Shown here: positions 1-64,000 of the stretch, piece after piece
How positions within the stretch are numbered: the stretch's first letter is position 1
How the letters are laid out: every line of letters starts with the position of its first letter
Origin: an uncultured Planctomycetia bacterium
GTDB lineage: Bacteria; Omnitrophota; Gorgyraeia; 2-02-FULL-51-18
DNA length: 64,000 bases
NCBI GenBank assembly: GCA_964642015.1
Contig: CAZXLF010000001.1
Location: 43,946 to 107,945, forward strand
Direction: 5' to 3'
The notes under the pieces: model-generated
Databases searched by the model: none
The model's input: the letters and a program-made list of their open reading frames with translations, nothing else
What the model was told of the DNA's origin: nothing
Translations under genes and position numbers: made by a program

Positions 1-751
1 CCGGCAGCCAGTTATGAAAAGGGAATTGAGCCGATTTTCCCATGACGCCTGTAAAAACAAGCAGACCCAAAATGGTCAAAAGTTTGGGTGAAAAAGCGTG
101 CTGCAATGAGCTTGCGGTCAAATCCACAAAATTCAACGAGCCAAAAAGGATAAAAATAAGGATTACACCCAGATAAAATCCCAGATCGCCAAGACGGTTG
201 ATCACAAATGCTTTTCGCGCGGCGGTCGCGGCACTTGGTTTCTCAAACCAGAATCCGATTAGTAAATACGAGGTGAGACCCACAAGCTCCCAGAAAAGGA
301 AGGTCTGCAGAAGATTATTTGACAGCACCAGGCCTGTCATCGAGAACGAAAAGAAACTTAAGAATCCAAAATAACGTGCCCGCGAATGATCTTCATTCAT
401 ATAATACACAGAGAATAACTGAACGAAGAATGAAATAACGGTGACGAGCCAGATCATCAGAAGATTCAACCGATCCATCAGAAAGCCGACTACTAAGGTA
501 TAATTTTGGATCGTGGTATGCGGCCAGAGCGGACCATCGGAGACGTGAAGCCAGGGATAAATAAACTGACTTGGCAGACCCTCACCATTCAAATGGCTTA
601 AGAAAAGTTTGGAACTGGCGGAAGCCGCTGTCAGAGCGCACAACACACCGATGATCGGGGCGATTTTTTTCAATGCTTTCGGTGTGATCTGAATCAATAG
701 AAACGCGGTTAAAGGCGCCAACTGAATTACCCAGAGAAGTTTTAAGTCCAT
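1..751 (-). CDS. nuoL: NADH-quinone oxidoreductase subunit L, N-terminal part (gene continues past window start)
   Basis: Reverse complement of 749-751 is ATG, directly after the nuoK stop. Translation MDLKLLWVIQ...FLFWELVGLTSYLLIGFW...AARKAFVINRLGDLGF carries hallmark NuoL/MrpA motifs. It is absent from the ORF track because there is no stop in the window. Confidence 0.8.
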   Translation of the reverse strand, partial: MDLKLLWVIQLAPLTAFLLIQITPKALKKIAPIIGVLCALTAASASSKLFLSHLNGEGLPSQFIYPWLHVSDGPLWPHTTIQNYTLVVGFLMDRLNLLMIWLVTVISFFVQLFSVYYMNEDHSRARYFGFLSFFSFSMTGLVLSNNLLQTFLFWELVGLTSYLLIGFWFEKPSAATAARKAFVINRLGDLGFYLGVILIFILFGSLNFVDLTASSLQHAFSPKLLTILGLLVFTGVMGKSAQFPFHNWLP

Positions 752-752
752 A

Positions 753-1067
753 TCACCCTTTCAGGTCTTTCGCTTCTTCAATGTTAATGGAATCTCTCCG
801 CCGATAGAGCAGCAGGATCAAACTTAGGCCGATGCATACTTCCGCGGCTGCCAATGCGATGATGAATACGACAAATACTTGACCAAGTGCTTTATTCGCA
901 AGGCAAAATTTGTTGAATGCCAGAAAATTGATACTTGCGGAGTTCAGGATAAGTTCCAGTGAAATCAGCATGGCCACAAGATTTCTTCTGAAAAGCAGGC
1001 CAAAAACTCCGATGGAAAACAGCCCCGCAGAAATGAATAAGTAGCTTTGGAGAGACTGGCTGATCAT
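753..1067 (-). CDS. nuoK: NADH-quinone oxidoreductase subunit K
   Basis: 104-aa three-helix membrane protein with NuoK-like sequence (LELILNSASINFLAF). It sits in the conserved J-K-L order and overlaps nuoJ by 4 nt. Confidence 0.85.
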   Translation of the reverse strand: MISQSLQSYLFISAGLFSIGVFGLLFRRNLVAMLISLELILNSASINFLAFNKFCLANKALGQVFVVFIIALAAAEVCIGLSLILLLYRRRDSINIEEAKDLKG

Positions 1068-1561
1068 GCAGAGTCCTTTGTGTTCGAGATCACCAACGCT
1101 CCGATAATAGCTACCAAAAGGATCAAAGAAACAACTTCGAAGGGTAATAAACTGTTACCCAAGAACATCCTACCGATCGCGCGGATCGAATAATCGCCTT
1201 CAATGGAAACTTGAGGCCACTGGGTTTTACGTATAACTTTCGTAAGTCCTACAAATAACGCGGTCCCGATCACCAAAGATCTGAGGATTTTTATCCCATT
1301 CCTTTTTTCGTGCTTCTGGAACATGGGCCGTGAAAGCATGATCGCGAAAATGATTGCGATAGAAATAGCGCCGATATAGATGATCACTTCCATGATCGCG
1401 AGGAACTCGCTGTTGAGATAGATGAAAAGACCGGCAACGCAGAAGAGGCAAAGGATAAGGGCTAGGGCGTTATAAAATACGTTCTTAAGCCATACTGCTA
1501 ATAAAGCGGCGATCAAAAGAATCGATGCTAAACCGACAAATACGATATCTGCGATGATCAT
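1064..1561 (-). CDS. nuoJ: NADH-quinone oxidoreductase subunit J
   Basis: 165-aa polytopic membrane protein located between nuoI and nuoK. Its 4-nt overlaps with both neighbours indicate translational coupling. Confidence 0.75.
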   Translation of the reverse strand: MIIADIVFVGLASILLIAALLAVWLKNVFYNALALILCLFCVAGLFIYLNSEFLAIMEVIIYIGAISIAIIFAIMLSRPMFQKHEKRNGIKILRSLVIGTALFVGLTKVIRKTQWPQVSIEGDYSIRAIGRMFLGNSLLPFEVVSLILLVAIIGALVISNTKDSA

Positions 1562-2106
1562 GCTTTAGGCGGCTCCGTCGCGCTTGTGGATGGTTTCGCT
1601 GCCGGAGCAGCGGCTGTTGCAGGAGCAGTTTGCCCTGGAGCTAAGACCGGAATCTTTGTCAGCGGTGTGCCGCGTTTCTCGAACGGCTCTAAAAGATCCA
1701 TGATCAATTCTTTTTGAGTCAGCGAAACCATGTCGTAATTCGGATCATCATGTTTCAGTGCGTCCGTAGGGCAGACGTCTATGCACAGACTGCATAGACT
1801 GCAAAGCATGTAGTTGACTTTGAAATCTGTCAACACTCTTTTGCCGTCAATAGCGCTTTTTTGAGCTTCCAGTGACATGCAGCGCGACGGGCAGGTTTTG
1901 ATGCAGGCGTTACAGGCGATACATTTGTGATCGCCCGTTTTTTCATCCACCACGAACGAGATCGGTCCTTTGAAGCGTTTCATCGGGATTCGTTCTTTGG
2001 GATAGATCACGGTGACCGGCTTCTTGAACGCGTAGCGGATCGTGATGCTCATTCCTACGATCAAGCTCCAGGCACCGTCGATAATGTCTTTGAAATATTT
2101 CATCAT
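1558..2106 (-). CDS. nuoI: NADH-quinone oxidoreductase subunit I (2x[4Fe-4S]) with Ala/Pro-rich C-terminal tail
   Basis: Two CxxCxxCxxxCP ferredoxin motifs (CIACNACIKTCP, CSLCSLCIDVCP). The likely start is at MMKYFKD (2106) rather than the ORF-track start at 2157, which overlaps nuoH. The C-terminal tail is PGQTAPATAAAPAAKPSTSATEPPKA. Confidence 0.85.
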   Translation of the reverse strand: MMKYFKDIIDGAWSLIVGMSITIRYAFKKPVTVIYPKERIPMKRFKGPISFVVDEKTGDHKCIACNACIKTCPSRCMSLEAQKSAIDGKRVLTDFKVNYMLCSLCSLCIDVCPTDALKHDDPNYDMVSLTQKELIMDLLEPFEKRGTPLTKIPVLAPGQTAPATAAAPAAKPSTSATEPPKA

Positions 2107-2107
2107 T

Positions 2108-3088
2108 TTATTTGAAGAAATGCTGGAATTGTAACATACACGCTGTAATGAAAACATTAAGAATCGCGAATGGGATCAATATTTTCCACGCGAATGCCAT
2201 TAATTGGTCGCTGCGCAGCCGCGGAAATGACCAGCGGATCCACATGATCACGAACACTAACGCATAAACCTTGATTAAAAACCATACGATACCGGGCAAA
2301 AATGGTCCACGCCAACCACCTAAGAAAAGCGTCGCTGAGATCGCCGATGAAACAAAGATGGCCGTATATTCTCCAAGAAAGAAAAGCGCAAAACGCATTC
2401 CGGAATACTCAGTATGGAATCCAGCGACGAGTTCTGACTCTGCTTCGGGAATATCAAAAGGTGCGCGGTTAGCTTCAGCGAGGCTTGCGCATAAAAATAT
2501 AAGGAACGCAAGCGGTTGCAGTATGATAAACCAGCTATCCTTTTGAGCGGCGACCAGTTCGGTTGTTTTGAGAGTGCCGGCGGTCATCACGACTCCCATC
2601 GTTGATAAAAGAAGGGGAATTTCATAAGAAATATTTTGAGCCACAGCGCGCATAGAGCCTAGTAGCGCATATTTATTATTCGATGACCAACCGGCTATGA
2701 ATATGCCGATGAAGCTGATATTGGTTAATGAAAACACGAAGAGAAAGCCCACGTTCAGATCGCGGATGATCCAGTGTTTGCTAAAAGGCATGATCAAGAA
2801 GGCCGATAAAACGGGCGCAAATACTAGCACCGGCGCCAGCCAATAACAAAATTTATCCGATTCTTTTGGAAATGACAGTTCTTTACTGATCAATTTGATC
2901 GCGTCTGCGGCGGTTTGAAGAAGACCGTGAATGCCGACATGCAACGGGCCACGGCGAAGCTGAATGCGCGCCGAGACTTTTCTTTCCATCCAAACAAGAA
3001 ACAGTGCATTTACTGAAACAAAAAGAACGACCAATGTTCCAAGAACGATAATTCTTATGATTTCTGTTAGGACGTTATTCATGTTCAA
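2108..3088 (-). CDS. nuoH: NADH-quinone oxidoreductase subunit H
   Basis: 326-aa polytopic membrane protein with NuoH/ND1 signature regions (EYTAIFVSS, GGWRGPF). It has a TTG start at 3088, or ATG at 3082. Confidence 0.9.
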   Translation of the reverse strand: MNMNNVLTEIIRIIVLGTLVVLFVSVNALFLVWMERKVSARIQLRRGPLHVGIHGLLQTAADAIKLISKELSFPKESDKFCYWLAPVLVFAPVLSAFLIMPFSKHWIIRDLNVGFLFVFSLTNISFIGIFIAGWSSNNKYALLGSMRAVAQNISYEIPLLLSTMGVVMTAGTLKTTELVAAQKDSWFIILQPLAFLIFLCASLAEANRAPFDIPEAESELVAGFHTEYSGMRFALFFLGEYTAIFVSSAISATLFLGGWRGPFLPGIVWFLIKVYALVFVIMWIRWSFPRLRSDQLMAFAWKILIPFAILNVFITACMLQFQHFFK

Positions 3089-3092
3089 TCTT

Positions 3093-3153
3093 CAGAAAAC
3101 AGACGTCAGAGAACAGATATTGCTTTAATCTGTACGCTGTCTTCTGTCTTCTG
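3093..3153. repeat. Imperfect hairpin of tandem heptamers, (CAGNNNN)3CAG - 13-nt loop - (CTGNNNN)3CTG, in the nuoCD-nuoH intergenic region
   Basis: The arm cagaaaacagacgtcagagaacag (3093-3116) matches the reverse complement of ctgtacgctgtcttctgtcttctg (3130-3153) at 18 of 24 positions. Confidence 0.5.
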
Positions 3154-3172
3154 AACACTTTCTTTAAATTAA

Positions 3173-4810
3173 TCAACGGTCGATCTCCGGCAACACGATA
3201 TCGATGCTTCCGAGCACCGCGACAACATCGGAAACCAGGCATCCGGGAAGCATGTCGATCATAGCGTTTAGATTTGAAAATGACGGTGTGCGAAGTTTCA
3301 TTCGGTAAGGATTTAAAGAGCCGTCGCTTACCAGGCAAATTCCGAAAGAACCGCGAGCTGATTCCACAGCAGAATAATACTCACCTTTAGGCACGTTTTT
3401 TGGCAGTTTTCCAAGCGTTACTTCGCCGGTTGGTATCTTATCGATGACCTGCGAAACGATTTTTAAGCTTTCTTCCATTTCCCGCGTGCGAATTTTGTAT
3501 CGTGAATAAACGTCTCCGCCTGTTTCAGTAGGGATGTTAAAATCAAGCTGAGGATAGATTGAATAGGGCTCGTCTCTTCTTAGATCGAACGGGATTCCGC
3601 TACCTCTCAAAGACGGGCCTGTCACACTGTATTTTAATGCGGTTTCTTTCGTGATGAGACCGAGTCCTTGGGTGCGCTTCCTGAAAATAATATTTTTTGT
3701 GACGAGCGCGTCATAATCGCGCAAGCGCTTCTTGAAATGGGGCATAAATTCTTTGATCGCCGGGATCATTTCAGCGGGAATATCTTTGTCCAGACCGCCG
3801 AAGCGGAAATAATCGTAGGTCAAACGCTCGCCGGTGGCCATTTCAAGGATGTCCAGTATTTTTTCCCGGTCATCGAAACAGTAAAAAAACGGCGTGAAAC
3901 CTCCGAGGTCCAGCAGAAAAGTACCCATCCACAAAAGATGTGATGCAATGCGATTAAGTTCTGTTGTGAGAACGCGAATGTATTCGACTCGCGGGGGAGG
4001 TTGGATACCCATAGCTTTTTCGATCAATACTGCATAGCCAAAGTTGTAACTCATCGCACCGACATAGTCGAGGCGTCCCATGTTAGGCCAGCAGGCCAGA
4101 TAATTCTGTATCTCCATCATTTTTTCATGATGACGATGGGAATAGCCGATGACCGGCTGGGCATCGATGACCCGTTCGCCGTCCAGATGAAGAAGTATTC
4201 TCAAGACCCCATGTGTGCTCGGGTGCTGAGGACCTAAATTTAGGTAATAATCTTTGCTGTTTTTCTTGTCTTGAATAACAACAGCATCCTTATATTGAGC
4301 GCTGAAACCTTCGGCGTCCTCTTCGATAAGCTTGAGCGATTGCGCGACATCAGCGCCTTTTGGCTCGCCTTTAAAGCTTTTGAGCAACGGAAATATGTCA
4401 GAGCTCTCTGGCAAAAGGAGGCGTTTGAGATTCGGATGATCGATGAATTTCACGCCAAACATGTCATAGATCTCGCGTTCTAGCCAATCAGCGGACCGAT
4501 AAATGGAGGAAATGCTGGGCGCAGTGTTTGATTCTTTTGGAACAAGGATCTTTACGCAGGATCTTTGCGTAGCTCCCCATTGATTAAAGTGGTAAACGAT
4601 CTCAAAACATTCAACAAAATCTACGGCTGTCAGAGATTCGAGAAAAAAGCCCTGGCTTAAATATTCTTTTGCAACATCACGGATCTTGGATTGGGGAACG
4701 ATCGCTTCGAATGAAATGCCGGAAGTCTTTAGATCTTTTTCATTAAATTCGTCAGGTTTTACAGTTTCCAGGAGCCAGCTTTTAATGTTTTTCTCTGTTA
4801 GAGTAGGCAT
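3173..4810 (-). CDS. nuoCD: Fused NADH-quinone oxidoreductase subunit C/D (30 kDa + 49 kDa)
   Basis: The N-terminal half is NuoC-like (DWLEREIYDMFGVKFIDHPNLKRLL). The C-terminal half is NuoD-like (LNLGPQHPSTHGVLRL...RLDYVGAMS...ATGERLTYDY). The start is at MPTLTEK (4810), not the upstream ORF-track Met. Confidence 0.85.
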   Translation of the reverse strand: MPTLTEKNIKSWLLETVKPDEFNEKDLKTSGISFEAIVPQSKIRDVAKEYLSQGFFLESLTAVDFVECFEIVYHFNQWGATQRSCVKILVPKESNTAPSISSIYRSADWLEREIYDMFGVKFIDHPNLKRLLLPESSDIFPLLKSFKGEPKGADVAQSLKLIEEDAEGFSAQYKDAVVIQDKKNSKDYYLNLGPQHPSTHGVLRILLHLDGERVIDAQPVIGYSHRHHEKMMEIQNYLACWPNMGRLDYVGAMSYNFGYAVLIEKAMGIQPPPRVEYIRVLTTELNRIASHLLWMGTFLLDLGGFTPFFYCFDDREKILDILEMATGERLTYDYFRFGGLDKDIPAEMIPAIKEFMPHFKKRLRDYDALVTKNIIFRKRTQGLGLITKETALKYSVTGPSLRGSGIPFDLRRDEPYSIYPQLDFNIPTETGGDVYSRYKIRTREMEESLKIVSQVIDKIPTGEVTLGKLPKNVPKGEYYSAVESARGSFGICLVSDGSLNPYRMKLRTPSFSNLNAMIDMLPGCLVSDVVAVLGSIDIVLPEIDR

Positions 4811-4817
4811 GGTTTGA

Positions 4818-5504
4818 TCAGACTTTCGCTTCTTGAGGAGCGGGAGTCGGCGGTGTGGGGGGTGCCGGTGGTTTTCTGAATTCTGCGCGCGAAATGGCAT
4901 TCTTGTATTCTGCGGGACGATTATCTTGTGAGTCTTTTACAGAAGCCGGTGACATGACACCTTGAGTTTTTCCTGAGAGAATTTGTTTTTGGAGTTCAAG
5001 GACCCCGGCGATCAATGCCTCGGGCCTTGGCGGACAGCCGGGAACATACACATTTACCGGAATGATCTTGTCGATACCTTCAAGAATGCCGTATTGGCCG
5101 GGATATTTGAAAGGGCCGCCGGCAGTCGCGCAGCCTCCAAGAGCAATGACATATTTAGGCGAAGGCATTTGATCATATAAAGTCTTGATACATGGGACCA
5201 TTTTTCTTGAAATAGTTCCGGCCACGATCATCAGATCTGCCTGTCGCGGCGACGGACGAAATACGCCGAACCCAAAACGGTCCATATCAAAACGTGCCGC
5301 GCCTCCGGCCATCAGTTCAATCGCACAGCAGGCCAAGCCGAATGTTAGCGGCCATAAAGAATTGGCTCTTGCTAAATTTAATACGTCTTCAACACGAAAA
5401 AGATTCACTAAACCTGGTGCGGGAGATTGAGTGTTTAGATAATTGGGGTCTTTGTTGATCTCAAGATTGGGATTTATTTCCATGCAAATAATCCTTTTTT
5501 CCAT
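4818..5504 (-). CDS. nuoB: NADH-quinone oxidoreductase subunit B (N2 [4Fe-4S]) with Pro-rich C-terminal extension
   Basis: [10 protein letters not shown]...[10 protein letters not shown]...PGCPPRP motifs. The tail is [17 protein letters not shown]. Confidence 0.85.
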
Positions 5505-5839
5505 GCATACAAAATTGCAAATGACAGTAACGCCAAAAAGATCCCAATCTCAAATAACGCTGCAAAACTCACTACCTCTTTATATATAACGAGGACCGGG
5601 AAAAGAAAAGCAGCTTCCACATCAAAGGCCAAGAAAATTAACGCGAAAAGATAATAGTTAATATCAAATTGAATCCACGCGCCGCCGATGGGCACTTCGC
5701 CGCTTTCATAAGGATCGCTGGCGCGGGAACCACGGCTTTTAGGGCTGATCAGGAGAGGAAGGAACGTGTTGACCACGACAAAACCAATGCCGATGATCAG
5801 GAATCCGAGAACATAAGAATAATCATGTAATAAAGACAT
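5474..5839 (-). CDS. nuoA: NADH-quinone oxidoreductase subunit A
   Basis: 121-aa protein with the NuoA motif [19 protein letters not shown]. It is the first gene of the minus-strand nuo operon. Confidence 0.85.
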
Positions 5840-6239
5840 TAAAGCAAAGCTCCGAACGTTTATAGCGCAACAGTATACAAAAAAGATAATGGCAAGTCAA
5901 CGCAGTTGGTTTTGATGGTTTTAGCGGAACGAAAAATTTTGGAATTTGTTGCAAAAGAGAATAAAAGCTAAGACAGGGCACGTAAAAAAGAGCATTTTCT
6001 ATCGCACAAGCCTTGACCACTATCTGGGTTCGTTCTTAGTGAATCGGAAAACTTGGATTTTTACAATAAAACACCTCAAATTTTTCAATTTAATATTTCA
6101 TAATATATTGAAATATAAAGAGTTATAGTTTATTTAAAGCGGTCCGAATATTTGTATTTTGACAGTATGGTCATGTATACTTTTGTTAAAATACGCTCAT
6201 GTTCATTTTGGTTCCACACTCTATAAATATTAATAGACT
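5840..6239. promoter_or_regulatory. AT-rich divergent intergenic region between the minus-strand nuo operon and the giant gene; promoters expected
   Basis: 400 bp of high AT content. It contains TTGACA (6159-6164), an extended -10-like TGtTAAAAT (6184-6192) and TATAAAT (6223-6229) only 11 nt upstream of the giant-gene ATG. No clear SD precedes that ATG. Confidence 0.3.
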
Positions 6240-6323
6240 ATGGCAAGAAAACACAAACAAATCATAAGATCCCTCTCTTTGCTGTTGGCGGTTTCTTTTT
6301 TTGCGTCGGAACTTGCTTATGCA
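6240..6323 (+). other. Sec-type signal peptide of the giant protein (MARKHKQIIRSLSLLLAVSFFASELAYA|AP)
   Basis: Basic n-region, hydrophobic h-region and an A-Y-A signal-peptidase I site. Confidence 0.6.
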
Positions 6324-9300
6324 GCACCTATTGATGCGCAGGCAGTGAGAGAAGTTCCGATACAAATCATCGCTCAAGATCCCACGCGTTTTGAAGCACC
6401 TGTTTCTTTTACAACTCTCAAGGAAATTCATAAAGGCAGCGAAAATACTTTGATCATTCATATTCAGGATGCGCATGCGAATTATAGCGGTCAGGAAAAT
6501 TTAGCTAACGCACTGGATGAGCTCATGACAAAGTACAAGATCAGTTTAGTTCTTGTCGAAGGCGGGACCAAAGACGATACGTTGACTCCCATTAAAAAAG
6601 TCGCATCACCCTTGGTTTGGAAAAAAGTTGCGAAGAAATTTCTTGGCGAGGGAAAGATCACAGGCGAAGAGTACCTTAATCTGATCTCTGATCATCCGAT
6701 GAAGATCATGGGGATCGAGGATAAAGCGCTTTATATGTCTAGCTTGAACGCTTATAAAGACCTGGCCGATAAAAGGGAAACAACCTTGGGCTATCTTAAG
6801 AAGATCCAAGCCGCAGTGGATAAAGTTAAGAAAAAAGTTTATCCAGTGGAACTTTTGGATTATGAGAAAGAAAAAAGTAAAACAAATACTGTGCTTAACG
6901 GAACACCGGCGTTCGAGAAAAATTTTGAGATTAATTTCAGGGGATTAATGAAACTGATTGCCGATATTCAAAATGCGGACAGCCATGGAGAGAATTTCCT
7001 GGCACCTTTTCCCGATCTTCAAAAATTAAAAGCCATTCAAGAAAAAGAGAGATCGATTGATTTTGACGCGGCCAATCTGGAGCAGGCGGCTTTGATAGAA
7101 GAGATCCAAAAACGAGGGGGAATTGAAGAGTTCAAAGATTATCTGAAGAAGCTTGGTCAGATGAAGGATCAAAGAGCTTGTCAATTTGCCTACTTTCAAA
7201 ATACTTTAAATATAGCCAAAAAAAAGGGGATCTCGATAGAAAAGTATCCCGATCTGATCATTTATGGCGAATACCTAAAGAATTTTCAAGAATTGGATTT
7301 AGACCTTGTGTTAGATCAGTTGGAGCGTGCCGAGGACCAGGTTTACGTAAGGCTTTTTCAGCGCAATGCCAAATTTCAGAACGACGCTCGCCTAGTCCGG
7401 TCAATAGACCGTTATATAGGTCTTCTTGATACTGCATATCGGATCAAGATGTCGACCAAGGAATTTAACCTCTTCAAAGTTAATGAACCGGATTTTACCA
7501 CTCCCAGTTATTTGGCTTTTCTAAATCGTAAGCTAGCCGAGTATGGATATTTTCAAGACCTGATCCCGTATCAAACAAAAGAGACAGGCAATCCGCTTGA
7601 AGAAGGAAAAAAAGCGTTGGAGGCGTTTTATGATTCCGTGAATCAAAGAGATATGGCATTTATCAAAAATACCGAAAGAATTTTGAAAAATGAAAACCAA
7701 CAAGTAGCGGTGCTTATTTCGGGAGGTTATCATACGCCGCATCTTAAGAAACTTTTCAAAGAAAAAAACTATTCCTACGCGGTCCTCACCCCTATCATTA
7801 CTTCTGAAACCGATCAGTCTAAATATGAAAAAATATTGCTCGAACCGATCAAAAAGGAATCTAAGGTTGTTGAGAATGTCCAAGGCGAGCGCAAGTCACA
7901 GGATAAATCGTTGAGCGATCTGGAGGAAGATTTGATCAAGCTTAAGAAGCAGTCTGATCAAGTCAGGCAAACGGAATTAGTGGAATCCGGTAGCCGACTG
8001 GCTGAGGTGTTGAAAGACATTGAGGCTAACGGAGCAGGTGAAGAAGCGGTTGCTGCGGCAAGTTTAAATCTTTTAAAAAATAATCCACGATCGGCAAGTG
8101 AGCCAGTTCCGGCTATGGCGGATACAAAACTCGCAAGCGCACCGCAAAATATTCCTTCCGGCGCACGTCTCTCATCTCAAAACGAAAATACCGAACGGCC
8201 AGACTCACGAGAGGTGAGAGGGACATTGCTTTTGGTTGAGAAAAGTTTTCTGTTGCCGAACTGGCTCGGTCTTTTTCTGACCAAAATACTGTTTCAATTC
8301 TATGCCAAGCGTAATTTTGGATTGATCAGGTGGAATACCAATACGGAGATTATCTGTCTGCCTTGGTCTGACCAGAAAATACGCGATACGCATCCAGAAT
8401 ATCATCGGAAGTTGTGGCAAGAATGGAAAGATGCGCACGGCCGCTATGACGATTGGAATGTGACGGTCAATCTGGTGAGCCGTTTCATGCCGACGCCTGC
8501 GGCAGTAGCGGTCTCGATGGAAGAAAAAAATATCAATGTTTTCATCAAAATGTCGCTATGGGATCGTCGAGATCTTTTTGGGCATATATTTGACAAAGCA
8601 GACGAATTTATCCAGCAAAGCGAATCTTCTCATGCCCAGGGTTCGCGGCTTGCGTTGAATCGTTTCAAGGCGCCTGTCTATATTGACGAGAAGGACTTTG
8701 ATAATGCGAACAGGTCATATCTTGATCGTCACCGAGATCAGTGGCAATGGATCCGAGAAAATATAATGCCGTACCTGATTGAACGGGCCCTAAAGAGGGT
8801 CCATGGATCTGAAAAACCAAGACTTGATGTGCTTGTGTTAGGCGCAAGCACCGGAGAAGAATTAGCTAGGACATTTTATGAAGTCACTACGGATCTTTCC
8901 GCCAGAGGTTATGATCCTAATCAGTGGATCTTGATGATTCATGGTTTTGATTCAGACCGGAATGTAGTTTCCGAAGGACAGAAAAGATTAAGAGGCCAGT
9001 CACCTTTCATTGGTGCGCGGCCCTTTCAAACAGAAGCGCAACTGGAGGATTATGCGGGGCGTGTCGTTTCACTGCTGAATCAATATCGTGAGAAAGTAGC
9101 AGAGAGTTTATTTTTGCACCAAAGAAATGTTCTGGATATCGCGCCGCTGAAGAATAGCTTCCCGAACGCGGACATTATTCTTGTGAATCATCTGATGAGG
9201 ATCTTGAAAAATAATCAGCGATTGGCGCTTATTCAGAATTTGAGTTTTGAATGGAAAGATGCGCTGCTTGCGATAGGTGATATGCCTAAATTCGAAAATG

Positions 9301-12300
9301 ATTGGCAGTCCCGAATGCAAAATCATATTTTGGAAAAATTGCCTCAGACCTCTACAAAAGAAACCCAGTATTTCTTTGGATTGCCGCAAGGCTATGTTGA
9401 AGAAAAAACTCATCCTGAGGGCGCGCGGTTAGCTGAGGAAAATAAGATACAATTTGTAACCGACAAAACTCAATATCCAAGACTGATCGTCAGTGTCGAA
9501 TCTTTAATAAGTCAATATGAAAGCGTTGACAAAAATGTCTCTGAAATGCTGCCAAATATTCAAAGCGATCTGCAAAACCCGCTTGCGGTATGGGTGGTCC
9601 GGGATGCTTTTAACCGCATCATCGGATTTAAAACTCTGAAAAAACCCCAATTTATCCAAGGCCTGACACAAGAAGCTCAAGATTTGATCAATGCGGGAGA
9701 AGGAATTGTTACCGGAGGATTTGTTGTGATGCCTGAAGCTCAAAGGCAAGGCCTTGGAAAACGTCTTATGGAGGAAAGCTTCCGGTACATTCAGGGTCTG
9801 GAGAAGCAAAATATACGCTACTATCTTGCCAGCATCGCATCTGACAATGCAGCATCATTCCGCGCTATTCACAGCGTTGCCGCTCAAATGGGTTTGACGA
9901 TGTACGGCCCATTCGTAAATGAAGGAAGCCGTCAATATGAATATTTGATAGATGTTTTTCCTGACAAAGCGCTTGGCGGACAAGCGGCCAATTTAATACA
10001 GCGTATGAATGCACTTCCGTCGAGTACAAAGGAAGCATGGGATCAGGCACAGCAAATAGCTGCTGGTAAAAGCGGCGGCTCCGCAACAGGCGCTCGTCTG
10101 ACCGGCACTTCAATCCAATGGGGAGACCAAGCGCCTATGCCTAATGCGGCTGCACACTCTTTGGCTTTTAAATCCGAAGATGAGATCGCCAAATTTATTC
10201 CCATCTGGCCTTTCGGTCCCCGAGTAACAGTCCGCAAAAATTCAGACACTCACATAGCGCTCTCCATTCGAGACAAGCGATTTAACATGATGACGATCGA
10301 ATTAAAACAAGATCCGTCAGATGAACATATGGTTTTTCTGGGGCATGGGCGGCCTGTTTATTCGGATCAGAGCTTATTACCTTCCGGGACGTCGACGGCA
10401 TCCTCAAATGCAGAGGCTTCAAAGCAGATTTTGTCACCTTTGATCAGAAATTGGATGAACAAATTTCTGCCCGATTGGTTGCTATCGAGAGGCTACAACA
10501 AGATCAAAGTTCAAATTCTATTTGATGATTCTCCGGAATTCTTTGATCGATTGGGCTTTAGAAGGCTGGACGACATGCATATGGTAAAAGACATCACACC
10601 TTCCCAAGGAGCTAGATTGGCGAAATCGACGATTGCGGGAGTGGAGTTGCCATTTGTTTTTTCCGATGCTGTCGGAGCCAATGGATTGTACGAGAGCATT
10701 ATATCGGATGCTAACGATGTGGCCGAGCAATTGCATAAATACATAGCCGAAACTTCCCGCACTAACCGAGAGATCGTGGATACTTCCACGTTAGCCATGA
10801 GTTCCGTAGCGCAAAGCGACCAAGTATTGCCGACGGTCTATATCGGAGATTTGCATGGAAGACTCGATGTTTTGTACGGCATTTTAAATGACGTGGTCGT
10901 CATTGATGGCAAAAAAATGAAAATCATCGAAGCGCTTTTAAACCGTCAGATTAAACTGCGTCAAGTGGGCGATAGTATCCACCCCGCCACAAGTAATAAT
11001 TATGAAAATAAAGAGGAACATTTAAGGAGTTTTGCGACTTACGTTTTTCTGATCACTTTGAAGAACCTTCGGCCAGATCTGGTGGATATTGTGATCGGTA
11101 ACCATGAAAATTCTGTGCTAAGCCGAGCGACTGTAGGTAAAAAAGTGCAGGACCGGTTGTTAAACTTAGGTGCATTTTTTAAAGAATCGATTGAGGATAG
11201 AAATAGCTGGCGAGGAAATGATTGGACGCAGATCCAATTCATGGACGACCAAAATCAAATGGTGACCTACAGCGCTGCCGAGACCGGCCAGCTATTGTAT
11301 GCCTTGTTTGCCAGAAGCGTAGAAGACCTCCCCGTCTATGTAAGGGATAAAACTTTTGACTCGACAATAGGAATGCTACACGCCGAAGTTCCATCAACAG
11401 ACACTGTTTTTACTTTGACTGATATGAAGGATGTATTGAGCAAGCCCTATTTGGAAGCGCATGGCATTGATCCTGATTATCTGAGGGACGCCCCTAATCA
11501 GCTTTATCAGCAGTTGCTATGGAACCGGAACTTTCAATATGACCCCCCGACAGGAGTGAAGTACTTAAACGCTTTTGCGGGTGATCCGCAAAAAGGAGCC
11601 GGGCTTATTTTTTCGGGCCACACACCTCCTTCGCATTTTTCTGATATGCCCGCAGAAGGAGTGTTGGTCTTGAAAGATCAGGCGGTCCCGCTTTTTGTCA
11701 CCATCAAAGATCCTCAAAGCGAAGCCAAACAGATCATTGGCGATGCCAGCGGAGATTACGACAGGGTCGGATACCTTTTGGTTGATGCCAGAAAAACTTT
11801 ACCATCTAATCCGCTCGATTTAAAAGCCCCTGATGATACTTCAGCTTTCAGAATTTTGGACCTTCAAGGCGCGTCTTATGTTTCAAGGCCTTTCGATATT
11901 GGCGCAGTACGCGCCGCAATTCCGGCATACGTCCCTACACCTGCCGATGCCAGGCAAGATCCGCGCATTTTTCGTGCGGGCACGCTTTGGTTCAAGATCC
12001 GGCTTCTAGGTGATGGTAAAATAATTTTGATCGACCCAGCTAGCAATGCTCCTTATGTTTCAACCGTCGCATCGGAAGTTTTCCCTGGCCATCCCTATCG
12101 AATAGGCAGAAATGTGGATTTTGAGGGCACGTTCCCCAATATCAATACTGTCTCCAGAACGCATGCGGAAATTATCAAGGATGGAGATGAATACAAGCTG
12201 GTGGATACCAATTCCAGCGCCGGAACTTTTGTAGGCGCTAAGCAGATCGTGAATCAAAATCCGGAAGTCTTGAATTTTGGCCCGCAGGGCGCCCGGTTGG

Positions 12301-15300
12301 CAATAGAACGGAATGAGAAAAGAGAAGATCTTGCTCGACGTCAAGCGGTGGACCGGATCATTGGTGATGTCACGGATTACATTAAATTCGAAAATGAAAT
12401 GAATAAGATCATCGATAAGATCAACCAGGGGATTCCGTTGAGCCAAACGGATGTGATCCGGTTGCAAGATAAATTAGCTTATCGTCTGCAGCTCAAAAAT
12501 TCTCTCGTGACGTTAAGAATAAAGGTGCATCAAGGCGATTATATCGTGGCTTTCAATCAACTCGGCCTTAAAACTCTGAACGATCTTCTCGGCACACCTG
12601 GCAATGACCGGGTCATTGCCAAGAGGCAGAATCTATTGATCAAGCTGATGACAGAAAATGGCTTGATTTCCTCTGGACGTAGCGAACGTTTAGAAAAAAA
12701 TTATAAGCAGGATAAATTCGTGATCCGGTCTTCAATCATCAGTAAACTCGGGATCGAAGAGGTCCAGAGAAGGTTGGATCTGGTATCAAAGGCTCTATCT
12801 GATCGGATGTCGAAATTTTTGATAGATGAGTACGGTAAAGAAAAAATGGTCAATTTTAAGTTTCAAACCTTGTATGGGATCAGCAATAAGGTTGAGAACG
12901 AAGATGACCAGGCCAAGATCACGTCAGACATTCAAGCGCTGCAGGCTTCAAAGATGGGCAGACGTCTTTTTGAAGAAAAACAAGTGAACGGTGAGCTTAT
13001 CTACGGAGCGAAGTTCAATCAAAATCAATTTGATGCACTGCAGCGCAGAGCTGCTTCTTTGGCGGAAGATTTAGGGATAACGCCTCGTCATTTTTTAAGC
13101 GAGATAGAAATGTCTGCGGTAAGAGGGATTTCCGAGGTGCAGATCCGGCAGGCGGTTTCAGACAAACGGATGCTCGAAAGAGATCTAAAGATAAAAACTT
13201 ACCTTGATATCATTGATCTGTTCGATTATCCGAAGACTTGGCCCGGGGCTGTCAGCGAGCGCACCGTTCGCGTGGATGAGATCCAGGCTTTGGTCGAGCT
13301 GTTTTTGAAAAATGTCAAACCGCGCGCGCCTCCGGACCAGCAGTGGTCAGTTGCAATACAAAAAGCTTTGGCTATTCTCAAAAGGAACTCAAAAAATCCT
13401 TCCATTACATCCGGAGAAGCGTTCCATGCTTATGCATCCGGGATCTCCGCCGCTGATCAGGAAAAAGGAAATGTCCACAATCATCGCTTTGTCGCCGTTG
13501 ACGTCATTGGATTTTGGGCGAGCATTCAAAGAAATCTGGGGAGAGCTCACGCGGCGTATTTTGATGCGATGCAACGAAATGCGCCGTCCGTTCAACGCCG
13601 TCAGGTACTTACTGACGAGGTATTGAAGGCTGACGACAAAGTGAAGAAGATGATCGCCGGTAAGATCAGACAGATCGACGGTTTCGTGAAGGCTGTCGGA
13701 GTTGAGCCTGAGAAAATGACATTGAACGACGGCTCTAAGGTATCAGCATTTTTCCAAGAAGGCGGCGACGAGATCGTTTTTATGATCCCGCCCAGTTTTG
13801 ATCTCAAGAAGACCAACGAACTTTTAGCCAAGATCCGTGCGCGTGGAATGGCCGCAGAAATCAGCTTTCAAGATCGTCCTGAACAGTCAACAGTGGCGCT
13901 CGGCCTTGCCCTTACCGAAATTAGAGCGGATGCTTTCGGAAGACCTTTCCAGAGCTCTCAAGCCGTTCAGGCGATCGATGCTTTTGTTAACGCCCAAAGC
14001 GCTGACGGATTGGCAAAGGAAATCGAAAAAGCGGGCGAGAAAGGTTTTGTTTCCTACGAGATCGTCAATCAGAATCAAAAAGCGAAACTTGTCCGCGAAG
14101 GAAAAATGACTGAGGGGAAGGACCGTGCATGGTTTGTTTATCGGCAAGCAGGCGCAGCCTCGCGGCGAGAGTTTTACGCAGATTACGCGAATAAAGTTCT
14201 AGCCGGAGCTCGTTTGGCATTCAAAGACTCCATGTCACAAGCGAATGAGCATGTCCAAAAAGCGCTTGAGATCATTAGAACAGCAGACCTGTTCTCAAGA
14301 ACGGATGTTGAAACTGCGCTAGAACAGATAGTTGAACAATTATCTCGAGTCGAGCAAATTCTTGCAGGCCAGAATGTTGATGAATCTGATCTGCTCCCAA
14401 TTCAGGCAAGACAAGATCTGGTGCAGGCCTTCTTGACCGCTATTTCGGTAATGAGAGACATCGATAAACTTACCGGGCTTTCGCTTGATCAGCGTTTGGA
14501 GCTTATCGGACAGTTAGCTAGAAGCGGATACAGCATTAATGATGCTTATAACGCTCTCTACGGAAGGCCAATAGGCGCTCGCCTGGCATCCCTGAGAGCG
14601 AAGTTGGTCGTTGCTTTTGCAGCTCTTGCAGGTGTCATTGCATTGATCTCCTTTGCGCCGAGACAGGCGCCCATCAAAGCCATAAAGCCTGCTCAGATCG
14701 AACGCATTGAGTCTAAACCTGCGCCTCAGCAGACAGAATCGCAAAAGACGATTACAGAAAAAGAACAGAAACCCGCAGACTTGCAAATATTGAAACAACA
14801 TGCGGAAGAACTTAAGAAACAATCCGATGATTTAAAGAAACAATCCAAAGTCCTTGAAAACAAAGCCATTTATCTCCAGAAAGAAAAAGAGCGGTTTCAA
14901 GAGAGTTTCAATTACCTTCAAACGGTTTATCTGCAGCAAATGCAAGTAAGCTGGTCTCTTGTCGGCGGGTTGAACCCAGAATCCAAGGTTGGGACAACGT
15001 TTGTTGATACGACCATCAAATTATTAGGAGGAGAAACTCTCAGAGTCCGTCAGGAACATGGCGTCTATCGTTTTCCAGAAGGATTTAACGTCCAAGATGT
15101 AAAAAGCAACGCAGCTTTTTCGCTGAATGAGAAAGGTATGATAACGGATCAATATGAAAATCTGGATAGCTTACCGGCTGAGATCCGTAAGGATCTGGAT
15201 GATATCAAGAAAGGATTTGCGTATCGCGGTCCGCAGTTCAGCGATCTGGCTTTGAAGCTGAATTCGGCTCTGGGTACTACCAATTTTAAAGCCAGTCATA

Positions 15301-18300
15301 TCCAGGAAATGCAGGGCCTTATCAAAGCCGGCTCATCTGTGGTTCAAGCTATTCAGAGCGTGGCCGATAAAGAGAGGATCACGATCAATACTGAAAATCT
15401 GAAGTCTGTGCCTGTCGAGCGTTTCGGAGCGTTGCTTCCGCACGCCGGCAGAGTCTATGCAAGGTATTTCGATTATATGATCGTTGATAAAAATCGCCAG
15501 ATTGTTGCGGCTTTTCGCAGAAAAAATTTGGAGAAAGGCGCCTCATTCAGAGATTTAGAAGTATTTCCCTCTTCTTTTAAAGATGAGAATCCGCTGCTTT
15601 TCGGAAGTTTTTTCAGCTATGACGAAAAATTTCCTGCTTCGATAGGGCGGACCCCGACGGATAAACGGGGTTATGAAATCGCCCAGAACAGCAATAATGA
15701 ATATCTTAAAACCTCTGAAGGAGTGCCTCTTTATTGGTTCAATGAGGATAAAGAAACGGGAGAGTTATCTGTATTAGACCGCGGCCGATACGCGCTAGTG
15801 TTCTTATCAGGAGTACGGCATCCGCTTATTCCGGATAAAAAAGGACCCATTAGCTATGATAACGGCACTCAGGTGACACATTTTAAAGTTTTGCCTGATT
15901 TATTTATCATCTCGGGATCACAAAGACTTCTTTGGACCAACCATTCAACTCTTGAAGGCCGAACAGTCGAGAGATATGAGAAGGCTTTGAGGGAGGGGGC
16001 GTGGTTTGCTCCTATAAAGTCCCGTAAGATGGCAGGGTGGAACGTACGTCCGCAGAATCAAGCTTTATACCCGTATTTTGAATCCCAAGAGAGCGACAAA
16101 GATAAGATCAAAGAAGAGACCGCTGAATTTGCGCGGAGAGAAGCCGAATTAAGACAGGCAATAGATAATGAGTCAAAAAAGCCTAATCCAGATTCTGAAA
16201 CATTGAAACTTCTGCAAAATGAGCTGAAAAGGCTAGGCACGCAGCATTTTATGATAGATGCAGATGGTTATATGCATGCAAGAACTCTGCCGTGGAAGCA
16301 TCTGCCGGGGGAGATGGATCGTATTGGGAATGAGCTCAGGGAAGTCGAGGGACAGAAAAAGGAAGCAGACGCTAACGAGGCAAAGATTAATGAACAGATT
16401 CAGGAGGCTTTGCAACAAATAGAAAAAATAGAAAAGGGCGCACTTCCTAATCCTTCACAAGTTGCTCCGGCCGGAGCGCGCCTTGCGGAAACACCAGGCT
16501 TCCTTTCTGAAAAATTGTTGGTCGAAGTAAAGAAAATAAATTCGCTCCGAGATCTCGATAATATCAATCAGTGGTTATCTTATGAAATCGCACAAAATCT
16601 GATCACCCCTGAACAGGTGGTAAATGCGTTGGCAAGTATTATCGATGATCATGGCAATGATGAACTCCGAGGGCCTTTTAAAGATATTGCTGATGCGGTT
16701 CAGAAATTGGTCAATGATCTGGAATCTGAGATGCCCGGATCTTTTAAAGATCAGTTGCACCGCATCTTGTTCAGCGATAAGAATTCGGTGAAAGAGATCA
16801 TGACTGTTATCAATCCGGATGGAATGCACATGAGGCCTTCTTATGGCGTAGCCCGATTATCATCAAAAATTAAAGATGAATTGAGTCTCGATGTTTATAT
16901 TCAAAATCTGAACAGGCATCAAAACGAGATAACGCATGCAAGCGAATCACTGTCAATGCAGGCTTTGGGAATTGAGCAGGGAGCGCAGATAAGGATCATC
17001 GTAACAAAGAGCGCTGATAAGCAATTATTGGCGAACGTTATTCAGATCATAAAAGATTTCCTTTTGGATGTCGCTGCACAACAAAATCCAGAGAGCCAAT
17101 TGGAGCCCTATCTAAATAGGATAAAAAATCTTGGCCAAACATCCAATAACGGCGCACGGCTTGCAGAGGCGGAGAACCAGGGAGCGATCTCCAAGGTAGT
17201 TCAATCTTTCTGGCGATCATATCGACGGGCTACTTATAAATTTTTACAAGCGCCGTTGCGCGTAGATGATCTGATCATTGCCGTCAACATCATGGATCTT
17301 GGCGCAGAGATCGAAAATGGCAGGGTGGTCACCAAAGACGCATTGAAAAAATTAAGGGAACTGATCCCTTCACTGAAGAAAATGGGCGCCGGTAAGGTTT
17401 ATATTTACGGTGGACTTTATCAGATGAGCGGTATTTCAAAAGGACTGCACTCAGACCCGGGTTTAAAACCCAGAACCGAGAATGGAGCCACTGTGGTCGC
17501 CGGCTATGACACCAAAAAAGAGACCGTAGACGGTATTGAATTCACCGATCGTTTTGGCAATCCTTTCTCAATTATGGGCATGGAAAATTTTAATCCTGAA
17601 CTTTCCAGCGGAAATGCCGAGCAGGATTACGCGAAAACCGTAGAGGCTCTGAAAAAAGAAGGCATTGAAGTTGTCGCGGATCTGGTTCCTTGGCTTTCGC
17701 CCAGCGCGATCAACGAGACGAATTACAAAGCAACATTTTATAGGGAGCTTAGCGGTGGATTGAATGACGAATTTCGAAGTGTGTCCGAAGAAAATAAAGT
17801 GAAATGGCTTGACGAAAAGGTCTTATCCAACAATCCTGGCTATGCCGCTGTTCGTATCAAAGAAAGAAATAATCAAGGCGCGCTTCAAGAAAGGGTCATT
17901 TTGGTCAAGCGTCTCGGGTTTTTTGGAATAGACAGCGGTGACCAAGTCATATTAAATCCTTTTCATCCGTGGACGCAGCAATATTATACGGATGCGGTCA
18001 ATAAGCAATTAAGTTTGGGAGTCAAAAATCTGCGCATTGATCTCGGCCATTTGGTCTTGAAGCGCCACATTCTCGGCTATTTTGATGAAATGCGAACAAA
18101 ATTATCCTCGGAAGGAAAAAGCATGGAAGATTGGCTCAGAGAAGCCGGTACTGATATCCAGCCTGGAGAAAGTTTTGACAGCTGGTTTCACAGATCTCCC
18201 GAAGTGTGGCGCGAAGTGATGGACAGGATCAGCGCCGATAAAACCCATGGCTATGATTATAAAGACATCAACCTCATCACTGAATCATATGATTCAAGTC

Positions 18301-21300
18301 CGAATGGAGACCAAAACGAGCTTTTTTTGCAGGGGGTGAAGAGCGGATATCAGATCAATTTCTTTAACGCTTTGTACGGGGTTCTTCGGAATGGCTGGTC
18401 GGCCAGGACTTTGAGAGATGCGGTCCAATTTGTGGTCAATATAAAACCTAGAGGCCTTATTTTCCCGACTAACTTTGATCAAACGCGCTTAGCAAGAATG
18501 GGACGAACCAGTGCCGGTGCGCTCCCGCTTAGCCTTGTGCTGGCGCATCTGGGAGTGCCTACGATGATCGATCTGGCGGATATCATGGGACTTCAGGGCC
18601 ACATGATCCCTATCCCCGGAGGAAATCACGACCCGAACGATGCGCATGCTCATCCCTATGTTACTTCAGATGATCTTAAGATGCGCAGAGATTTTGATTC
18701 ATTCAAGAGGGCGTTCGAAGAGAACAGTTTCATAACACTCTTCGACGAATTTCGAGGTAATGTCAGGACTGCGGAAGAAAAATATATCCAGATCCTCAAT
18801 AACAGCAATCTGGACCGTTACTTCACTTTGGCGTGGAAAGACGAGAGAAATGATTGGACTATTTTTATCTATGATACCAGGCCTTCGGAAAACAAGGGCG
18901 CTGAAAAGATCGAGTTGCCGTTTTCTGGAGATGAAACAGGATTCGCGGCCGCTGATTACGAAGCCTATGACTCTAAGACCGGAAAACAACTTGAAATATC
19001 TCGTTGGGAGCCCAGCAGATCCGATTCTGCGCCAATTGTACAAATAAATTTTGGGACCGAAGATCAGGGTTCCCAGTATCGGTTTATTCAATTGGCAAGA
19101 ACGCGCTATGTCCGTGAAGAAAGAAGACCGGTTGTTGAGCCATTGGATCAGGCCAGAGCGATGCTGACCCATTATTTGCCCGGTCAAAGATTGACGGAGC
19201 TTTCTAGGATTGTTGAAGAAGACCGTTTTGATCCGTTCCGAAATCAGGCTTTGCTTTTTGCGCTGCTGGATGAATATTTCGGTGTCAGAGCAAGGGCAGC
19301 GAACGTGATTGCCGGACGCAATTTCGGGCGCAGCGTGGCTGTCCCAGTGCGGGAGCTTTTATCTCATCTCGAAGATCCGCTTCAGCCGATCCAATTTTTC
19401 AATCAACAGCCGAAAATGATCAGGGACGTTGTTTTTGATCCGAAGCGAGGCGCAAGGAATTTGCGCTACGCGCTTTTATTTTCATTGGGAAAAATGTTGG
19501 CGGAACATCCTTCGAGAAACGAACAGATGTACATTGACCACTTGAGGGCTGAGCTTCGAAGGCAATTACAAAGAGAGACTCAAACATGGGATCAAAATAA
19601 GGATACTGAACTTCAACAGGTCGCAGCGGACCGCGATATGGCGCTAGGCCAAAATGAAAAAATGAGCCTGCTTGAAGTCTTGAGAACGGTCGTGTTGCGC
19701 AGCCGTAATTTTTCGGATGCAGAGAAAGATAAATTTCAATGGGTACGCGAGTCAGTGAATCAAATTTACCCCGAAACACAGGGAGATGAGGTATCCGACA
19801 TCATTTATAAACCTTACAGCGCCGCTGAAAACGGCGCACGGTTGGCTAAAGAAAAACCGACAGGAAGTATGTGGCATGATACCGATCTTCATGCGATTCA
19901 GGATTTTGTTAAAAAGAACAAAGGGCCTAAGCTTATTTTGATCTCAGGGATCGGTCCCGGTGTGGGAAAATCCACGCTTTTGAGACAAATGAGAGATGGA
20001 AATATCGATATCGGTCTGACCCGCCGCGATGAAAATTATTTTGCGGAAGGCAAGCAATTTGCCGACCTTTACAATGATTTTAGAACGGGCGAGCAAACTT
20101 CCGGAATATCGGATTATTCAAATCTACCGCTCCGTTTGCTGAGGTCAGACTATGATAAGACTCTTTTATCCAAGCCCTTGGCTTTTACCCATGAGATCGC
20201 GGTCGGCAGCTTTTTGACGTTTGTGTATGATCACGGGAAGGAACTTTTCTCCCCAAGGAACGACCGTCTCGTCGCGATAGAAGACTTTGGGACACATGGC
20301 TGGACCTCTGATCAATTGCAATGGCAGGTGTTGGCAAAAGAAAAGAATAAGTTGCCGGAGAAATTAGCCAACGCCTTCTTGAACATTTCGATCCTAAAAA
20401 TATATATCGATAATGACCCGCTCGATGCTGCCAAGCGCCGCATGGCATTCGAATCCACAACGATGCGTCAGGAAAGAGACGTCTACATTTCCCGGTCATC
20501 CGGCGCCAGATTGGCAAATGGAAATAATGTTCGATTTACTTTGATCGGCGGTGATCTGCCCGGAAGCGGAAACGCGATCCTGTTGAGATTGTCCGGAAAC
20601 AAAGCGGTGCTTTTGGATGCCGGCATTAAGTCCGATAAAAGACGAGTGTTAGAACAAGCGCTTGGGGCTGATAAATTAGCTGCCGTGATCATCACGCATG
20701 CACATTTGGATCATTCTGCCGGGGCTCCGTGGCTCCATCATTTTTATCCGGATGTTCCTATAGTCGTTTCTGAAACAACAGCCCGCATTTTGCCGCCGCT
20801 CTGGGACGATAATCTGCAATTTCAGGCCGGTGAATCGTGGAAAAGCACCAGGCACCATAATGCCGAGACAATGAGAGCGCTTGCGAAATTGCCGGTCGGT
20901 CAATGGTTCAAAGTAGACGACGATCTAAAAATCTATTTGAGCCATGCTGAACATGTGCCGGGCGCGGTCTCATTATTTTTAGCGACACGGAACGGTAACG
21001 TTCTTTATACCGGTGATACGTCCACCTCGGGGCAATTGACATTAGTGCCCAACGAGATTCTGCCGCCTCAAAAAGAAGCCGACACGCTGATCGTTGAAAC
21101 GACGAATGGCGGTCGAAATTTCGGACCGATCGAGGACAGAAGAGAAGAACTTATTCGTGAAGTCAAAGAAACTTTTGAAAAAGGCGGTAAGGTCCTGATA
21201 CCCGCTTTTGCGGTCGGTCGTTCAACGGAAGTCGCGATGATCCTGCAGAAAGCGATGGAAGAAGGAAAGCTTCCTCGCGCTACGATTTATTTGGATGGTA

Positions 21301-24300
21301 TGGCCCGAGGCATTGCGAAACAATTGCAGAAGGATCCCGATTTTCCCGATTTGCAATCCTGGTTTGAGCCGGGAAGTCTTGTTCAGGAAATGGTCGAAGA
21401 CGGTCAGAGATCGGCGGTAATGCGGTCCGGAGATCCGGCGATTTTGATCGCGGGCTCGGGAATGCTGAACGGCGGCTCAGCGCTCCGTTATTTGGCAAAT
21501 CTTATTGAAGACCAAAAAAATAAAATTATTCTTGTTGGTTATCAAGCCGCGGATTCTTTTGGAAAGATCATTCAAAGCGCTTCCTCGGGAGATAGAGTGA
21601 CCTTCCCTCAGAAAATAAGGCCGGTTGTCAAGATACCCGGAAGAAATCCTAACGATCTTGATTTTAGTTTGAACGCTGAAGTCAGGACGGTTTCGTTCAG
21701 TGCGCATGCGGGACACGATGGTTTAGTCGAGTTGATCTTGGGCGTAAATGCCAAAAATGTTTTTGGGGTGCACGGAAGCGATCAGGCAAAACAAGCTTTG
21801 AAGCAGGATCCTCGATTGAGTGGTGTCAATTTCGTTGAAGATTGGCAACTCGGACAGGAAAAAGATTTTCAAGCACCAGCGTCAAGAGCGGAAGAGTTTT
21901 CCGCTATTCAAGCGGAGCCGCTGCCTAAACCCGGCAAGGTTATACATCCTCTCGAAGACTTGGTCGCTGAAAACGTGCAAGAGTGGTTGAATCATTTCCT
22001 CGATATTGGAGCTTTGAGCTCGGATCAGATTGAGCGGATCGGAAGGGTCATCGATTTTCTCGAAGGTTATTTTAGAGTTGCCACGAGCGTCCAAAAGATC
22101 GAGGGGCTTTGGATAAAATTTTATGAAGCGTTCGAGTCAAAAAATCCAGCGACCGATCTTTTGCAATGGCTGGACGATCTCAAGTCGACAAAGAAAGTGA
22201 AGGTTCAAACCGTTAAGGCCGAGAAAAAAACCCGGACACCCGAAGAGATTATCGATGGGGAAGTGGCCGGATGGTCTGACAGTGTCAGAACTTTTTTGGA
22301 TATTGGATTACCTGAGGGATCAGCCCCTCAAAATATCAATGCTTTAAAAGGAGAGGTTCACCGGATCTCGGAATTTTTGCAAGGCACTGATTATGCGGAA
22401 CGCGCTCAAGATCTTTTTGATCGAGTAAGTCATGTCACAGAAATGAGCGAAGCGGCCCCATTTTTAAATTCGTCCCGGCAATGGGCTTCGGCTTTTATCG
22501 AGCAGATTTTGACCGCTTACTGGAGCCAGAATGTCGCTCGCGGTCAGTTGCGCAGAAGTTTGCAGCAAAATGGTACGGTTAGCCGTTGGCATAGCCAGGT
22601 TACGGAGAACAACACGGGATGGCAGTGGCTTAAAGAATCTTATCTTTGGTCGCAACGCTTTGAATCGGCTGGGACTGGAGATCCGCAAACTATTTATCCG
22701 GCTGTCAGAGGGTATTTCGAAAGGGCTATTACGACTGCTGAGCTTGAAGTCTTAGCGAATCAATTGGAAGCCGAAGTCAACGCGCAAGGAATAAATGCTG
22801 CCTGGGCTAGAATTTTGGCATCCGGACCAATTCAAGGCGCAAGACTTGCGATGAATGAACAAGAAGCTACAAGATTTTACGGAAACATCGCCGAATTATT
22901 TTTCCAATCTGCCTATCAATTGTTAAAGACATCCGATGAGTTGGGATTACCTCAAGTTCCCGGTTTTAATCAGTATAGTTTTCTTCTCAGTTATGTCGAC
23001 AGAGCGTTAGAAGGATTTTTAAAGGAAAGACAGATCACAAAGATCCAAAGAGGTATCGATAATATTTTGAGACGGCTCGATGAGCTTAAAGCAAGATCCT
23101 CGGCTTACGAAACCAATGACAATGTCCGCCAGTTCGAAACAGCCTTGACTTTACTGCAGCAAGATCTTTCGGAGATTGAAACGTCTGTGGCCAGTGACCG
23201 TTATACGATATTGGCTCATCTTTCGCCCTATCCTATGGACCTCAGCACAACAGCGCTTAGTATCCAGCAGATTCTGGAAAAGTACTTCGCCATTTTACAG
23301 AATTGGGCAGATCAAATGCAGATGTTGTATGAAGAGCGCAATATTTTTTACAAGTCTGAGGAGTTGTTGAGCGAGATCGCGGAAGGGGCTGATACTACAG
23401 AAAGTCCGTTCTCGGGATGGGCCATTTCGCTGAGGGACAATATTGTTCCGCAACTAGTTGATCTCGATAGATCGATTGGATATGAGGGGGATCGTGAGGT
23501 TCACGAAGCGTTCGCGGCGGTTGGTGAATCGTTGTTGTCTTTGGCGACTTATTTACGCATCGCGGCTTTGGTTAAACAAGGCGGAGCTGAAAATGCCGGC
23601 GCGCGATTAGCAGTACCGCTGAGCAAGAGCGCTGTATTCGCAACACTGGAAGATAAATTTCCTTTGGCGGTGATCGCTGTGAGTGCCGATGCTGTGAGCA
23701 GAAGGAACCGATATCTCGATGCTGTACCGTTTGCTTCGTCAGGTCCTTTTGAATATTCCTTCCGTATGGGGCAAGTCAACGATGAGTTGTTTTTCCACGG
23801 AGTAAGAGAGGCAACAAAATTTGCGGTTAAAGAGATCGTTAAGAACTGGCTCCATGTTTCAGATCAGATCAGTATCAAGAGCCCGGCCCGTTTGCGGATG
23901 AGTCATGATGATAAGGAGCTGATATTAGAATTTTTTAATCAAGGCCGTGCGTTCGATTTTGGATCAGCGACAGGTTATGGGGTGAGCGGTGCGCCGGGCA
24001 TCAGACGTCTCGGCGGAGTTCATTTCGGTTTCGGCATGGGACTGTTTTGGACCAGGATCCTGTTTGAACAATTGGGTCTCGGACACATGGAAGTGCATTC
24101 CGGAAATAAATTATGGCTTATCGATAAAGGGCATTTTGAAACAAGATCCGCCAGCTTCATAGACGGTACGTACATCATGCTGAATATTCCTCTGAATGCG
24201 GGAACGGTTCAGAAAAAACGAGAAATGAAATGGGAGGATCTGGTCAGGGAAGGTTATATGATCTCGGTTTCGCCGCTTCAGCAAGTGTTCGAAGGGATTT

Positions 24301-27300
24301 ATAGAGTCGATGTAGATGTATACGATAAAGAGCATGAAAAGATCTCGATCGGCGTCAATTTCTTTGTTTATGAAAAAGAAAAAATGATCGATGTCACTTC
24401 ATTTGCTCCCGGATTTCCTGAGCCTAGAAACGAAGAAGAGAAGGTCGGGCGCGGGAGAGCTTTGCTCGCGCATATTTTAAGTCCAGAAAAATATGGGAAT
24501 TATCTTGTATTTTCGGATGCTCTACCGAATTTCCGAAGATCGTTCTTGAAGATCCAAGCCTGGAACCCTAAAGCTAGTCTTGGGAAAGGCAAGCCTGAAT
24601 TCTTGGAACAAAAAGGAAGGATTTTAGAGCAGCTAACACTAAAGCGCGCCGATGCCAGATTGATCCAAGCTTTTCAAACGGCAAAAGTTATCGGAGTCAT
24701 ACCCGGAGTAATATCCGGCGCAAGATTGGCCGCCGGGGAGGTGAAAGAAGAAAAAACGGCCTCCGGTGACGGACTTTCATCGAAAACAGTGCGTGGAAAG
24801 ATCGCTTTCTTTTATCCAAAAAGCGCTGAAGAGATACTTTATGCGATCCCGCCTGAGAAGTTAGAGCAATCGCTGGATGAATTTAAAGATCTAATCAGGG
24901 AATTGGAAAGAGCGTTGGGAAATGAAAATACCGATCAAATCGATTATTTGAAGGCGAAATCGGAAAAAATCATCGCTTCTATAGAAGCGCAGATCGCCCA
25001 GGCAAGATCTTCGGCGGTGATCAATCCTGTAGCGCTTTTGATCAATGGAATAAAAGAAGATATTGAGCGGTCGGGCAATGGCGCTGGTGTTCTGTCGCGG
25101 AGCAAATTGGAAAATGTGCTTGACCTGACACGCGCTCAATCGATGGTTTTGTCCAGATTATTTTATTACAAGGACTTCAGCAGCCCCTCTTCATCTGAGT
25201 TGGCGGACGCGATGCGTGCAGCCAATCAAGAACTTGATAATGCCGATCAAATAATAGAGAAGTTCATTGATCAATATGACCAGATGGCTTTAGCTGCACA
25301 AAAAAGAGAAGCGGAGCTGACGAGAATCAAACAAAGTCTCGCCAATTCGATTAAAACCTTAAATCAAGATTTGCAGTCATTACAAGAAGCCAAGACGGCC
25401 CAATTTATGACCCAGAAAGAAATCGCGGACCGCCGGAAAGAAATCACCGAAAGGATCAAAGCCACCGAGGAACAGCTGAAGAAAATTCAAAGTGTTCTTC
25501 AACAGCAAATGAGCATTATCCTGAATTCTTTTAAAATGATGGCCGAGCAAATAAGAACAGAATATTTAGCCGCTGGTCAAACCAGAGAACGCACAAGAAA
25601 TCGTATGGTGGAGAGTAATAGAAATTTTGCAAGCATACTTTACGAGGATAAGTTAGTCAAACAGATGTTCCCGTTAAGAAGGCGCCTCATGGCTGGAGCG
25701 GCACAAGGAAAAACAAGCGACACCTATTTTCTTACAGGCACGAATGATGCTATTGCTCTTTTAAAAGAGATCATCAATGCTTTGGCGTCATCAGCGGAGA
25801 AAGTTTCAGAGACGCACAAGCTGGCCGCAGGAGATCATGAAGAAGATCTGATATTGGTCGTGAAGGATCCGTTAGGTGTAAGCACTTTGAGTCAAATATG
25901 GTCTAAGTACGGCCCGCGCATTAAGGGGGTCATTGCTACTAATGCCACGCGTAATACTCATTGGGTCATTGTTTCTCAGGGTTTTGCCGAACCTCCTGCT
26001 GTTTTGATCGTAAGCGATAAAGAAGCCGCGCAGCGGCTTACGCCTGGATTATCGGGTGATGACGCTATCCTTTTAAGTCAAGCATCCGGCGTCAGCACCG
26101 CTTATGTCAATCCGAGTCCCCAAAGTGTTCGCCACATGGAAATAGAAAATATCCGGCAATCTTTGGAACGCGAATTAGCTCTAAAGAAGAAGAATGATTC
26201 GACAGAATTCCGCATGCAAGCGAACGTTACGCCCGAAAATATCGAAGGATTGGATGAAAACGGAGCGGATGGCGTTGGTTTGGTGCGCACGGAGGATTGG
26301 GGCGCGTCCGTCGAGGCTTTGCTTGAGAAATATCTTGAAGCAACGCCTGAAGAGCGTCTGCTTTTGAGTCATGAGCTGAGGATCGAGCTCGCGAATAGTT
26401 ATGCCAAATTGATCAACCCCTCGCTTGCCGGAAAGGAGATCACATTCCGTACTTTTGATGTCCAGGAAGACAAGAACGAAAAATTCCTTACCAAATTAAA
26501 AAAGGCTGCCCAGAGAATGCCCGAGTTATTGTCAGGTGTCCCAAATATAGCAGGCTTTGATTTTTATAGGACAATGATAGGAAAGCGGATGCTGATCGAA
26601 CAGATCGCCGCGCTTTATACCGCCCAGAGTCGACTTGAAGAGAAAGAAAGGCCGCTTCTTAAGATCATGTTCCCACAAGTGAGGAACAGGGAAGATTTAA
26701 ATTACATCTATCACGAGATTTTACCTCAAGTCAGACTGACTTTAAGACGCTCTGGATTGTCGGCGTCGAGTGTTAACAAACTCACCAGATCCGTTATTTT
26801 TGGCGTCATGATCGAAACCAATGAGTCTCTGCAGAATATCAGTCAAATTTTGGAAAGCCCTCTGACGCGATTTCTAAGTGTCGGAACGAACGATTTGACC
26901 GCAGCGGTGGTTGGTGATTCCGTAGCGCGACTGGCTGCCAAGAGTACCGGCTCTTATGTGCCGGTAACGATCAATCGGGACTTACCGCAATTTGAAGATG
27001 TCTTTTCGAAATTGAATCCTGATGTTTTGCGGGCTCTTAAGAGTTTAGCGGAGGCCGTAGCGATCCACAACCAGACGAGCGGCCGGTCGGTTGAGCTGGG
27101 TTTCTGCGGAGAAATTGCTGGAGCGGACAAATTTTTGATCTTCCTGCTTTATTTGCAAAGGCAGTATGGGATACGGGTCTATTCCAGCATGTCGGCGGGC
27201 CGTATTCCGATGGCCAAATTCATGCTGCGGCAAGCATCGCGTATGAAACAAACCGTATATGCCAAGATATTCGATAGGCTGAGCGCAAGGACGGATCATT

Positions 27301-30300
27301 TCGGGGAGAAATTAGCAAGGGAATTGGTGGCAAATTCCAAGACTTATAAAAAAGAGGTGCTCAATAAAACGAGTGCAAGAGCGGCTGAGATCGAGGAAGC
27401 GGCGAGGCAGCAGGAAATCGCCGCAAGGAATATCGAAAAGATAGAGCTTTCTCAATCTGCCGATCTGTTTGGGGCACAGCCTTTGACAGACGGTGTCAGA
27501 GTATTCAGCAGTCAGATCAGATATACGCCCTTTTTAAACCGGGAACAACGTTTGGGCAATGCGGTGTATTTAGGTTCCTCAAGCTTTGCGCGCGCAGTGC
27601 TGGATGAGATCGTATTGAATGCGCTTGACGCGATGAGACATGCTTCTGAAAATCCTGACCCTTCTGCGGATGTTTCGATAGAGCTTTTCAATGAAGGGTC
27701 GATTCTGAAATTGACCGTGGTACAGGAAGGTGTGACGGATACGGATTGGGAAAAGCTCAAGTCAGTAGCGCAAAATTTTAAGGAACGAGGTACCGGTTAT
27801 CTTATTAGCTTAAGGGGTCTGCAGGGCAGTTCGTTTACTGGTATTTCCCGGGGTAACGGGTTTTATAACCTTGCGATGCTGATGCAGAGAACTCCCGCAT
27901 CCCTGACCTATTCGAAACAAGCCGGTTCGAATACTGTAAAGACAGAACTTATTTTTGATCTTGCGACTTACAATAAGTCCGGCGCACGCCTAGCTTCCTA
28001 TATGCCGTTTCCGCCGGAATTTGAAGGTAAAGAAATAATAAAAATTGGCGGCGAAATAACGCTCCGGGGTCCTGATGGCAAAAGGTCAATTTATGCGCAA
28101 AAGGATACCGCGTCGTTTAATTTTGATCAAAATGGGTTCACGCTCGCTGATCTGCCGTTCAGGATCGTTGCAGAAAAACAAATTAAACCGAAGAGCGAAG
28201 AACAAAAAGCCGGGCCTCAGGTCGCTAATGTCGAATACATTTTAGAGGCCTACGGCAGAGATAAGCAGTGGCACCGTCTGTTCGATGTTGATCTTCAAAA
28301 AGACAATCCGATCGCTATTTATCGCGGGGCAAGGCCTGAGAATCTGACCCCTCAGGGTTTCGAGCCGAATCATTTTGTTGACGGCGACGGGAATATTTAT
28401 ATTGATCTCGAAAAAGGGCCAACGGTGACCGGCGATCGAACATCGATCGCTTTTATTGCGAATGGTTTTAAACCAACTACTGTTTTACTGCCTATAGATT
28501 TGAGTTCAAATTTAATATCCAGACAGCGTATTTTAAGCAAAGGAGAGTATGTTCGCGGAAGGGACACGATCCGTCCAGGTGCCGAAAAAAGGTCATATGG
28601 TACTTACGCTTCCGATAAGGGTGAACGATTTGTCGTGTTTCCCGATTATAACCAACCGGCACACGCTGTTTTAACGGTCTTAGGCCCTGGCATTGCGCGT
28701 TTGGCAGATCTTGGAAGTATGAACGGAGCCTATATTTATCCGTTCGCGAAAAATAAACAAGCTGTTGTCGAGGCATCAGAGATCATTGAGCTGGTCTCGC
28801 GGGAGGGAGAGTCGCAATTTATTCTGCGTTCCCAATTAAATGAGAATTTAGATGAACTGTATTCCAATAATTCGATCCCGATCATCAGAAACGACAATCC
28901 TCAACAAAAATTCAAGGTCCAAGAGGCTCAGATCTACACCGCTTATGCTTCGATTGGAGAGCAGATCTTTGAACGGAAATTCTTTAAGGTAGAAGGTGGT
29001 TCTTTATTTGAATGGTCTCCGTCGGGTTGGCAGGCAAATCCTGGCAATAGACTGTTAGGCGGCGACGCTCCGCTTGAAGGCCAGAGATTCTTGAAAGAAA
29101 AAGACAGAAGCTTGGCGCCTTCCTATTTGATCCGATTATCCGACACAGAGGCCAATGTTATTATTATAAAAAGTTTTTCTGAAAGAGTTGTGATCAGGCC
29201 GGCGAATGATGATGAGAAGCGAAATCTCTCAGGCGCGCGATTGGCTTTGGGCAATATCGATCTGCATCTTCCTCAGAACGTGGAAGCTTCTACGGCAGCG
29301 CAACTTGAAGGCCTTCTTCTGCAATTAAAAGGTCTGCTCACAGCTTTTTATCGCAACACTTCGAAGAGCAGAGATTACAATTACCAGAAATTACTTGAAG
29401 TTTCGGCGAAGATCGAGGATATCGAAGAGTCTCTCGGGCTTAAATATGTCGATGAACGTTTTTGGGTTTCCAAGACATGGGAGACGACTACAGGTCCTCA
29501 GACCTATTTTAAGATTCATCCTTACCACAATGGTTTTCTGCCCGGCGTGCATTTTTTAGAACGCGAAAATGAGGCGATAGAGAGGATCAGGGAACGGGTG
29601 AGTGCGATCCGGAATACGCGTGGTAAAGATGAAATCGTCACACTAGCCATTGGCGGCCGGCCGGGAGTGGGTAAAACAACTTTCGCAGAAAGAATTCGGT
29701 CGAGCGGTCTTGAAGGATTATATGATGCGTCCGAGATCAAGGTTATCAATGTCGATAATTTCCTTGTGAACATCAATGCCGAACAGGTGGTGAATTTTTC
29801 TGATATTGAATATCAGATGAATTACCAGAAGGACCCCGAGATAAAACTAGTTGTTGTCGAAGGAACTCATTGGAGCCAGGTCTTTAATAAGTCGCGAGCA
29901 GTCGGTAATGCCAAAATTTTTGAGAGTAAACCGGACGTTTTTGTTTTCTTGGGTCTTGTCGATGAAGCGACCCGTTGGCACCGCATCTACGGACGCGAGA
30001 CAGATTTTGACCGTTACACGCGGCTTGAGCACTTCTTAAAAATGGCGATCCCGAGGAATATTTATGACCGTTACATCGGTATTGATGCGGAGTCTTTGAG
30101 CGCGGATGTCGTCTTGAATTATGAATCCAGGATCAGAGAAGAAAACGGCGCAAGACTGGCGGAACAGGATCTCAAGGATGCCATCGCGGAATTAAAAGCG
30201 ATCCAGGATATTTTGGGTACAACGCTTGAAGCGGTAGGTCATGGCGATATATTGCGAGCACTGTCTTTGTCGGACAGTGAGAAAGAATTTTTAGAGAGTC

Positions 30301-33300
30301 TATCAGAGATCATCTCGCGGGCAGAAAGCATTGCGAATGTGATGCGGGGACCGGAAGGTAAGCTTTTATATCCTCTATTTGAACCAATTTCCGGTTTCTT
30401 GATGAGTTTTTCCAACAGGATCGGCAGTTATCCGTTCCCTATCCAAGGCGTTTCCAAAGGAGCCGGCGGGATACTTTTTGTTTCCGACCGCCGGGAAGAG
30501 CTAGCAGATCTTTTTAGGCGCGCGTCCTATCATATGGATCTTTGGGTTTCCGGCCAGTCTCAGACAGCTGCATCGCTTCGGAATCCTTATGTCGCGGCGA
30601 AAAATGTCACGAGAACATTTGGTAGTGATGATGACATTGTCGGCCGTCGCATATCAAAAACGATCGGAGAGGTCCTTAAAACCAAACCGACAGCGGATGT
30701 GCTGATCATCGGTGCAGGAGCCGGCGAGATCGTGCGCACACTTGAGAATAAATACGGGAAGAAAGTGCACGTGACAGCGATCAATAAAGAAGCCGTGAAA
30801 ATATCGCCTGAAAAATATCTTCAAACAATACAAAGCCGGACAAGTCTTGCAAAGATCACGGAGTTTCTCGATCGTTTTAACCGTGATGTGATTATTCAGG
30901 ATGTTGATGGTAATCTGGCTATTGAAGGCAAGAGGGATGTGATCATTGTTTCATTTGAAACGCTGCGTTATATCAAAAATAAATTCCATCTGATCGCCCA
31001 AGCCAAAGAACTTTTGCGCAAAGACGGCGGACTATTTGTTATTGGAGGGCTCGACCTTATCACTTTGGAGTTATGGAAAGGTAAACGACGAACGAACCCA
31101 GATTGGTCTATAGAATCGTTTTTGAGTTTGATGAATGCAGAACATCGCGAGCCTCAATACGAGTATTTGCCTTATAAACACAGTTTAATTTTGACCAATC
31201 GTTATCCTGAGTCAACGTTCATGGACCTGCCTTTGATCGATTCAAAAGTGCGGCCTGATTTTGCTACTGATGACGGCGGGCAACAACAGCCTTTACCTCC
31301 CACCTATCAGGTCGTGTACAAATTCGATTCTTCAGGCGCCAGATTAGCGGCTGAGAAGGATCCCATGGATGAAGCGATGTCGGCCGTTCAGACTGCATTG
31401 CAAAATGTGATCAACGGCAACCGCGTTCTCTTTGAATTGGCTACGGGCCAAGCGAATGAATTGAAATTATTAACGGGTATGCAATTAGGAATGCTGGCAC
31501 GTCTCCATAAGAGTGGTCCTATTGTTCGTGATCTTCAACTGTTAAAAAATAACCCTCAAGATGCGGGCATTCGCGCGCGGGTTGTTTCCACGATTCAGGA
31601 AGTAAAAGCATCGGCGCAAAAATTGATTCAGGAATTCGAAGCGGTGCCCGAAAAAGCTCCCACGTTTGAATTTAATATTTTTAAAACCGAATATGGATTG
31701 GCGATAGCCAAGCTGGATGAAGCGTTGATCACTTTAGGCATCTCTCAAGGCGCGCGTCTTGCTGTATCTGAAGAGCCTGAAAATCAGGTCATTCCATTCC
31801 GCACAAAGAGGGTCGGCCCCAAAGGAGAATCGCCGGAGGAACGTTTGAGGTTTTATCAGGCGGAAGACGATGCGATCAACGCATTTTGGAAACAGCTTGA
31901 TCCAAAGAAAAATAAGGAAACCGACTATGCTCGCATTATTGAATCTCTGAATGCTGAATTCCGGAAAGCTCATCCGGAAGACGGAGCTTCACAGGTGATC
32001 AAGATAGGAAGTATTAAGGAGTTGACCCGATTTACCGAAGAGTTTCTCGGATATTATGAGCCTCGTTTGTTGCGAGGTTACGGAAAGCTTTATCATGCGA
32101 TCTGGTATTTGATCGAAAATGTTTGGCAGCATGCCGATGATTATGGGGCATTGATCATCAGGGCTCATGAAACGCGCGATGGACGAATTTCTTTTGTTGT
32201 GACCTTGCTTGATCGGGGCCAAGGTTTTGTGCGATGGGACGGCAGGCATGCGCCGATCCATCAAGCGGTACGTCAATTTACAAAATTGGGCAAGGGCGGG
32301 AACGCGGGTAATGGCCTGGCGAACACGGTACAAGATGCAAATTATATATCGATCCTGCAGATGAATAAACAGAAAGGCCTGACCTATTGGGAAAGAAATC
32401 CGGGTATAGTTAAAAATTGGACTGAATACCTGATCGAAAAGAAATTGCCTGATTCACAATCACCGGTAGAAACGGGAACAAAAGTCGTATTCATCATGAA
32501 TGATCTCCCGATCACTCCTCCTCAGCTCTATTTGAAAGCCGGCGCAAGACTTGCAAGCCGTGATCTTGGGTCTTTACGGAACCAGGTAAACTTTTTGGCG
32601 GGTGAAGTAAGAGCGCTTTTAAGAGAATTGAGACAGAATCAGGGAGCCTTAGATGAGACGATCGTGAACTATGCGAGGACTAAAGAACCCGGCATTGCGT
32701 GGACTCCGGCCTTAATTAAATACCGGACGGAGATAGAACAGCTTTTGAGCAGGTCTCGCGAGCAGCTTTTGCGTGCGAACCGTTTATTTGGATATGGACG
32801 CGATTATCAAGCGGTCTCTCAACTATTAAAGGCCTATGATGTCATCCAAGTGGAAATTGGTTTGTTTGTGAGGAAAATGTCGGAAGTCAAACAATCGGAA
32901 TACCGGCACTTGTCAGGCCGTTTCAATGAGGATTTTTCTTTTGACGAATTGCTGAATGACGTTGCGCAGTACCAGTATGAACATGGAAATCCTTATATTG
33001 CATATCGTTTGCACCTTCACGCCGCTTTAACGTGGTTCGATCAGATGGACCATACGTTGAGAGGAGTTTATTTCAAGAGACGTGTTGCTGATGTCAACCG
33101 TGTGCGTTTGGTAAAAGTCTCTCAAAAACTCATCGACAGCATCTTCAAGGCTTGGAAGCACTTGAAAGAAATCAAAGACGATGATCAAGATCAAAAGCGT
33201 TTCTTGAATATCCTTTTGCCTCAGCTGATAAGGCAATCTGATAGAATCCGTGAAAGTGTTGTAAGTAGCCAGAATGTATTTAGAGATGTCTTAAGTGATT

Positions 33301-36300
33301 TTACCCATGAGGATGGTTATCTTTATAAAGGTGCTCGTCAACTTTTAGCGATACAAACATTGCACGAAGAAGCCGGTGGCGGTGCAGCCCAGGGAGCAAG
33401 ACTTTCTTGGTTTAAAGAAGCATGGAACAAAATAAAGAATGTGTTAGTAAATCCGTTTACTGGCCCTGTAAATCTGGAGGATAATGCGGACTTTATTTTG
33501 CAACAACCAGTTCCGGGGCAAGCGGCGAATCGTCTGCCCAATACCGTAGAATTTACCCCACAGGATTTGACACCGCTTCGGATCTGGCAATGGTTGGAAA
33601 ACAACGGTACGATACGAGCGCTGGGCGAGGTGAATCTAGGTCTCGGCAGTCAGATCCAGCTCCAGATCCATCACTATGCGGCCAGAGGCGATCGTGTTTT
33701 TTCACCGGCCGATTTTAAGGATTATTTACGCGATAATATTGAGACTGAACCTTCGCTGATCGAGTTGAATCAAAATTATCGGGAAACCTTAGCTCGGTTG
33801 CAAGAAGCTTCAGAGCCCTACTTATTGAGCTTATATGTGCCTTTTGCCCGCGCGATTCAGCTAAACCCGGATATTTATAACTCTAAGCTCTTAGGTCGCT
33901 TTGGAAGCAGTTGGAACAACGCCATCCAAAATTTCCTTAAACAAGAAAACATCGCACCTGATCTGAACGTGGATCAATTGTATCCCATATTGTGGAGGAT
34001 CACACATGACAGCAAGCAAGGTGAGACCGCCAGGAAGCGTATGGCCGAAATGATTATCGATTCATTAGGTGTTGATCGGAGAGCGGTCCTTTATTCTCAG
34101 GTACAAGGGAAGTCATTTGTGCAACTTATAAACGAGGTCATGCCGCAGAATACATTTGAGGAGCTGGATAACTCTCTTAACCAGACCGGAGCCAGACTTG
34201 CCGGCCGGCCGGGTGAGGAACCTGAGAAAAAACTAACGAAACTTGATGCATTTCTGATCCGGATATCGCCGTTCCTGATCGCATCCATGATCGATTATGT
34301 CGTCTATGAAAAGATCCAAGCGGCTCAGAATGCTTCGCTCGTTTATTATTTGATCCATGCCGGCATAGCTGCAGCGTCCTCGATCGGCGCAGTATTTGCT
34401 TGGCGGTATTTAGGCCGCGTTTTAAAGGATAAAGCATCATTATTCCAAAATGAGCAAATCAAGGCAGCGGAAAAAGAAGCCAAATTCCGGGAACTGCGGG
34501 GCAAGCTCGATGAATTTGAGAAAGTTTTAGGAGGTCTGATCGACTCGATGCCGGAAGATGGCGAATTGACGTCGCTGCCGTTCGAACTGCGAGACCTGAG
34601 AACGCAGATCAGGATATTGAGGCCATACGTTACTTCGAACAGGCAACAGGAAGCTCTCAAAGAGATTTTTAATCTATGGACAAAAAATATTCCTAATCTT
34701 CAGGATCAGATCGTCATGATCCGCCAGCAGTCTTTTAGAAACGATCTGGCACGTTTTGCGGGAGCGATCGGGGATGTTCGGATCCCGGAACTTAAATCGC
34801 TTCTTAATCAATGGAGTTTATTGGCAGAATGGGAGATAAGTTATCGTTTGCATGCCAGCGTAGCATCTTTCCATCTGAACGCCGCGATCCAGCAGCTCTA
34901 CAACAGAGCGTTCCCAGGAGTTGCGACCGAGTACAAAATGGATTTGCGCGAGATCAGAAACGAAGTCAACCATTCACTAGGACCCGCGGAGCAAGATTTT
35001 AACTGGAGAGCCAGATACGACCTTTCTTATATGTACTGGGTCGGCCAATTGAAAAAACTGATTCCGGATATCCGTGATGATCAGATACTTTCTGACAGAC
35101 TTCGGCAGTCGTTGACCGGAGAAAATAGCGGCGTGCTTTACCGCGTACTCGAACAGTTCGAGCAATTGGAGATCCGATATGAAAACGAGCCTTACCCTCC
35201 TGCCGGCGCGCGGCTTGCGGCGGATAGAGCAGAAAAGGATCGCCAAGTTCGATCAAAGTATTTGGAGCTTATCCGCCAGGCTGTTAATCCCAATCAAGAA
35301 AATAAAGTAGGTTTGTATATCAACGCCGGGTCCAATGTTTATGATCCATTATTAGCTACGAATGCGACCGTTCTTATTATGACGGATCAGCTGGCTTTCC
35401 ATCCTGCCAATAGAGAAAGAACCTTGACGCCGGAACAAACCGGAAAAGTTTATGATTTGGCGGAATTTCCTGTCATGGCCGAAGACGCTCTGAAAGCCTT
35501 TACAGATAGCGGTGGCACTTTATATGAACTTTTCCTTTTATCACTTCATAAACTCGGCGTACCTACGGAATCGATTCAACCCGAACGAATTGAACCGGAA
35601 GTAACGGATCGGGATGATTGGAAGATCACATTCACATGGCGCCATCCATCGGAGAGCGTTGCCCGAGAACGTACTATTTATTTTTTGGGTTCAAGGAATT
35701 TGACAAATTTGAGAGCTGAGAACTTGCCCGAGCCGGTTCTTTTGTTGATCAGGAACAATGGCGGTTTGGATCTATTCATAGAAAAGGCACCGAATTATTA
35801 CGGCGAGTATCTGCGTCATGAACATTTTGCTTTCTTCCCTCGAGCCCTGATTCAGGCTGTCAATGATCTGAAAGCAGCTCTTTTAAAACGCGGAGCCTAT
35901 CTGCTCGGGGATAATGAACAATCTTCCGCATTTCCTTCATCGAATACTGCGCTCTTGGGAGCTAACTCCGATTTTGCCTGGATCAAGAAAACATGGGCGT
36001 TGTGGTTGGCGGAATGGAAATTTACGTGGCGCAGAGGTTATTTTGAGTCGCAAGTACAATGGGGGAATGGCAGTCTTGAGCTGGTCCAAAGGCAGAGAGG
36101 AACACCGACCATCTTGACTCAGGGTGGCGCGACCGGAGCGCGTCTGGCTGAATCTACTGTGTCTGGCGTCAAGCCCGCGCTGTTTTCACATCCGATCCTA
36201 AGTTCGATCGTTTTATTGAAACGTCTAGGCCTATCGGGGAACTTTTTTACCCATGCTGAAAATCGCCTGCTTGCGCTGAATCAATCTGAGAGAGCGCTTT

Positions 36301-39300
36301 CTCAGTGGGCAATTTCTTATAACCAATTCAGCGCTGCCTATAGAAAGTCATCCGGACCGACAGCTATATTCGCAGAAAAGCCCGCGGTTTTTTCGTACGT
36401 ACCCGGAAGACAATTTAACGATACCGAACTTAAAGAGCCATTTAAACAAGGAAACGATGTTGTTGTCGGAGAAAATAATATTGTATTTGTACCTTCGGAA
36501 TATTTATCGCCTGATCGCGTACTAATGACTTCGCATGTTCGAAATTGTTGTTATGTTTTTGGATTGCTGACCACACCTGACAACAGAACCGTCGTGATGC
36601 TTTCGCATGAGCTGCCTGGCCTTTTCCAAAGGATCACGGGGCAATCTTTAGAGTATTTGTTCAGAAGCGGGGCCATCGTAAAAGCCAGTTTATTTGTAAG
36701 CCCGCAAAATGTAAGAGAGGAAGCGGCTATTCGGCAGTCGATCGAGGATATAAGAACGAATAATCCGGCTTTTGAGTTATCTTCCGAAATGGGTTTCCAC
36801 AAGTATGGTGTTGCTGTTACCGCTACCAGAACGAAGGAAGGGCAGAGCGCTTGGATTCATGCGCATGAGTGGAGCTTTATGCATGTAGCCAAGCCGATGT
36901 ATGAAGCGGTGAATTTTAGCAGAGGTTGGGCGCGAGTTATCCGTGAAGAAAAAGAAATCGGCATCGCGCAATCCGCCCAGGGAGAGAAAACCGTCTCCCG
37001 ATCAGGAGTGCGGCTCGCTACAATAGAAAAGCCGAGCTTTGCGCCTGCCAGAATTAGTGAGCAAGCGGCGCCCTATGCCAATCTGGCGGGTGCGCGTCTG
37101 GCTGAAGTATCTGCCGAAGAATTGAGGGCAGCCGAGCAAAGACTCGATAGGATCTTTACTGACGATCTCAGCGCTGATGAAGTATTGGCAATCCTTCGGT
37201 CGGCTGATCAGGAATTGAGAGCGGCGCCATTTAAAGATGTTCATTCCGGCGAGGCGCGACGAGTGATCGTTTTTGGCGATGTGCACGGTCATAATGAAAA
37301 CCTTTCCTATATTCTCAAGACTCATCTCAGAGAGATCTTGAGCGGCGAAGCGATCCTTGTATCTTTGGGTGATCTTTTGCATCCTCGGAGATCTTCACTG
37401 ATAAGTCATCAGGATAGTTTACGGTCTCTGCTTGCTATTCTTTCGCTCGTACCCTTTGCGCCGAATAATATTCATATCGTTCTTGCAGATCATGAAAATG
37501 CACATGCGGGTGGAGACGATGTTTCTGCCGGAAGAGCCATACAGAATTTTGGTTTTACGATGGAGATGGGGAAGATATACGGCGCACGGGCTGATGAACA
37601 AATAGAAAGTTTGCTTTCGGACGTCATTGAGAAGTTCCCCGCTGTTTTGCGTATTCAAAACGACCAACCAAAAGGCAGTTCGGATCTCGTGTTTTTACAT
37701 GGTGATGCTCCAAGGGTCAACGCACGCGATGATCTTGATCATATTTTTGAAAGAGGAAGAAAGACTAAGGACGGCGAAAACCCCGCTCTCAGGTTTGTTC
37801 TTTGGGGCAGAGACTTTGACACGGCCACAAGGACAAGATTTCTTAGCACGTTGACACGCAACGAAAAATCGACACCGATCCTTTTTTCGGGACACACTCC
37901 TCCGGTGCCGGAATATTTCGAAGGTTTACAGGCCAGGATTTACAAAAATCAGTCTGTAGCGATTACTCAAGATCAAAAGCAGATTATTTTAGACCTTTCA
38001 AAAGAAGGAGAATTTACTTACGTGGCGCTCGATTTGAATCAGCCTTTCCAAGGAAGTCCTGTTTCGTGGACGAATGCAGACAATCAGCCGGCACTCAAAT
38101 ATGTGCGGATCGCCAGCGATCAAATATCCGGCGCCTACACTAAAAAAGACCGCCTTTATCCTAACGGCCAGGAATCAATCTATATAAGCCAGGGGACTAC
38201 GAAGATCGTTTTGATCGGCGGTGACCGTTTTGTGATAAGAAGGCCTAAAGAAGACGCTATCGTCTATCAGCGTGACGGCGAAAGAGGGACAACGGTGCGT
38301 TCGGGAGAAAAATCTCTTTATACCAGGATCAACGAAGCGCCCGGAAAATCCACGATCCAAATAGGATGGGAATCATTAAAAGACAATATCAGGAAATTAT
38401 TTACGAAAATGCCTATTCCGCTTAGACCTGGACAGTCGATCGCTTATCAGTTCAATTTAAGTTTTGCTCATGGCACTGCTGTGATTCATAACATTTCGGG
38501 CCGCATCATAGAGTTCCGCCTAGAACAAGAAAGGCTGGTCCCTCTAATTCTTGAAACCAAAGACGAAATTAAATTAGCTAATTTCTTAATCCACGCGCAA
38601 TTGGCGACGGACGACCAAAATCGCGAAACCATCACATTTTCGGTAAAAGACCAAAATGGAAATGTCGTGCAAGGTTTTCCGCGTGAGTTCACAGGTCAGA
38701 TAAGCTTCACAATAGGCAGAGAACAAGATAATGATATCGTTATCAGCTCGAACGTCGTTAGCGGGCACCACGCCCGAATTTATAAGTCGCCTGCCGGTTG
38801 GTTTGCAGAAGACCTGGGATCAAGGAACGGCACATTTGTGAATGGACTGCCTGTGAGGGAGCCTCAAAGTCTTACGATTGGTACTTTGCAAAGACCGACT
38901 GGAGCGCGGCTTGCGAGCGCTGTCTTAAGTCGAGAGATCTCGCCGTCGGAAGTAACTCAGCGATTTGAAGCAGTTCGAAATAATGCTGCTGGAAATATTT
39001 TAATCGGACTGATCAGGAACAATGGGAAGATCGAGCCGGTTTTCTCGGACACAGCCAGTTTTAAGAGCATGAGAAGTGATCTCGAAGAGCAGGCGGTGGG
39101 GTGGAATCCTAACCGATCCGCTAAAAAAGTGCCTTTGGAATCGCATCATCTGGGACGGACCTTTTTATCCATCAACAAAGGATCTCAGTGGCAGGCATTG
39201 CCGGAGGATATCCGTGAGCTATTTGAGCAGGGAAATTTCTTGATCACTTCAAAGGAAACCAAAAGCCGCTATTCATTATTCATGAGTCAAACCGACAATG

Positions 39301-42300
39301 AAACCCGTAAGACGCGTTTGGGCCGCAGCGGCATCTTATTCAGAGATGGTTTGCCGGTCGTTTTGGAAATAGGGAATACAGAATATTTGATCAGTCTAAA
39401 AGGCGCTGGCACTCCTGAAGCAGAATTTGTGATAGAAAATGGCGTGCTTGCAGGCGGGATGTCTAAATATCACGCTAACTATGAGATTAAAAACATGGAT
39501 TCAAGGCCGGATATCGTGGATCGCGTTCAGGCAGCAGGGAGTCTTTCGTTCAACGGCCGAGTGGCAAATTTACCTGTTCCATTCGATATGGGGCAGGCTG
39601 TTTCTTTTGTCCCAGGCAGTCTTCGTTCATCGTTCATGAATAATAAATCTCTGCCTCAGATCAAAACTGAAGAGCAAGCCAGACAGATTGCGCAAGAGAT
39701 CGGGCGACTTGTAGTGGAAGGAAAGATTCCGCTGACGCACGCTGAAAATTTCATCACCGTAGATAAGGGATCTAAGTTGGTGATCACGGATTACTCAGAC
39801 ATTCATCTTATTGAGGATTTTCCGTTGGTGTTGGAAGGGCGCGAATACAGTCCGATCGAAGCCATCAGAGCCAGTGTGCAAACGATTACGGAATTACCAA
39901 TGTATCAAGATTATGGCCCTGCCTATTTTAACGTGTTTCTGGAAGGATTGGCGGAAGGCCTGGCCGAGAGTGGGAAATTGAGCGAAGACCAACGAAAGCA
40001 GCTTTTTGCTTCGAGGAATTTTGAACAACTAGCAGATTTTCTCTGGACGAACTATTTGGTCACAGATTATGTGAGATCGCGGAAAGAAAGAGCATGGATC
40101 CCTTCGGCATTTTCACCTTTCCAACCCAAAGAAGGCGAAGATATTATTCAGGGGTATATCAAGTACACGCAGGGTCAGGCTCGAGCGGTATACTCCGCTC
40201 TAAAAGACCGCGAAAGATCTTTGGAGTTATTACCTAAGAATGAATTGGTCGAGCAGGAGCTTCAAAGGACCCAGAGCGATATTCAGGCGTTTGAGTTCAC
40301 GAATTTCGAAATAAGGAAGATCATCGCTTTGATGCTGAAAAAGATGACGCAGAATGAAGTATTCGCGAGAAATCTTCTTGAGAATCCCGAATTCATGGTT
40401 TTTGCGCTTTCGACTTACTATGGATCGGACTACAGAAGATTTATTACGGGCTATTTGAGCAATCCTAATTACCTGAATTTACTTAAGGCTGACATCGGTT
40501 ACCGCCTATCGACTAGCAATGGCGCTCGTTTAGCGGACGAAAATAGTGCGGCCTACGAACTTTTGTCCGCAATCGGTTTGCGGGATGTCCGTTTCTTCAG
40601 CAAGATCGGCATTGATCTTCGAGAAGGTCCTGAAGGAACGGCGATCCAACGAATCCGCATTCCCGAACAAACTTTCAAGGCGCCGATTCCCGAAGGGTTG
40701 GACATCTTGCGGCAAGAGCTGGCTGATACGAGGGAATTCGACCTGATCTACAATGATGAAGCGGAAGTGATCGCGATATTTCCTGCTCCTACCGATGAAC
40801 TGAAAAAGGTCTTGGAGAAATCGAAAGTCCAGCCTCAATATTTTGACTTGAGTCATTTTAATTTTGAGATCCCTAGGCTTGATGATAAAGAAGCGGAGAA
40901 AAAATGGTCCAATTTTGCAAAGAAGTGGGAGAGAGACCAAAAGGCGATCAGTGAATATAAGAGGCAATATGGAGGCGAATTTTCTTTTGGTGATGCCGGA
41001 AGTCGTTCCAGACCGTTCGTCTACGCAGCTCTGGACCAGCAAACCGGAGAGATGGATGCCAGAGAATTCCCTCCGAGCAATTTCAGCTATATTCTTGAAA
41101 CGTCTAAAAAAGCGGCCGGCAAACATCAGATCATATTCCCGGTTTATCCGACCGTTTATTCACCGGCGGGCGGGAATCTGGCCAGTGATATTCATTATTT
41201 TACCGCGATCTCTAAAGATGAAAAGTTCAACCTGAAAGAAAACGACGAATTATTAGTTGTAGGGCCCGGTTCCGGCATCGATGCGTGGGCAGCTTCGTTC
41301 AAGACGAAAAATAAGATCTACGCTATTGGGATAAGCCCGTTAGAAATTGCGAATTTGCGTGCGACGCTTAAGATAGCCGGTGCGGATTTTGAGGCGACGG
41401 CTCACGATAATATTATTTCAAGTGAAGGCAAACCCGCGTTTGAAAAACGTTTCGATAAGGTGATGTGGAATGCGCCTTATTACGATGATCTTGTTAAACA
41501 GCCGAGACAGTTCAAGCATTATTGGGACGGAGACTTTGAAGCCCGCTCACTCAGACGTTTCGCAGAAGGATTGCCCAAAGTTGTTAAGCCTGGCGCCGAC
41601 AGCAGAGTGCTTTTATGGGGCAGGGCTTATCTTATTCAGCCCGTCGCTTCTTTGCAATACCCTCACAGTGGTTCCGTCGATCTTTTTGAGGAGACATTGA
41701 GGACAGAAGGTCAATTCAACGTTGTTACGAGAAGTCTTTCAGATATAAGAAGCAAGTTCAACTATCGTTTAAATGTGTCCAAAGAGTACTTTTTGGATCA
41801 CGCCGCCGGCGAACGTGTCGGCGCCTCAACGGCTATCTATGTGGTCTCCGGTTTTGAAAATACAACAAGTCAACCATCATCTTTGGCAGCTCAGGCAGTT
41901 GAGGTGAAGACAGATCAAGCGCTGAGAAGCTTGAATACTTTGGCGGATCTGTTGAACAGCGGGTACCGGACTTCAGCGGCTATTCCGCCCGGCACACTAA
42001 TCAAACCAATAAGCGATCTTGAGCCGGATATCACGGAGCCGATATTCCGTATCGCAGAAACTTTTGATAATCCAAACAAAGCTGACCAGGTTTCTCGCAT
42101 TGATCGGGCTGTCGCGTCGATCAATAGAGAGATCAAATCTTTGGGTTTGGCTTTACGTTTTGACGCGGGAGCCGGGAAACCATTTATTGTTGAAAGGTCA
42201 AGCACCGCATCATCGCCTCAAGGCACACGGCTTGCGGGCGGACTTGCTCCGCGTGACGAAGGTTTAGAGCGGCATAATGCGGATAAAAGAAAGTATTTGG

Positions 42301-45300
42301 CGAACACGGATAATGTTGCTGCGGCATTGCTAAAATATATAGCAGGCGATCGTGACAAAGTGACCCGTATCGTCTATCCGGCAGCGCATTACGATCAATT
42401 GGCTGTATTGAGTTTGGTCAAGCTGTTTCCGAATGTGCGTCAAGTCGTGGTCATCTCGCTTTATGGTGTGAATGGTCCTGAGGGTTTAAAAGATCTTCAA
42501 AAGCGCTGGACGCAAGGTTTCTTTGAGAGAGCCGAGCGGATAGGATTGAACGCAGAAGAACTTAAGAAGAACATCGAAATCAAGATCGTCGATCAGGATT
42601 ATAACCTCGCCGCAGAAGTTGCTGCCACACGCCCCCCGGAGGGTTTGACGGCCATTATTGATAAATATCCCGGGAGAGATTCCTCTCTAAGGGCAGACCC
42701 TCGTTTTCGCCGATCCATATTGAGAGATACTAGGCCCGGAGACCTGATCTTTTCGTTGAGAGATAATCTAGTGCCCGGTTTAAATTGGTCGGACAAGCCT
42801 ATCGCAGAGAACCTGAGCGTCCCATTTCTTTATGAATCACAGAACAAGTGGAGCATTACCAGATTTTCTGAAAAAGATTATGAAACGCCGGCCGGCGCCC
42901 GTCTTGCGCAAGCAAAACCTCGCTATCTTCATTGGGATAACGTGATGCGTGATCTGGTCGTGCAGGATACGGATCTGCAGGGACAATTAGTGGCGGAGCT
43001 TGAAAAGGAAAAAGCGCTTTATGATAGGAGCGTTCGTGAGGGGATTCCTTATTCAAAGAAGAAGCTTTTTGTCATCGGCGCAGGAGCCGGCCGCGCACTT
43101 TATGACTTATGGACGCGTTACGGAGCGTTTCTTGAGTTTACCGTTATTAACAAGGAACCGCTTGAAGAGATCAATGCTCCTGAAAATGTTTTTCTTGATT
43201 CGGTTTTAAGCGCTTATCATGGTAAAGGCAGGTCAGATGAAGAGATTGCGCGATCCGTTAAAGAATTCCGTTCTTTCTACGCGCAAAATGCAAAAGCTTT
43301 AGATATAGAAAGCAAAGCAGTTAACGGAAAGTATCATTATGTATTGCTTTCATCGGCCGTGATGCCTTATCTGCAAAATAAACTTAAAACGGTCAATAAT
43401 CTAAAAAATATGCTTTATGCGGGCGGAACCGCTTTTGTTTCGGACTTCGAAGGCGTTGTTTTTGATGATAGATCATTTACTCCAGGTTCGTTTTTCGCGT
43501 CGTTGAATCAGCAAGAAGCCGTTTTGTTGGGGCTTGAACGACCGCAGTACAATCTGTTGGAAGGAAAAACGCCGGCGCTTATCGTGAAAAATCTCAAACC
43601 AAATGAAGACTTGCCCGTGCCGAATTTAGTTGAAGCGAGAAAATTGGAAGAACCCGGTTTTCCCGCACATTATGATTCTATTTACTCGGTCCGTTCTGCG
43701 CAATCGCTTTTGGGATTTGTTTCTTCGGGAGCACGGTTGGCTTCGGCAGAACAAGAGGCGACCGTAACGGCGGAACAAGGCATTCATTTCAGACCGCTTG
43801 CGGATATTGCGCAAGTGGCTCAATGGTTGAAACAAGACAATGGAGTCACTCTTTTCATCAGGAAAGCCGATCAAGCCAAATTTTCGCAGGCCGAAAGCAT
43901 GGTGGCGATGCTGGCATTTGGCGCAAATAAGGACGAAAAGATCATCGTAAGGGGTGAAGCGCCAGAAGGTGTTTCCGGGGAAAAATTAAGCGAAGCCGTT
44001 GAGGTTTTATCTGCGCTGATTCGATCGAAAGATATCGGAAGCATGGCGATCGACATGTTTCGGTTCAACTACAAACAGAGGATATTGGAAAATGCTCGAA
44101 ATGAATCGGGCGCGCGGCTTTCCGCAGAGGATACTAGGTCAGTCGTTCTAAATAAGGCGCTGCGCAATTTGGTCCAGCATGTGATCAATAGCAGAGCCCA
44201 AGCGCTGCAGACTTACTCCAATCCCGGCATTAAACGAGCGTCGGATGAAATATCCGCTGAAATACTTAGCCAAGTCAATGAGGCTCGTGTTCAACTGGCA
44301 GATCTTGCCGAGGTCTTTAGGCCGGCATCACGAAGGCCGCTATTAATTTTAAGGACCGAAGGCGAACCGCCGGCCATTTTTGTCAAGGGGCGCACGCCGG
44401 GGTTTGAAGGCAAAACCGGCGAAGAAATTTCCAGAGCAGAGCTGAACCGAGCGGTTGACTTACAGGCTGTTGAAGAGATATTGAGCCAGGGTCTTTCGGA
44501 ATTCGATAAAACGGCGGAGCCTTTGATGGCCGAGCTCCAAACAAAACCAGCCGATCTCACAGATGCGAGAGGTCATGCATTTGTGTTAGTGGACATCTTG
44601 GTGAATATTGTCGATCGCATCAATCAGCACACGACTGATCGGCAGAGCGGGCGATCTTTTATTTCACAGTCTGTCCAGGATGTTCTAAATGATGAGTTAA
44701 ACGCCCAAATCGCGCCGGAGGTGCCGAGGTCTTTTATTTTCAAAATAGACTCTGCCGGTGTGAAAAATGCGTCACAGGAAATGAGCGATAAGCATCAACA
44801 TCGGCTACAGAACAAAAATTGGAAAATAGTTGGTACGGGTATTTCAGGTTTGATCTCTGAGGAACAGGTGGAGACGTCGATGCCTTTATTAACCACATGT
44901 TTGACATGTCCTGCGGTCTATATTTATAACACAGAAACCAGGGAGACATACTATGCACACTCGCTTGGTTATGATTTTAGAGTTTTGCGGGCGACGTTAA
45001 ATGATGCGAAAGAGCGTTTTCAGAAGAACAAAGATAAAGTGGTGGTGTTCGTAGGTGGTAATACATTAACGACTGTTGCTGGGGTGGGATGGACAGAATC
45101 AACTTTGAAAGAAAGACAGGCTATTGTGAAGGAAATTTCAGACGCTGGATTTAAGCCGATCGTGGCTTTTCCGCATTTCTCTGGATTAGCGATAGAGCCT
45201 TATTTCGATGCGGCCGATGGTATCTTGATTATTCAAGAATACAATGCTTTCACGGGGCCGGGATACGGCTTGTCCGAAGATAGGTTTTTGGAATTTTTGC

Positions 45301-48300
45301 GGTCAGGTGCACGGCTTTCGCAAAGCGATATTACGCTTCAACAAGAACTCCGGAATTTCCATGTAGAGTCAAACGATAAAAAAGTGGATTATTCTAAAGT
45401 AAGTCCCGAAGCGACTTGGGTCATGCACGGAATAAGAGACGTAGAACGAGGCGTGATCATCACGGATATGGCTCAATCGCCTGAAGTCTCGTTGAAATAT
45501 CCTTTTGGAGAAAATTTACCGGTTGTAGCGCCGCCTGGTGAGAATTCGGCCGGAGTTTTTCTCAATATCGCTGCGATAAACAATATTTCACAGCCGGTCG
45601 TTATTAAAAAGTTTCTCAGCGGCTCGACGAACGCATTCATCCGGCGGGAAATCATCAATTCCCAAGTGTTGGATCGTTTAGGTGTGGGTCCTCGTTTTTA
45701 TGGCGTCGTCAGAAATGGTTCAGGAGCGATTGTTGGGTATGCCATGCAAATAGTGAAAGGTGAGTATGTGAATGGGTTATTGGTGATCGGCAAAAAACAT
45801 CCAGATGTTATCGAGATCCGGAATAGACTCGAGGGGATCGGTCTGTCATCAGTCACAGATTATATTCATACACCTTCGGACCGTTATATTGTGATCGACG
45901 CGGGAAGTGTGGAACCGCTGGATGTTTTTGACAATGGAAAATTCGAAGAATTCATTAGAGAATCTTCCGGCGCCCGACTGTCTTCGCAGAAGAAATGGTA
46001 TCAGGAGGAAGTTCACGAAAAGCTCGACTCGAAACTTGTGATGAGCAATTTGGAAAGGATCCGCGCGATCTTGGGAACGATCCTGCATCAAATCAGCAAT
46101 CCTGATCAATGGCTCGAAAAAGAGCATTTGGAACCGGTAGTGATCCGTCAATATGGCCGTGCGATTAAGAGGTTCAACGACGTGGTTTTAAACAAAAAGC
46201 ACATGACAGTGTTGCAACTCGAAAAAGAATACAAACATCTTCATGCGCTATTGGGTGAGAAGGGCTATATTCGTAGCCCGGGCGATTATGTCTCTGTCAA
46301 TGAGCAGGATGTGAAGGAGTTATTTGAGTATCTTTTTTCTGAAAGCACCGAGCAAAAGATCAAAGTAGATGAGGCAGGCGCGATTGATGTGGCGGCACAC
46401 GTCTATGTGACCCTTGTGAATCTCCAGCCTTTTTATGACGGGAATAAACGGACAGCAAGCCTCATTATGAATTATGTCTTGATGAAGTCTGGATACACAC
46501 CATTCATTCTTAATGAAGACAATGTCGTGCGCTATGCGGAGATCGTATACCCGGTCAATGAAGAAAATAAGATCTCAGAAAGTGCATTCAGAGAATTTTT
46601 GGAAAGTCAGGTTCAGATCTCAGGCGCGCGGTTAGCAGCCGCACCGATTCATGACAATGAAGCACAAAGGTTGAGAGACTATTTAACTCAAGCACATTCT
46701 GTTTCGACGGTCAATTTGGCCCACACGATCGATAAAAATAATGTTTTGCAGGCATTCCATAACGGTCAAACGTTGGAATTGGCGCTCAATGATGTTTACA
46801 GGCGCGGGCAAAATAATTACTTATTGATCCGCGAAGCGTTGGATCAGATCTCCGGTACGCTTGCGGGTTTTCCGGAAGAAAAGCAGGTGATCTTGGAGCT
46901 TCTCACGAATGCTTTCGCGCATGGTAATAAGCAAAATCGGAACTTGCCGATATTTGTCCGCGCGGATTTTGGCGTGTCCGGTGAGATCCGGAATATCGAA
47001 GTGTTTGATACAAAATCGAATGCAAATGTGAGCCCGCAAGAGATACAAGCCGTAAAAGACGCTGGTATTGCATTTGCAGGCGAAGGTATTTCGAATATCG
47101 CTCAGCATGGGTTCTTTTATCAAAGGCAGGATTTGAAGGGAGATAATATTGTGATCGGGACCAAAGCCACTGCGACAAGGCGAGAGCAAACGGCTCCAGC
47201 TAAAGTTGATTCAAGTGCAAAACCGGAAGAAGAATCCGCTTCGAGCTTTGGGCAAACTTTTGGTGCAAGGTTGGTCAGTAAAACCAGCGCTTCACCATCC
47301 GAAGAGATATCGCATCCTGTCATTCGAAATTTATTCCTGGGCATTTTGTTGGAACGTGCCGAAAAGGAAGCGGGCGAAAAGCTGAATTTATTGGGCGATC
47401 AGGGCATTTTGACATTTACAGTGCAGCCGCTGAAAGGTCGCGAAAATGAATACGCACAGATCAATTTTCTCGCGGGAGTCGATGCGGCGTCGCCTGTGGT
47501 CCATTCCGAGATCATCACCCAAGCCGAACTGAATGCGTTCAGAGAAGCGCAGAAGAAGATCGAATTGGGCAGATCTTTACAAAAGACGGAAGTGGCCAAG
47601 ACAGAACTTTTATCCAAAATATCTCAAACACCCGCTGTTCAATTACTCTCTTCCGAAAATGAGATTAAGGCGGTTACTTTTGAAGAAAACCGCCAGATGC
47701 GCGTCTTCGACAATGCCGCGAATGTCATTTTGTCCAAAATCGGCAAATCTTCTCTTGAGGGTATGCTTGAGGTTAATGTGGATAAATTGAACGTGGCCAA
47801 TGCATCCGAAGTCACAAAGACGTTTGAACAGAATGTCGAGATTCTGGCCATTGCGATCACCGCCATTAAATCTGACGCGCGTTACAAAGATGTTAAGCTC
47901 CATTTTTACAGCGCTTCTAAAAACGAGGCTTTAATGGCTCATGTCAGCTCGATTACTAATCTTTACCGGTATCAATCAAGCGAAAATGAGGTGCGTGCTG
48001 CGCTGAAGGTCAGGATTACCGGCTTGGATGATATCGTCAAAGACATCGGTTATGCCAACATCGCCAATGCCGAAAAAGGTTATTTGCTGCCGATCAGGCC
48101 GATCGTTCATTACGCTATTTATCTTTTGAGTCTTAAGAATCTTTCGCAGGCGACTCCTTTGGATGTACGCGAATCGGTGATCCAGGAAGTCCGCCGCTTG
48201 TCGGGCAATTTCACGGACAAGGACCTCGAGAAAGAGAATATATTGGGCTTTGCGCTTGGTATCATCAATGATGTCAATAAGAGCGTTGCGGACAGATTTA

Positions 48301-48383: not shown

Positions 48384-48392
48384 GGCCTTTCC

Positions 48393-48421
48393 TTTACAAA
48401 CCAAACCGAGTGACCTATAAT
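48393..48421 (+). promoter_or_regulatory. Sigma70-like promoter for plus-strand nuo operon: TTTACA -17 bp- TATAAT
   Basis: TTTACA at 48393-48398 and TATAAT at 48416-48421, separated by a 17-bp spacer. It lies 50 nt upstream of the nuoA ATG. Confidence 0.5.
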
Positions 48422-48430
48422 GCCTCTTTT

Positions 48431-48439
48431 TGCTATAAT
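48431..48439 (+). promoter_or_regulatory. Second, extended -10 element TGcTATAAT upstream of nuoA
   Basis: TG at 48431-48432 and TATAAT at 48434-48439. The SD AGGGGAC lies 5-11 nt before the ATG at 48472. Confidence 0.4.
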
Positions 48440-48471
48440 AGTTCTTGTAATAGATTATTTTCAGGGGACTT

Positions 48472-48849
48472 ATGGAACAGCCCGGCGAATATCTAGGTTT
48501 GCTTGTCACTTTCCTCATCGCGGTGAGCATCGCGGCGCTCATTATTTTTCTAAACGGGCTATTAGGTCCAAAAAACAAATCTTCTAAAAGTAAATCCGAG
48601 CCTTTTGAATGCGGTGTCGCACCCGTAGATTCGGGACGCAACCAGCCTGCCGGATTTTCGGTAAAATTCTATCTGATCGCAATGTTCTTTATCCTTTTTG
48701 ATGTCGAGATCGTCTGGCTTTTTCCATGGGCGGTCATCCTAAGAGAATTGAAATGGATTGGCATCATTGAAATGTTCTCATTTCTCGCGGTACTCGCCCT
48801 TGGATTTATTTACGCGTGGAAGAAGGGAGCGCTAGAATGGGAAAAATAA
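48472..48849 (+). CDS. nuoA: NADH-quinone oxidoreductase subunit A (second paralog)
   Basis: NuoA motif FYLIAMFFILFDVEIVWLFPWA. Confidence 0.85.
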   Translation: MEQPGEYLGLLVTFLIAVSIAALIIFLNGLLGPKNKSSKSKSEPFECGVAPVDSGRNQPAGFSVKFYLIAMFFILFDVEIVWLFPWAVILRELKWIGIIEMFSFLAVLALGFIYAWKKGALEWEK

Positions 48850-49340
48850 CCGCTCCTCCTCCGCCGAATACCCAGCCCAATTTAGAAAAATTCAATTTCA
48901 TGACAACATCTTTGAATGAGGCGATCGGATGGGCAAGAAAATTTTCCATCTTTCAATACCCTTTTGTCACGGCTTGCTGCGGCATGGAGTACATGGCGAC
49001 GGCCTGCTCGCATTATGACGTCGACCGTTTTGGAGCGGGATTCCCGCGTTTTTCACCGAGGCAGTCCGACGTGCTTTTTGTTGTCGGCACTATCAGTCAT
49101 AAGATGGCGCCGGTCTTAAAAAAAGTTTATGAACAAATGTGCGAGCCAAAATGGGTCGTTGCGTTCGGCGTCTGTACCTGCACCGGCGGATTTTATGATA
49201 ATTATGCGACCGTGATGGGGATCGATACCATTATTCCGGTGGATATTTATATTCCCGGATGTCCGCCGCGTCCTGAAAATGTGATGGACGGTCTGATGAA
49301 ACTTCAGGCGAAGATCCAGGCGCAGAAGCAAGAGGTTTAA
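48837..49340 (+). CDS. nuoB: NADH-quinone oxidoreductase subunit B (second paralog)
   Basis: CCGMEYMA ... GVCTCTGG ... PGCPPRP. The ORF track starts at 48816. An ATG at 48837 preceded by SD AGGGAG is more likely, though the start is uncertain. Confidence 0.8.
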   Translation: MGKITAPPPPNTQPNLEKFNFMTTSLNEAIGWARKFSIFQYPFVTACCGMEYMATACSHYDVDRFGAGFPRFSPRQSDVLFVVGTISHKMAPVLKKVYEQMCEPKWVVAFGVCTCTGGFYDNYATVMGIDTIIPVDIYIPGCPPRPENVMDGLMKLQAKIQAQKQEV

Positions 49341-49832
49341 ATGGCTGATATTTCATTAGCGGAACGGATCAAAGGTAGATTTCCCAATCTTATTCTCGAA
49401 ACGAAGGAGAATAAAGGCGATCAGATGATCGTTATCAGAAAAGAAGGGATTAAAGACATCGCGACTGTATTGAAGAATGATCCGAACTATCAATTCAACG
49501 TGCTGATGGATCTGACCGCGGTCGATTATCTGCATTGGGAGGAGAAAGAAGATCGATTCGAGGTCATTTACAATCTTTTTTCTGTTCCAAAAAATATTCG
49601 TTTATTTATCAAAGCACTTGTAAAGGAAGAAGAGGCCGAGATCGATTCGGTGGCTTCTATTTGGCCGGCTGCGGATTGGTTTGAACGCGAGGTGTGGGAC
49701 ATGTTCGGCATCCGCTTTAAAGGGCATCCTAATCTTAAGCGTATCCTGATGTATGAGGAATTTACAGGTCACGCGCTAAGAAAAGATTATCCATATAACA
49801 AAAGGCAGCCTCTTGTGGGGCCGGTAAACTAA
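49341..49832 (+). CDS. nuoC: NADH-quinone oxidoreductase subunit C
   Basis: DWFEREVWDMFGIRFKGHPNLKRIL. Confidence 0.85.
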   Translation: MADISLAERIKGRFPNLILETKENKGDQMIVIRKEGIKDIATVLKNDPNYQFNVLMDLTAVDYLHWEEKEDRFEVIYNLFSVPKNIRLFIKALVKEEEAEIDSVASIWPAADWFEREVWDMFGIRFKGHPNLKRILMYEEFTGHALRKDYPYNKRQPLVGPVN

Positions 49833-50863
49833 TGAGCACCAGGGCACCAGAGCAACAGAGCGCCAGAAGGTTTGAAGGCCAATCATCGAATTTTTGTCGT
49901 TTTTTTCGTTCAGGAGCTTTGACTTTTCTGATTTTTTGGTGTTCTGGTTTTCTAATGCTCTGGTGCTCTAATTCTGCGTTTGCAGCCCGGGCGGATAAGA
50001 AAAATTTTCTGCAGGAAGCGGACGAGGCCTATCGCGAAGGCAGCGTCAATCAGTCCGTAGGTCTTTATCAAAAAGCGCTCGACGCTAATCCGCAAAATGC
50101 CGCAGCGGCCCAAAGTCTCGGTGTTACTTATGCCGAGCAAGGCGAGTGGGACAATGCGATCGACAATTTACAAAAGTCGCTGGCGATCAATCCGAAGAAT
50201 CCCGAGGTTTATATCGATCTGTCGCTGGCTTATGCTGAAAAGAAGGATTTTCAGAAATCTGTCAGTTATGCGCAAAAAGCCGTGGATATCGCGCCGAAAA
50301 GAGCGGATTCTTATTTGACATTGGGTTTAGCTTACGAAGGATTGGGCAATAATAAAAGTGCGCTAGAAACCTATCAGCAGGGGATCGAGGCCAATCCTAA
50401 GAGTTCCGACCTTTATCTGACGATGGGCAATCTTTACGGTAAACAAGGTCTCTTTGACAGCGCGATCAAGGCGTATAAATCCGCGATCGCGAAAAATCCG
50501 AAAGACACATTCGCTTATTCCAACCTGGCTTATGCCTATGAAGCCAAAAAAGATCTAAAGAGCGCGATCGATGCGCTTACGCAAGGTGTTCAGGCGAATT
50601 CCGATGATGCGGTGCTTTGGTATGATCTCGGCGACGCTTACGGAAAAGCTGGAAATACGGCAAAAGCGATAGAAAATTACAAGAAAAGTTTCGACATGAA
50701 TCCGCAATCTTACAAAACTTGTGTCAGTTTGGCGATGGCCTATGAAAAACAGAGGAATCTGGAAAAGGCGGCCGAATATTATGTCAAAGCAATGGGCTTG
50801 ACGAATGACCCGAAATTAAAAGAAGCGATCTTAAGACAGATAAGCCGTACGAATAATAAGTAA
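49832..50863 (+). CDS. TPR-repeat protein inserted between nuoC and nuoD (N-terminal hydrophobic segment; true start uncertain)
   Basis: Nine or more 34-residue TPR units (e.g. AYAEQGEWDNAIDNLQKSLAINPKNPEVY). taATG overlaps at both ends (49830-49834 and 50861-50865) indicate translational coupling. The 5' 140 nt overlap an inverted-repeat element, so the start may be an internal TTG at 49919 or ATG at 49955. Confidence 0.7.
   Translation: MSTRAPEQQSARRFEGQSSNFCRFFRSGALTFLIFWCSGFLMLWCSNSAFAARADKKNFLQEADEAYREGSVNQSVGLYQKALDANPQNAAAAQSLGVTYAEQGEWDNAIDNLQKSLAINPKNPEVYIDLSLAYAEKKDFQKSVSYAQKAVDIAPKRADSYLTLGLAYEGLGNNKSALETYQQGIEANPKSSDLYLTMGNLYGKQGLFDSAIKAYKSAIAKNPKDTFAYSNLAYAYEAKKDLKSAIDALTQGVQANSDDAVLWYDLGDAYGKAGNTAKAIENYKKSFDMNPQSYKTCVSLAMAYEKQRNLEKAAEYYVKAMGLTNDPKLKEAILRQISRTNNK
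49835..49978. repeat. Inverted repeat built from tandem 8-mers: (RGCRMCAG)x4 at 49835-49866 versus complementary (YTCTGGTG-like)x4 at 49938-49978
   Basis: The forward arm is agcaccag ggcaccag agcaacag agcgccag. The arm gctctggtgctc (49958-49969) is the exact reverse complement of gagcaccagagc. Confidence 0.5.
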
Positions 50864-52215
50864 TGGGAAAACCTTTAGCTCCGCATTTAAAAGCGACCGA
50901 GTCGCGGTCGATGTTATTGAATATCGGCCCGTCGCACCCGGCGATGCATGGCATTGTACGCATCATCACTGAATTGGACGGTGAGACCGTCGTCGATGCC
51001 GATGTAGAAATAGGTTATCTTCATCGCGCATTCGAGAAGATGTGCGAACAAGGCCCTTACAACAACGCAATCCCTTATACTGACCGCCTGAATTATGTGT
51101 CTCCTCTGATCAATAATATCGGCTACTGCATGGCTGTCGAGAAACTCCTTGGGATCGAGACGACGGAGCGTTGCAAATATATCCGTGTGATCATGAGCGA
51201 AGTATCGCGCATCACGGATCATTTGACTTGCATCGGCGCATCTGCAATGGAACTTGGCGCGTTCACGGTTTTCCTTTATATGATCAAAGCCAGAGAATTT
51301 CTTTACGAACTGATCGATGATGTGACCGGCGCGCGTTTGACCATCTCCTATGCGCGGGTGGGAGGTCTTAAATCAGACCTGCCGGATGGCTTTGAGGAGA
51401 AGTTATTAAAAGCCATTGGCGAGACACGCGGTATATTAAAGGAAGTTGAAGGACTTTTGAATAAAAACCGCATCTTTGTTGACCGTATGAAGGATGTTGG
51501 CGTGATATCCAAGGAGGATGCGCTGGCTTACTCGATCACCGGGCCTTTTTTGCGTTCAACAGGTGTTGATTATGACGTCCGGAAATCGCAGCCGTATCTT
51601 GTGTATGATCAATTGGATTTTGATATCCCGGTTGGTGAGCACGGTGATAATCTCGACCGTTATTATGTTCGTATGGAAGAAATGGTCCAGAGCATGCGGA
51701 TCATTGAGCAGGCCATTCAGAAAATGCCGAAAGGCGCTATTTTGGTGGACGAAAAGGGGCGGACGATCCCCGCGGCTTTGATGGTCGACGAAGCCAAAAT
51801 GGGCCAGACGGAAGGATTTAAAAGTTTAAAGGTTGATCTTGATCCGACATTGGAAGGTTCGACAAAAAGTTACCACGATAACGTTTACGCGAAAGAAAAG
51901 AATGTTTCGCTTCCGGCAAAAGAAGACGCTTACGGCAATATCGAGGGGTTGATGAATCATTTCAAGCTCGTGATGTATGGGCACGGCATTAAACCGCCGA
52001 AAGGCGAAGCGTATTTTCCGGTGGAAGGTGCTAATGGTGAGCTTGGATTTTATATTGTGAGCGACGGCACTGAGAGACCATACCGCGTGCGTGTACGTCC
52101 GCCTTGTTTTCCGATCGTCGCGGCTTTGCCGGTGATGCTGAAGGGAGACATGGTTGCGGATATTGTCCCGACATTCGGGTCAGTCAATATGATCGGCGGG
52201 GAATTAGACCGGTGA
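50863..52215 (+). CDS. nuoD: NADH-quinone oxidoreductase subunit D
   Basis: LNIGPSHPAMHGIVRI ... RLNYVSPL ... VTGARLTISY. Confidence 0.9.
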   Translation: MGKPLAPHLKATESRSMLLNIGPSHPAMHGIVRIITELDGETVVDADVEIGYLHRAFEKMCEQGPYNNAIPYTDRLNYVSPLINNIGYCMAVEKLLGIETTERCKYIRVIMSEVSRITDHLTCIGASAMELGAFTVFLYMIKAREFLYELIDDVTGARLTISYARVGGLKSDLPDGFEEKLLKAIGETRGILKEVEGLLNKNRIFVDRMKDVGVISKEDALAYSITGPFLRSTGVDYDVRKSQPYLVYDQLDFDIPVGEHGDNLDRYYVRMEEMVQSMRIIEQAIQKMPKGAILVDEKGRTIPAALMVDEAKMGQTEGFKSLKVDLDPTLEGSTKSYHDNVYAKEKNVSLPAKEDAYGNIEGLMNHFKLVMYGHGIKPPKGEAYFPVEGANGELGFYIVSDGTERPYRVRVRPPCFPIVAALPVMLKGDMVADIVPTFGSVNMIGGELDR

Positions 52216-52259
52216 GCGGTTTTTGGTTAGTGGTTTGCGCAAACCGAACACCGAACACC
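52216..52259. repeat. nuoD-nuoE intergenic element containing a perfect 14-bp palindrome GGTTTGCGCAAACC (52232-52245)
   Basis: Read directly from the sequence. The palindrome is flanked by ggtttttggttagt and gaacaccgaacacc. Confidence 0.5.
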
Positions 52260-52274
52260 TAAAACAAAATCTTT

Positions 52275-52748
52275 ATGGATAAAGACATTTTTAAGCAATT
52301 GGACAAGGAAGCTCAGTTAATTGTTGCCAAGTATGACAAAAAACACGCAGCTGTTTTGACTTTGCTTCATCTGGCGCAGGATAGAGTCGGCTATGTGACG
52401 CCCGAAATCGAGGCATGGGTATCACAGTGGACCGAAGTTCCGGTCGTGCATGTGCGGGAAGTCGTGACCTTTTATTCGATGTATCACAAGAAGCCTGTCG
52501 GCAGGCACCATATTCGTTTTTGCACGACGACCAGCTGCATGCTAATGGGCGGTGAAAAGGTTCTGGAGCATTTGAAAAAGAAGATCGGCGTTGAGAATGG
52601 GCAGACGACCGCTGACGGAAAAATATCTCTGGAAGAGGTCGAATGTCTCTGCGCCTGCGAAGCGGCACCCATGATGCAAGTGAATGATAAATATTATGGC
52701 GATTTGAGTGAGAAAAAAATAGATGAGCTTATTGATAAACTTAAGTAG
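52275..52748 (+). CDS. nuoE: NADH-quinone oxidoreductase subunit E (Trx-like [2Fe-2S])
   Basis: Cys motifs CTTTSC ... CLCACEAAP. Confidence 0.85.
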   Translation: MDKDIFKQLDKEAQLIVAKYDKKHAAVLTLLHLAQDRVGYVTPEIEAWVSQWTEVPVVHVREVVTFYSMYHKKPVGRHHIRFCTTTSCMLMGGEKVLEHLKKKIGVENGQTTADGKISLEEVECLCACEAAPMMQVNDKYYGDLSEKKIDELIDKLK

Positions 52749-52815
52749 TGTGCCAGCACACCAACGCACCAGGCACCAGTTAGTTTTTTCCGGTGCTCTA
52801 GTGCTCAGGTGCTCA
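52749..52815. repeat. nuoE-nuoF junction hairpin: (GCACCAG-type)x3-4 arm, 12-nt loop, (GGTGCTCN)x3 arm
   Basis: tgtgccagcacaccaacgcaccaggcaccag / ttagttttttcc / ggtgctctagtgctcaggtgctca. The 3' arm overlaps the nuoF GTG start region. Confidence 0.5.
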
Positions 52816-54119
52816 TAGCGAAACTTATGAAAGAACCCATTTTATCCCGCAATTTCAATATTCCCGATTCGTGGAAGATAGGTATTGCCGAAAACAGAGG
52901 CGCTTACCAAACGGCCAAAAAAGTCGTCACGACAATGAGGCCGGATGAAGTGACCGCTGCGGTTTTGGCGTCTAATCTTCGCGGGCTTGGCGGAGCCGGA
53001 TTTCCTACGGGAAAGAAGTGGCAGTTCTTACCCAAGGACAATAAGAAGCCCGTTTATCTTGTGATCAACGCCGATGAAGGCGAGCCAGGGACTTTTAAAG
53101 ACAGGTATATTCTCGAACGCGACCCGCATCAACTGATCGAGGGGATCATTATCAGCGCTTTTGCGATCGGTTCGCATAAATCCTATATTTATATCCGCGG
53201 GGAATACGTCGAGCCCTGTCGGCGCTTGCAGGCGGCCGTCGATGAGGCTTATGCGAAAAATTATCTGGGAAAAAACATTTTTGGAAACTCTTATGCTTTG
53301 GATCTTGTCGTTCACCGTGGTGCGGGCGCGTATATCTGCGGAGAGGAGACCGCGCTTTTGGAATCTCTCGAAGGTAAACGAGGACTCCCGCGTCTTAAAC
53401 CGCCATTCCCGGCGATTGTCGGCCTTTTTGGATGTCCGACGATCATCAATAACGTCGAGACGATGGCTTGTGTCCCTCATATTTTAAAGAATGGTGCTGA
53501 GTGGTTCGCAAAGCTGGGCAGCGCCGGAAACGGCGGCACGCATTTATTTAGCATCTCGGGTCATGTGAAGAAACCCGGTGTTTATGAACTCCCGATGGGC
53601 ACGCCGCTTCGCGAGATGATCTATACGCATGCCGGAGGGATTCGCGACGGCCATACACTTAAGGCGGTGATTCCCGGAGGTATTTCGGCGAAGATCCTGA
53701 CCGCAAATGAGATCGACGTAAAAATGGATTACGATTCACTTCGAGCGATAGGTACCATGCTTGGTTCCGCCGGCGTGATCGTGATGGATGAGACAACTTC
53801 GATGGTCAAGGCGCTTCTTGTTGCTTGTAAATTTTTCGCGCACGAATCCTGCGGGCAATGCTCTCCTTGCCGCGAAGGCACCGGCTGGGCTTATAAGATC
53901 GTTCAGCGTGTTTATAACGGCGAAGGCAGTTTAAAAGACCTTGAAACACTTTTGACGATCGCACGGAATATGGAAGGACGCACGATCTGCGTTTTTGCGG
54001 ATGCTGCCGCATGGCCGATACAGAGCTACATCACGAAATTCAGAAGCGAATTCGAAGAATACATAAAAAATAAAAAGGGAGCACCAGATCACCAGGCACT
54101 CGAACACCATACGATATAA
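52809..54119 (+). CDS. nuoF: NADH-quinone oxidoreductase subunit F (FMN, NADH-binding, [4Fe-4S])
   Basis: GGAGFPTGKKW and CGQCSPCREGTGW. There is a GTG start at 52809, with an alternative ATG at 52827. Confidence 0.9.
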   Translation: MLIAKLMKEPILSRNFNIPDSWKIGIAENRGAYQTAKKVVTTMRPDEVTAAVLASNLRGLGGAGFPTGKKWQFLPKDNKKPVYLVINADEGEPGTFKDRYILERDPHQLIEGIIISAFAIGSHKSYIYIRGEYVEPCRRLQAAVDEAYAKNYLGKNIFGNSYALDLVVHRGAGAYICGEETALLESLEGKRGLPRLKPPFPAIVGLFGCPTIINNVETMACVPHILKNGAEWFAKLGSAGNGGTHLFSISGHVKKPGVYELPMGTPLREMIYTHAGGIRDGHTLKAVIPGGISAKILTANEIDVKMDYDSLRAIGTMLGSAGVIVMDETTSMVKALLVACKFFAHESCGQCSPCREGTGWAYKIVQRVYNGEGSLKDLETLLTIARNMEGRTICVFADAAAWPIQSYITKFRSEFEEYIKNKKGAPDHQALEHHTI

Positions 54120-54147
54120 TATTTGGTGTTCTGGCGCGCTAGTGCCA
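54081..54147. repeat. nuoF-nuoG junction hairpin of the same GCACCAG/CTGGTGC family
   Basis: The 5' arm gcaccagatcaccaggcactcgaacacca lies inside the last 13 nuoF codons. The loop atacgatataatattt follows, then the 3' arm ggtgttctggcgcgctagtgcca. Confidence 0.5.
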
Positions 54148-54162
54148 AGCGCTCATTAGAAG

Positions 54163-55788
54163 ATGGTTAATATTTCGATAGATGGAAAATCGTACACCGT
54201 TAAAGACGGGATCACGATCATCGAGGCGATTGATCAGATAAAATCCGATCTTCCGCGTTATTGCTACCATCCCGGCCTGTCGATTGCGGGAAATTGTCGT
54301 ATCTGCCAGGTGGAAGTGGAAAAAATGCCGCGCACTGTGATTGCGTGCAATACGCGCGTCGCCGAAGGTATGGCAATCCATACGAATTCCCCTAAAGCGA
54401 AAGAATCCCAACAGGTTGTTTTGGAATTCCTTCTCGCGAACCACCCGCTTGATTGTCCCGTCTGCGATCAGGCTGGTGAGTGTAAGCTTCAGGATTACTA
54501 CATGGACTACGGTCTTTACGATCCAAAATTCAATGAAGAGAAGGTCAAGAAAACAAAAAAAGCTTTTTCTATCGGCCCGACAGTGATGCTGGATCAGGAA
54601 CGCTGTATTTTATGTTCGCGCTGCGTGCGTTTCGGAGATGAAATAACGAAGACGCATGATTTCGGCATTTTTAACAGAGGTGATCACGCCGAGATCAATA
54701 TTTATCCTGGGGCGGAATTGAACAATAAATATTCCGGCAATGTCGTGGATATTTGCCCGGTCGGCGCACTCACCGACAAAGATTTCCGTTTCAAGATGCG
54801 TGTTTGGTATCTGGGTTCGACGGAGTCGATCTGTCCGGGCTGTTCACGCGGCTGCAATATCAATATCGAATATGAAAAATCAAGGCCTTACCATTTGAAG
54901 AACGATCGCGTGATGCGTCTTAAGCCTCGTGAGAATCAAGAGGTGAATAAATGGTGGATCTGCGATGAAGGTCGTTATGCTTATAAATCCATTGATCAGA
55001 ACCGGTTAAAAAAAATATCCGGAGCTTCCTGGACTGAGACGCTTTTAAAGATCGCTTCTCTGATAAAAAATGACAAGGCACCGAATTCCTGGGGACTTCT
55101 GGCATCCACTCAGAATACGAACGAAGAACTTTATTTGGTCAAAAAAATCTTCAAGGATGCTTTAAAATGGAAAAATATAGCGTTCAAAACCTCTCTTTCA
55201 GACGGCTATGAAGATAATTTTTTGATCAAGAAAGATAAAAATCCCAATTCGACCGGTGCCTCCAAGATCCTGGGACTCGGCAAAGAATCCGAAGATATTG
55301 CTTTGGTGATCGAGAAAGCGAAACGAGGTGAGCTGGAAGGGCTTTTTATTTTTCATCATGATATCGCAAAGCTTTTTGGCAGCGAAACTCTAACAACGAT
55401 ACGCCAGAAAGTTAAGACGATCATTTACGAAGGATCTAACGAAAATCCGACGGCTACCCTGGCTGATCTTGTGTTGCCCAGCGCCTCTTATGCTGAAAAA
55501 GAGGGTACGTTTACGAATTTTGAGGGAAGGATCCAGCGGATACGAAAGGCGTTTGAGCCGCTTGGTCAATCAAGGCCCACTTGGCAAGTTCTCCTTGAGC
55601 TTGGGATCCATTTAGGGCTTACATTTACGCATGAAAAGCCAGAAAGTATTTTCATGGCTCTTGCCAAAGAAAATGAGGCTTTCCAAGATCTTAATTATAG
55701 GAAGATAGCAGACAAAGGCATTCTCTGGCATTCCGCAAATTCGCATAAGAGCGTGGCGGATGCTTTAGCTATGAGTTCATCCGGATAA
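54163..55788 (+). CDS. nuoG: NADH-quinone oxidoreductase subunit G (short 541-aa form)
   Basis: N-terminal 2Fe-2S CYHPGLSIAGNCRICQVEV, then HPLDCPVCDQAGECKLQ and the 4Fe-4S cluster CILCSRCVRF. Confidence 0.85.
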   Translation: MVNISIDGKSYTVKDGITIIEAIDQIKSDLPRYCYHPGLSIAGNCRICQVEVEKMPRTVIACNTRVAEGMAIHTNSPKAKESQQVVLEFLLANHPLDCPVCDQAGECKLQDYYMDYGLYDPKFNEEKVKKTKKAFSIGPTVMLDQERCILCSRCVRFGDEITKTHDFGIFNRGDHAEINIYPGAELNNKYSGNVVDICPVGALTDKDFRFKMRVWYLGSTESICPGCSRGCNINIEYEKSRPYHLKNDRVMRLKPRENQEVNKWWICDEGRYAYKSIDQNRLKKISGASWTETLLKIASLIKNDKAPNSWGLLASTQNTNEELYLVKKIFKDALKWKNIAFKTSLSDGYEDNFLIKKDKNPNSTGASKILGLGKESEDIALVIEKAKRGELEGLFIFHHDIAKLFGSETLTTIRQKVKTIIYEGSNENPTATLADLVLPSASYAEKEGTFTNFEGRIQRIRKAFEPLGQSRPTWQVLLELGIHLGLTFTHEKPESIFMALAKENEAFQDLNYRKIADKGILWHSANSHKSVADALAMSSSG

Positions 55789-55791
55789 ATT

Positions 55792-56895
55792 ATGCTCGCG
55801 ATCATCATTATCAAAACAATACTCGCCGCTGTTTTTTTGGGCATGATCCTTAATTTGGCAGGCCTCTTGACTTGGGTCGAGCGCAAGCAAAGTGCTGTGA
55901 TGCAGGACCGCATCGGTGCCAACCGTGCGTGGATCGAATTCAAGCCCAAATGGCTTGTTCCGCTTAATTGGCTTTTGAGGCCGCTGAATGTGCTGGGCCT
56001 TTTTCATTCTTTAGCCGACGCGGTGAAAATGTTCTTAAAAGAGGATTTCATTCCCGATGGCGCGGATAAATTTTTACATACTCTGGCGCCGGCGATCTCG
56101 GTGATCTTCGCGCTAATGGCTTTTGCGTCGATCCCGTTTGGCGACACTCTTCACATTGCCGGCCGTTCGATCGAATTGCAGGTAGCCAATGTGAATGCGG
56201 GTATGTTGTTCGTCTTTGCGATGATGTCGCTTGGGGTTTACGGCGTGATCCTGGGCGGTTTTTCTTCAAATAACAAATACGCTTATCTGGGCGGGATGCG
56301 CGCCGCGTCACAGATGCTTTCCTATGAAATTACGATGGGTATTTCGATCATGGGTATCGTGCTTTGTTATGGGACATTGAATCTACAGGAGATCGTACGG
56401 CATCAATCGCATCTTTGGGGTTTCGTGGTGCAGCCTTTCGCGTTCCTGCTTTTTATGACCGCGGCTTTGGCGGAGACCAAACGCGTGCCGTTCGATCTGC
56501 CGGAAGGCGAATCGGAAATCATCGGTTACTTTGTGGAGTATAGCGGCATGAAGTTCGGCATGTTCTTTCTCACAGACCTCGTAGAGACGGTTTTGGTCGC
56601 TTGCCTTATGACGACATTTTTCTTTGGTGGTTGGCAAGTACCTTTTCTTTCGCCGGACGGATTTCATTTTCCCTGGGGCTTTTCCGCGCTTCCTCACGGA
56701 GTCGTGATCGCTTTGGGAGTGATCTCGTTCATGGTGAAGGTCGCGTTCTTTAATTGGCTTTTTATGGCGATCCGTTGGACGTTGCCGCGTTTCCGTTACG
56801 ACCAGCTAATGCATTTAGGCTGGAAAATATTATTTCCGGCATCGCTTTTGAATGTGCTTGTGACAAGCGTCATTGTTGTAATGAGGGTGCACTGA
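55792..56895 (+). CDS. nuoH: NADH-quinone oxidoreductase subunit H (second paralog)
   Basis: FFLTDLVETVLV ... GGWQVPFL. Polytopic membrane protein. Confidence 0.85.
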   Translation: MLAIIIIKTILAAVFLGMILNLAGLLTWVERKQSAVMQDRIGANRAWIEFKPKWLVPLNWLLRPLNVLGLFHSLADAVKMFLKEDFIPDGADKFLHTLAPAISVIFALMAFASIPFGDTLHIAGRSIELQVANVNAGMLFVFAMMSLGVYGVILGGFSSNNKYAYLGGMRAASQMLSYEITMGISIMGIVLCYGTLNLQEIVRHQSHLWGFVVQPFAFLLFMTAALAETKRVPFDLPEGESEIIGYFVEYSGMKFGMFFLTDLVETVLVACLMTTFFFGGWQVPFLSPDGFHFPWGFSALPHGVVIALGVISFMVKVAFFNWLFMAIRWTLPRFRYDQLMHLGWKILFPASLLNVLVTSVIVVMRVH

Positions 56896-57428
56896 TGGCG
56901 ACCAAGGTCTTAAAACGGCAGGAGCTCAGTTTTTGGGACAGGACCTATGTCCCATCGGTATTCTTGGGCCTTTGGATTACATCCAGACATTTTTTCAGGA
57001 ATCTTTTGATCCACACGCTTCACAGCATAGGTCTATTCAAAAACGTAAGAGCTTCCGTGACATTCCAATATCCGGAAGAGCAGCGGCCGCTCGCAAAACG
57101 CGCACGCACGCGCCATCGTTTGACGCAGCGTGAAGACGGCACACCGCGCTGTGTGGCTTGCATGATGTGCGAGACGGTGTGTCCGGCACGTTGTATCAAT
57201 ATTGTTGCAAAAGAACATCCGGATCCGAACATCGAAAAAATGCCGGCTTCGTTCGATCTGGATCTCGGTATGTGCGTTTACTGCGGTTTTTGCGTGGAAG
57301 TCTGTCCGGAAGACGCGATCCGCATGGATACGCATATTTTGGATACAGCCGCTTACAGCCGTTCGGAAATGAAGCTCGATATGCAGGAGCTTCTGAATCC
57401 TCGTTCTTCGCTTCTTTACAAGAAATAG
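56895..57428 (+). CDS. nuoI: NADH-quinone oxidoreductase subunit I (second paralog)
   Basis: CVACMMCETVCP and CVYCGFCVEVCP. The ATG at 56895 (tgATG overlap with the nuoH stop) is preferred over the ORF-track start at 56754, which overlaps nuoH. Confidence 0.85.
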   Translation: MATKVLKRQELSFWDRTYVPSVFLGLWITSRHFFRNLLIHTLHSIGLFKNVRASVTFQYPEEQRPLAKRARTRHRLTQREDGTPRCVACMMCETVCPARCINIVAKEHPDPNIEKMPASFDLDLGMCVYCGFCVEVCPEDAIRMDTHILDTAAYSRSEMKLDMQELLNPRSSLLYKK

Positions 57429-57508
57429 CCCGCCAGCATTAATAACTTCTTCTGAATTCAAAAGATTTGTTATAATGAGCACGATAATTTCAAGTAAGGC
57501 AGCCATCG

Positions 57509-57856
57509 ATGCATATAGCCATTAGCACTAACTCTAATTGCCAGGGCAGTGAAGAGTTTATTTTTAAAGAACTGGAAAAGCCGCGAAAGATAAAAGGGAT
57601 CCGCGTTTCAGAAGACGGAAAGGACGTTGATTGCGATGTGGTCGGCGTCAATGCCAAAGGCGGTTTTGTGGACGCATTTGCGGTAAAGATCGCGGATTCG
57701 GGAGCAGGCTTTGCCTATGTCATTTACGGCGGTGGCTGGGGAGTAAGGATCAGACCTTCATTTTTTTCTGACAGTCCGTGGAATTTAGCCGATGCGCGGC
57801 AATGGGGCGAACCTTTTAAAATATATGGCAGCGAAGAGGACATTATCTATGACTAA
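57509..57856 (+). CDS. Hypothetical protein (115 aa)
   Basis: Intact ORF following the nuo operon. No recognisable motif. Confidence 0.4.
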   Translation: MHIAISTNSNCQGSEEFIFKELEKPRKIKGIRVSEDGKDVDCDVVGVNAKGGFVDAFAVKIADSGAGFAYVIYGGGWGVRIRPSFFSDSPWNLADARQWGEPFKIYGSEEDIIYD

Positions 57857-57872
57857 AGATAAGGGGGTGTTC

Positions 57873-58301
57873 ATGGCGGGGAGGATCATCTTTTTGGCGA
57901 TGGCGGGTCTTTGGCTTTTGCCGGTCACAGCACGCGCGGAGACGATCGTTGCGCATGAGACTGAGAAATATTTTTACAGTGACGGGAAGATGGACAAATT
58001 CGAAGGTCAATATGAAAATACCTATTATTTGGACCTTGAAAAAGGCACTTTGACCCGAACACGCGTTTACGATTATCAAACAAGAAAGATCAGGCCTGAT
58101 GAGACAGTTTATCCGCTAGAGACTTCTCTGCGTTCTCATCCGACGCATGCGATCCGTTATGGTCTTCCTCAAGTCATCCGGGCGGTCGGAAGACCGGATA
58201 AGGATTCCGTCGAGATAGTTACAATTGATGATGATTATGTAACGACCAGCACTTCGACATCAAAGAATTTTGTGATTTCCCGCGCCAAACGCCTCAAGTA
58301 G
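57873..58301 (+). CDS. Hypothetical secreted protein (signal peptide MAGRIIFLAMAGLWLLPVTARA|E)
   Basis: SD AAGGGGG lies 6 nt upstream of the ATG at 57873. The ORF-track start at 57792 overlaps the previous gene. Confidence 0.55.
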   Translation: MAGRIIFLAMAGLWLLPVTARAETIVAHETEKYFYSDGKMDKFEGQYENTYYLDLEKGTLTRTRVYDYQTRKIRPDETVYPLETSLRSHPTHAIRYGLPQVIRAVGRPDKDSVEIVTIDDDYVTTSTSTSKNFVISRAKRLK

Positions 58302-58304
58302 TCC

Positions 58305-58589
58305 ATGGAAGTTTCATCACCTCGATTTCTCAAATATATTTTTGTCTGTGAAAATGAAAGACCTGAAGGTGATTGCTGCGCGCTGAAAGGCGTCCAGCTG
58401 AGAGAAGCTTTGAAAAAAACGGTCAAGGAAAGAGGCCTTGCGGGTAAAATCCGTGTCAGCCGCTCCGGCTGTATGGATGTCTGTAGTGAAGGTCCGAATG
58501 TTCTTCTGATGCCGGACAATATCTGGTTCAAGCATGTGGAAGAGAAAAACATAGAAGAGATAATAAAAAAAGCTACGGTAGGTCTATAA
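58305..58589 (+). CDS. Thioredoxin-like [2Fe-2S] ferredoxin
   Basis: VCENERPEGDCC ... RSGCMDVCSEGPNVL Cys pattern of the Trx-like ferredoxin family. Confidence 0.65.
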   Translation: MEVSSPRFLKYIFVCENERPEGDCCALKGVQLREALKKTVKERGLAGKIRVSRSGCMDVCSEGPNVLLMPDNIWFKHVEEKNIEEIIKKATVGL

Positions 58590-58590
58590 A

Positions 58591-59046
58591 ATGTTTTGGT
58601 TGATGAAAAGCGAGCCCGGTGTTTATTCTATTGATGATCTTTCTCGTGACAAAAAGACTTATTGGGATGGCGTGCGGAATTTCCAAGCACGTAATTTCAT
58701 GCGGGACAAGATGAAGATCGGAGATCTCGTTCTTTTTTACCATTCGAACGCGGAACCTTCAGGGGTGGCGGGTATTGCTAAAGTATGTAAAGCGGGCTAC
58801 CCTGATTTTACCGCTTGGGATAAGAAAGATGTTCATTTTGATCCCAAGTCGATTGAGGCCAAACCGCAATGGTACATGGTCGACGTTCAATTCGAGGAAA
58901 AGTTCAAACATTTTGTCTCGCTCGAAGAGCTAAAATCAAACCTAGCTCTAAAAGGGATGATGGTGACTCAGAGGGGATCGCGTCTGTCTGTCCAGCCTGT
59001 GGACAAAAAACATTTCGAGATCGTCAGGAACATGGGAAAAAAATAA
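58591..59046 (+). CDS. EVE (PUA-like) domain protein
   Basis: WLMKSEPGVYSIDDL ... WDGVRNFQARNFMR ... GDLVLFYHS. Confidence 0.75.
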   Translation: MFWLMKSEPGVYSIDDLSRDKKTYWDGVRNFQARNFMRDKMKIGDLVLFYHSNAEPSGVAGIAKVCKAGYPDFTAWDKKDVHFDPKSIEAKPQWYMVDVQFEEKFKHFVSLEELKSNLALKGMMVTQRGSRLSVQPVDKKHFEIVRNMGKK

Positions 59047-59346
59047 ATGTGGATCAAGGCCGGAAAGTTTTCTGATATTGAAGAGGGAAAATCGCAGATC
59101 GTCAACGCTGAAAATAAGGAGATCGCGATTTTTAAGATAGAAGGCAAGGTCTACGCGATAGAAAATACTTGCCCGCACCGAGGCGGCCCTTTGGCCGAGG
59201 GTTATGTCGAGGGGACGGAAGTGACCTGCCCTTGGCATGCTTGGGCATTTGACTTAAAGACCGGAGCTTGTCAATCGGCGCCTGAATTTAAGCAACCGGT
59301 TTTTAAGATCAAGATCGAAAATAACGAGATTTTAATCGAGGTTTGA
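59047..59346 (+). CDS. Rieske [2Fe-2S] protein, NirD-like small subunit
   Basis: CPHRGGPL ... CPWHAWAF. Confidence 0.75.
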   Translation: MWIKAGKFSDIEEGKSQIVNAENKEIAIFKIEGKVYAIENTCPHRGGPLAEGYVEGTEVTCPWHAWAFDLKTGACQSAPEFKQPVFKIKIENNEILIEV

Positions 59347-59347
59347 A

Positions 59348-59983
59348 ATGAAGCACATCATCAACGAATCCATCGAAGATTATGCTTTAAAACATTCAGC
59401 CCCAGAATCTCAGATATTTCGCAGACTCTCGCAAGAAACCCATCAGAAAACGACGCTTCCTCAAATGATGGTCGGGCCGGTCGAGGGAGGTTTTTTGAAA
59501 TTACTTGTGAATTTGATCAAAGCGCGCCGCGTCCTTGAAATAGGAACATTCACAGGTTACAGCGCGCTTTGCATGGCCGAGGCGCTGCCGAAAGACGGAA
59601 CACTTTTTACGCTCGATATCAATCCGAAAACAGCGGAGATCGCCAAACGCGCTTGGGCGAAAAGCGCTCACGGAAGAAAGATCCGCTCTATCATCGGCAA
59701 TGCCAAAGAGTCTTTGAAGAAGATCAAAGGGCCTTTGGATCTAGTATTCATTGACGCTGATAAAACGAATTACATCCGTTATTGGGAAGCCTGCGTACCG
59801 AAGGTCAAGCGCGGAGGACTTTTAGTTGCTGATAACGTGTTGTGGAGCGGTCGGGTTTTACATCCGAAAGACAAGGATGATCATGCGATCGTGAGATTTA
59901 ATCAGCATGTTTCGAAAGACAAACGCGTCGAAGCGGTGATGCTGACAGTCCGCGACGGAATGACTTTGGCGGTCAAGAAATGA
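59348..59983 (+). CDS. Class I SAM-dependent O-methyltransferase (family 3, caffeoyl-CoA OMT-like)
   Basis: VLEIGTFTGYSALCMAEAL ... LVFIDADKTNY ... GGLLVADNVLW. Confidence 0.8.
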   Translation: MKHIINESIEDYALKHSAPESQIFRRLSQETHQKTTLPQMMVGPVEGGFLKLLVNLIKARRVLEIGTFTGYSALCMAEALPKDGTLFTLDINPKTAEIAKRAWAKSAHGRKIRSIIGNAKESLKKIKGPLDLVFIDADKTNYIRYWEACVPKVKRGGLLVADNVLWSGRVLHPKDKDDHAIVRFNQHVSKDKRVEAVMLTVRDGMTLAVKK

Positions 59984-59986
59984 CCG

Positions 59987-60961
59987 TTAAATATGAGGAT
60001 CTTTTTTTAAGAGGTGATTCTGGACGTAATCGCGCACGCCTTCATCCAGATCCTTGAATTTCGAGGGGCATCCGGTCTGCTTTAGTTTATTCAGATCCGC
60101 TTCGGTGAAATACTGATACTGGTTCTTGATCGAGTCAGGCATTTCAATATATTCGATGTTCTTCGGCTTTCCCATTGCTTTGAATAGCGCGTCCGCCAAT
60201 TCATTCCAGCTCTGTGCGACGCCGCGCCCAAGATTATAGATCCCTTGGATCTTGGGGTGCTGATAGAACCATATCATCGCGTCCACGACATCTTTGACGT
60301 AGATAAAATCCCTTTCTTGCCCGCCATCAGGGTATTCTTTTTTGTATGACTTGAAAAGCCGTAGTTTGCCGGTATCGCGTACCTGTTCAAAACCTTTCTG
60401 AACCATGCTGCGCATCGCACCTTTGTGGTATTCGTTCGGCCCGTAGACGTTGAAAAAGCGGAAGCCGGTGATTTGCTTTTCCAACTTATTTTTCAAGACC
60501 CAAATATCGAAATCAAGTTTTGATTGACCGTACGGGTTTAAGGGTTTGAGTTTCGGGGTCAGCGCGTCATCGTCTGAAAAGCCGGATTCGCCGTCACCGT
60601 ACGTTGCGGCACTTGAGGCATAGCAGAGATAAACTTTGTTTTCGACAGCCCAACGCGTGATCCTTTCGGAATATCCGGAATTGTTTTCTCTGAGATAATT
60701 TTTATCCATCTCTGTGGTATCGGAGCAGGCGCCCATATGGAAGATCGCGGAGATCTTTCCGTTGAATTCCTTTTTTTCAAGCTTCTCAATGAACTCACCG
60801 GATTCCAGATAGATGTCAAACGTGCATTTTTTGATATTATCCCATTTTGCGGATTTCCGGGCATCCTGATCGACGATAAAAAGGTTTTTATGGCCCAGTT
60901 GATTGAATTTCCAGGCCAATACACTGCCGATAAATCCGGCTCCGCCGGTAATAACGATCAT
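59987..60961 (-). CDS. hldD: ADP-L-glycero-D-manno-heptose 6-epimerase
   Basis: MIVITGGAGFIGS ... MGACSDTTE ... NVYGPNEYHKG match HldD/RfaD throughout. Convergent with the OMT gene, with a 3-nt gap. Confidence 0.85.
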   Translation of the reverse strand: MIVITGGAGFIGSVLAWKFNQLGHKNLFIVDQDARKSAKWDNIKKCTFDIYLESGEFIEKLEKKEFNGKISAIFHMGACSDTTEMDKNYLRENNSGYSERITRWAVENKVYLCYASSAATYGDGESGFSDDDALTPKLKPLNPYGQSKLDFDIWVLKNKLEKQITGFRFFNVYGPNEYHKGAMRSMVQKGFEQVRDTGKLRLFKSYKKEYPDGGQERDFIYVKDVVDAMIWFYQHPKIQGIYNLGRGVAQSWNELADALFKAMGKPKNIEYIEMPDSIKNQYQYFTEADLNKLKQTGCPSKFKDLDEGVRDYVQNHLLKKDPHI

Positions 60962-61039
60962 GATTTATTCCTTCGCTGTTCTGTGTGATAATAGGAAAAC
61001 ACATTTTAACATAATCGGTTATAGGAAAGAATATTTGTC

Positions 61040-61885
61040 TTGAAAACGCTTATCGTTGGTTGCGGATATCTCGGTTCAATGCTTGGTGAACGGCTTATTT
61101 CGTCGGGCCATGAAGTTTGGGGTCTGCGACGAAGCTCACCGGCCTTGAATGAACTCGAGAAAAAAAATATCAAACCCGTCAAGGCCGACCTGTCAACACC
61201 GGAAACTTTGAAATATCTTCCTTTGGTTGATCAGGTGGTTTTATGCCAGGCGCCTTCGGGGAAAGGGGATGATTATCGGACGACTTATTGTGAAGGGACT
61301 CAAAATATTTTAAACGCGTTATCTGAAAACATGCCCGACAAATTGATATTTATCTCCAGCACCAGTGTTTATTCCGCGAAGGACGGGCGGTGGGTAGATG
61401 AGAAGACTGACCCAAGGGCCGGCGGGATCGCCGCCGAAGAGGCTAATCTTTTATTAAAAGCGGAAGAGCTTGCTCTTGAGTCCGCTCCGTCGATCGTATT
61501 CCGTCTGGGAGGAATATACGGACCCGGGAGAAATCGCTTGGAGGCCTTGAAAACAGGCCGGTTAAAACCTTCGTTTTCGGACGCTTTTGTGAACCGCATC
61601 CATGCGGAGGATGCGGCGGCAGGGATCGAGCTTCTTTTAAAAAAGGGCAGAATAGGAGAAATTTATCTAGGCGTGGACGATGATCCTTGCACGCAAAAAG
61701 AATTTTATGAGTGGATCTGCGAAAAACTTCCAATACCGAAAATAGAAGACGGGCCTGTAAAAAATATTGAACGAATTTCGAATAAACGCTGTTCAAACAG
61801 AAAGATCAAAGAATTGGGACTGAAATTAAAATACCCCACCTTCAGGGAAGGGTATGAGTCATTAATGGAAGAGGTCAGGAGTTGA
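61040..61885 (+). CDS. NAD(P)-binding SDR-family epimerase/dehydratase-like protein
   Basis: TTG start at 61040. Rossmann motif LIVGCGYLGS. Confidence 0.6.
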   Translation: MKTLIVGCGYLGSMLGERLISSGHEVWGLRRSSPALNELEKKNIKPVKADLSTPETLKYLPLVDQVVLCQAPSGKGDDYRTTYCEGTQNILNALSENMPDKLIFISSTSVYSAKDGRWVDEKTDPRAGGIAAEEANLLLKAEELALESAPSIVFRLGGIYGPGRNRLEALKTGRLKPSFSDAFVNRIHAEDAAAGIELLLKKGRIGEIYLGVDDDPCTQKEFYEWICEKLPIPKIEDGPVKNIERISNKRCSNRKIKELGLKLKYPTFREGYESLMEEVRS

Positions 61886-62304
61886 TGGATATTTCAATTT
61901 TACCCACAGTCAATGCGTCGCTGAATGCCGTTACGGCAGTTTTTTTAGTTACCGGATATATTCTTATCCGAAAGAAGCTGATCACAGCGCACAAGACCAT
62001 GATGCTTTCCTCGTGCGCCACTTCGGCGCTTTTTTTGACTTCCTACCTTTATTATCATGCGCATCATGGGCTGACCCGTTTTCAGGGAAAAGGTATTCTG
62101 CGCACCGCTTATTTTGCGATCCTGATTTCGCACACGATTTTAGCCGTTGTTATTGTGCCGCTTGTTATCATCACATTAACCTTGGCTTTTAAGGGTGCTT
62201 TTTTGAAGCATAAAGCCATCGCTAATATCACGTTTCCTTTATGGTTATATGTGTCAATTACGGGAGTTGTGGTCTATATAATGTTGTATAAGTTAATGAT
62301 ATAA
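61882..62304 (+). CDS. DUF420 family membrane protein
   Basis: Four TM helices. LPTVNASLNAVTAVFLVTGYILI is typical of DUF420. Confidence 0.65.
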   Translation: MMDISILPTVNASLNAVTAVFLVTGYILIRKKLITAHKTMMLSSCATSALFLTSYLYYHAHHGLTRFQGKGILRTAYFAILISHTILAVVIVPLVIITLTLAFKGAFLKHKAIANITFPLWLYVSITGVVVYIMLYKLMI

Positions 62305-62330
62305 AATAGGTTACATTAATATATTAACCG

Positions 62331-62359
62331 TAGACAAATTATAGGCGTTGAGGTATACT
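62331..62359 (+). promoter_or_regulatory. Candidate promoter TAGACA -17- TATACT upstream of the iscA-rrf2-sufB genes
   Basis: TAGACA at 62331-62336 and TATACT at 62354-62359. Confidence 0.35.
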
Positions 62360-62407
62360 TTATGTGTGTCTAAATATGCTCTTTTTAGGCCATTTTTTTT
62401 GAGTTTC

Positions 62408-62432
62408 AATTCGGATGTTTTTAGTCCGAATT
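62408..62432. promoter_or_regulatory. 8-bp perfect inverted repeat AATTCGGA-N9-TCCGAATT between the promoter and RBS; candidate Rrf2 operator (or terminator hairpin for the DUF420 gene)
   Basis: Read from the sequence. It is followed by T-rich cttatttg and lies 20 nt upstream of the ATG at 62452. Confidence 0.4.
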
Positions 62433-62451
62433 CTTATTTGCGAGGTGAACT

Positions 62452-62775
62452 ATGATACAGCTGACAGATATTGCGAAAGAGGAAGTTAAAAAGCTGCTCG
62501 AACGCGAGAATAAGCCCGAGGCCTTTTTAAGGGTAGGCGTCAAAGGCGGCGGTTGTTCGGGGCTAAGTTATGATGTCAAATTAGACGACAAGATGAATGA
62601 ATACGACAGAGTTTACGACATCAATGGTGTCAAAGTAGTCTGCGATTCTAAGAGTTTCATTTATCTGGACGGTATGGCGATCGATTATTCGAGAGAGCTT
62701 GTGGGCGGGGGATTTAGATTTATCAATCCAAACGCGACCGGTACCTGCGGTTGCGGTACTTCATTTTCGGCTTAG
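62452..62775 (+). CDS. Fe-S cluster A-type carrier (HesB/IscA/SufA/ErpA family)
   Basis: GGGCSGLSY ... GTCGCGTSF, the three conserved Cys residues. Confidence 0.85.
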   Translation: MIQLTDIAKEEVKKLLERENKPEAFLRVGVKGGGCSGLSYDVKLDDKMNEYDRVYDINGVKVVCDSKSFIYLDGMAIDYSRELVGGGFRFINPNATGTCGCGTSFSA

Positions 62776-62784
62776 GAGGCGTCT

Positions 62785-63231
62785 ATGCGCTACACCACTA
62801 AAACGGAATACGGTTTGATCTGCATGGTCTATATGGCCAAACATCAGGAAAAAGAATGGACCTCGATCAAAGAGATCGCGAAGGAAGAGAATTATTCCGT
62901 TGCTTACATTGAAAAGATCCTGCAGGCGCTCCGCCAAGCGAATCTCGTCACATCTCAAGCGGGCAATCACGGCGGATACGCATTGGCTCGCCGTCCTTCA
63001 GAGATCACTCTGAGGCAGATCATTGACGCGCTCGAAGGCAGCACATTTGATGCATTTTGTGAGCCGCAAGTGCGCGAGGAGATCGTCTGCAATCACATCT
63101 GTATGTGCGGTGCCAAGCCGATCTGGAGAAAGACCAAGGAAGTGCTTGATCATTTTTACGATTCTATCAATTTGGAAATGCTCGCGAAACCGCAAGCCGA
63201 AGTTCAGGGAATAATGGCCGCGCGCGGTTAA
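62785..63231 (+). CDS. Rrf2-family transcriptional regulator (IscR-like)
   Basis: N-terminal wHTH MRYTTKTEYGLICMVYMA and Cys cluster CEPQVREEIVCNHICMC. Confidence 0.8.
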   Translation: MRYTTKTEYGLICMVYMAKHQEKEWTSIKEIAKEENYSVAYIEKILQALRQANLVTSQAGNHGGYALARRPSEITLRQIIDALEGSTFDAFCEPQVREEIVCNHICMCGAKPIWRKTKEVLDHFYDSINLEMLAKPQAEVQGIMAARG

Positions 63232-63240
63232 AGGGGAATT

Positions 63241-64000
63241 ATGGGCAATAAGACAGCGCAAGACTTCGCGAATCAGGAATACAAATACGGTTTTAAGACC
63301 GATATAGAATCGGAGACTATTCCCAAGGGCTTGACAGAGGACACGATTCGACTGATTTCGAGCCGAAAGAATGAACCGGAATTTATGCTTGAGTTTCGTC
63401 TTAAAGCTTTCAGGTATTGGCAAAAAATGACGGAGCCGAAATGGGCGAATGTTCACTATCCGCCTATTGATTACCAGGATATCATTTACTATTCCGCACC
63501 CAAGAAATCAGCTGAAAAACTTAAAAGCATGGACGAAGTGGACCCGGAGCTTAAGAAAACTTTCGAAAAGCTCGGCATTCCTCTGATGGAGCAGAAAAAA
63601 CTGGCTGGCGTAGCAGTCGACGCGATCTTTGACAGCGTCTCTGTTGCCACAAGCTATAAGCAGAAGCTTCTCGAAGTCGGCGTCGTGTTCTGCTCGTTCT
63701 CTGAAGCGGTTGAAAAATATCCCGATCTTGTCAAAAAATACATGGGTTCCGTGGTGCCGTATACCGATAATTATTTTGCGGCGCTTAATTCCGCGGTATT
63801 CTCGGACGGCTCTTTCGTTTATATTCCGAAAGGCACAAAGTGCCCGATGGAGCTGTCGAGTTATTTCAGGATCAACACAGAGGGTTCAGGGCAGTTCGAG
63901 CGTACACTTATCATCTGCGAAGAGAAAAGTTATGTGAGTTATCTGGAAGGCTGCACGGCTCCGAAGTTTGATTCGAACCAACTTCATGCGGCGGTCGTCG
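63241..64000 (+). CDS. sufB: Fe-S cluster assembly protein SufB (5' part; continues beyond window end)
   Basis: ATG at 63241. Translation ...[12 protein letters not shown]...[15 protein letters not shown]...[18 protein letters not shown] is SufB-like. No stop within the window. Confidence 0.8.

Follow-up and report, generated by a model that had tools for sequence, protein, structure and literature searches.

FHA-guided phosphatases are already known with PP2C catalytic domains, in KAPP, the kinase-associated protein phosphatase of Arabidopsis, and in some bacterial proteins, such as DRA0334 of Deinococcus (bioRxiv 10.64898/2026.01.23.701218). KAPP and the bacterial FHA-PP2C proteins resemble the modules described here in carrying a phosphothreonine (pThr)-binding FHA domain and a Ser/Thr phosphatase on one polypeptide, and the logic of KAPP, docking on a kinase or substrate that carries phosphate and dephosphorylating it, is the logic that we propose here too. 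The modules differ from these proteins in having a PPP (calcineurin-like, PF00149) rather than a PPM/PP2C catalytic domain, in the C-terminal position of the FHA domain, and in being parts of a 14,047-aa protein. A literature search that was thin on subscription journals returned no case of an FHA reader joined to a PPP catalytic domain, and such a fusion may be described elsewhere. In the dgcB operon of Bdellovibrio, the FHA-GGDEF protein DgcB is encoded with a putative calcineurin-like phosphatase, Bd0740 (PMC6733907); there, too, an FHA-dependent pThr switch is paired with a calcineurin-like phosphatase, but the two are separate, unfused proteins.

The catalytic parts of the modules share their predicted fold and the binuclear-metal motifs GDxHG, GD, GNHE, motif IV His and GH with the PPP Ser/Thr phosphatases (PP1, PP2A, calcineurin, PP5, BSU1, lambda phosphatase and bacterial PPP-like enzymes), from which they differ by GDxxHP in place of GDxxDRG, long insertions, and an identity of only 12 to 18% to solved PPPs. 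At the level of the whole protein, the closest parallels are the MARTX and large clostridial toxins, multi-effector polyproteins whose parts are freed by an internal protease cutting after Leu. Like these toxins, the protein described here is one very large, exported-looking polypeptide with many unrelated enzyme modules and a short recurring peptide in which Leu is followed by a small residue; unlike theirs, its junctions are far more regular (38 copies) and lineage specific, and cleavage is only proposed. Giant Omnitrophota proteins, as described in passages of a preprint, are likewise encoded by giant bacterial ORFs in metagenomes and combine many domains, Ser/Thr phosphatases among them; posttranslational cleavage was proposed for them, at cleavage points not known (West-Roberts et al., bioRxiv 10.1101/2023.11.21.568195). 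The same passages list many transmembrane segments, C39/S8 peptidases, SecA-like parts and carbohydrate-binding repeats among the features of those proteins, and make no mention of a repeated junction peptide or a PPP-FHA module.

Two PPP-FHA modules in one giant ORF

The window, a stretch of 64,000 nucleotides of DNA, contains on its forward strand a giant ORF (nt 6240-48383; 14,047 aa) with a signal-peptide-like N terminus and 39 enzyme-like modules, delimited by 38 junction peptides of the G-A-R-L-A type. Two of these modules, module 7 (copy 1; nt 10623-12302) and module 29 (copy 2; nt 37104-38915), both on the plus strand like all features below, are paralogous, and each has a predicted binuclear metallophosphatase of the PPP family (PP1/calcineurin/PP5/lambda-PP-like) and, after it, an FHA domain. 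They share one layout: a helical lead, the phosphatase, a beta-rich spacer, and an FHA domain that ends 9 to 21 residues before the next junction. The earlier note had described both copies as a calcineurin-like phosphatase with a C-terminal FHA domain within one GARLA-bounded unit, and Pfam, BLASTP, a family profile, and AlphaFold/Foldseek analysis of copy 2 all bear this out, with junctions at nt 10608 and 12288 for copy 1 and at nt 37089 and 38901 for copy 2. Its coordinates and motifs (GD[LV]HG, GNHE or ADHE, and FSGHTPP in both) were accurately located in the sequence, but its extents (nt 10830-12245 and 37255-38860) start at motif I, stop where the FHA domain ends, and fall short of the complete modules.

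Module 7 follows a GARLA peptide at nt 10608-10622, spans ORF residues 1462 to 2021 (560 aa), and closes with GARLA at nt 12288-12302. Its A-subtype phosphatase domain (nt 10815-11882) has all six metal ligands and the catalytic His, in GDLHG (nt 10845-10859), GDSIHP (nt 10968-10985), GNHE (nt 11097-11108), MLHAE (nt 11373-11387), LWNR (nt 11517-11528) and FSGHTPP (nt 11610-11630). An alignment of the A subtype (A6) has D22, H24, D63, N106, H107, H199, R248 and H279 invariant. In the Pfam search, copy 1 gave no PF00149 match even at an E value of ≤1; its membership in this family is drawn from the relatedness of this copy to copy 2 and to threshold-passing modules of other giants, together with weak PDB matches that are to PPPs only. 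Its closest relatives, P0002 and P0003, are 32% and 31% identical over the full module and score 30.1 and 26.9 bits for Metallophos. The FHA domain (nt 11955-12275) has its Pfam core at nt 12096-12275 (PF00498; E = 3.3e-10; 40.7 bits versus a cutoff of 20.7), and its start was placed by eye at a stretch, RIFRAG..F[KR], that precedes the FHA core and is conserved in the P0002 and P0003 modules. The pThr-binding residues IGR and VSRTHA are kept, and the conserved Asn, which in FHA domains contacts the peptide backbone, is replaced by Ala (SSAGT).

Module 29 spans ORF residues 10289 to 10892 (604 aa) between the GARLA that starts at nt 37089 and a closing GARLA at nt 38901-38915, and it begins with two N-terminal helices. 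Its B-subtype phosphatase domain (nt 37221-38108) contains GDVHG (nt 37275-37289), GDLLHP (nt 37368-37385), ADHE (nt 37485-37496), FLHGD (nt 37692-37706), LWGR (nt 37800-37811) and FSGHTPP (nt 37884-37904), and it is the only one of the two copies to pass the PF00149 threshold (E = 7.8e-07; 30.1 bits versus a cutoff of 21.5). An AlphaFold model is mostly confident for residues 1 to 335, with block means of pLDDT in the phosphatase mostly 80 to 96 and dips to 54 to 69 around residues 91 to 100, 131 to 150 and 211 to 230; the spacer and the FHA domain are of low confidence. When this model was searched against the PDB with Foldseek, all 46 matches at an E value of ≤1e-3 were PPP phosphatases (PP5, PP1, PP2A, calcineurin, RDGC and lambda PP), at 12 to 18% identity, and PP5 was matched at 3.5e-11 with a TM score of 0.68; the modeled domain is thus predicted to have the PPP fold. 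The beta-rich spacer (nt 38109-38708) gave only weak, subthreshold Ig-like matches. The FHA core (nt 38709-38882) matches PF00498 at 5.4e-18 (65.6 bits versus 20.7) and has a complete pThr-binding signature, with IGR, VSGHHA and SRNGT all present.

The Pfam search proposed in the earlier note therefore yielded PF00498 in both copies but PF00149 directly in copy 2 only. Its proposed check of the metal ligands gave a full set in copy 1 and five of six ligands plus the catalytic His in copy 2, where the Asn ligand of motif III has become Asp and the His is kept (ADHE). The two outcomes that it had named as counting against its reading, an absent ligand set and nonsignificant profile matches, did not occur.

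These substitutions bear on whether one or both modules are pseudodomains, impaired in catalysis or binding, that serve as phosphoepitope traps or scaffolds in a structural or decoy role. Besides ADHE for GNHE in copy 2 and SSAGT for SxNGT in the FHA domain of copy 1, such a role would fit further ligand changes in related giants (GDLQG in all five copies of P0001; ADNHA in P0015) and a Fic/Doc-like module of the same ORF in which the catalytic His is replaced (QPFYDGNKR). However, each copy keeps five of the six ligands and the catalytic His, and the sixth ligand is either intact (copy 1) or an Asp, itself a metal-binding residue (copy 2). The same Asn-to-Asp change recurs in P0016, P0014, P0031, P0039 and P0048; this recurrence suggests that the variant is functional and tolerated. 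The FHA domain of copy 2 has the full pThr signature. We therefore consider loss of function in either module distinctly improbable.

Age of the two copies and the phosphatase subfamily

How old is the duplication? BLASTP aligned the phosphatase parts of modules 7 and 29 over 351 residues at 23% identity (E = 4e-11) and the FHA parts at an E value of 2e-4, a similarity that, as judged by these scores, is far above chance. A module of P0002 aligns with copy 1 over its full 565 aa at 32% identity; for copy 2, identities to P0016 and to stand-alone enzymes are about 30%. A recent internal duplication is ruled out, since both copies have nearer relatives among the modules of other organisms than in each other. 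The copies called duplicated in the earlier note are thus best described as ancient paralogues of two old subtypes, and they probably have different targets.

The subfamily to which both belong is marked by the motif set GDxHG/GDxxHP/GNH[DE]/HAG/LWxR/GHTP. Its members are stand-alone enzymes of about 350 to 600 aa or modules in other giant proteins, and it is distinctive and rare: a search of 1.84 billion representatives gave only 69 relatives, many of which lie within giants. A word-indexed homologue search returned no match with module 29 alone and three marginal Metallophos proteins with a 15-sequence alignment; a scan of 185,579 species representatives with module 29 returned only unrelated FHA domains, from Treponema and Cloacimonadaceae MAGs, so that neither the source genome nor a close relative is in that set; and a metagenome scan with the A+B alignment found only two loci of the stand-alone type. 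Across 18 family members, the ligand columns D, H, D, (N/D), H, H and the catalytic His are invariant. The distal His ligands of motifs IV and V (MLHAE/FLHGD and FSGHTPP) correspond to H160 and H225, invariant in alignment A3, and to H199 and H279 in A6. Motif II keeps the bridging Asp (GDSIHP, GDLLHP), and an invariant His-Pro replaces the DRG of the classical GDxxDRG, whose Arg is phosphate binding in PPPs.

The missing arginine raises the question of what these enzymes hydrolyze. Small molecules or nucleic acid ends would be one answer, with the phosphatase domains acting as Ap4A or nucleotide hydrolases or as phosphodiesterases, comparable to ApaH/PrpE and other calcineurin-like phosphoesterases, and the FHA domains being regulatory or oligomerizing. 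Consistent with this, the subfamily lacks the DRG arginine of protein-directed PPPs, its stand-alone members showed no FHA domain and no kinase neighbors in the two loci inspected, and Pfam assigns the domain only to the broad PF00149. Against it, the significant profile and fold matches are all protein Ser/Thr phosphatases. The family profile searched against the PDB matched PPP Ser/Thr phosphatases only (BSU1 at 1.3e-14, PP1 at 1.4e-13, calcineurin and PP5), a profile of the A subtype alone gave weak matches (E of about 1e-3), again to PPPs only, and none of the 46 Foldseek matches of copy 2 was ApaH or a diesterase. The subfamily also retains the LWxR arginine, which lambda phosphatase has as well. 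Moreover, fusion to a pThr reader has occurred repeatedly, in several lineages, and phosphoprotein substrates are the simplest account of this; small-molecule or nucleic acid substrates are, in our view, quite unlikely.

The FHA domains match Rv1747, GarA, EmbR and KAPP in the PDB, all solved pThr-binding domains, with KAPP (1mzk) among the matches of copy 2. Pfam found the same order, Metallophos and then FHA, in five other metagenomic proteins (P0002, P0003, P0016, P0044 and P0065). The occurrence of the PPP-FHA fusion in several uncultivated lineages argues for a selected function in the control of Ser/Thr phosphorylation.

Junction peptides and the rest of the giant protein

The 38 junctions of the giant ORF have the form [SAQNT]-G-A-R-L-[AS], and GARL occurs 34 times compared to 0.46 expected from shuffles. 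Their codons vary synonymously, with third positions and Arg/Leu codon families differing freely, and an origin as a DNA-level repeat or cassette is ruled out by this variation. Related giants, which have the N-terminal module in common, use other pentapeptides (ASSLG, RSELR and RAELR). Synonymous variation, the excess over shuffles, and lineage-specific pentapeptides together speak for junctions that act as signals at the peptide level. A literature search returned nothing relevant on the motif or on bacterial polyproteins of this type.

The other modules of the ORF include GNAT, Fic/Doc, methyltransferase and nuclease-like MBL modules, among others, as well as phosphotransfer parts (two HPr modules, a PEP-utilizing enzyme module, P-loop modules and weak HATPase-like modules). 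There are also very short "modules" of 28 and 57 aa; the 28-aa one (nt 37020-37103) lies directly upstream of module 29, between GVRLA (nt 37005) and GARLA (nt 37089). No Ser/Thr kinase module was found in the ORF by regular expression or by Pfam at an E value of ≤1. Searches for a cysteine protease domain, for RTX repeats and for type I secretion genes next to the ORF were likewise negative. An Rfam scan of the window gave no match, and NuoD was matched only on short Logan contigs, from runs SRR12313477, SRR12313479 and SRR12313480.

An intact giant could work as a self-contained signaling or assembly platform, in which the FHA domains bind phosphosites on sister modules and GARLA serves as a conserved linker or docking motif, with neither cleavage nor export. 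It would be in keeping with this that Pfam detected no peptidase family in any module, that the ORF contains the phosphotransfer parts listed above, and that relatives P0015 and P0020 carry Hanks kinases within the same polypeptide. We nevertheless regard action in cis as doubtful. The pentapeptide is invariant within the protein, different between lineages and synonymously free, which points to recognition by a specific coevolving factor, and a passive linker needs none; the 28- and 57-aa "modules" resemble spacer peptides between two sites rather than domains.

More speculatively, then, the junction peptides may be recognition sites for a processing step that frees the modules as individual proteins of ~60 kDa. 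One candidate for the cutting enzyme is the N-terminal module conserved in the giant-protein family (nt 6240-8003), which combines a signal or anchor helix with an invariant QDxH...E...RD...GGxH pattern. It may, on weak grounds, be a hydrolase of the Tiki/ChaN superfamily: PF04187 was detected in 2 of 8 members at E values of about 1e-3, and there were weak matches to ChaN/DUF5694. Neither a PDB profile search nor Foldseek gave a significant match (EreC at E = 0.33 in the latter), and no relative of the module was found in a plasmid collection. Assignment of the module as a Tiki/TraB-like protease, although suggested by the motif pattern, is kept as a hypothesis only. In its fullest form, such processing would make the protein a precursor, up to 14,000 aa long, that is exported and cut at lineage-specific junctions (GARLA here and, in other giants, RSELR or ASSLG), perhaps through its own Tiki-like N-terminal module, into dozens of separate enzymes. 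Two of these would be PPP-FHA phosphatases with different targets, which would reverse Ser/Thr phosphorylation inside the cell of a host or prey. We put this scheme forward tentatively and do not expect it to hold in every part.

Proposed function and significance

Dephosphorylation of Ser/Thr-phosphorylated proteins, directed by pThr as in KAPP, is the most likely function of the modules by analogy. Targeting of pSer/pThr substrates, already suggested in the earlier note, is a reasonable reading of the two domain families. The FHA domain would dock the module on a phosphothreonine epitope, for example, one on a Ser/Thr kinase that has phosphorylated itself or on the substrates of that kinase, and the PPP domain tethered to it would strip phosphate from pSer/pThr residues close by. 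As a pThr-directed "eraser", the module would thereby end signaling by Ser/Thr kinases, with PPP in place of PP2C. More speculatively, its site of action would be a cytoplasm, because sister modules depend on ATP, SAM and acetyl-CoA, and given the N-terminal export-like signal, this may be the cytoplasm of another cell. We assign a probability of roughly 0.6 to this reading as a whole, paralogous PPP-FHA modules acting as KAPP-like, pThr-directed erasers of Ser/Thr kinase signaling and, more speculatively, released at the junctions.

Several features of the locus sit awkwardly with an eraser. GDxxHP lacks the phosphate-binding Arg, copy 2 has Asp for Asn, and the FHA domain of copy 1 lacks its Asn; copy 1 has no direct PF00149 match, and no kinase partner was found in the giant ORF.

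The giant modular protein family with its lineage-specific junction peptides appears to be undescribed and is more novel than the PPP-FHA fusion itself, and the PPP-FHA modules offer an enzymatically testable handle on it. Should the junction peptides prove to be where the protein is cleaved, they would be the "cut points" so far missing for giant bacterial proteins, and the family would follow a strategy, that of the polyprotein, which is otherwise characteristic of viruses and a small number of toxins.

Two phosphatase-FHA modules in a giant protein

An unbroken ORF (6240..48383, + strand) encodes a protein of 14,047 aa that contains both regions under study. Module 7 (copy 1; nt 10623-12302, + strand, ORF aa 1462-2021), the first region of the earlier note, and module 29 (copy 2; nt 37104-38915, + strand, ORF aa 10289-10892), the second, have an identical order of parts, and the motifs quoted in that note, GDLHG/GDVHG, GNHE/ADHE and FSGHTPP in both copies, all lie where it had placed them. 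Of the two Pfam families it named, FHA (PF00498) clearly exceeds the threshold in both copies (3.3e-10 in copy 1 and 5.4e-18 in copy 2), and Metallophos (PF00149) is directly supported in copy 2 only (30.1 bits; threshold 21.5), with no match above the Pfam threshold in copy 1. This gap is closed by two giant relatives, P0002 and P0003, whose identity to copy 1 across the whole module is 32% and 31% and which pass PF00149 themselves. BLASTP also aligned the copies with each other in the phosphatase part (E=4e-11, 351 aa, 23% identity) and in the FHA part (E=2e-4). Modules 7 and 29 each combine a PPP catalytic domain with an FHA reader.

In the PDB, the family profile matched PPP Ser/Thr phosphatases and nothing else (BSU1, 1.3e-14; PP1-type, 1.4e-13; calcineurin; PP5), and a profile restricted to the copy 1 subtype gave weaker matches (about 1e-3), likewise PPPs only. 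For copy 2, the AlphaFold2 model has mostly high confidence over residues 1-335 (pLDDT 80-96 in most 10-residue blocks, 54-69 in a few), and all 46 of its Foldseek PDB matches at E<=1e-3 are PPP phosphatases (PP5 at 3.5e-11 with TM about 0.68; PP1, PP2A, calcineurin, RDGC and lambda phosphatase); its spacer and FHA parts have low confidence because the alignment left both uncovered. The subfamily is rare, since a profile built from both modules' non-FHA parts found only 69 relatives when 1.84 billion representative proteins were searched in full with HMMER.

The columns that never vary in an alignment of 18 subfamily sequences, numbered by copy 2, are G-D-x-H-G, G-D-x-x-H-P, the His of (N/D)-H-E, that of motif IV, the G-H of GHTP, and the Trp of L-W-x-R, whose Arg is nearly invariant. 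Given these columns, the complete set of six metal ligands of binuclear metallophosphatases is present along with the catalytic His; the ligand set D-H-D-N-H-H-H is fully canonical in copy 1 and departs from it in copy 2 only by Asn to Asp (ADHE). The same substitution occurs in P0016, the closest giant-protein relative of copy 2, and in P0014, P0031, P0039 and P0048, and because it recurs in these five it is presumably tolerated. Motif II of classical PPPs is GDxxDRG, with a phosphate-binding Arg; throughout this subfamily it is GDxxHP, and that Arg is therefore absent. In the FHA domain of copy 2 every part of the Gly-Arg / Ser-x-x-His / Asn-Gly signature is present, and that of copy 1 keeps the Arg, Ser and His with the conserved Asn replaced by Ala (SSAGT, versus SRNGT in the orthologous FHA of P0002 and P0003). 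The predicted catalytic and pThr-binding residues of both modules are essentially intact. Another relative, P0001 (7186 aa), carries five tandem-type copies of the subfamily at residues about 650-3400, all with GDLQG or GDIQG as motif I, so that the His ligand is Gln; no FHA was detected with these five copies.

Paralogy and recurrence of the fusion

The modules had been described as duplicated, which holds as deep paralogy and not as a close pair, each copy being nearer to other proteins. Copy 1 matches the P0002 and P0003 modules at E 1e-65 and 1e-61 over the full length including the FHA, versus E 1e-8 for copy 2. Copy 2 resembles copy 1 less than it does the P0016 module (31% identity) or the stand-alone relatives P0004-P0010 (about 29-30% identity, E down to 6e-28). 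These similarities indicate two old subtypes standing side by side in the giant protein. The only other paralogous pair detectable by BLASTP is formed by the methyltransferase-like modules 20 and 33 (30162-31349 and 42909-43742; 25% identity, E=4e-11).

A local iterative FHA profile combined with Pfam showed the same order, Metallophos then FHA, in five further proteins: P0002 and P0003, giants with RSELR junctions; P0016, a giant with GARLA junctions and ADHE whose FHA ends about 20-25 residues before a junction; and the non-giant P0044 (980 aa) and P0065 (1351 aa). The order is reversed in P0017, whose FHA is sub-threshold in Pfam, and stand-alone subfamily members of 350-600 aa are without FHA. 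Recurrence in five other proteins argues that the fusion is a design retained repeatedly.

Junction peptides, sister modules and related giants

A regular-expression scan found G-[ASTV]-R-L 38 times in the giant protein, nearly all as G-A-R-L-A/S (consensus of the 38 peptides, [SAQNT]-G-A-R-L-[AS]), dividing it into 39 modules of 28-1088 aa. GARL occurs 34 times versus 0.46 expected from shuffling. Third codon positions at the junctions are free to vary (Arg as CGN and AGA, Leu as CTN and TTG), so junction conservation reflects selection on the peptide and not on the DNA. Each related giant repeats a pentapeptide of its own, with 16 copies of ASSLG in P0001, RSELR in P0002, P0003 and P0034, and RAELR in P0027; GARLA is the junction again in P0016. 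Such differences are seen among giants that share the N-terminal module and C-terminus (P0001, P0002, P0003, P0016, P0027 and P0034; loci L010 and L011). Constancy within a protein and difference between lineages suggest that the junction may be a lineage-specific cleavage or docking/recognition site co-evolving with a cognate factor. Cleavage at the junctions is plausible; Pfam detected no peptidase family in the giant protein. Two very short modules between junctions, 37020-37103 (28 aa, directly upstream of copy 2) and 8004-8174 (57 aa), look like spacer peptides rather than domains. In a simple hydropathy scan, the sole strongly hydrophobic, transmembrane-like stretch besides the N-terminus (14574-14660, ORF aa about 2782-2805) starts module 10, directly following a junction peptide.

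The N-terminal module (6240-8003) is common to 13 large proteins found via the phosphatase, most of which end in ...A-[AS]-A. It has a signal/anchor helix and a motif set, QDxH...E...RD...GGxH, that is invariant in 8/8 aligned modules and surrounds a long helical insert. Its AlphaFold model has a mean pLDDT of 80. Matches to the Tiki superfamily are weak (ChaN PF04187 in 2/8 members, E about 1e-3; DUF5694, E 0.05), as is that to EreC (Foldseek E 0.33); the module is possibly a processing hydrolase, with a faint resemblance to the Tiki/ChaN/erythromycin-esterase superfamily.

Pfam gives no match for most modules of the giant protein. Those that it does match include a GNAT acetyltransferase and weakly scoring methyltransferases, one of which is CheR-like. 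Separate modules hold two HPr (PTS phosphocarrier) domains (16488-17165 and 43743-44123) and a PEP-utilising-enzyme (Enzyme I-like) domain (24732-27995), which are phosphotransfer-chain parts in an unexpected setting. An RNase J/CPSF-like nuclease architecture lies at 20517-22850 (metallo-beta-lactamase 4.9e-21, beta-CASP 8.8e-17, RMMBL 9.8e-11), and a Fic/Doc-family module at 45984-46637 (3.2e-09) has the Doc-like (NKR) active-site motif QPFYDGNKR, with Gln for the catalytic His. A Hanks-type Ser/Thr kinase was not found in the giant protein; canonical ones occur as modules in relatives P0015 and P0020 (HRDIKPSN...DFG and HLDIKPGN).

The gene is chromosomal, between two divergently oriented NADH-dehydrogenase (nuo) clusters (750-5840, - strand; 48472-56900, + strand), and the relatives' genes likewise lie among housekeeping genes. 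In the downstream cluster a 343-aa TPR protein is inserted between nuoC and nuoD, and short contigs of runs SRR12313477, SRR12313479 and SRR12313480 carry an identical NuoD.

Predicted action and precedents

FHA domains dock specifically to pThr, and PPP enzymes hydrolyze pSer/pThr. Tethered by its FHA to a protein bearing phosphothreonine, the module would strip phosphates from that protein or its neighbours with the PPP domain, the two subtypes probably having different targets. KAPP follows the same docking-then-dephosphorylation logic but through a PP2C domain, whereas modules 7 and 29 carry a PPP-type one. Since sister modules need ATP, SAM, acetyl-CoA and PEP, we infer action in a cytoplasm; given the signal-like helix at the N-terminus and a mix of activities reminiscent of toxins, delivery to another cell is conceivable.

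The domain families and the FHA-guided phosphatase logic are already known. A PP2C-FHA fusion is described in Deinococcus (10.64898/2026.01.23.701218), and in Bdellovibrio an FHA protein and a calcineurin-like phosphatase are paired at the operon level (PMC6733907). What appears new is the use of a PPP-type catalytic partner, its GDxxHP subfamily, and the fact that these units are embedded in giants as discrete modules. Literature searches for the junction motif and for such polyproteins returned nothing, and the passages matching our search terms in two papers on giant Omnitrophota genes mention neither junction peptides nor such a module. The junction-punctuated giant-protein family is apparently undescribed, and this polyprotein-like family is a more surprising object than the phosphatase-FHA modules themselves.

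Follow-up and report, generated by a model that had tools for sequence, protein, structure and literature searches.

A 14,047-aa open reading frame (ORF) in the window, the whole 64,000-nucleotide stretch of DNA analysed, carries as the 12th of its cassettes a catalytically intact two-metal β-CASP nuclease of the RNA-specific CPSF73/aCPSF1/TTHA0252 type, which is predicted to be active. The reading that we favour by a modest balance of probability, based on sequence comparison, is that this unit is an active RNase cassette of a multi-enzyme giant bearing a Sec-type signal, that it is released at junction peptides and that it acts in a cytoplasm, likeliest that of a prey or host cell. A preliminary description had placed a complete β-CASP nuclease, as a module of a giant protein, at positions 20520-21790. 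This segment lies in frame within the ORF, and the claim held, with three Pfam models over their cut-offs and 10/10 ligand and catalytic residues present. The coordinates of all features are given in Table 1.

Table 1. Features of the giant ORF and of its β-CASP cassette (positions in the window; residues numbered along the giant)
Feature	Residues (aa)	Position (nt)	Strand	Basis
Giant ORF, 35 cassettes by 34 GARL junction peptides	14,047 aa	6240..48383	+	ORF list, translation
Signal-like N-terminus, ...SELAYA / AP	1-28	6240..6323	+	sequence, family N-termini
Module 1	~29-560	6324..7919	+	33 homologs, invariant residues, model
Strongest predicted transmembrane segment	2789-2807	14604..14660	+	Kyte-Doolittle 2.45
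β-CASP cassette, 778 aa, GARLA to residue before next GARLA	4755-5532	20502..22835	+	junction positions
Upstream junction G-A-R-L-A	4755-4759	20502..20516	+	junction positions, P0122 alignment
Metallo-β-lactamase N-terminal part PF00753	4774-4949	20559..21086	+	Pfam, alignments
Motif 1	D4793	20616	+	within PF00753 part
Motif 2	H4820-A-H-L-D-H4825	20697-20714	+	within PF00753 part
Motif 3	H4905	20952	+	within PF00753 part
Motif 4	D4926	21015	+	within PF00753 part
Motif A	E4953	21096	+	just downstream of PF00753 part
VLIPAFAVGRSTE segment, upstream of PF10996 insert	4985		+	aCPSF1/TTHA0252 alignments
β-CASP insert domain PF10996	4997-5109	21228..21566	+	Pfam 5e-17, aCPSF1/TTHA0252 alignments
RMMBL 'RNA specificity' segment PF07521	5144-5189	21669..21806	+	Pfam, alignments
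Motif B	H5156	21705	+	within PF07521 segment
Motif C	H5178	21771	+	within PF07521 segment
All-α-helical extension	~5199-5532	21834..22835	+	model, P0122 alignment
Downstream junction G-A-R-L-A	5533-5537	22836..22850	+	junction positions

Translation of the giant ORF gave 14,047 codons with a single, terminal stop, and revealed about 35 different protein-sized units on one chain, almost all without relatedness to each other in a cassette-versus-cassette comparison. Besides the nuclease, these comprise GNAT, methyltransferases (one CheR-like), P-loop kinase-like units, PPP phosphatases with FHA, Fic, HPr and a PEP-utilizer domain, and the cofactors needed are ATP, SAM, acetyl-CoA or PEP. Cassette content differs largely between relatives of the giant. 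Cysteine accounts for 0.05% of the residues versus 1.8% in neighbouring genes (P < 1e-21), and this low content is even along the full chain and not confined to a single topological compartment. NuoF, encoded by the flanking nuo genes, is 79-85% identical to that of Omnitrophota MAGs, which assigns the uncultured bacterium to this phylum.

An artefact of assembly or reading frame behind the 42-kb ORF, with the β-CASP unit in truth an ordinary stand-alone gene, is barely credible. Such an origin would fit the fragmentation of the giant gene in short-read assemblies, where Logan contigs with the flanking nuo genes stop there, and the nearest generic relatives of the nuclease, all stand-alone genes of 420-580 aa; however, the codons are stop-free throughout, the cassette (beginning ...SSGARLANGNNVRF) has no start-codon context, and the junction peptide is kept at the protein level. 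Furthermore, in an independent assembly from another Omnitrophota MAG (P0122, contig L164) module 1 and the nuclease are fused in one ORF, and in P0121 the nuclease lies, on a different contig, within an ORF open at both ends.

The cassette is built of a ~435-aa core followed by a ~340-aa all-helical extension. The HMM check proposed in the preliminary description, applied to aa 4661-5320, identified Lactamase_B (PF00753; 2.3e-21, 77 bits, cut-off 22.7), Beta-Casp (PF10996; 5e-17, 63 bits, cut-off 27.7) and RMMBL (PF07521; 1.3e-10, 41.5 bits, cut-off 21.6), all above the Pfam cut-offs. The ten ligand and catalytic residues (D4793, H4820, H4822, D4824, H4825, H4905, D4926, E4953, H5156 and H5178) do not vary in either of two alignments, one of 26 and one of 38 sequences; the loss of zinc ligands named earlier as a refutation was looked for in these alignments, and all ligands were retained. 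The seven motifs follow in canonical order as had been stated, and all four strings quoted for them are in frame with the giant: HAHLDH (aa 4820, nt 20697), YTGD (aa 4923), VLIPAFAVGRSTE (aa 4985) and SAHAGHDG (aa 5154). Two assignments were corrected. The segment VLIPAFAVGRSTE, given as motif B, has no histidine and therefore cannot be this motif; it corresponds to the conserved IPxFAxGRxxE stretch within the β-CASP insert, and motif B is H5156 of FSAHAG. The histidine of SAHAGHDG had been taken for motif C, which is instead H5178 in GVHGS, 22 residues after H5156 and aligned with the VHGE/EHGD histidine of TTHA0252 and aCPSF1.

The core was modelled at pLDDT 85-96. Near-invariant non-catalytic positions are changed in the nuclease (ESTYG to ETTNG, GRxQE to GRSTE), and eukaryotes are well known to have inactive β-CASP paralogues, of which the CPSF100 type has lost the ligand and catalytic residues. 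A catalytically dead scaffold, kept like CPSF100 or INTS9 for protein-protein contacts, is nevertheless very improbable with all ten residues intact both here and in the P0122 cassette. The latter is 40% identical over 613 aa of core and extension (E 2e-122), in an alignment that starts exactly at GARLA/AARLA and reaches cassette residue 580; every catalytic motif is intact, which suggests selection for activity. Few sequences underlie this conservation, as the P0121/P0122 cluster is the only lineage in which a homologous cassette turned up. The extension gave no Pfam match, zero matches in a word-index search and one match only, P0121 (E 2.5e-4), in an exhaustive HMMER search; its model is helical at pLDDT 33-66. 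As judged by these searches, it is lineage-specific and conserved in the P0121/P0122 cassette. The nuclease cassette is the 12th in this giant versus the 2nd in the P0122 giant; the copy is thus placed elsewhere, again from AARLA, and the cassettes are therefore shuffled units.

Solved structures matched at 1e-40 to 1e-18, levels that chance does not explain, were those of aCPSF1, TTHA0252, FttA, Cas14, INTS11 and CPSF73. The structural neighbours comprised FttA, aCPSF1, TTHA0252, Ysh1, CPSF73, INTS11 and Cas14; the best 50 were all RNA enzymes, with no SNM1/Artemis structure among them. The best-scoring curated family was aCPSF1 (TIGR03675; 1.6e-64, 218 bits, far under the family cut-off of 580 bits), and the RNase J model reached 23 bits only. 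The former label 'CPSF73/RNase J/SNM1-like' was too broad: its CPSF73 part is borne out, its RNase J and SNM1 parts are not. Callebaut et al. reportedly observed in 2002 that motif C is a His in the RNA group and a Val in the SNM1/Artemis group. On account of the motif C histidine, the PF07521 and aCPSF1 matches, the low RNase J score and the lack of an SNM1/Artemis neighbour, the substrate is much more likely to be RNA than DNA. An SNM1/Artemis-like DNA nuclease, or one acting chiefly on the DNA of a target cell, is left with a small chance: the superfamily has DNA-specific members, DNA had been allowed for in the preliminary description and the sequence gives no certain substrate preference, but PF07521 is matched and the SNM1-type Pfam family (DRMBL) was not listed for the nuclease at E <= 0.1. 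Only a slim chance is given to a small phosphodiester hydrolase acting, for example, on a cyclic nucleotide signal in the manner of the Apyc1-like MBL enzymes. Apyc1-type enzymes are without the β-CASP insert, which is complete here together with motifs A-C. Pointing to Apyc1 are precomputed weak PF23023 (Anti-Pycsar Apyc1) matches on relatives including P0122 and a match to the Apyc1 structure 7u2r at 2.9e-4, whereas RNase structures matched 30-35 orders of magnitude more strongly.

TTHA0252 from Thermus thermophilus, one of the bacterial stand-alone β-CASP proteins of ~430 aa and an RNase according to the titles of its PDB entries and the literature, shares its fold and domain order with the cassette, both being free of KH domains. 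Its motifs 1-4 and A-C all align with the cassette (E 8.5e-38), a TM-score of 0.82 was obtained across the full length of TTHA0252, and two-metal hydrolysis of RNA would be the expected common chemistry. However, the identity is only ~26-28%, the cassette is internal and has neither its own start codon nor its own stop, its 340-aa helical extension is absent from TTHA0252, and ETTNG follows motif A in place of E(S/G)TYG. The best PDB sequence and structure matches (2ycb, 2xr1, 3af5, 9bct) were to aCPSF1/FttA, a transcription termination and RNA 3'-end factor of archaea, whereas the cassette is bacterial. The two N-terminal KH domains defining aCPSF1 are missing, as only 4 residues separate the junction peptide that opens the cassette from the MBL fold; no RNA-binding domain of the KH or another kind was recognisable in the cassette, which counts against the preferred reading. 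CPSF73, Ysh1 and INTS11, the eukaryotic pre-mRNA and snRNA 3'-end endonucleases, belong together with Cas14 to the same RNA-specific β-CASP subgroup (E 1e-18 to 1e-32), but the C-terminal domain of the cassette is unlike theirs. Cas14 of type VII CRISPR (NF045584, 149 bits, cut-off 800) illustrates that larger effector assemblies can enlist this catalytic module.

In the giant, 34 junction peptides were observed versus 0.48 expected, with the consensus [S/A/T/Q/N]-G-A-R-L-[A/S] in flexible linkers. At the GARL sites 6/6 Arg codons and 6/6 Leu codons are in use, and sequence information is limited to positions -1 to +4; to judge from the varied codons, the peptide is kept at the protein level. 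The first β strand of the nuclease fold, VRFTLIGG, comes 4 residues after the upstream GARLA, and residues 1-7 of the cassette model have pLDDT < 50, which would fit a flexible linker. The same junction is present after module 1 in 11/15 related fragments that reach past this module. A relative with 55% identity encodes module 1 as a gene of its own, which stops 17 aa past its GARMA and overlaps a second gene with an internal GARMS. G-A-R-L-A at every cassette boundary may indicate the places at which the giant is split into functional enzymes, and release of the cassettes at these sites is plausible. If the junctions are cut, the freed nuclease would be soluble, ~85 kDa in mass and near-native at its N-terminus. 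A point against processing is that the Pfam scan of the giant at E <= 0.01 revealed no protease domain.

The N-terminus of the giant resembles a Sec signal (MARKHKQIIRSLSLLLAVSFFASELAYA, then AP), and equivalent termini are kept in those family members whose sequence includes the N-terminus, in agreement with the Sec targeting proposed before. Module 1, the sole module common to all family members, also occurs in free-standing versions of ~500 aa. It has the invariant residues H79, E107, E160 and H498 and a model of pLDDT 86; together with the invariant residues, weak TIKI-clan matches in Pfam make it a candidate TIKI-like hydrolase, and Foldseek gave no significant match. The transmembrane segment at aa 2789-2807 directly follows the junction at aa 2779, with the signal upstream and the nuclease downstream, and its summed Hessa scale value of 0.05 kcal/mol is by far the lowest in the giant. 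With one transmembrane segment between signal and nuclease, ordinary topology rules would place the nuclease on the cytoplasmic side of the producer, a point against its export.

This topology is one argument for a doubtful though possible alternative, close to the tethered RNA processing named as a second idea in the preliminary description. Here an inner-membrane-anchored platform, loosely like membrane-bound degradosomes and with most of its mass facing the producer's cytoplasm, would hold a nuclease for processing or decay of the producer's own RNA at the membrane, whether or not the cassette is cut free. A possible hairpin at aa 9337-9388 and the classic cytoplasmic, cofactor-dependent nature of all recognisable cassettes would agree with it. 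However, GNAT, the CheR-like methyltransferase and a PPP phosphatase with FHA lie downstream of the signal but ahead of the first transmembrane segment, and these cofactor-dependent cassettes are therefore predicted to be exported; the cysteine depletion runs uniformly across topological compartments; and the strong variation in cassette content would be unusual for a housekeeping RNA-decay machine.

In the preferred reading, that of a junction-released RNase acting in a prey or host cell, the chain would be processed at the junction peptides, whose cleavage would free the nuclease. As do the closest relatives that have been characterised, the nuclease would cleave single-stranded RNA endonucleolytically, 5'-to-3' exonucleolytically or both, and work with the cofactor-dependent cassettes (GNAT, methyltransferases, kinase-like, phosphatase and others) inside a cytoplasm, most likely that of a prey or host cell, whose RNA would be destroyed or mis-processed. 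An effector acting in another cell, as suggested in the preliminary description, is plausible. Pointing toward it are the cysteine depletion, the signal sequence, the dependence of the other cassettes on ATP, SAM, acetyl-CoA or PEP, to be had only inside a cell, and the proposal that Omnitrophota are predatory or parasitic and use giant ORFs to that end (PMC10066038).

MARTX toxins likewise consist of one huge, secreted chain with variable, recombining enzyme cassettes. Their effector cassettes are released by cutting after Leu in unstructured inter-cassette linkers (PMC2900308), and the cassette RRSP is a TIKI-superfamily endopeptidase (PMC6254334). The MARTX sites have a small-Leu-small consensus versus Arg at P2 in the junction of the giant, which is ~3 times larger, belongs to a different phylum and contains neither RTX repeats nor a C80 cysteine protease domain at Pfam E <= 0.01; we regard the likeness as an analogy of logic, not as membership. 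The 'multi-enzyme' giants of Omnitrophota (bioRxiv 10.64898/2026.06.07.730766; 10.1101/2023.11.21.568195; PMC10066038) are from the same phylum and exceed 10,000 aa. They have in common with the present giant many enzyme domains tiling one chain (methyltransferase, GNAT, HATPase-like and others), a signal peptide with transmembrane segments, poorly conserved sequences and a variable architecture. For such giants West-Roberts et al. proposed post-translational cleavage, at cleavage points that are unknown (10.1101/2023.11.21.568195). The main texts of these papers report no β-CASP/lactamase domains, junction motifs, linkers or polyproteins (10.64898/2026.06.07.730766; 10.1101/2023.11.21.568195; PMC10066038); described here are the punctuation by G-A-R-L-A, the shuffling of cassettes and a conserved module at the N-terminus.

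Window nucleotides 20520-21790 were found to encode, in frame, aa 4761-5184 of a giant ORF (see table), and the four peptides quoted for this stretch in a preliminary description, which had claimed a complete beta-CASP nuclease module, were all recovered in the same frame. The HMM search proposed there was carried out against Pfam with aa 4661-5320 and identified Lactamase_B (MBL part, 2.3e-21), Beta-Casp (PF10996, the insert, 5e-17) and RMMBL (PF07521, 1.3e-10), each above its own curated cut-off. Catalytic positions were placed by residue-level alignments to TTHA0252 and aCPSF1 and by alignments of 26 and 38 sequences. MBL motifs 1-4 follow each other in order (D4793; H4820-A-H4822-L-D4824-H4825; H4905; D4926), the PF10996 insert is in place, and motifs A (E4953), B (H5156 in FSAHAG) and C (H5178 in GVHGS) align with the equivalent residues of TTHA0252 and aCPSF1. 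Every MBL/beta-CASP catalytic position was an invariant column in both multiple alignments, bearing out the claim that all seven motifs are present in canonical order; zinc-ligand loss, named at the time as the result that would refute it, was looked for in the alignments, and the ligands are all kept. Two of the original labels were wrong: VLIPAFAVGRSTE, taken for the site of motif B, is a conserved segment of the beta-CASP insert that contains no histidine, and the SAH histidine assigned to motif C is that of motif B. As all catalytic columns are invariant, the conclusion drawn was right in spite of these labels. The core was modelled confidently by AlphaFold with the 38-sequence alignment (pLDDT 85-96). 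Judged from its sequence, the nuclease is a complete and almost certainly active beta-CASP cassette.

The histidine in motif C and the RMMBL segment are the features of the RNA-specific beta-CASP group, and the DRMBL (SNM1-type) family gave no match on aa 4661-5320 at Pfam E ≤ 0.1. In NCBIfam, the top-ranking model was archaeal aCPSF1 (TIGR03675, 1.6e-64), with 218 bits versus a cut-off of 580 and a match restricted to model positions 169-609, followed by Cas14 (NF045584, 1.4e-43; 149 bits versus 800); RNase J (TIGR00649) scored 23 bits versus 400. No KH domain was matched by Pfam on aa 4661-5320, and the first beta strand of the nuclease fold lies 4 residues past the GARLA peptide at the cassette limit. 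Membership in the aCPSF1/FttA family was therefore rejected on account of the score and the two missing N-terminal KH domains, and membership in the RNase J and Cas14 (type VII CRISPR) families on account of their scores. The best sequence matches among solved structures were aCPSF1 (1e-40) and TTHA0252 (1e-37), with further matches to FttA, Cas14, INTS11 and Ysh1/CPSF73. The best 50 structural neighbours of the model were all RNA enzymes, comprising FttA, aCPSF1, TTHA0252 (TM-score 0.82 on target), Ysh1, CPSF73, INTS11 and Cas14, with RNase J appearing only at rank 50 and SNM1/Artemis absent from these 50. A DNA nuclease of the SNM1/Artemis type was rejected for this absence, the motif C histidine and the lack of DRMBL. 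Thus, from the "CPSF73/RNase J/SNM1-like" assignment of the preliminary description the CPSF73 type stands, supported by motif C, RMMBL and the structural neighbours, and the RNase J and SNM1 types fall; the enzyme is expected to work like the CPSF73/aCPSF1/TTHA0252 group. Both the motifs and the model point to RNA as the probable substrate. Beta-CASP RNases are core enzymes of RNA 3′-end processing, termination and decay in all three domains of life.

The tetrapeptide GARL occurs 34 times in the giant ORF versus 0.48 times expected, nearly always as GARLA or GARLS and at spacings of 123-1,088 residues; at aa ~583-589, SGSRLAE, aligned to AARLAE of the related protein P0122, represents a degenerate copy. 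The 35 segments set off in this way are nearly all mutually unrelated, and those with recognisable domains are sized like ordinary single proteins. All six Arg and all six Leu codons are in use in the GARL copies, and sequence information is limited to positions -1 to +4 with unconserved flanks, indicating that the junction is kept as protein and not as a DNA repeat. In the nuclease cassette, both ends were of low confidence in the AlphaFold model, as linkers would be, and the ~435-aa core is followed by an all-helical extension of ~340 aa that belongs to no Pfam family. Word-indexed searching of 5.8 billion proteins with aa 5190-6160 retrieved nothing, and when 1.84 billion representatives were searched exhaustively by HMMER with the extension, a single marginal match emerged, P0121 (E 2.5e-4). 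A full-text literature search for "GARLA" returned surnames only.

Features of the giant ORF, its surroundings and the loci of relatives (aa, residues of the giant; window, nucleotides)
Feature	Location	Strand	Remark
Giant ORF	window 6240..48383	+	14,047 codons; ORF listing, translation
Module 1	window 6324-7919		N-terminal module
Junctions 1-12	aa 641, 1061, 1284, 1457, 2017, 2656, 2779, 3412, 3638, 4532, 4755, 5533
Junctions 13-24	aa 5787, 6160, 7248, 7665, 7970, 8366, 8504, 8768, 9052, 9317, 9656, 9966
Junctions 25-34	aa 10284, 10888, 11428, 12219, 12497, 12624, 13023, 13244, 13462, 13675
Nuclease cassette	aa 4755-5532		12th segment, between GARLA junctions
P-loop cassette upstream of nuclease	window 19833-20501 (aa 4532-4754)
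Second, similar P-loop cassette	aa ~7665-7969
HPr-like domains (two) and PEP-utilizer domain	window 16794-17054, 43752-44027, 26184-27236
Membrane-span-like segment after junction aa 2779	window 14574-14660
Possible helical hairpin after junction aa 9317	window 34188-34403 (hairpin, aa 9337-9388)
Upstream nuo set	window 753-5839	-	fused nuoC/D, no nuoE/F/G in view; assigned by eye
Downstream nuo set	window 48472-57428	+	nuoA-B-C, 343-aa insert, nuoD-E-F-G-H-I
Split architecture in a close relative	L165 236-3945, L166 108-3817		JGI 3300027835 / 3300000571

The nearest generic relatives of the nuclease core, only 30-34% identical, are encoded by free-standing genes of 420-860 aa or correspond to the ~640-aa archaeal aCPSF1. 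Peptide-pattern scans of species-representative genomes and JGI metagenomes revealed no close relative of the cassette, and an alignment-based metagenome scan yielded 80 loci, all of them generic stand-alone beta-CASPs of ≤35% identity without the extension and without GARL. P0121 is a piece of an ORF with neither end closed; its cluster-mate P0122 represents the N-terminal 1,504 aa of a second Omnitrophota giant, in which a signal-like N-terminus, a module 1 homolog (33% identity), AARLA and a beta-CASP cassette follow each other. The latter, whose beta-CASP domains were confirmed by Pfam, is 40% identical to the window cassette over 613 aa (E 2e-122), and the alignment begins exactly at the junction peptide and spans every motif and the initial stretch of the extension, which argues for a conserved unit that has been selected for an intact active site. 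The nuclease cassette ranks second in the P0122 giant and twelfth in the window giant. The word-indexed homology search missed the P0121/P0122 cluster, giving generic beta-CASPs of ≤171 bits; the two proteins, with 218 and 390 bits by BLASTP, were found only via the exhaustive extension-only search. The nuclease is a member of a small subfamily with a helical extension of its own, ~30% identical to known enzymes, and is a movable cassette within a giant multi-enzyme protein of Omnitrophota.

Module 1 is the sole part common to all family members. A profile search with it identified 33 proteins, almost all partial ORFs from Omnitrophota assemblies and up to 55-65% identical; 11 of the 15 fragments long enough carried the junction peptide or a near variant past module 1 (GARLA, GARLT, GSRLA, GARMA or AARLA), and the segments after it showed no match to the window cassettes. 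Module 1 also occurs as free-standing secreted proteins of ~500 aa (among relatives P0124-P0156). In a 55% identical relative represented by six contigs, it forms a gene of its own (complete, 618 aa), which stops 17 residues past the GARMA of VGARMAE and overlaps by 16 nt (ATG...TAA) with a 622-aa gene; the latter contains an internal NQGARMSEE junction and is followed by unrelated genes. The boundaries of these split genes thus match the junction peptides of the fused versions. A likeness seen by eye between the last window cassette and the last cassette of this short relative, in ORF2 of L165, was rejected (BLASTP E 4.4), and phmmer found no match of this ORF to any of the 35 window modules.

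The giant shows the recurrent, sharply defined site in linkers between protein-sized units, conserved across the family, that is expected of a polyprotein; a motif this short, kept as protein and set in flexible linkers that join unrelated units, looks like a protease site of such a chain. The motif may also serve a non-proteolytic purpose, such as docking or translational pausing, and release of the cassettes at the junctions, as read from the sequence, is close to evenly poised. Pfam at E ≤ 1 revealed no protease in ten modules lacking annotation. In module 1, H79, E107, E160 and H498 are invariant. Its confident AlphaFold model (pLDDT 86, pTM 0.82) shows six strands in an alpha/beta core into which ~320 helical residues are inserted, and a beta strand ends at each of the four invariant residues. 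Pfam matches to the TIKI clan were weak (0.0018-0.011, 2 of 29 members each), Foldseek matched EreC at best with E 0.49, also weak, and NCBIfam gave no match. The TIKI/TraB/erythromycin-esterase superfamily is marked by an alpha/beta core and by a 2His/2Glu catalytic set in which a His and a Glu form a pair. H79 and E107 are 28 residues apart, as are the His-Glu pairs given in PMC6254334, and the TIKI superfamily counts the site-specific endopeptidases RRSP and Tiki among its members (PMC6254334; PMC11237130). Module 1 is possibly a TIKI/TraB/Ere-like hydrolase and a candidate junction protease, which is to be taken as a lead and not as a finding. Tiki cleaves Wnt3a at Leu|Ala; this carries no weight in the argument here.

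Roughly twelve distinct Pfam families were recognised in the giant, with cassettes for GNAT, two PPP-phosphatase-plus-FHA, two HPr, PEP-utilizer, methyltransferases and Fic; P-loop kinase-like units were hinted at by Walker-type motifs and weak AAA_16/NB-ARC matches. PTS-type phosphotransfer parts are present as separate cassettes (two HPr-like and a PEP-utilizer resembling the C-terminal part of enzyme I). Just before the nuclease comes a small P-loop cassette (LILISGIGPGVGKST), for which the NB-ARC/AAA_16 matches were weak, and a second one of this kind lies further downstream; in P0122, the upstream neighbour of the nuclease is module 1. The giant contains 7 cysteines in 14,047 aa (0.05%) versus 1.78% in 24 neighbouring ORFs, and the 622-aa ORF beside the module 1 gene of L165 contains none. 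One cysteine (aa 6956) is part of the GFCGEIAG motif of the PEP-utilizer domain, which matches the catalytic Cys motif of enzyme I. Four of the seven are found in two modules (aa 10103/10104 and 12887/12890), in hydrophobic strands with a histidine ~17-20 aa later; these modules (aa 9966-10283 and 12624-13022) resemble Cys-His hydrolases of the CheD/CNF type as a pattern only, a reading for which Pfam gave no support. Such a scarcity of cysteine is usual for chains whose export takes place in the unfolded state or whose function lies outside the cytoplasm. The N-terminus of the giant looks like a typical Sec signal, a pattern kept across the family, in agreement with the earlier view of a Sec-targeted chain.

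The recognisable cassettes need ATP, SAM, acetyl-CoA or PEP and are hence workable only inside a cell. Taken with the signal and the cysteine depletion, this favours delivery into another cell. [quoted passage not shown] A membrane-span-like segment directly follows the junction at aa 2779 (GARLASLRAK-LVVAFAALAGVIALISFAP), a possible helical hairpin follows that at aa 9317, and the relative P0143 has a transmembrane-like stretch directly past EGARLAV; if cut at the junction, such cassettes would start with a signal-anchor-like N-terminus of their own. Action of the nuclease in another cell, which fits both the effector idea of the preliminary description and the lifestyle proposed for the phylum, is a possible but speculative reading of the sequence. 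An intact beta-CASP enzyme as a movable cassette in a signal-bearing, cysteine-depleted giant suggests a new use of this enzyme, as cargo and not for housekeeping.

The widest reading of the sequence, which we consider somewhat unlikely as a whole, is that the giant is a polyprotein, a Sec-exported chain of ~35 enzymes cut at G-A-R-L|A/S with effectors freed into prey or host cells. Cutting might be performed by the conserved N-terminal TIKI-like module of the giant itself, and would release a changeable effector kit that includes this RNase as well as Fic, GNAT, kinase-like units, phosphatases and methyltransferases. Were this so, it would provide the first concrete cleavage-site rule for Omnitrophota giants and a MARTX-like delivery logic of independent origin, with a CPSF73/FttA-type RNase as a weapon against the RNA of another cell.

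The giant is flanked by two divergent NADH dehydrogenase gene sets. NuoF is 79-85% identical to that of Candidatus Omnitrophota MAGs. The insert between the downstream nuoC and nuoD encodes a membrane protein that is TPR-like by eye. The flanking sequence is present letter for letter in two Logan assemblies, with contigs that stop at the giant gene. The organism is contained in runs SRR12313480 and SRR12313477. No gene neighbourhood is conserved across the window and the relatives' loci L164 and L167: nuo operons flank the giant in the window, FecR/GIY-YIG/GDSL lipase genes in L164, and yajC-secDF-recJ-recG in L167. On a 2,619-bp JGI contig, NuoC/NuoD Pfam domains and ~200 aa with 61% identity to the beginning of module 1 are joined in one 673-aa gene call (P0149). 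Though likely a mis-call or chimera, it hints at a nuo-giant neighbourhood shared with a relative.

Giant ORFs are common and poorly conserved in Omnitrophota and possibly predation-related (PMC10066038), and a "multi-enzyme" class with signal peptides and transmembrane helices has been described (10.64898/2026.06.07.730766). Members of this class 1 come from Omnitrophota, reach 10,000 aa or more, carry many distinct Pfam families of which no single one prevails, and have a signal peptide and/or TM helices; the window giant falls into it by its origin as judged from NuoF, its 14,047 aa, its dozen or so families, and its signal-like N-terminus and TM candidate. Cleavage of such giants has been suspected, with cleavage points lacking (10.1101/2023.11.21.568195), which has blocked their structural and functional dissection; the texts of these three papers mention neither beta-CASP domains nor the junction motif. 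With the testable G-A-R-L-A/S rule and defined cassette limits, the units can be expressed, modelled and assayed singly, and the predicted chain ends can be searched for in existing metaproteomes. Membership in the MARTX toxins was rejected because RTX repeats and the C80 cysteine protease were absent from the whole giant at Pfam E ≤ 0.01, and from ten unannotated modules at E ≤ 1. The likeness to MARTX, in which variable effector cassettes are freed by cleavage after Leu in unstructured linkers (PMC2900308), is one of analogy and offers a bacterial precedent for cassettes released at linker sites.

Follow-up and report, generated by a model that had tools for sequence, protein, structure and literature searches.

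Enzyme I and HPr are cytoplasmic proteins that start bacterial sugar uptake and carbon regulation, and HPr is normally a rare domain. The two can share a chain, as in multiphosphoryl transfer EI/HPr fusions of the FruB, PtsA/FryA and DhaM types; a 950-aa Acinetobacter protein (P0232; PF05524 + PF00381 + PF00391 + PF02896 + PF00359) is one example. In PtsP (EI-Ntr) with NPr, an EI-HPr-type relay without a sugar permease serves regulation, a functional analogy to the protein described here. In Omnitrophota, a phylum of ultra-small, probably predatory bacteria, the functions of giant proteins are an acknowledged open question (10.1101/2023.11.21.568195; 10.64898/2026.06.07.730766), and PPDK domains have been reported in the 'Archaeovorins' of this phylum (10.1101/2023.11.21.568195). 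Enzyme I, HPr and the recurrent delimiter peptide described below are mentioned in neither preprint (10.1101/2023.11.21.568195; 10.64898/2026.06.07.730766). We found nothing in the searchable literature on an exported Enzyme-I-like Omnitrophota family, and databases hold automatic names only.

We analysed a 64,000-nucleotide stretch of DNA from an uncultured Omnitrophota bacterium (the window; all features below lie on its + strand), in which an uninterrupted open frame at 6240..48383 encodes a giant protein of 14,047 aa. Base composition is uniform along this 42-kb frame, nuo operons (two) lie on both flanks, and no translocation device, secretion system or pilus genes were found within the window. 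The giant contains seven Cys residues, a share of 0.05% vs 1.65% in the neighbouring proteins; exported proteins and RTX-type toxins are typically poor in Cys. No internal repeats were found, and Pfam recognises at least nine different families, none dominant, leaving the bulk of the protein without a recognisable domain. Profile searches place a GNAT acetyltransferase module at aa 1096-1206 (9525..9857) and two FHA modules at aa 1953-2012 (12096..12275) and aa 10824-10881 (38709..38882). A metallo-beta-lactamase/beta-CASP/RMMBL ribonuclease-type module (~aa 4764-5190; 20529..21809) and a Fic (AMPylase-type) module (aa 13329-13414; 46224..46481) complete this context. A methyltransferase matched weakly.

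A preliminary description had placed an Enzyme-I-like domain at 25900-27200. All the motifs it quoted fall there, namely THWVIVSQG (aa 6573, nt 25956), GVGLVRTE (aa 6678, nt 26271), MIETN (aa 6857, nt 26808), SVGTNDLT (aa 6880, nt 26877) and CGEIAG (aa 6956, nt 27105), but homology, alignments and a structure model extend the unit to about 24738..27389 (aa 6167-7050). According to the model, it opens with beta strands of an EI-like alpha/beta subdomain (aa 6172-6193, GDGLSSKTVRGKIAFF; 24753..24818), which resemble what we take to be the Enzyme I N-terminus, GIxASPGIAxGKA. These are followed by an expanded all-helical subdomain of ~320 aa (aa 6196-6516; 24825..25787; DSSP on the model), a phospho-histidine (swivel) alpha/beta subdomain (aa 6526-6623; 25815..26108; alignments and model) and a PEP-binding TIM barrel (aa 6658-7000; 26211..27239; Pfam, alignments and model).

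PF02896 (PEP-utilizers_C) matches aa 6649-6999 with 100.6 bits (E 1.1e-28), well above its curated cut-off of 22.8 bits. TIGR01417 aligns over model positions 147-549 with 78.6 bits, short of the equivalog cut-off of 341.7, and the EI models outscore the PPDK models on the module (78.6 vs 48.1 bits). In a phmmer search against PDB sequences, aa 6538-7000 align with residues 157-541 of E. coli Enzyme I, placing H6574 (nt 25959-25961) on His189. Of the three families against which the preliminary description had proposed to align the modules, PF02896 and PF00381 gave significant matches; PF00391, the mobile-domain model, was not reported in the giant even at E up to 10, and it is detected in the relative P0111. 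We nevertheless accept the phospho-His loop, on the strength of the alignments to full-length Enzyme I and TIGR01417 and of the structure model. The helical region gave no PF05524 match in Pfam, only coiled-coil-type noise, and is all-helical at the equivalent topological position in the model; PF01326, the ATP-grasp nucleotide-binding domain, had no Pfam match in the module. The AF2 model (pLDDT 82, pTM 0.65), built on an alignment of 11 sequences, arranges beta strands, helical subdomain, His-bearing alpha/beta subdomain (model residues 366-463), linker helix and TIM barrel in that order, with pLDDT < 50 for residues 1-6. Its top PDB structural match is full-length Enzyme I (2KX9, E 6e-17), above PPDK.

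The phospho-His and eight of the nine active-site residues checked are retained. The barrel carries R6683, R6737, D6740, K6745, E6859, N6884, D6885, R6913 and C6956 (nt 27105-27107), the last being one of the giant's seven Cys, while the Arg358 position is taken by D6774 (in GFDFYR). An exhaustive search returned 225 matches, the best of which all lie inside long proteins; at least 100 relatives sit in long Omnitrophota proteins, and all named relatives are Candidatus Omnitrophota. Across 98 long relatives, which share about 21-46% identity, the phospho-His is kept in 89/90, and we counted R296 in 91/92, R332 in 97/97, K340 in 94/95, E431 in 97/98, N454 in 91/98, D455 in 97/98, R465 in 90/94 and C502 in 97/98. 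The His and Cys of Enzyme I that had been singled out for checking are thus both present and conserved across relatives. The feature is a large Omnitrophota-wide family of EI-like modules, not a curiosity of one protein, and this module reads as a genuine, complete Enzyme-I-type domain that is probably catalytically competent. Arg358, which we take to contact the PEP carboxylate in EI structures as the substrate-binding Arg of a G-x-R motif, is R in 17/19 canonical-size EIs; the family has D41/N13/E11/K7/R6 at this position. Since Arg358 is replaced by Asp here and by D, N or E in most of the family, the phosphoryl donor may not be PEP itself. The module is not a PtsI orthologue, given its 78.6 bits against a cut-off of 341.7, a roughly threefold helical subdomain and the family-wide replacement of Arg358.

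The two HPr-like modules that had been proposed are likewise borne out, with their G-[MI]-H-x-R-P motifs where they had been placed. Module 1 (aa 3516-3607; 16785..17060; Pfam and alignment) lies in a GARLA-delimited segment (aa 3417-3637) and has GMHMRPS at aa 3528 (nt 16821), H3530 (nt 16827-16829) and R3532 as His15 and Arg17 equivalents, and Glu at position 46. Module 2 (aa 12502-12597; 43743..44030; Pfam and alignment) has GIHFRPL at aa 12514 (nt 43779), the equivalents H12516 (nt 43785-43787) and R12518, and Ser at position 46. PF00381 matches aa 3519-3605 with 35.7 bits and aa 12504-12595 with 36.6 bits (each E ~1e-8, cut-off 23 bits), spanning profile positions 2/3-80 of 81; TIGR01003 gives 30.5 and 30.7 bits, under its cut-off of 47.9, and loop insertions are present. 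On profile and motif grounds, both are genuine domains of the HPr type, and each has His15 and Arg17. In the giant, module 1 precedes the EI-like module by 2,523 aa and module 2 follows it by 5,456 aa, a separation of thousands of residues that is a counterpoint to a relay, as is the share of family members with an HPr module, about a quarter.

Our preferred interpretation, towards which we lean only a little more than away, is that a complete, probably competent Enzyme I relative and two HPr-type carriers in one modular giant would form a regulatory or effector-like relay. Most likely, a PEP-driven His phosphorelay would act in regulation or as an effector, not in sugar uptake. From the sequences and the model we infer catalysis, EI-to-HPr transfer, processing and cellular location of the giant as follows. 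The TIM barrel would bind PEP, or a closely related phosphoenol donor, together with Mg2+ via E6859 and D6885, and would phosphorylate H6574 on the swivel, with C6956 as the proton donor. The swivel would then bring the phosphoryl group to the enlarged helical subdomain, from which it may pass to H3530 and H12516, the active-site His residues of the HPr-like modules, either in cis, from one copy of the protein to another or once the modules have been released. The output would be regulatory or effector-like, similar to PTS-Ntr, since no EII domain is present: Pfam, searched to E 0.01, found no EIIA, EIIB or EIIC domain in the giant. The regulatory PTS-Ntr-like relay of the preliminary description is thus a reasonable reading, rather than sugar transport, as far as its parts go, with EI-type and HPr-type domains in one protein and no EII; the transfer step itself is presumed.

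How the modules might be released is suggested by 35 G-[AST]-R-L-[AS] pentapeptides (0.25 expected), which cut the giant into ~36 segments. Their synonymous codons vary freely and the motif is restricted to the coding frame. Motif searches place one GARLA at aa 6160-6164 (24717..24731), ~10 aa ahead of the strand that opens the EI-like module, and the next at aa 7248-7252 (27981..27995), closing the EI-like segment (aa 6165-7247). HPr-like module 2 is bracketed by a GARLA directly before it (aa 12497-12501; 43728..43742) and a GARLS after it (aa 12624-12628; 44109..44123), giving a unit of 122 aa. Across the family, a delimiter stands near 14/21 internal EI-module starts vs a background of 8%. 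In our reading, the peptide marks the borders between modules and is also a candidate site of processing, in which case cleavage there would set free an EI-like protein of ~1,080 aa and HPr-like proteins of ~120-220 aa.

An alternative, unlikely but still worth weighing, is that of an exported effector or decoy, in which the giant or its released modules leave the cell to act within or upon a prey or host cell. The EI-like enzyme would then deplete or redirect the PEP of the prey or phosphorylate its HPr, and the HPr-like modules would engage the PTS regulators of the prey as decoys or adaptors, a use that the preliminary description had raised for HPr folds, beside Fic, GNAT, FHA and the beta-CASP nuclease. 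The N-terminus, MARKHKQIIRSLSLLLAVSFFASELAYA followed by AP (aa 1-28; 6240..6323), shows the n-, h- and c-regions of a Sec signal peptide, with a basic n-region, a 12-aa hydrophobic core and A-Y-A before A-P, as read from the sequence and supported by a hydrophobic peak. Many family members, and free-standing EI-like proteins, begin in the same way, and in seven relatives (P0083, P0084, P0085, P0087, P0088, P0105, P0115) the stretch from signal peptide to EI-like module contains no strongly hydrophobic segment. Extreme Cys depletion, in the giant and in relatives without strong TM-like peaks (0.04-0.2%), also agrees with export, and toxins and effectors commonly carry domains of the Fic, GNAT, RNase-type MBL/beta-CASP and FHA types. 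Moreover, a predatory or parasitic life has been proposed for Omnitrophota, and an extracellular location for their giant proteins (10.1101/2023.11.21.568195; 10.64898/2026.06.07.730766). However, both preprints caution that localisation predictions for such proteins are unreliable (10.1101/2023.11.21.568195; 10.64898/2026.06.07.730766), the window offers nuo operons in place of export genes, and the retention of a full catalytic site across the family speaks against the EI-like module being a decoy and nothing more. The giant also has, besides the signal peptide, one strongly hydrophobic TM-like segment, LVVAFAALAGVIALISFAP (aa 2789-2807; 14604..14660; from hydrophobicity), preceded by a GARLA motif at aa 2779. 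Sec targeting, as claimed in the preliminary description of this 14,047-aa protein, is therefore plausible from the signal-peptide layout, but everything after this segment, including the PTS-like modules, could be back in the cytoplasm. If the giant is exported as its signal peptide indicates, PEP would not be expected to be available, a further counterpoint to a relay.

The most far-reaching form of export joins it to processing and is, in our estimate, equally doubtful: a Sec-exported polyprotein, cut at G-A-R-L-A (R-S-E-x-R in sister lineages), would free EI-like, HPr-like, Fic, GNAT, RNase and FHA proteins to sustain a PTS phosphorelay outside the producer cytoplasm, for example inside prey. 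There, the EI-like enzyme could consume PEP while the HPr-like proteins rewire or jam the carbon-regulatory PTS of the prey; alternatively, the HPr modules might, in the manner of Hpt domains, feed the receiver domains that occur in relatives. If this is true, a PTS-type phosphotransfer chain would for the first time be seen to operate beyond the cytoplasm of its producer, and a processing code of bacterial giant proteins would be defined for the first time.

Slightly less probable again is that the EI-like module is an active enzyme of the PEP-utiliser superfamily that does not serve HPr, its acceptor being, for example, the head, a small molecule or a receiver domain, with the HPr-like modules in an unrelated binding or regulatory role. 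The head is a conserved domain (~aa 40-540; 6357..7859) with 40-57% identity to partial Omnitrophota proteins, its homologues carrying the name Candidatus Omnitrophota; no fold match was found in the PDB. Signal peptide plus head are common to many family members, and the head, not HPr, is the conserved partner of the EI-like module, the two being fused or adjacent in every case examined. In three contigs they are adjacent separate genes, each with its own signal-like N-terminus in the one contig checked, and no HPr gene lies within 8 kb of these split operons. The module belongs to an Omnitrophota-specific clade of EI-like proteins, fused to or encoded beside a conserved head that comes after a signal-like N-terminus. 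The replaced Arg358, the family-specific His-Trp signature at the phospho-His and the tripled helical subdomain set it further apart, response-regulator receiver genes or domains occur near or in some members, and the HPr modules of the family conserve Arg17 (31/49) and Ser at position 46 (14/49) only in part. Yet HPr-like modules occur in 40/151 EI-bearing proteins, a lower bound as many family proteins are truncated. They lie nearly always downstream of the EI-like module, at a spacing of 14-165 aa, the typical case, or ~890-1,160 aa, and they keep the catalytic His15 equivalent, for which the preliminary description had proposed a check, in 45/49. Pfam searches of P0105, P0126 and P0111 bear out this pairing and show no EII domain in any of the three. 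This association is hard to explain without a functional link, and in the model the helical subdomain appears to be placed exactly where EI binds HPr, both of which favour the EI-to-HPr relay.

Inactive relics, kept as structural filler in a giant scaffold, are improbable. Scores under the NCBIfam curated cut-offs, the Tyr that replaces the phospho-His in the closest relative (P0082), a His missing from a few HPr-like modules and the lack of recognisable domains in most of the giant would fit such decay, but catalytic residues are conserved at 92-100% over 98 relatives of such low identity, the catalytic Cys persists although the giant is nearly free of Cys elsewhere, and the HPr G-x-H-x-R-P loop is conserved in the family. 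Chance or compositional motif matches, or an assembly artefact behind the giant frame, can be ruled out, as we found no point in their support and they are countered by E-values of 1e-28 and ~1e-8 to 1e-9, the compositionally uniform open frame, neighbouring genes that recur identical in independent assemblies, and homologous long proteins in many samples.

A divergent, apparently active EI/HPr pair recurs across the phylum, often within proteins that are thousands of residues in length and without a sugar permease, which suggests that PTS-type phosphotransfer has been recruited beyond cytoplasmic sugar signalling. PEP-dependent His phosphorylation offers a testable biochemical handle on Omnitrophota giant proteins, and the delimiter peptide fills a gap named in earlier work by marking module boundaries and candidate cleavage sites, so that modules become practical to excise and express.

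Set against known systems, the module has the domain order of PtsI (E. coli 2HWG, 2KX9) and conserves the equivalents of His189, R296, R332, K340, E431, N454, D455, R465 and C502. It differs from PtsI in its identity (only ~18-27%), in Asp for Arg358, in the His-Trp signature and in a helical subdomain of ~320 aa vs the HPr-binding one of ~110 aa. PtsI is a free cytoplasmic enzyme encoded next to ptsH, whereas the module is found in, or as, a protein with a signal-like N-terminus coupled to the head. The HPr-like modules match the whole 81-position Pfam model of HPr/NPr (PF00381, TIGR01003) and share its His15- and Arg17-bearing loop, but they fall under the TIGR01003 cut-off, carry loop insertions and are internal modules rather than free proteins of ~85 aa; module 1 has Glu at position 46, and the family does not conserve Ser46, the HprK target. 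EI/HPr fusions, with both domains on one polypeptide, provide a precedent for a single-chain phosphorelay, although they are cytoplasmic, shorter than ~1,000 aa, of canonical sequence and equipped with an EIIA domain, while the giant has a signal peptide, no EII and modules thousands of residues apart. Unlike PtsP/EI-Ntr, the giant shows no GAF domain or EIIA-Ntr in Pfam. PPDK and PEP synthase share the swivel phospho-His domain, the PEP/pyruvate TIM barrel and a similar length (~880 aa), but the module is without ATP-grasp and the region before its His domain is all-helical in the model. MARTX-type toxins and viral or bacterial polyproteins are an analogy only, being very large, exported and almost Cys-free, with unrelated enzyme modules and a recurring short peptide; the giant has no RTX repeats, cysteine protease domain or other MARTX feature, its NF012221 match being noise (E 9.2). 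'Archaeovorins' (West-Roberts et al., 10.1101/2023.11.21.568195) have numerous TM regions, a divergent SecA_DEAD, HEAT repeats and glycosyl-hydrolase-type content, and the giant has no Pfam match to SecA_DEAD, HEAT or glycosidase families. From the Omnitrophota 'multi-enzyme' class (10.64898/2026.06.07.730766) it departs in lacking SecA_DEAD, in its few TM-like segments and in being flanked by nuo operons instead of secretion or pilus genes. It nonetheless falls within the definition of that class (14,047 aa, at least nine Pfam families, a signal-like N-terminus; 10.64898/2026.06.07.730766), with which it shares an Omnitrophota origin, a length of >10,000 aa, a signal peptide and many Pfam families, including GNAT and, as a weak match, a methyltransferase, of which none is dominant.

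Residues 6167-7050 of the giant protein (all aa numbers refer to this protein) form a module related to Enzyme I (EI) of the PTS. The preliminary description had proposed an EI-like domain and two HPr-like domains from seven peptides, all of which are found in the giant where it had placed them. The Pfam model PEP-utilizers_C (PF02896) matches aa 6649-6999 at 100.6 bits (E = 1.1e-28; cut-off 22.8), which is not a chance match. The mobile-domain model PF00391, proposed alongside it, has no match in the giant, and the same Pfam profile search returned none for the EI N-terminal model PF05524. Among NCBIfam models, TIGR01417 (Enzyme I) ranks first for the module with 78.6 bits over model positions 147-549, followed by PPDK with 48.1 bits, both far under their curated cut-offs; phmmer against PDB sequences places aa 6538-7000 on residues 157-541 of E. 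coli EI, with H6574 on His189. An EI-like region is present as described, but its extent is larger, since relatives align from ~aa 6130-6160 to ~7050 and start far upstream of the boundary first drawn. An AlphaFold2 (AF2) model of aa 6161-7060, built on an alignment of 11 family sequences (mean pLDDT 82, pTM 0.65), begins with two strands (aa 6172-6193), continues with a subdomain of ~320 residues made up entirely of helices (aa 6196-6516), and then has the alpha/beta subdomain that bears H6574 (aa 6526-6623); after a linker helix come a TIM barrel (aa 6658-7000) and, at the C-terminus, further helices. The module as modelled has the domain order of EI, although the counterpart of EI's HPr-binding helical subdomain is ~3 times larger. 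Foldseek against the PDB returned full-length E. coli EI first (2KX9, E = 6e-17) and PPDK structures next. The module length of ~880 aa had hinted at PPDK or PEP synthase; we rejected both, because the N-terminal region is helical and there is no ATP-grasp domain.

Both HPr-like domains are borne out. PTS-HPr (PF00381) scores 35.7 bits at aa 3519-3605 and 36.6 bits at aa 12504-12595 (cut-off 23), and the two modules, HPr1 (~aa 3516-3607) and HPr2 (~aa 12502-12597), align across the entire Pfam model. Each carries the catalytic context G-[MI]-H-x-R-P, with H3530/R3532 and H12516/R12518 as equivalents of His15/Arg17; the Ser46 position is Glu in HPr1 and Ser in HPr2. Self-BLAST detected no internal repeats in the giant, so neither its HPr pair nor its FHA pair arose by recent duplication. 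Iterating an HPr profile locally on 151 proteins of the EI-like family recovered at least 49 HPr-like modules in at least 40 proteins, counts that are lower bounds because many family proteins are truncated; of these 49 modules, 45 retain His15, 44 Gly13, 40 Pro18 and 31 Arg17. HPr-like modules in the family lie nearly always downstream of the EI-like module, often as tandems of two or three, and their distances from it fall into classes of 14-165 aa (23 proteins) and ~890-1,160 aa (14 proteins). The giant is an outlier, with HPr modules at -2,523 and +5,456 aa. Pfam assigns PEP-utilizers_C, two PTS-HPr and four Response_reg domains to the relative P0105, GDPD, HD, PEP-utilizers_C and PTS-HPr to P0126, and PEP-utilizers, PEP-utilizers_C and PTS-HPr to P0111, with no EII domain seen in these three proteins or in the giant. 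We lean towards an active EI-type enzyme that would autophosphorylate at H6574 and pass the phosphoryl group to HPr-type modules, with an output that would be regulatory or effector-like rather than transport, and consider this somewhat better than an even prospect.

Where such a relay would operate depends on the location of the protein. The N-terminus of the giant, read from sequence, resembles a Sec signal peptide, similar N-termini occur across the family, including free-standing EI-like proteins, and in several members no strongly hydrophobic stretch separates the signal peptide from the EI-like module. Cys makes up 7 of the 14,047 residues (0.05%) as against 1.65% in the flanking proteins, and base composition alone would give ~414 TGY codons. 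Relatives without strong TM-like peaks contain 0.04-0.2% Cys, and those with many such peaks 0.4-0.8%. Signal-like N-termini, absent hydrophobic segments and Cys poverty speak for a location outside the cytoplasm, where one would not expect PEP. The single strongly hydrophobic segment of the giant, the TM-like LVVAFAALAGVIALISFAP (aa 2789-2807, window 14604-14660, KD 2.45), lies directly after a copy of the recurring pentapeptide G-[AST]-R-L-[AS] (GARLA). Should this segment truly span the membrane, it could flip the downstream topology and bring the EI-like and HPr modules back to the cytoplasm. Localisation predictions for Omnitrophota giants are unreliable, as both West-Roberts et al. (10.1101/2023.11.21.568195) and a 2026 preprint (10.64898/2026.06.07.730766) caution. 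The export signals and the Cys depletion would also suit an exported effector or decoy acting on prey, as would the toxin-like companion modules (Fic, GNAT, beta-CASP RNase and FHA), and we regard this as an improbable but serious competitor. Of these companions, the MBL/beta-CASP/RMMBL module is complete (aa ~4764-5190, window 20529-21809), with archaeal CPSF/FttA-type and Thermus TTHA0252 ribonucleases as its nearest solved structures (E 1e-37 to 1e-31). A match to Methyltransf_12 at aa ~8155-8264 (window 30702-31031) is weak and under the Pfam cut-off (E 0.005), and for ~85% of the giant neither Pfam nor the PDB sequences give a match. Within the window, the giant gene is flanked by nuo operons rather than by secretion genes.

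Word-indexed searches for homologues, run with the module and with a family alignment, brought up nothing but canonical EI and PPDK (21-29% identity) and missed the giant itself. A scan of GTDB representative genomes, which include neither the source genome nor its relatives, gave only one Selenomonadales EI. A first metagenome pattern scan gave no match, and another with a tighter alignment was uninformative, being dominated by canonical EIs because it searched with the universal GVGLxRTE and FRTxD motifs. An exhaustive HMMER search of 1.84 billion representatives yielded 225 matches, of which 66 reach E ≤ 1e-10 and 21 reach E ≤ 1e-30. The top matches (30-46% identity) are all parts of long proteins (up to 7,836 aa), canonical EIs (575-600 aa) surface only at ~E 1e-6, and every relative with a source name belongs to Candidatus Omnitrophota. 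Omnitrophota proteins of 1,051-7,015 aa, MBU1785157.1 included, carry automatic names such as "HPr family phosphocarrier protein" (HOW58973.1, 7,015 aa, and MBU0683241.1, 1,051 aa, among others) and "putative PEP-binding protein" (MFC1807987.1), which mask their multi-domain make-up.

Many relatives share with the giant a signal-peptide-like N-terminus and a conserved head of ~540 aa, whose domain spans aa ~40-540 of the giant (window 6357-7859). In the complete relative P0084 (2,135 aa) the EI-like module directly follows the head, and three independent contigs encode a head gene (532-537 aa; L005 1705-3303, L086 6280-7893, L087 224-1822) and, directly downstream of it, a separate EI-like gene (948-973 aa); glmS, a TP_methylase gene and an lpxA-like gene come after the pair. 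All three separate EI-like proteins have hydrophobic signal-like N-termini, as does the head of L005, the one examined. The P0084 fusion and the adjacency on three contigs identify head plus EI-like enzyme as the conserved core, between the two parts of which the giants carry thousands of residues of other inserted modules. Invariant or near-invariant head residues are D77, H79, E107, G108, E144, E160, R470-D471 and G495-G496-H498-T499. An AF2 model of the head (pLDDT 77.5) predicts an alpha/beta core into which a large helical part is inserted, and has no significant fold match in the PDB; Pfam gives solely sub-threshold hints (DUF5694, ChaN and the Tiki-like erythromycin esterase). Response-regulator receiver (REC) domains occur beside the system, as a set of four that follows the HPr modules of P0105 (one of them at aa 4120-4232) and as genes upstream of the head/EI-like operon on two contigs (L005 942-1337; L086 3815-4180 and 4668-6158), which hints at a link between a His relay and Asp receivers.

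Residue equivalences, taken from the phmmer alignment to E. coli EI and the invariant columns of the 11-sequence alignment, pair His189 with H6574, R296 with R6683, R332 with R6737, K340 with K6745, E431 with E6859, N454/D455 with N6884/D6885, R465 with R6913 and C502 with C6956. When 98 long relatives are aligned to the family profile, conservation at these positions is 92-100%. The exception is Arg358, which is D6774 in the giant, within the family motif G-F-D-F-Y-R-T; its column holds D41/N13/E11/K7/R6 in the family, whereas 17 of 19 canonical-size EIs from the same search have Arg. Nothing relevant to the role of Arg358 was found in the literature searched. The Arg358 change, the head coupling and the split head/EI-like operons, which have no HPr gene within 8 kb, would fit an EI-like enzyme with a non-HPr acceptor, an explanation that ranks just behind the exported effector in likelihood and that we doubt. 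A His-Trp signature occurs in 59 of 90 family members, where canonical EI has His-Thr/Ala/Ser. The closest relative, P0082 (7,836 aa, JGI; 46% identity in the module), has Tyr for the phospho-acceptor His (TSATLIAYWVIISQG) with its other active-site residues intact, and so some family members may have lost phosphotransfer. That the EI-like and HPr domains are inactive relics is very unlikely, as it is contradicted by active-site conservation; the retention of the catalytic C6956 as one of the giant's seven Cys likewise argues for selection on catalysis. An artefact in the motif matches or in the giant ORF is refuted, the ORF (6240..48383, + strand) being unbroken over 14,047 aa and even in base composition.

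The gene sits between two divergent, partly duplicated complex I (nuo) gene sets, nuoJ/I/H/CD-fused/B on the - strand (window 1064-5504) and nuoB, C, a 343-aa TPR protein, D, E, F, G, H and I on the + strand (window 48816-57428); the TPR gene between nuoC and nuoD is unusual. In a JGI protein of 673 aa (P0080), the first 197 aa are a head homologue (61% identity) joined to NuoCD (76% identity), parts that correspond to window 6285-6866 and 3176-4528 on opposite strands. A genuine head-NuoCD fusion was rejected, and P0080 is probably a chimeric or misjoined ORF or contig, but it shows that adjacency of nuoCD and the giant gene exists in a relative.

GARLA occurs 35 times in the giant, mostly as S-G-A-R-L-A, where residue shuffles expect 0.25 copies (maximum 2). 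The copies, at a median spacing of 308 aa, stand at aa 584, 641, 801, 1061, 1457, 2017, 2656, 2779, 3412, 3638, 4532, 4755, 5533, 5787, 6160, 7248, 7665, 7970, 8366, 8504, 8768, 9052, 9317, 9656, 9966, 10284, 10888, 11428, 11995, 12219, 12497, 12624, 13023, 13244 and 13462. All synonymous codon positions vary freely, so the constraint is on the peptide, and a DNA-level repeat was rejected as its origin; elsewhere in the window, as in the five other frames, there is essentially no copy of the motif. Copies are located at domain borders, namely before GNAT (aa 1061), after FHA1 (2017), before the TM-like segment (2779), around HPr1 (3412 and 3638), before the MBL/beta-CASP module (4755), ~10 aa ahead of the EI-like module (6160) and after it (7248), after FHA2 (10888), around Fic (13244 and 13462) and, as exact brackets of a 122-aa unit, on either side of HPr2 (12497 and 12624). 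GARLA-bearing stretches have pLDDT < 50 in both structure models. P0082 has 18 copies of G-A-R-[LM]-A, and R-S-E-[MVLA]-R provides the most frequent tetrapeptides in many other family members; of 21 internal EI-module starts, 14 have a motif of either type in the interval from -25 to +60 aa, as against 8% of random positions. We interpret GARLA from these patterns as a delimiter between modules and as a candidate site of processing. West-Roberts et al. state that they could not split giants into units for want of cleavage-point information (10.1101/2023.11.21.568195), and the literature searched held nothing relevant to GARLA.

Regulatory PTS branches without permeases are known, as in PtsP/NPr, and EI-HPr fusions are known from cytoplasmic multiphosphoryl transfer proteins, such as P0232 with its HPr, EI and EIIA domains. 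PPDK domains have been noted in Omnitrophota giants by West-Roberts et al. (10.1101/2023.11.21.568195), and a multi-enzyme class of these giants is described in the 2026 preprint (10.64898/2026.06.07.730766); Enzyme I, HPr and a delimiter motif go unmentioned in both, and no link of Omnitrophota with HPr or PTS was found in the literature searched. The EI-like modules form an Omnitrophota-specific, head-coupled clade with signal-like N-termini and associated HPr-like modules, and in the window a member of this clade is embedded in a delimiter-punctuated giant. Compared with PtsI proper, the module misses the curated cut-off, PF00391, PF05524 and Arg358, but keeps the fold, the domain order and the remaining catalytic set, and we therefore file it as a variant of EI rather than as PtsI proper.
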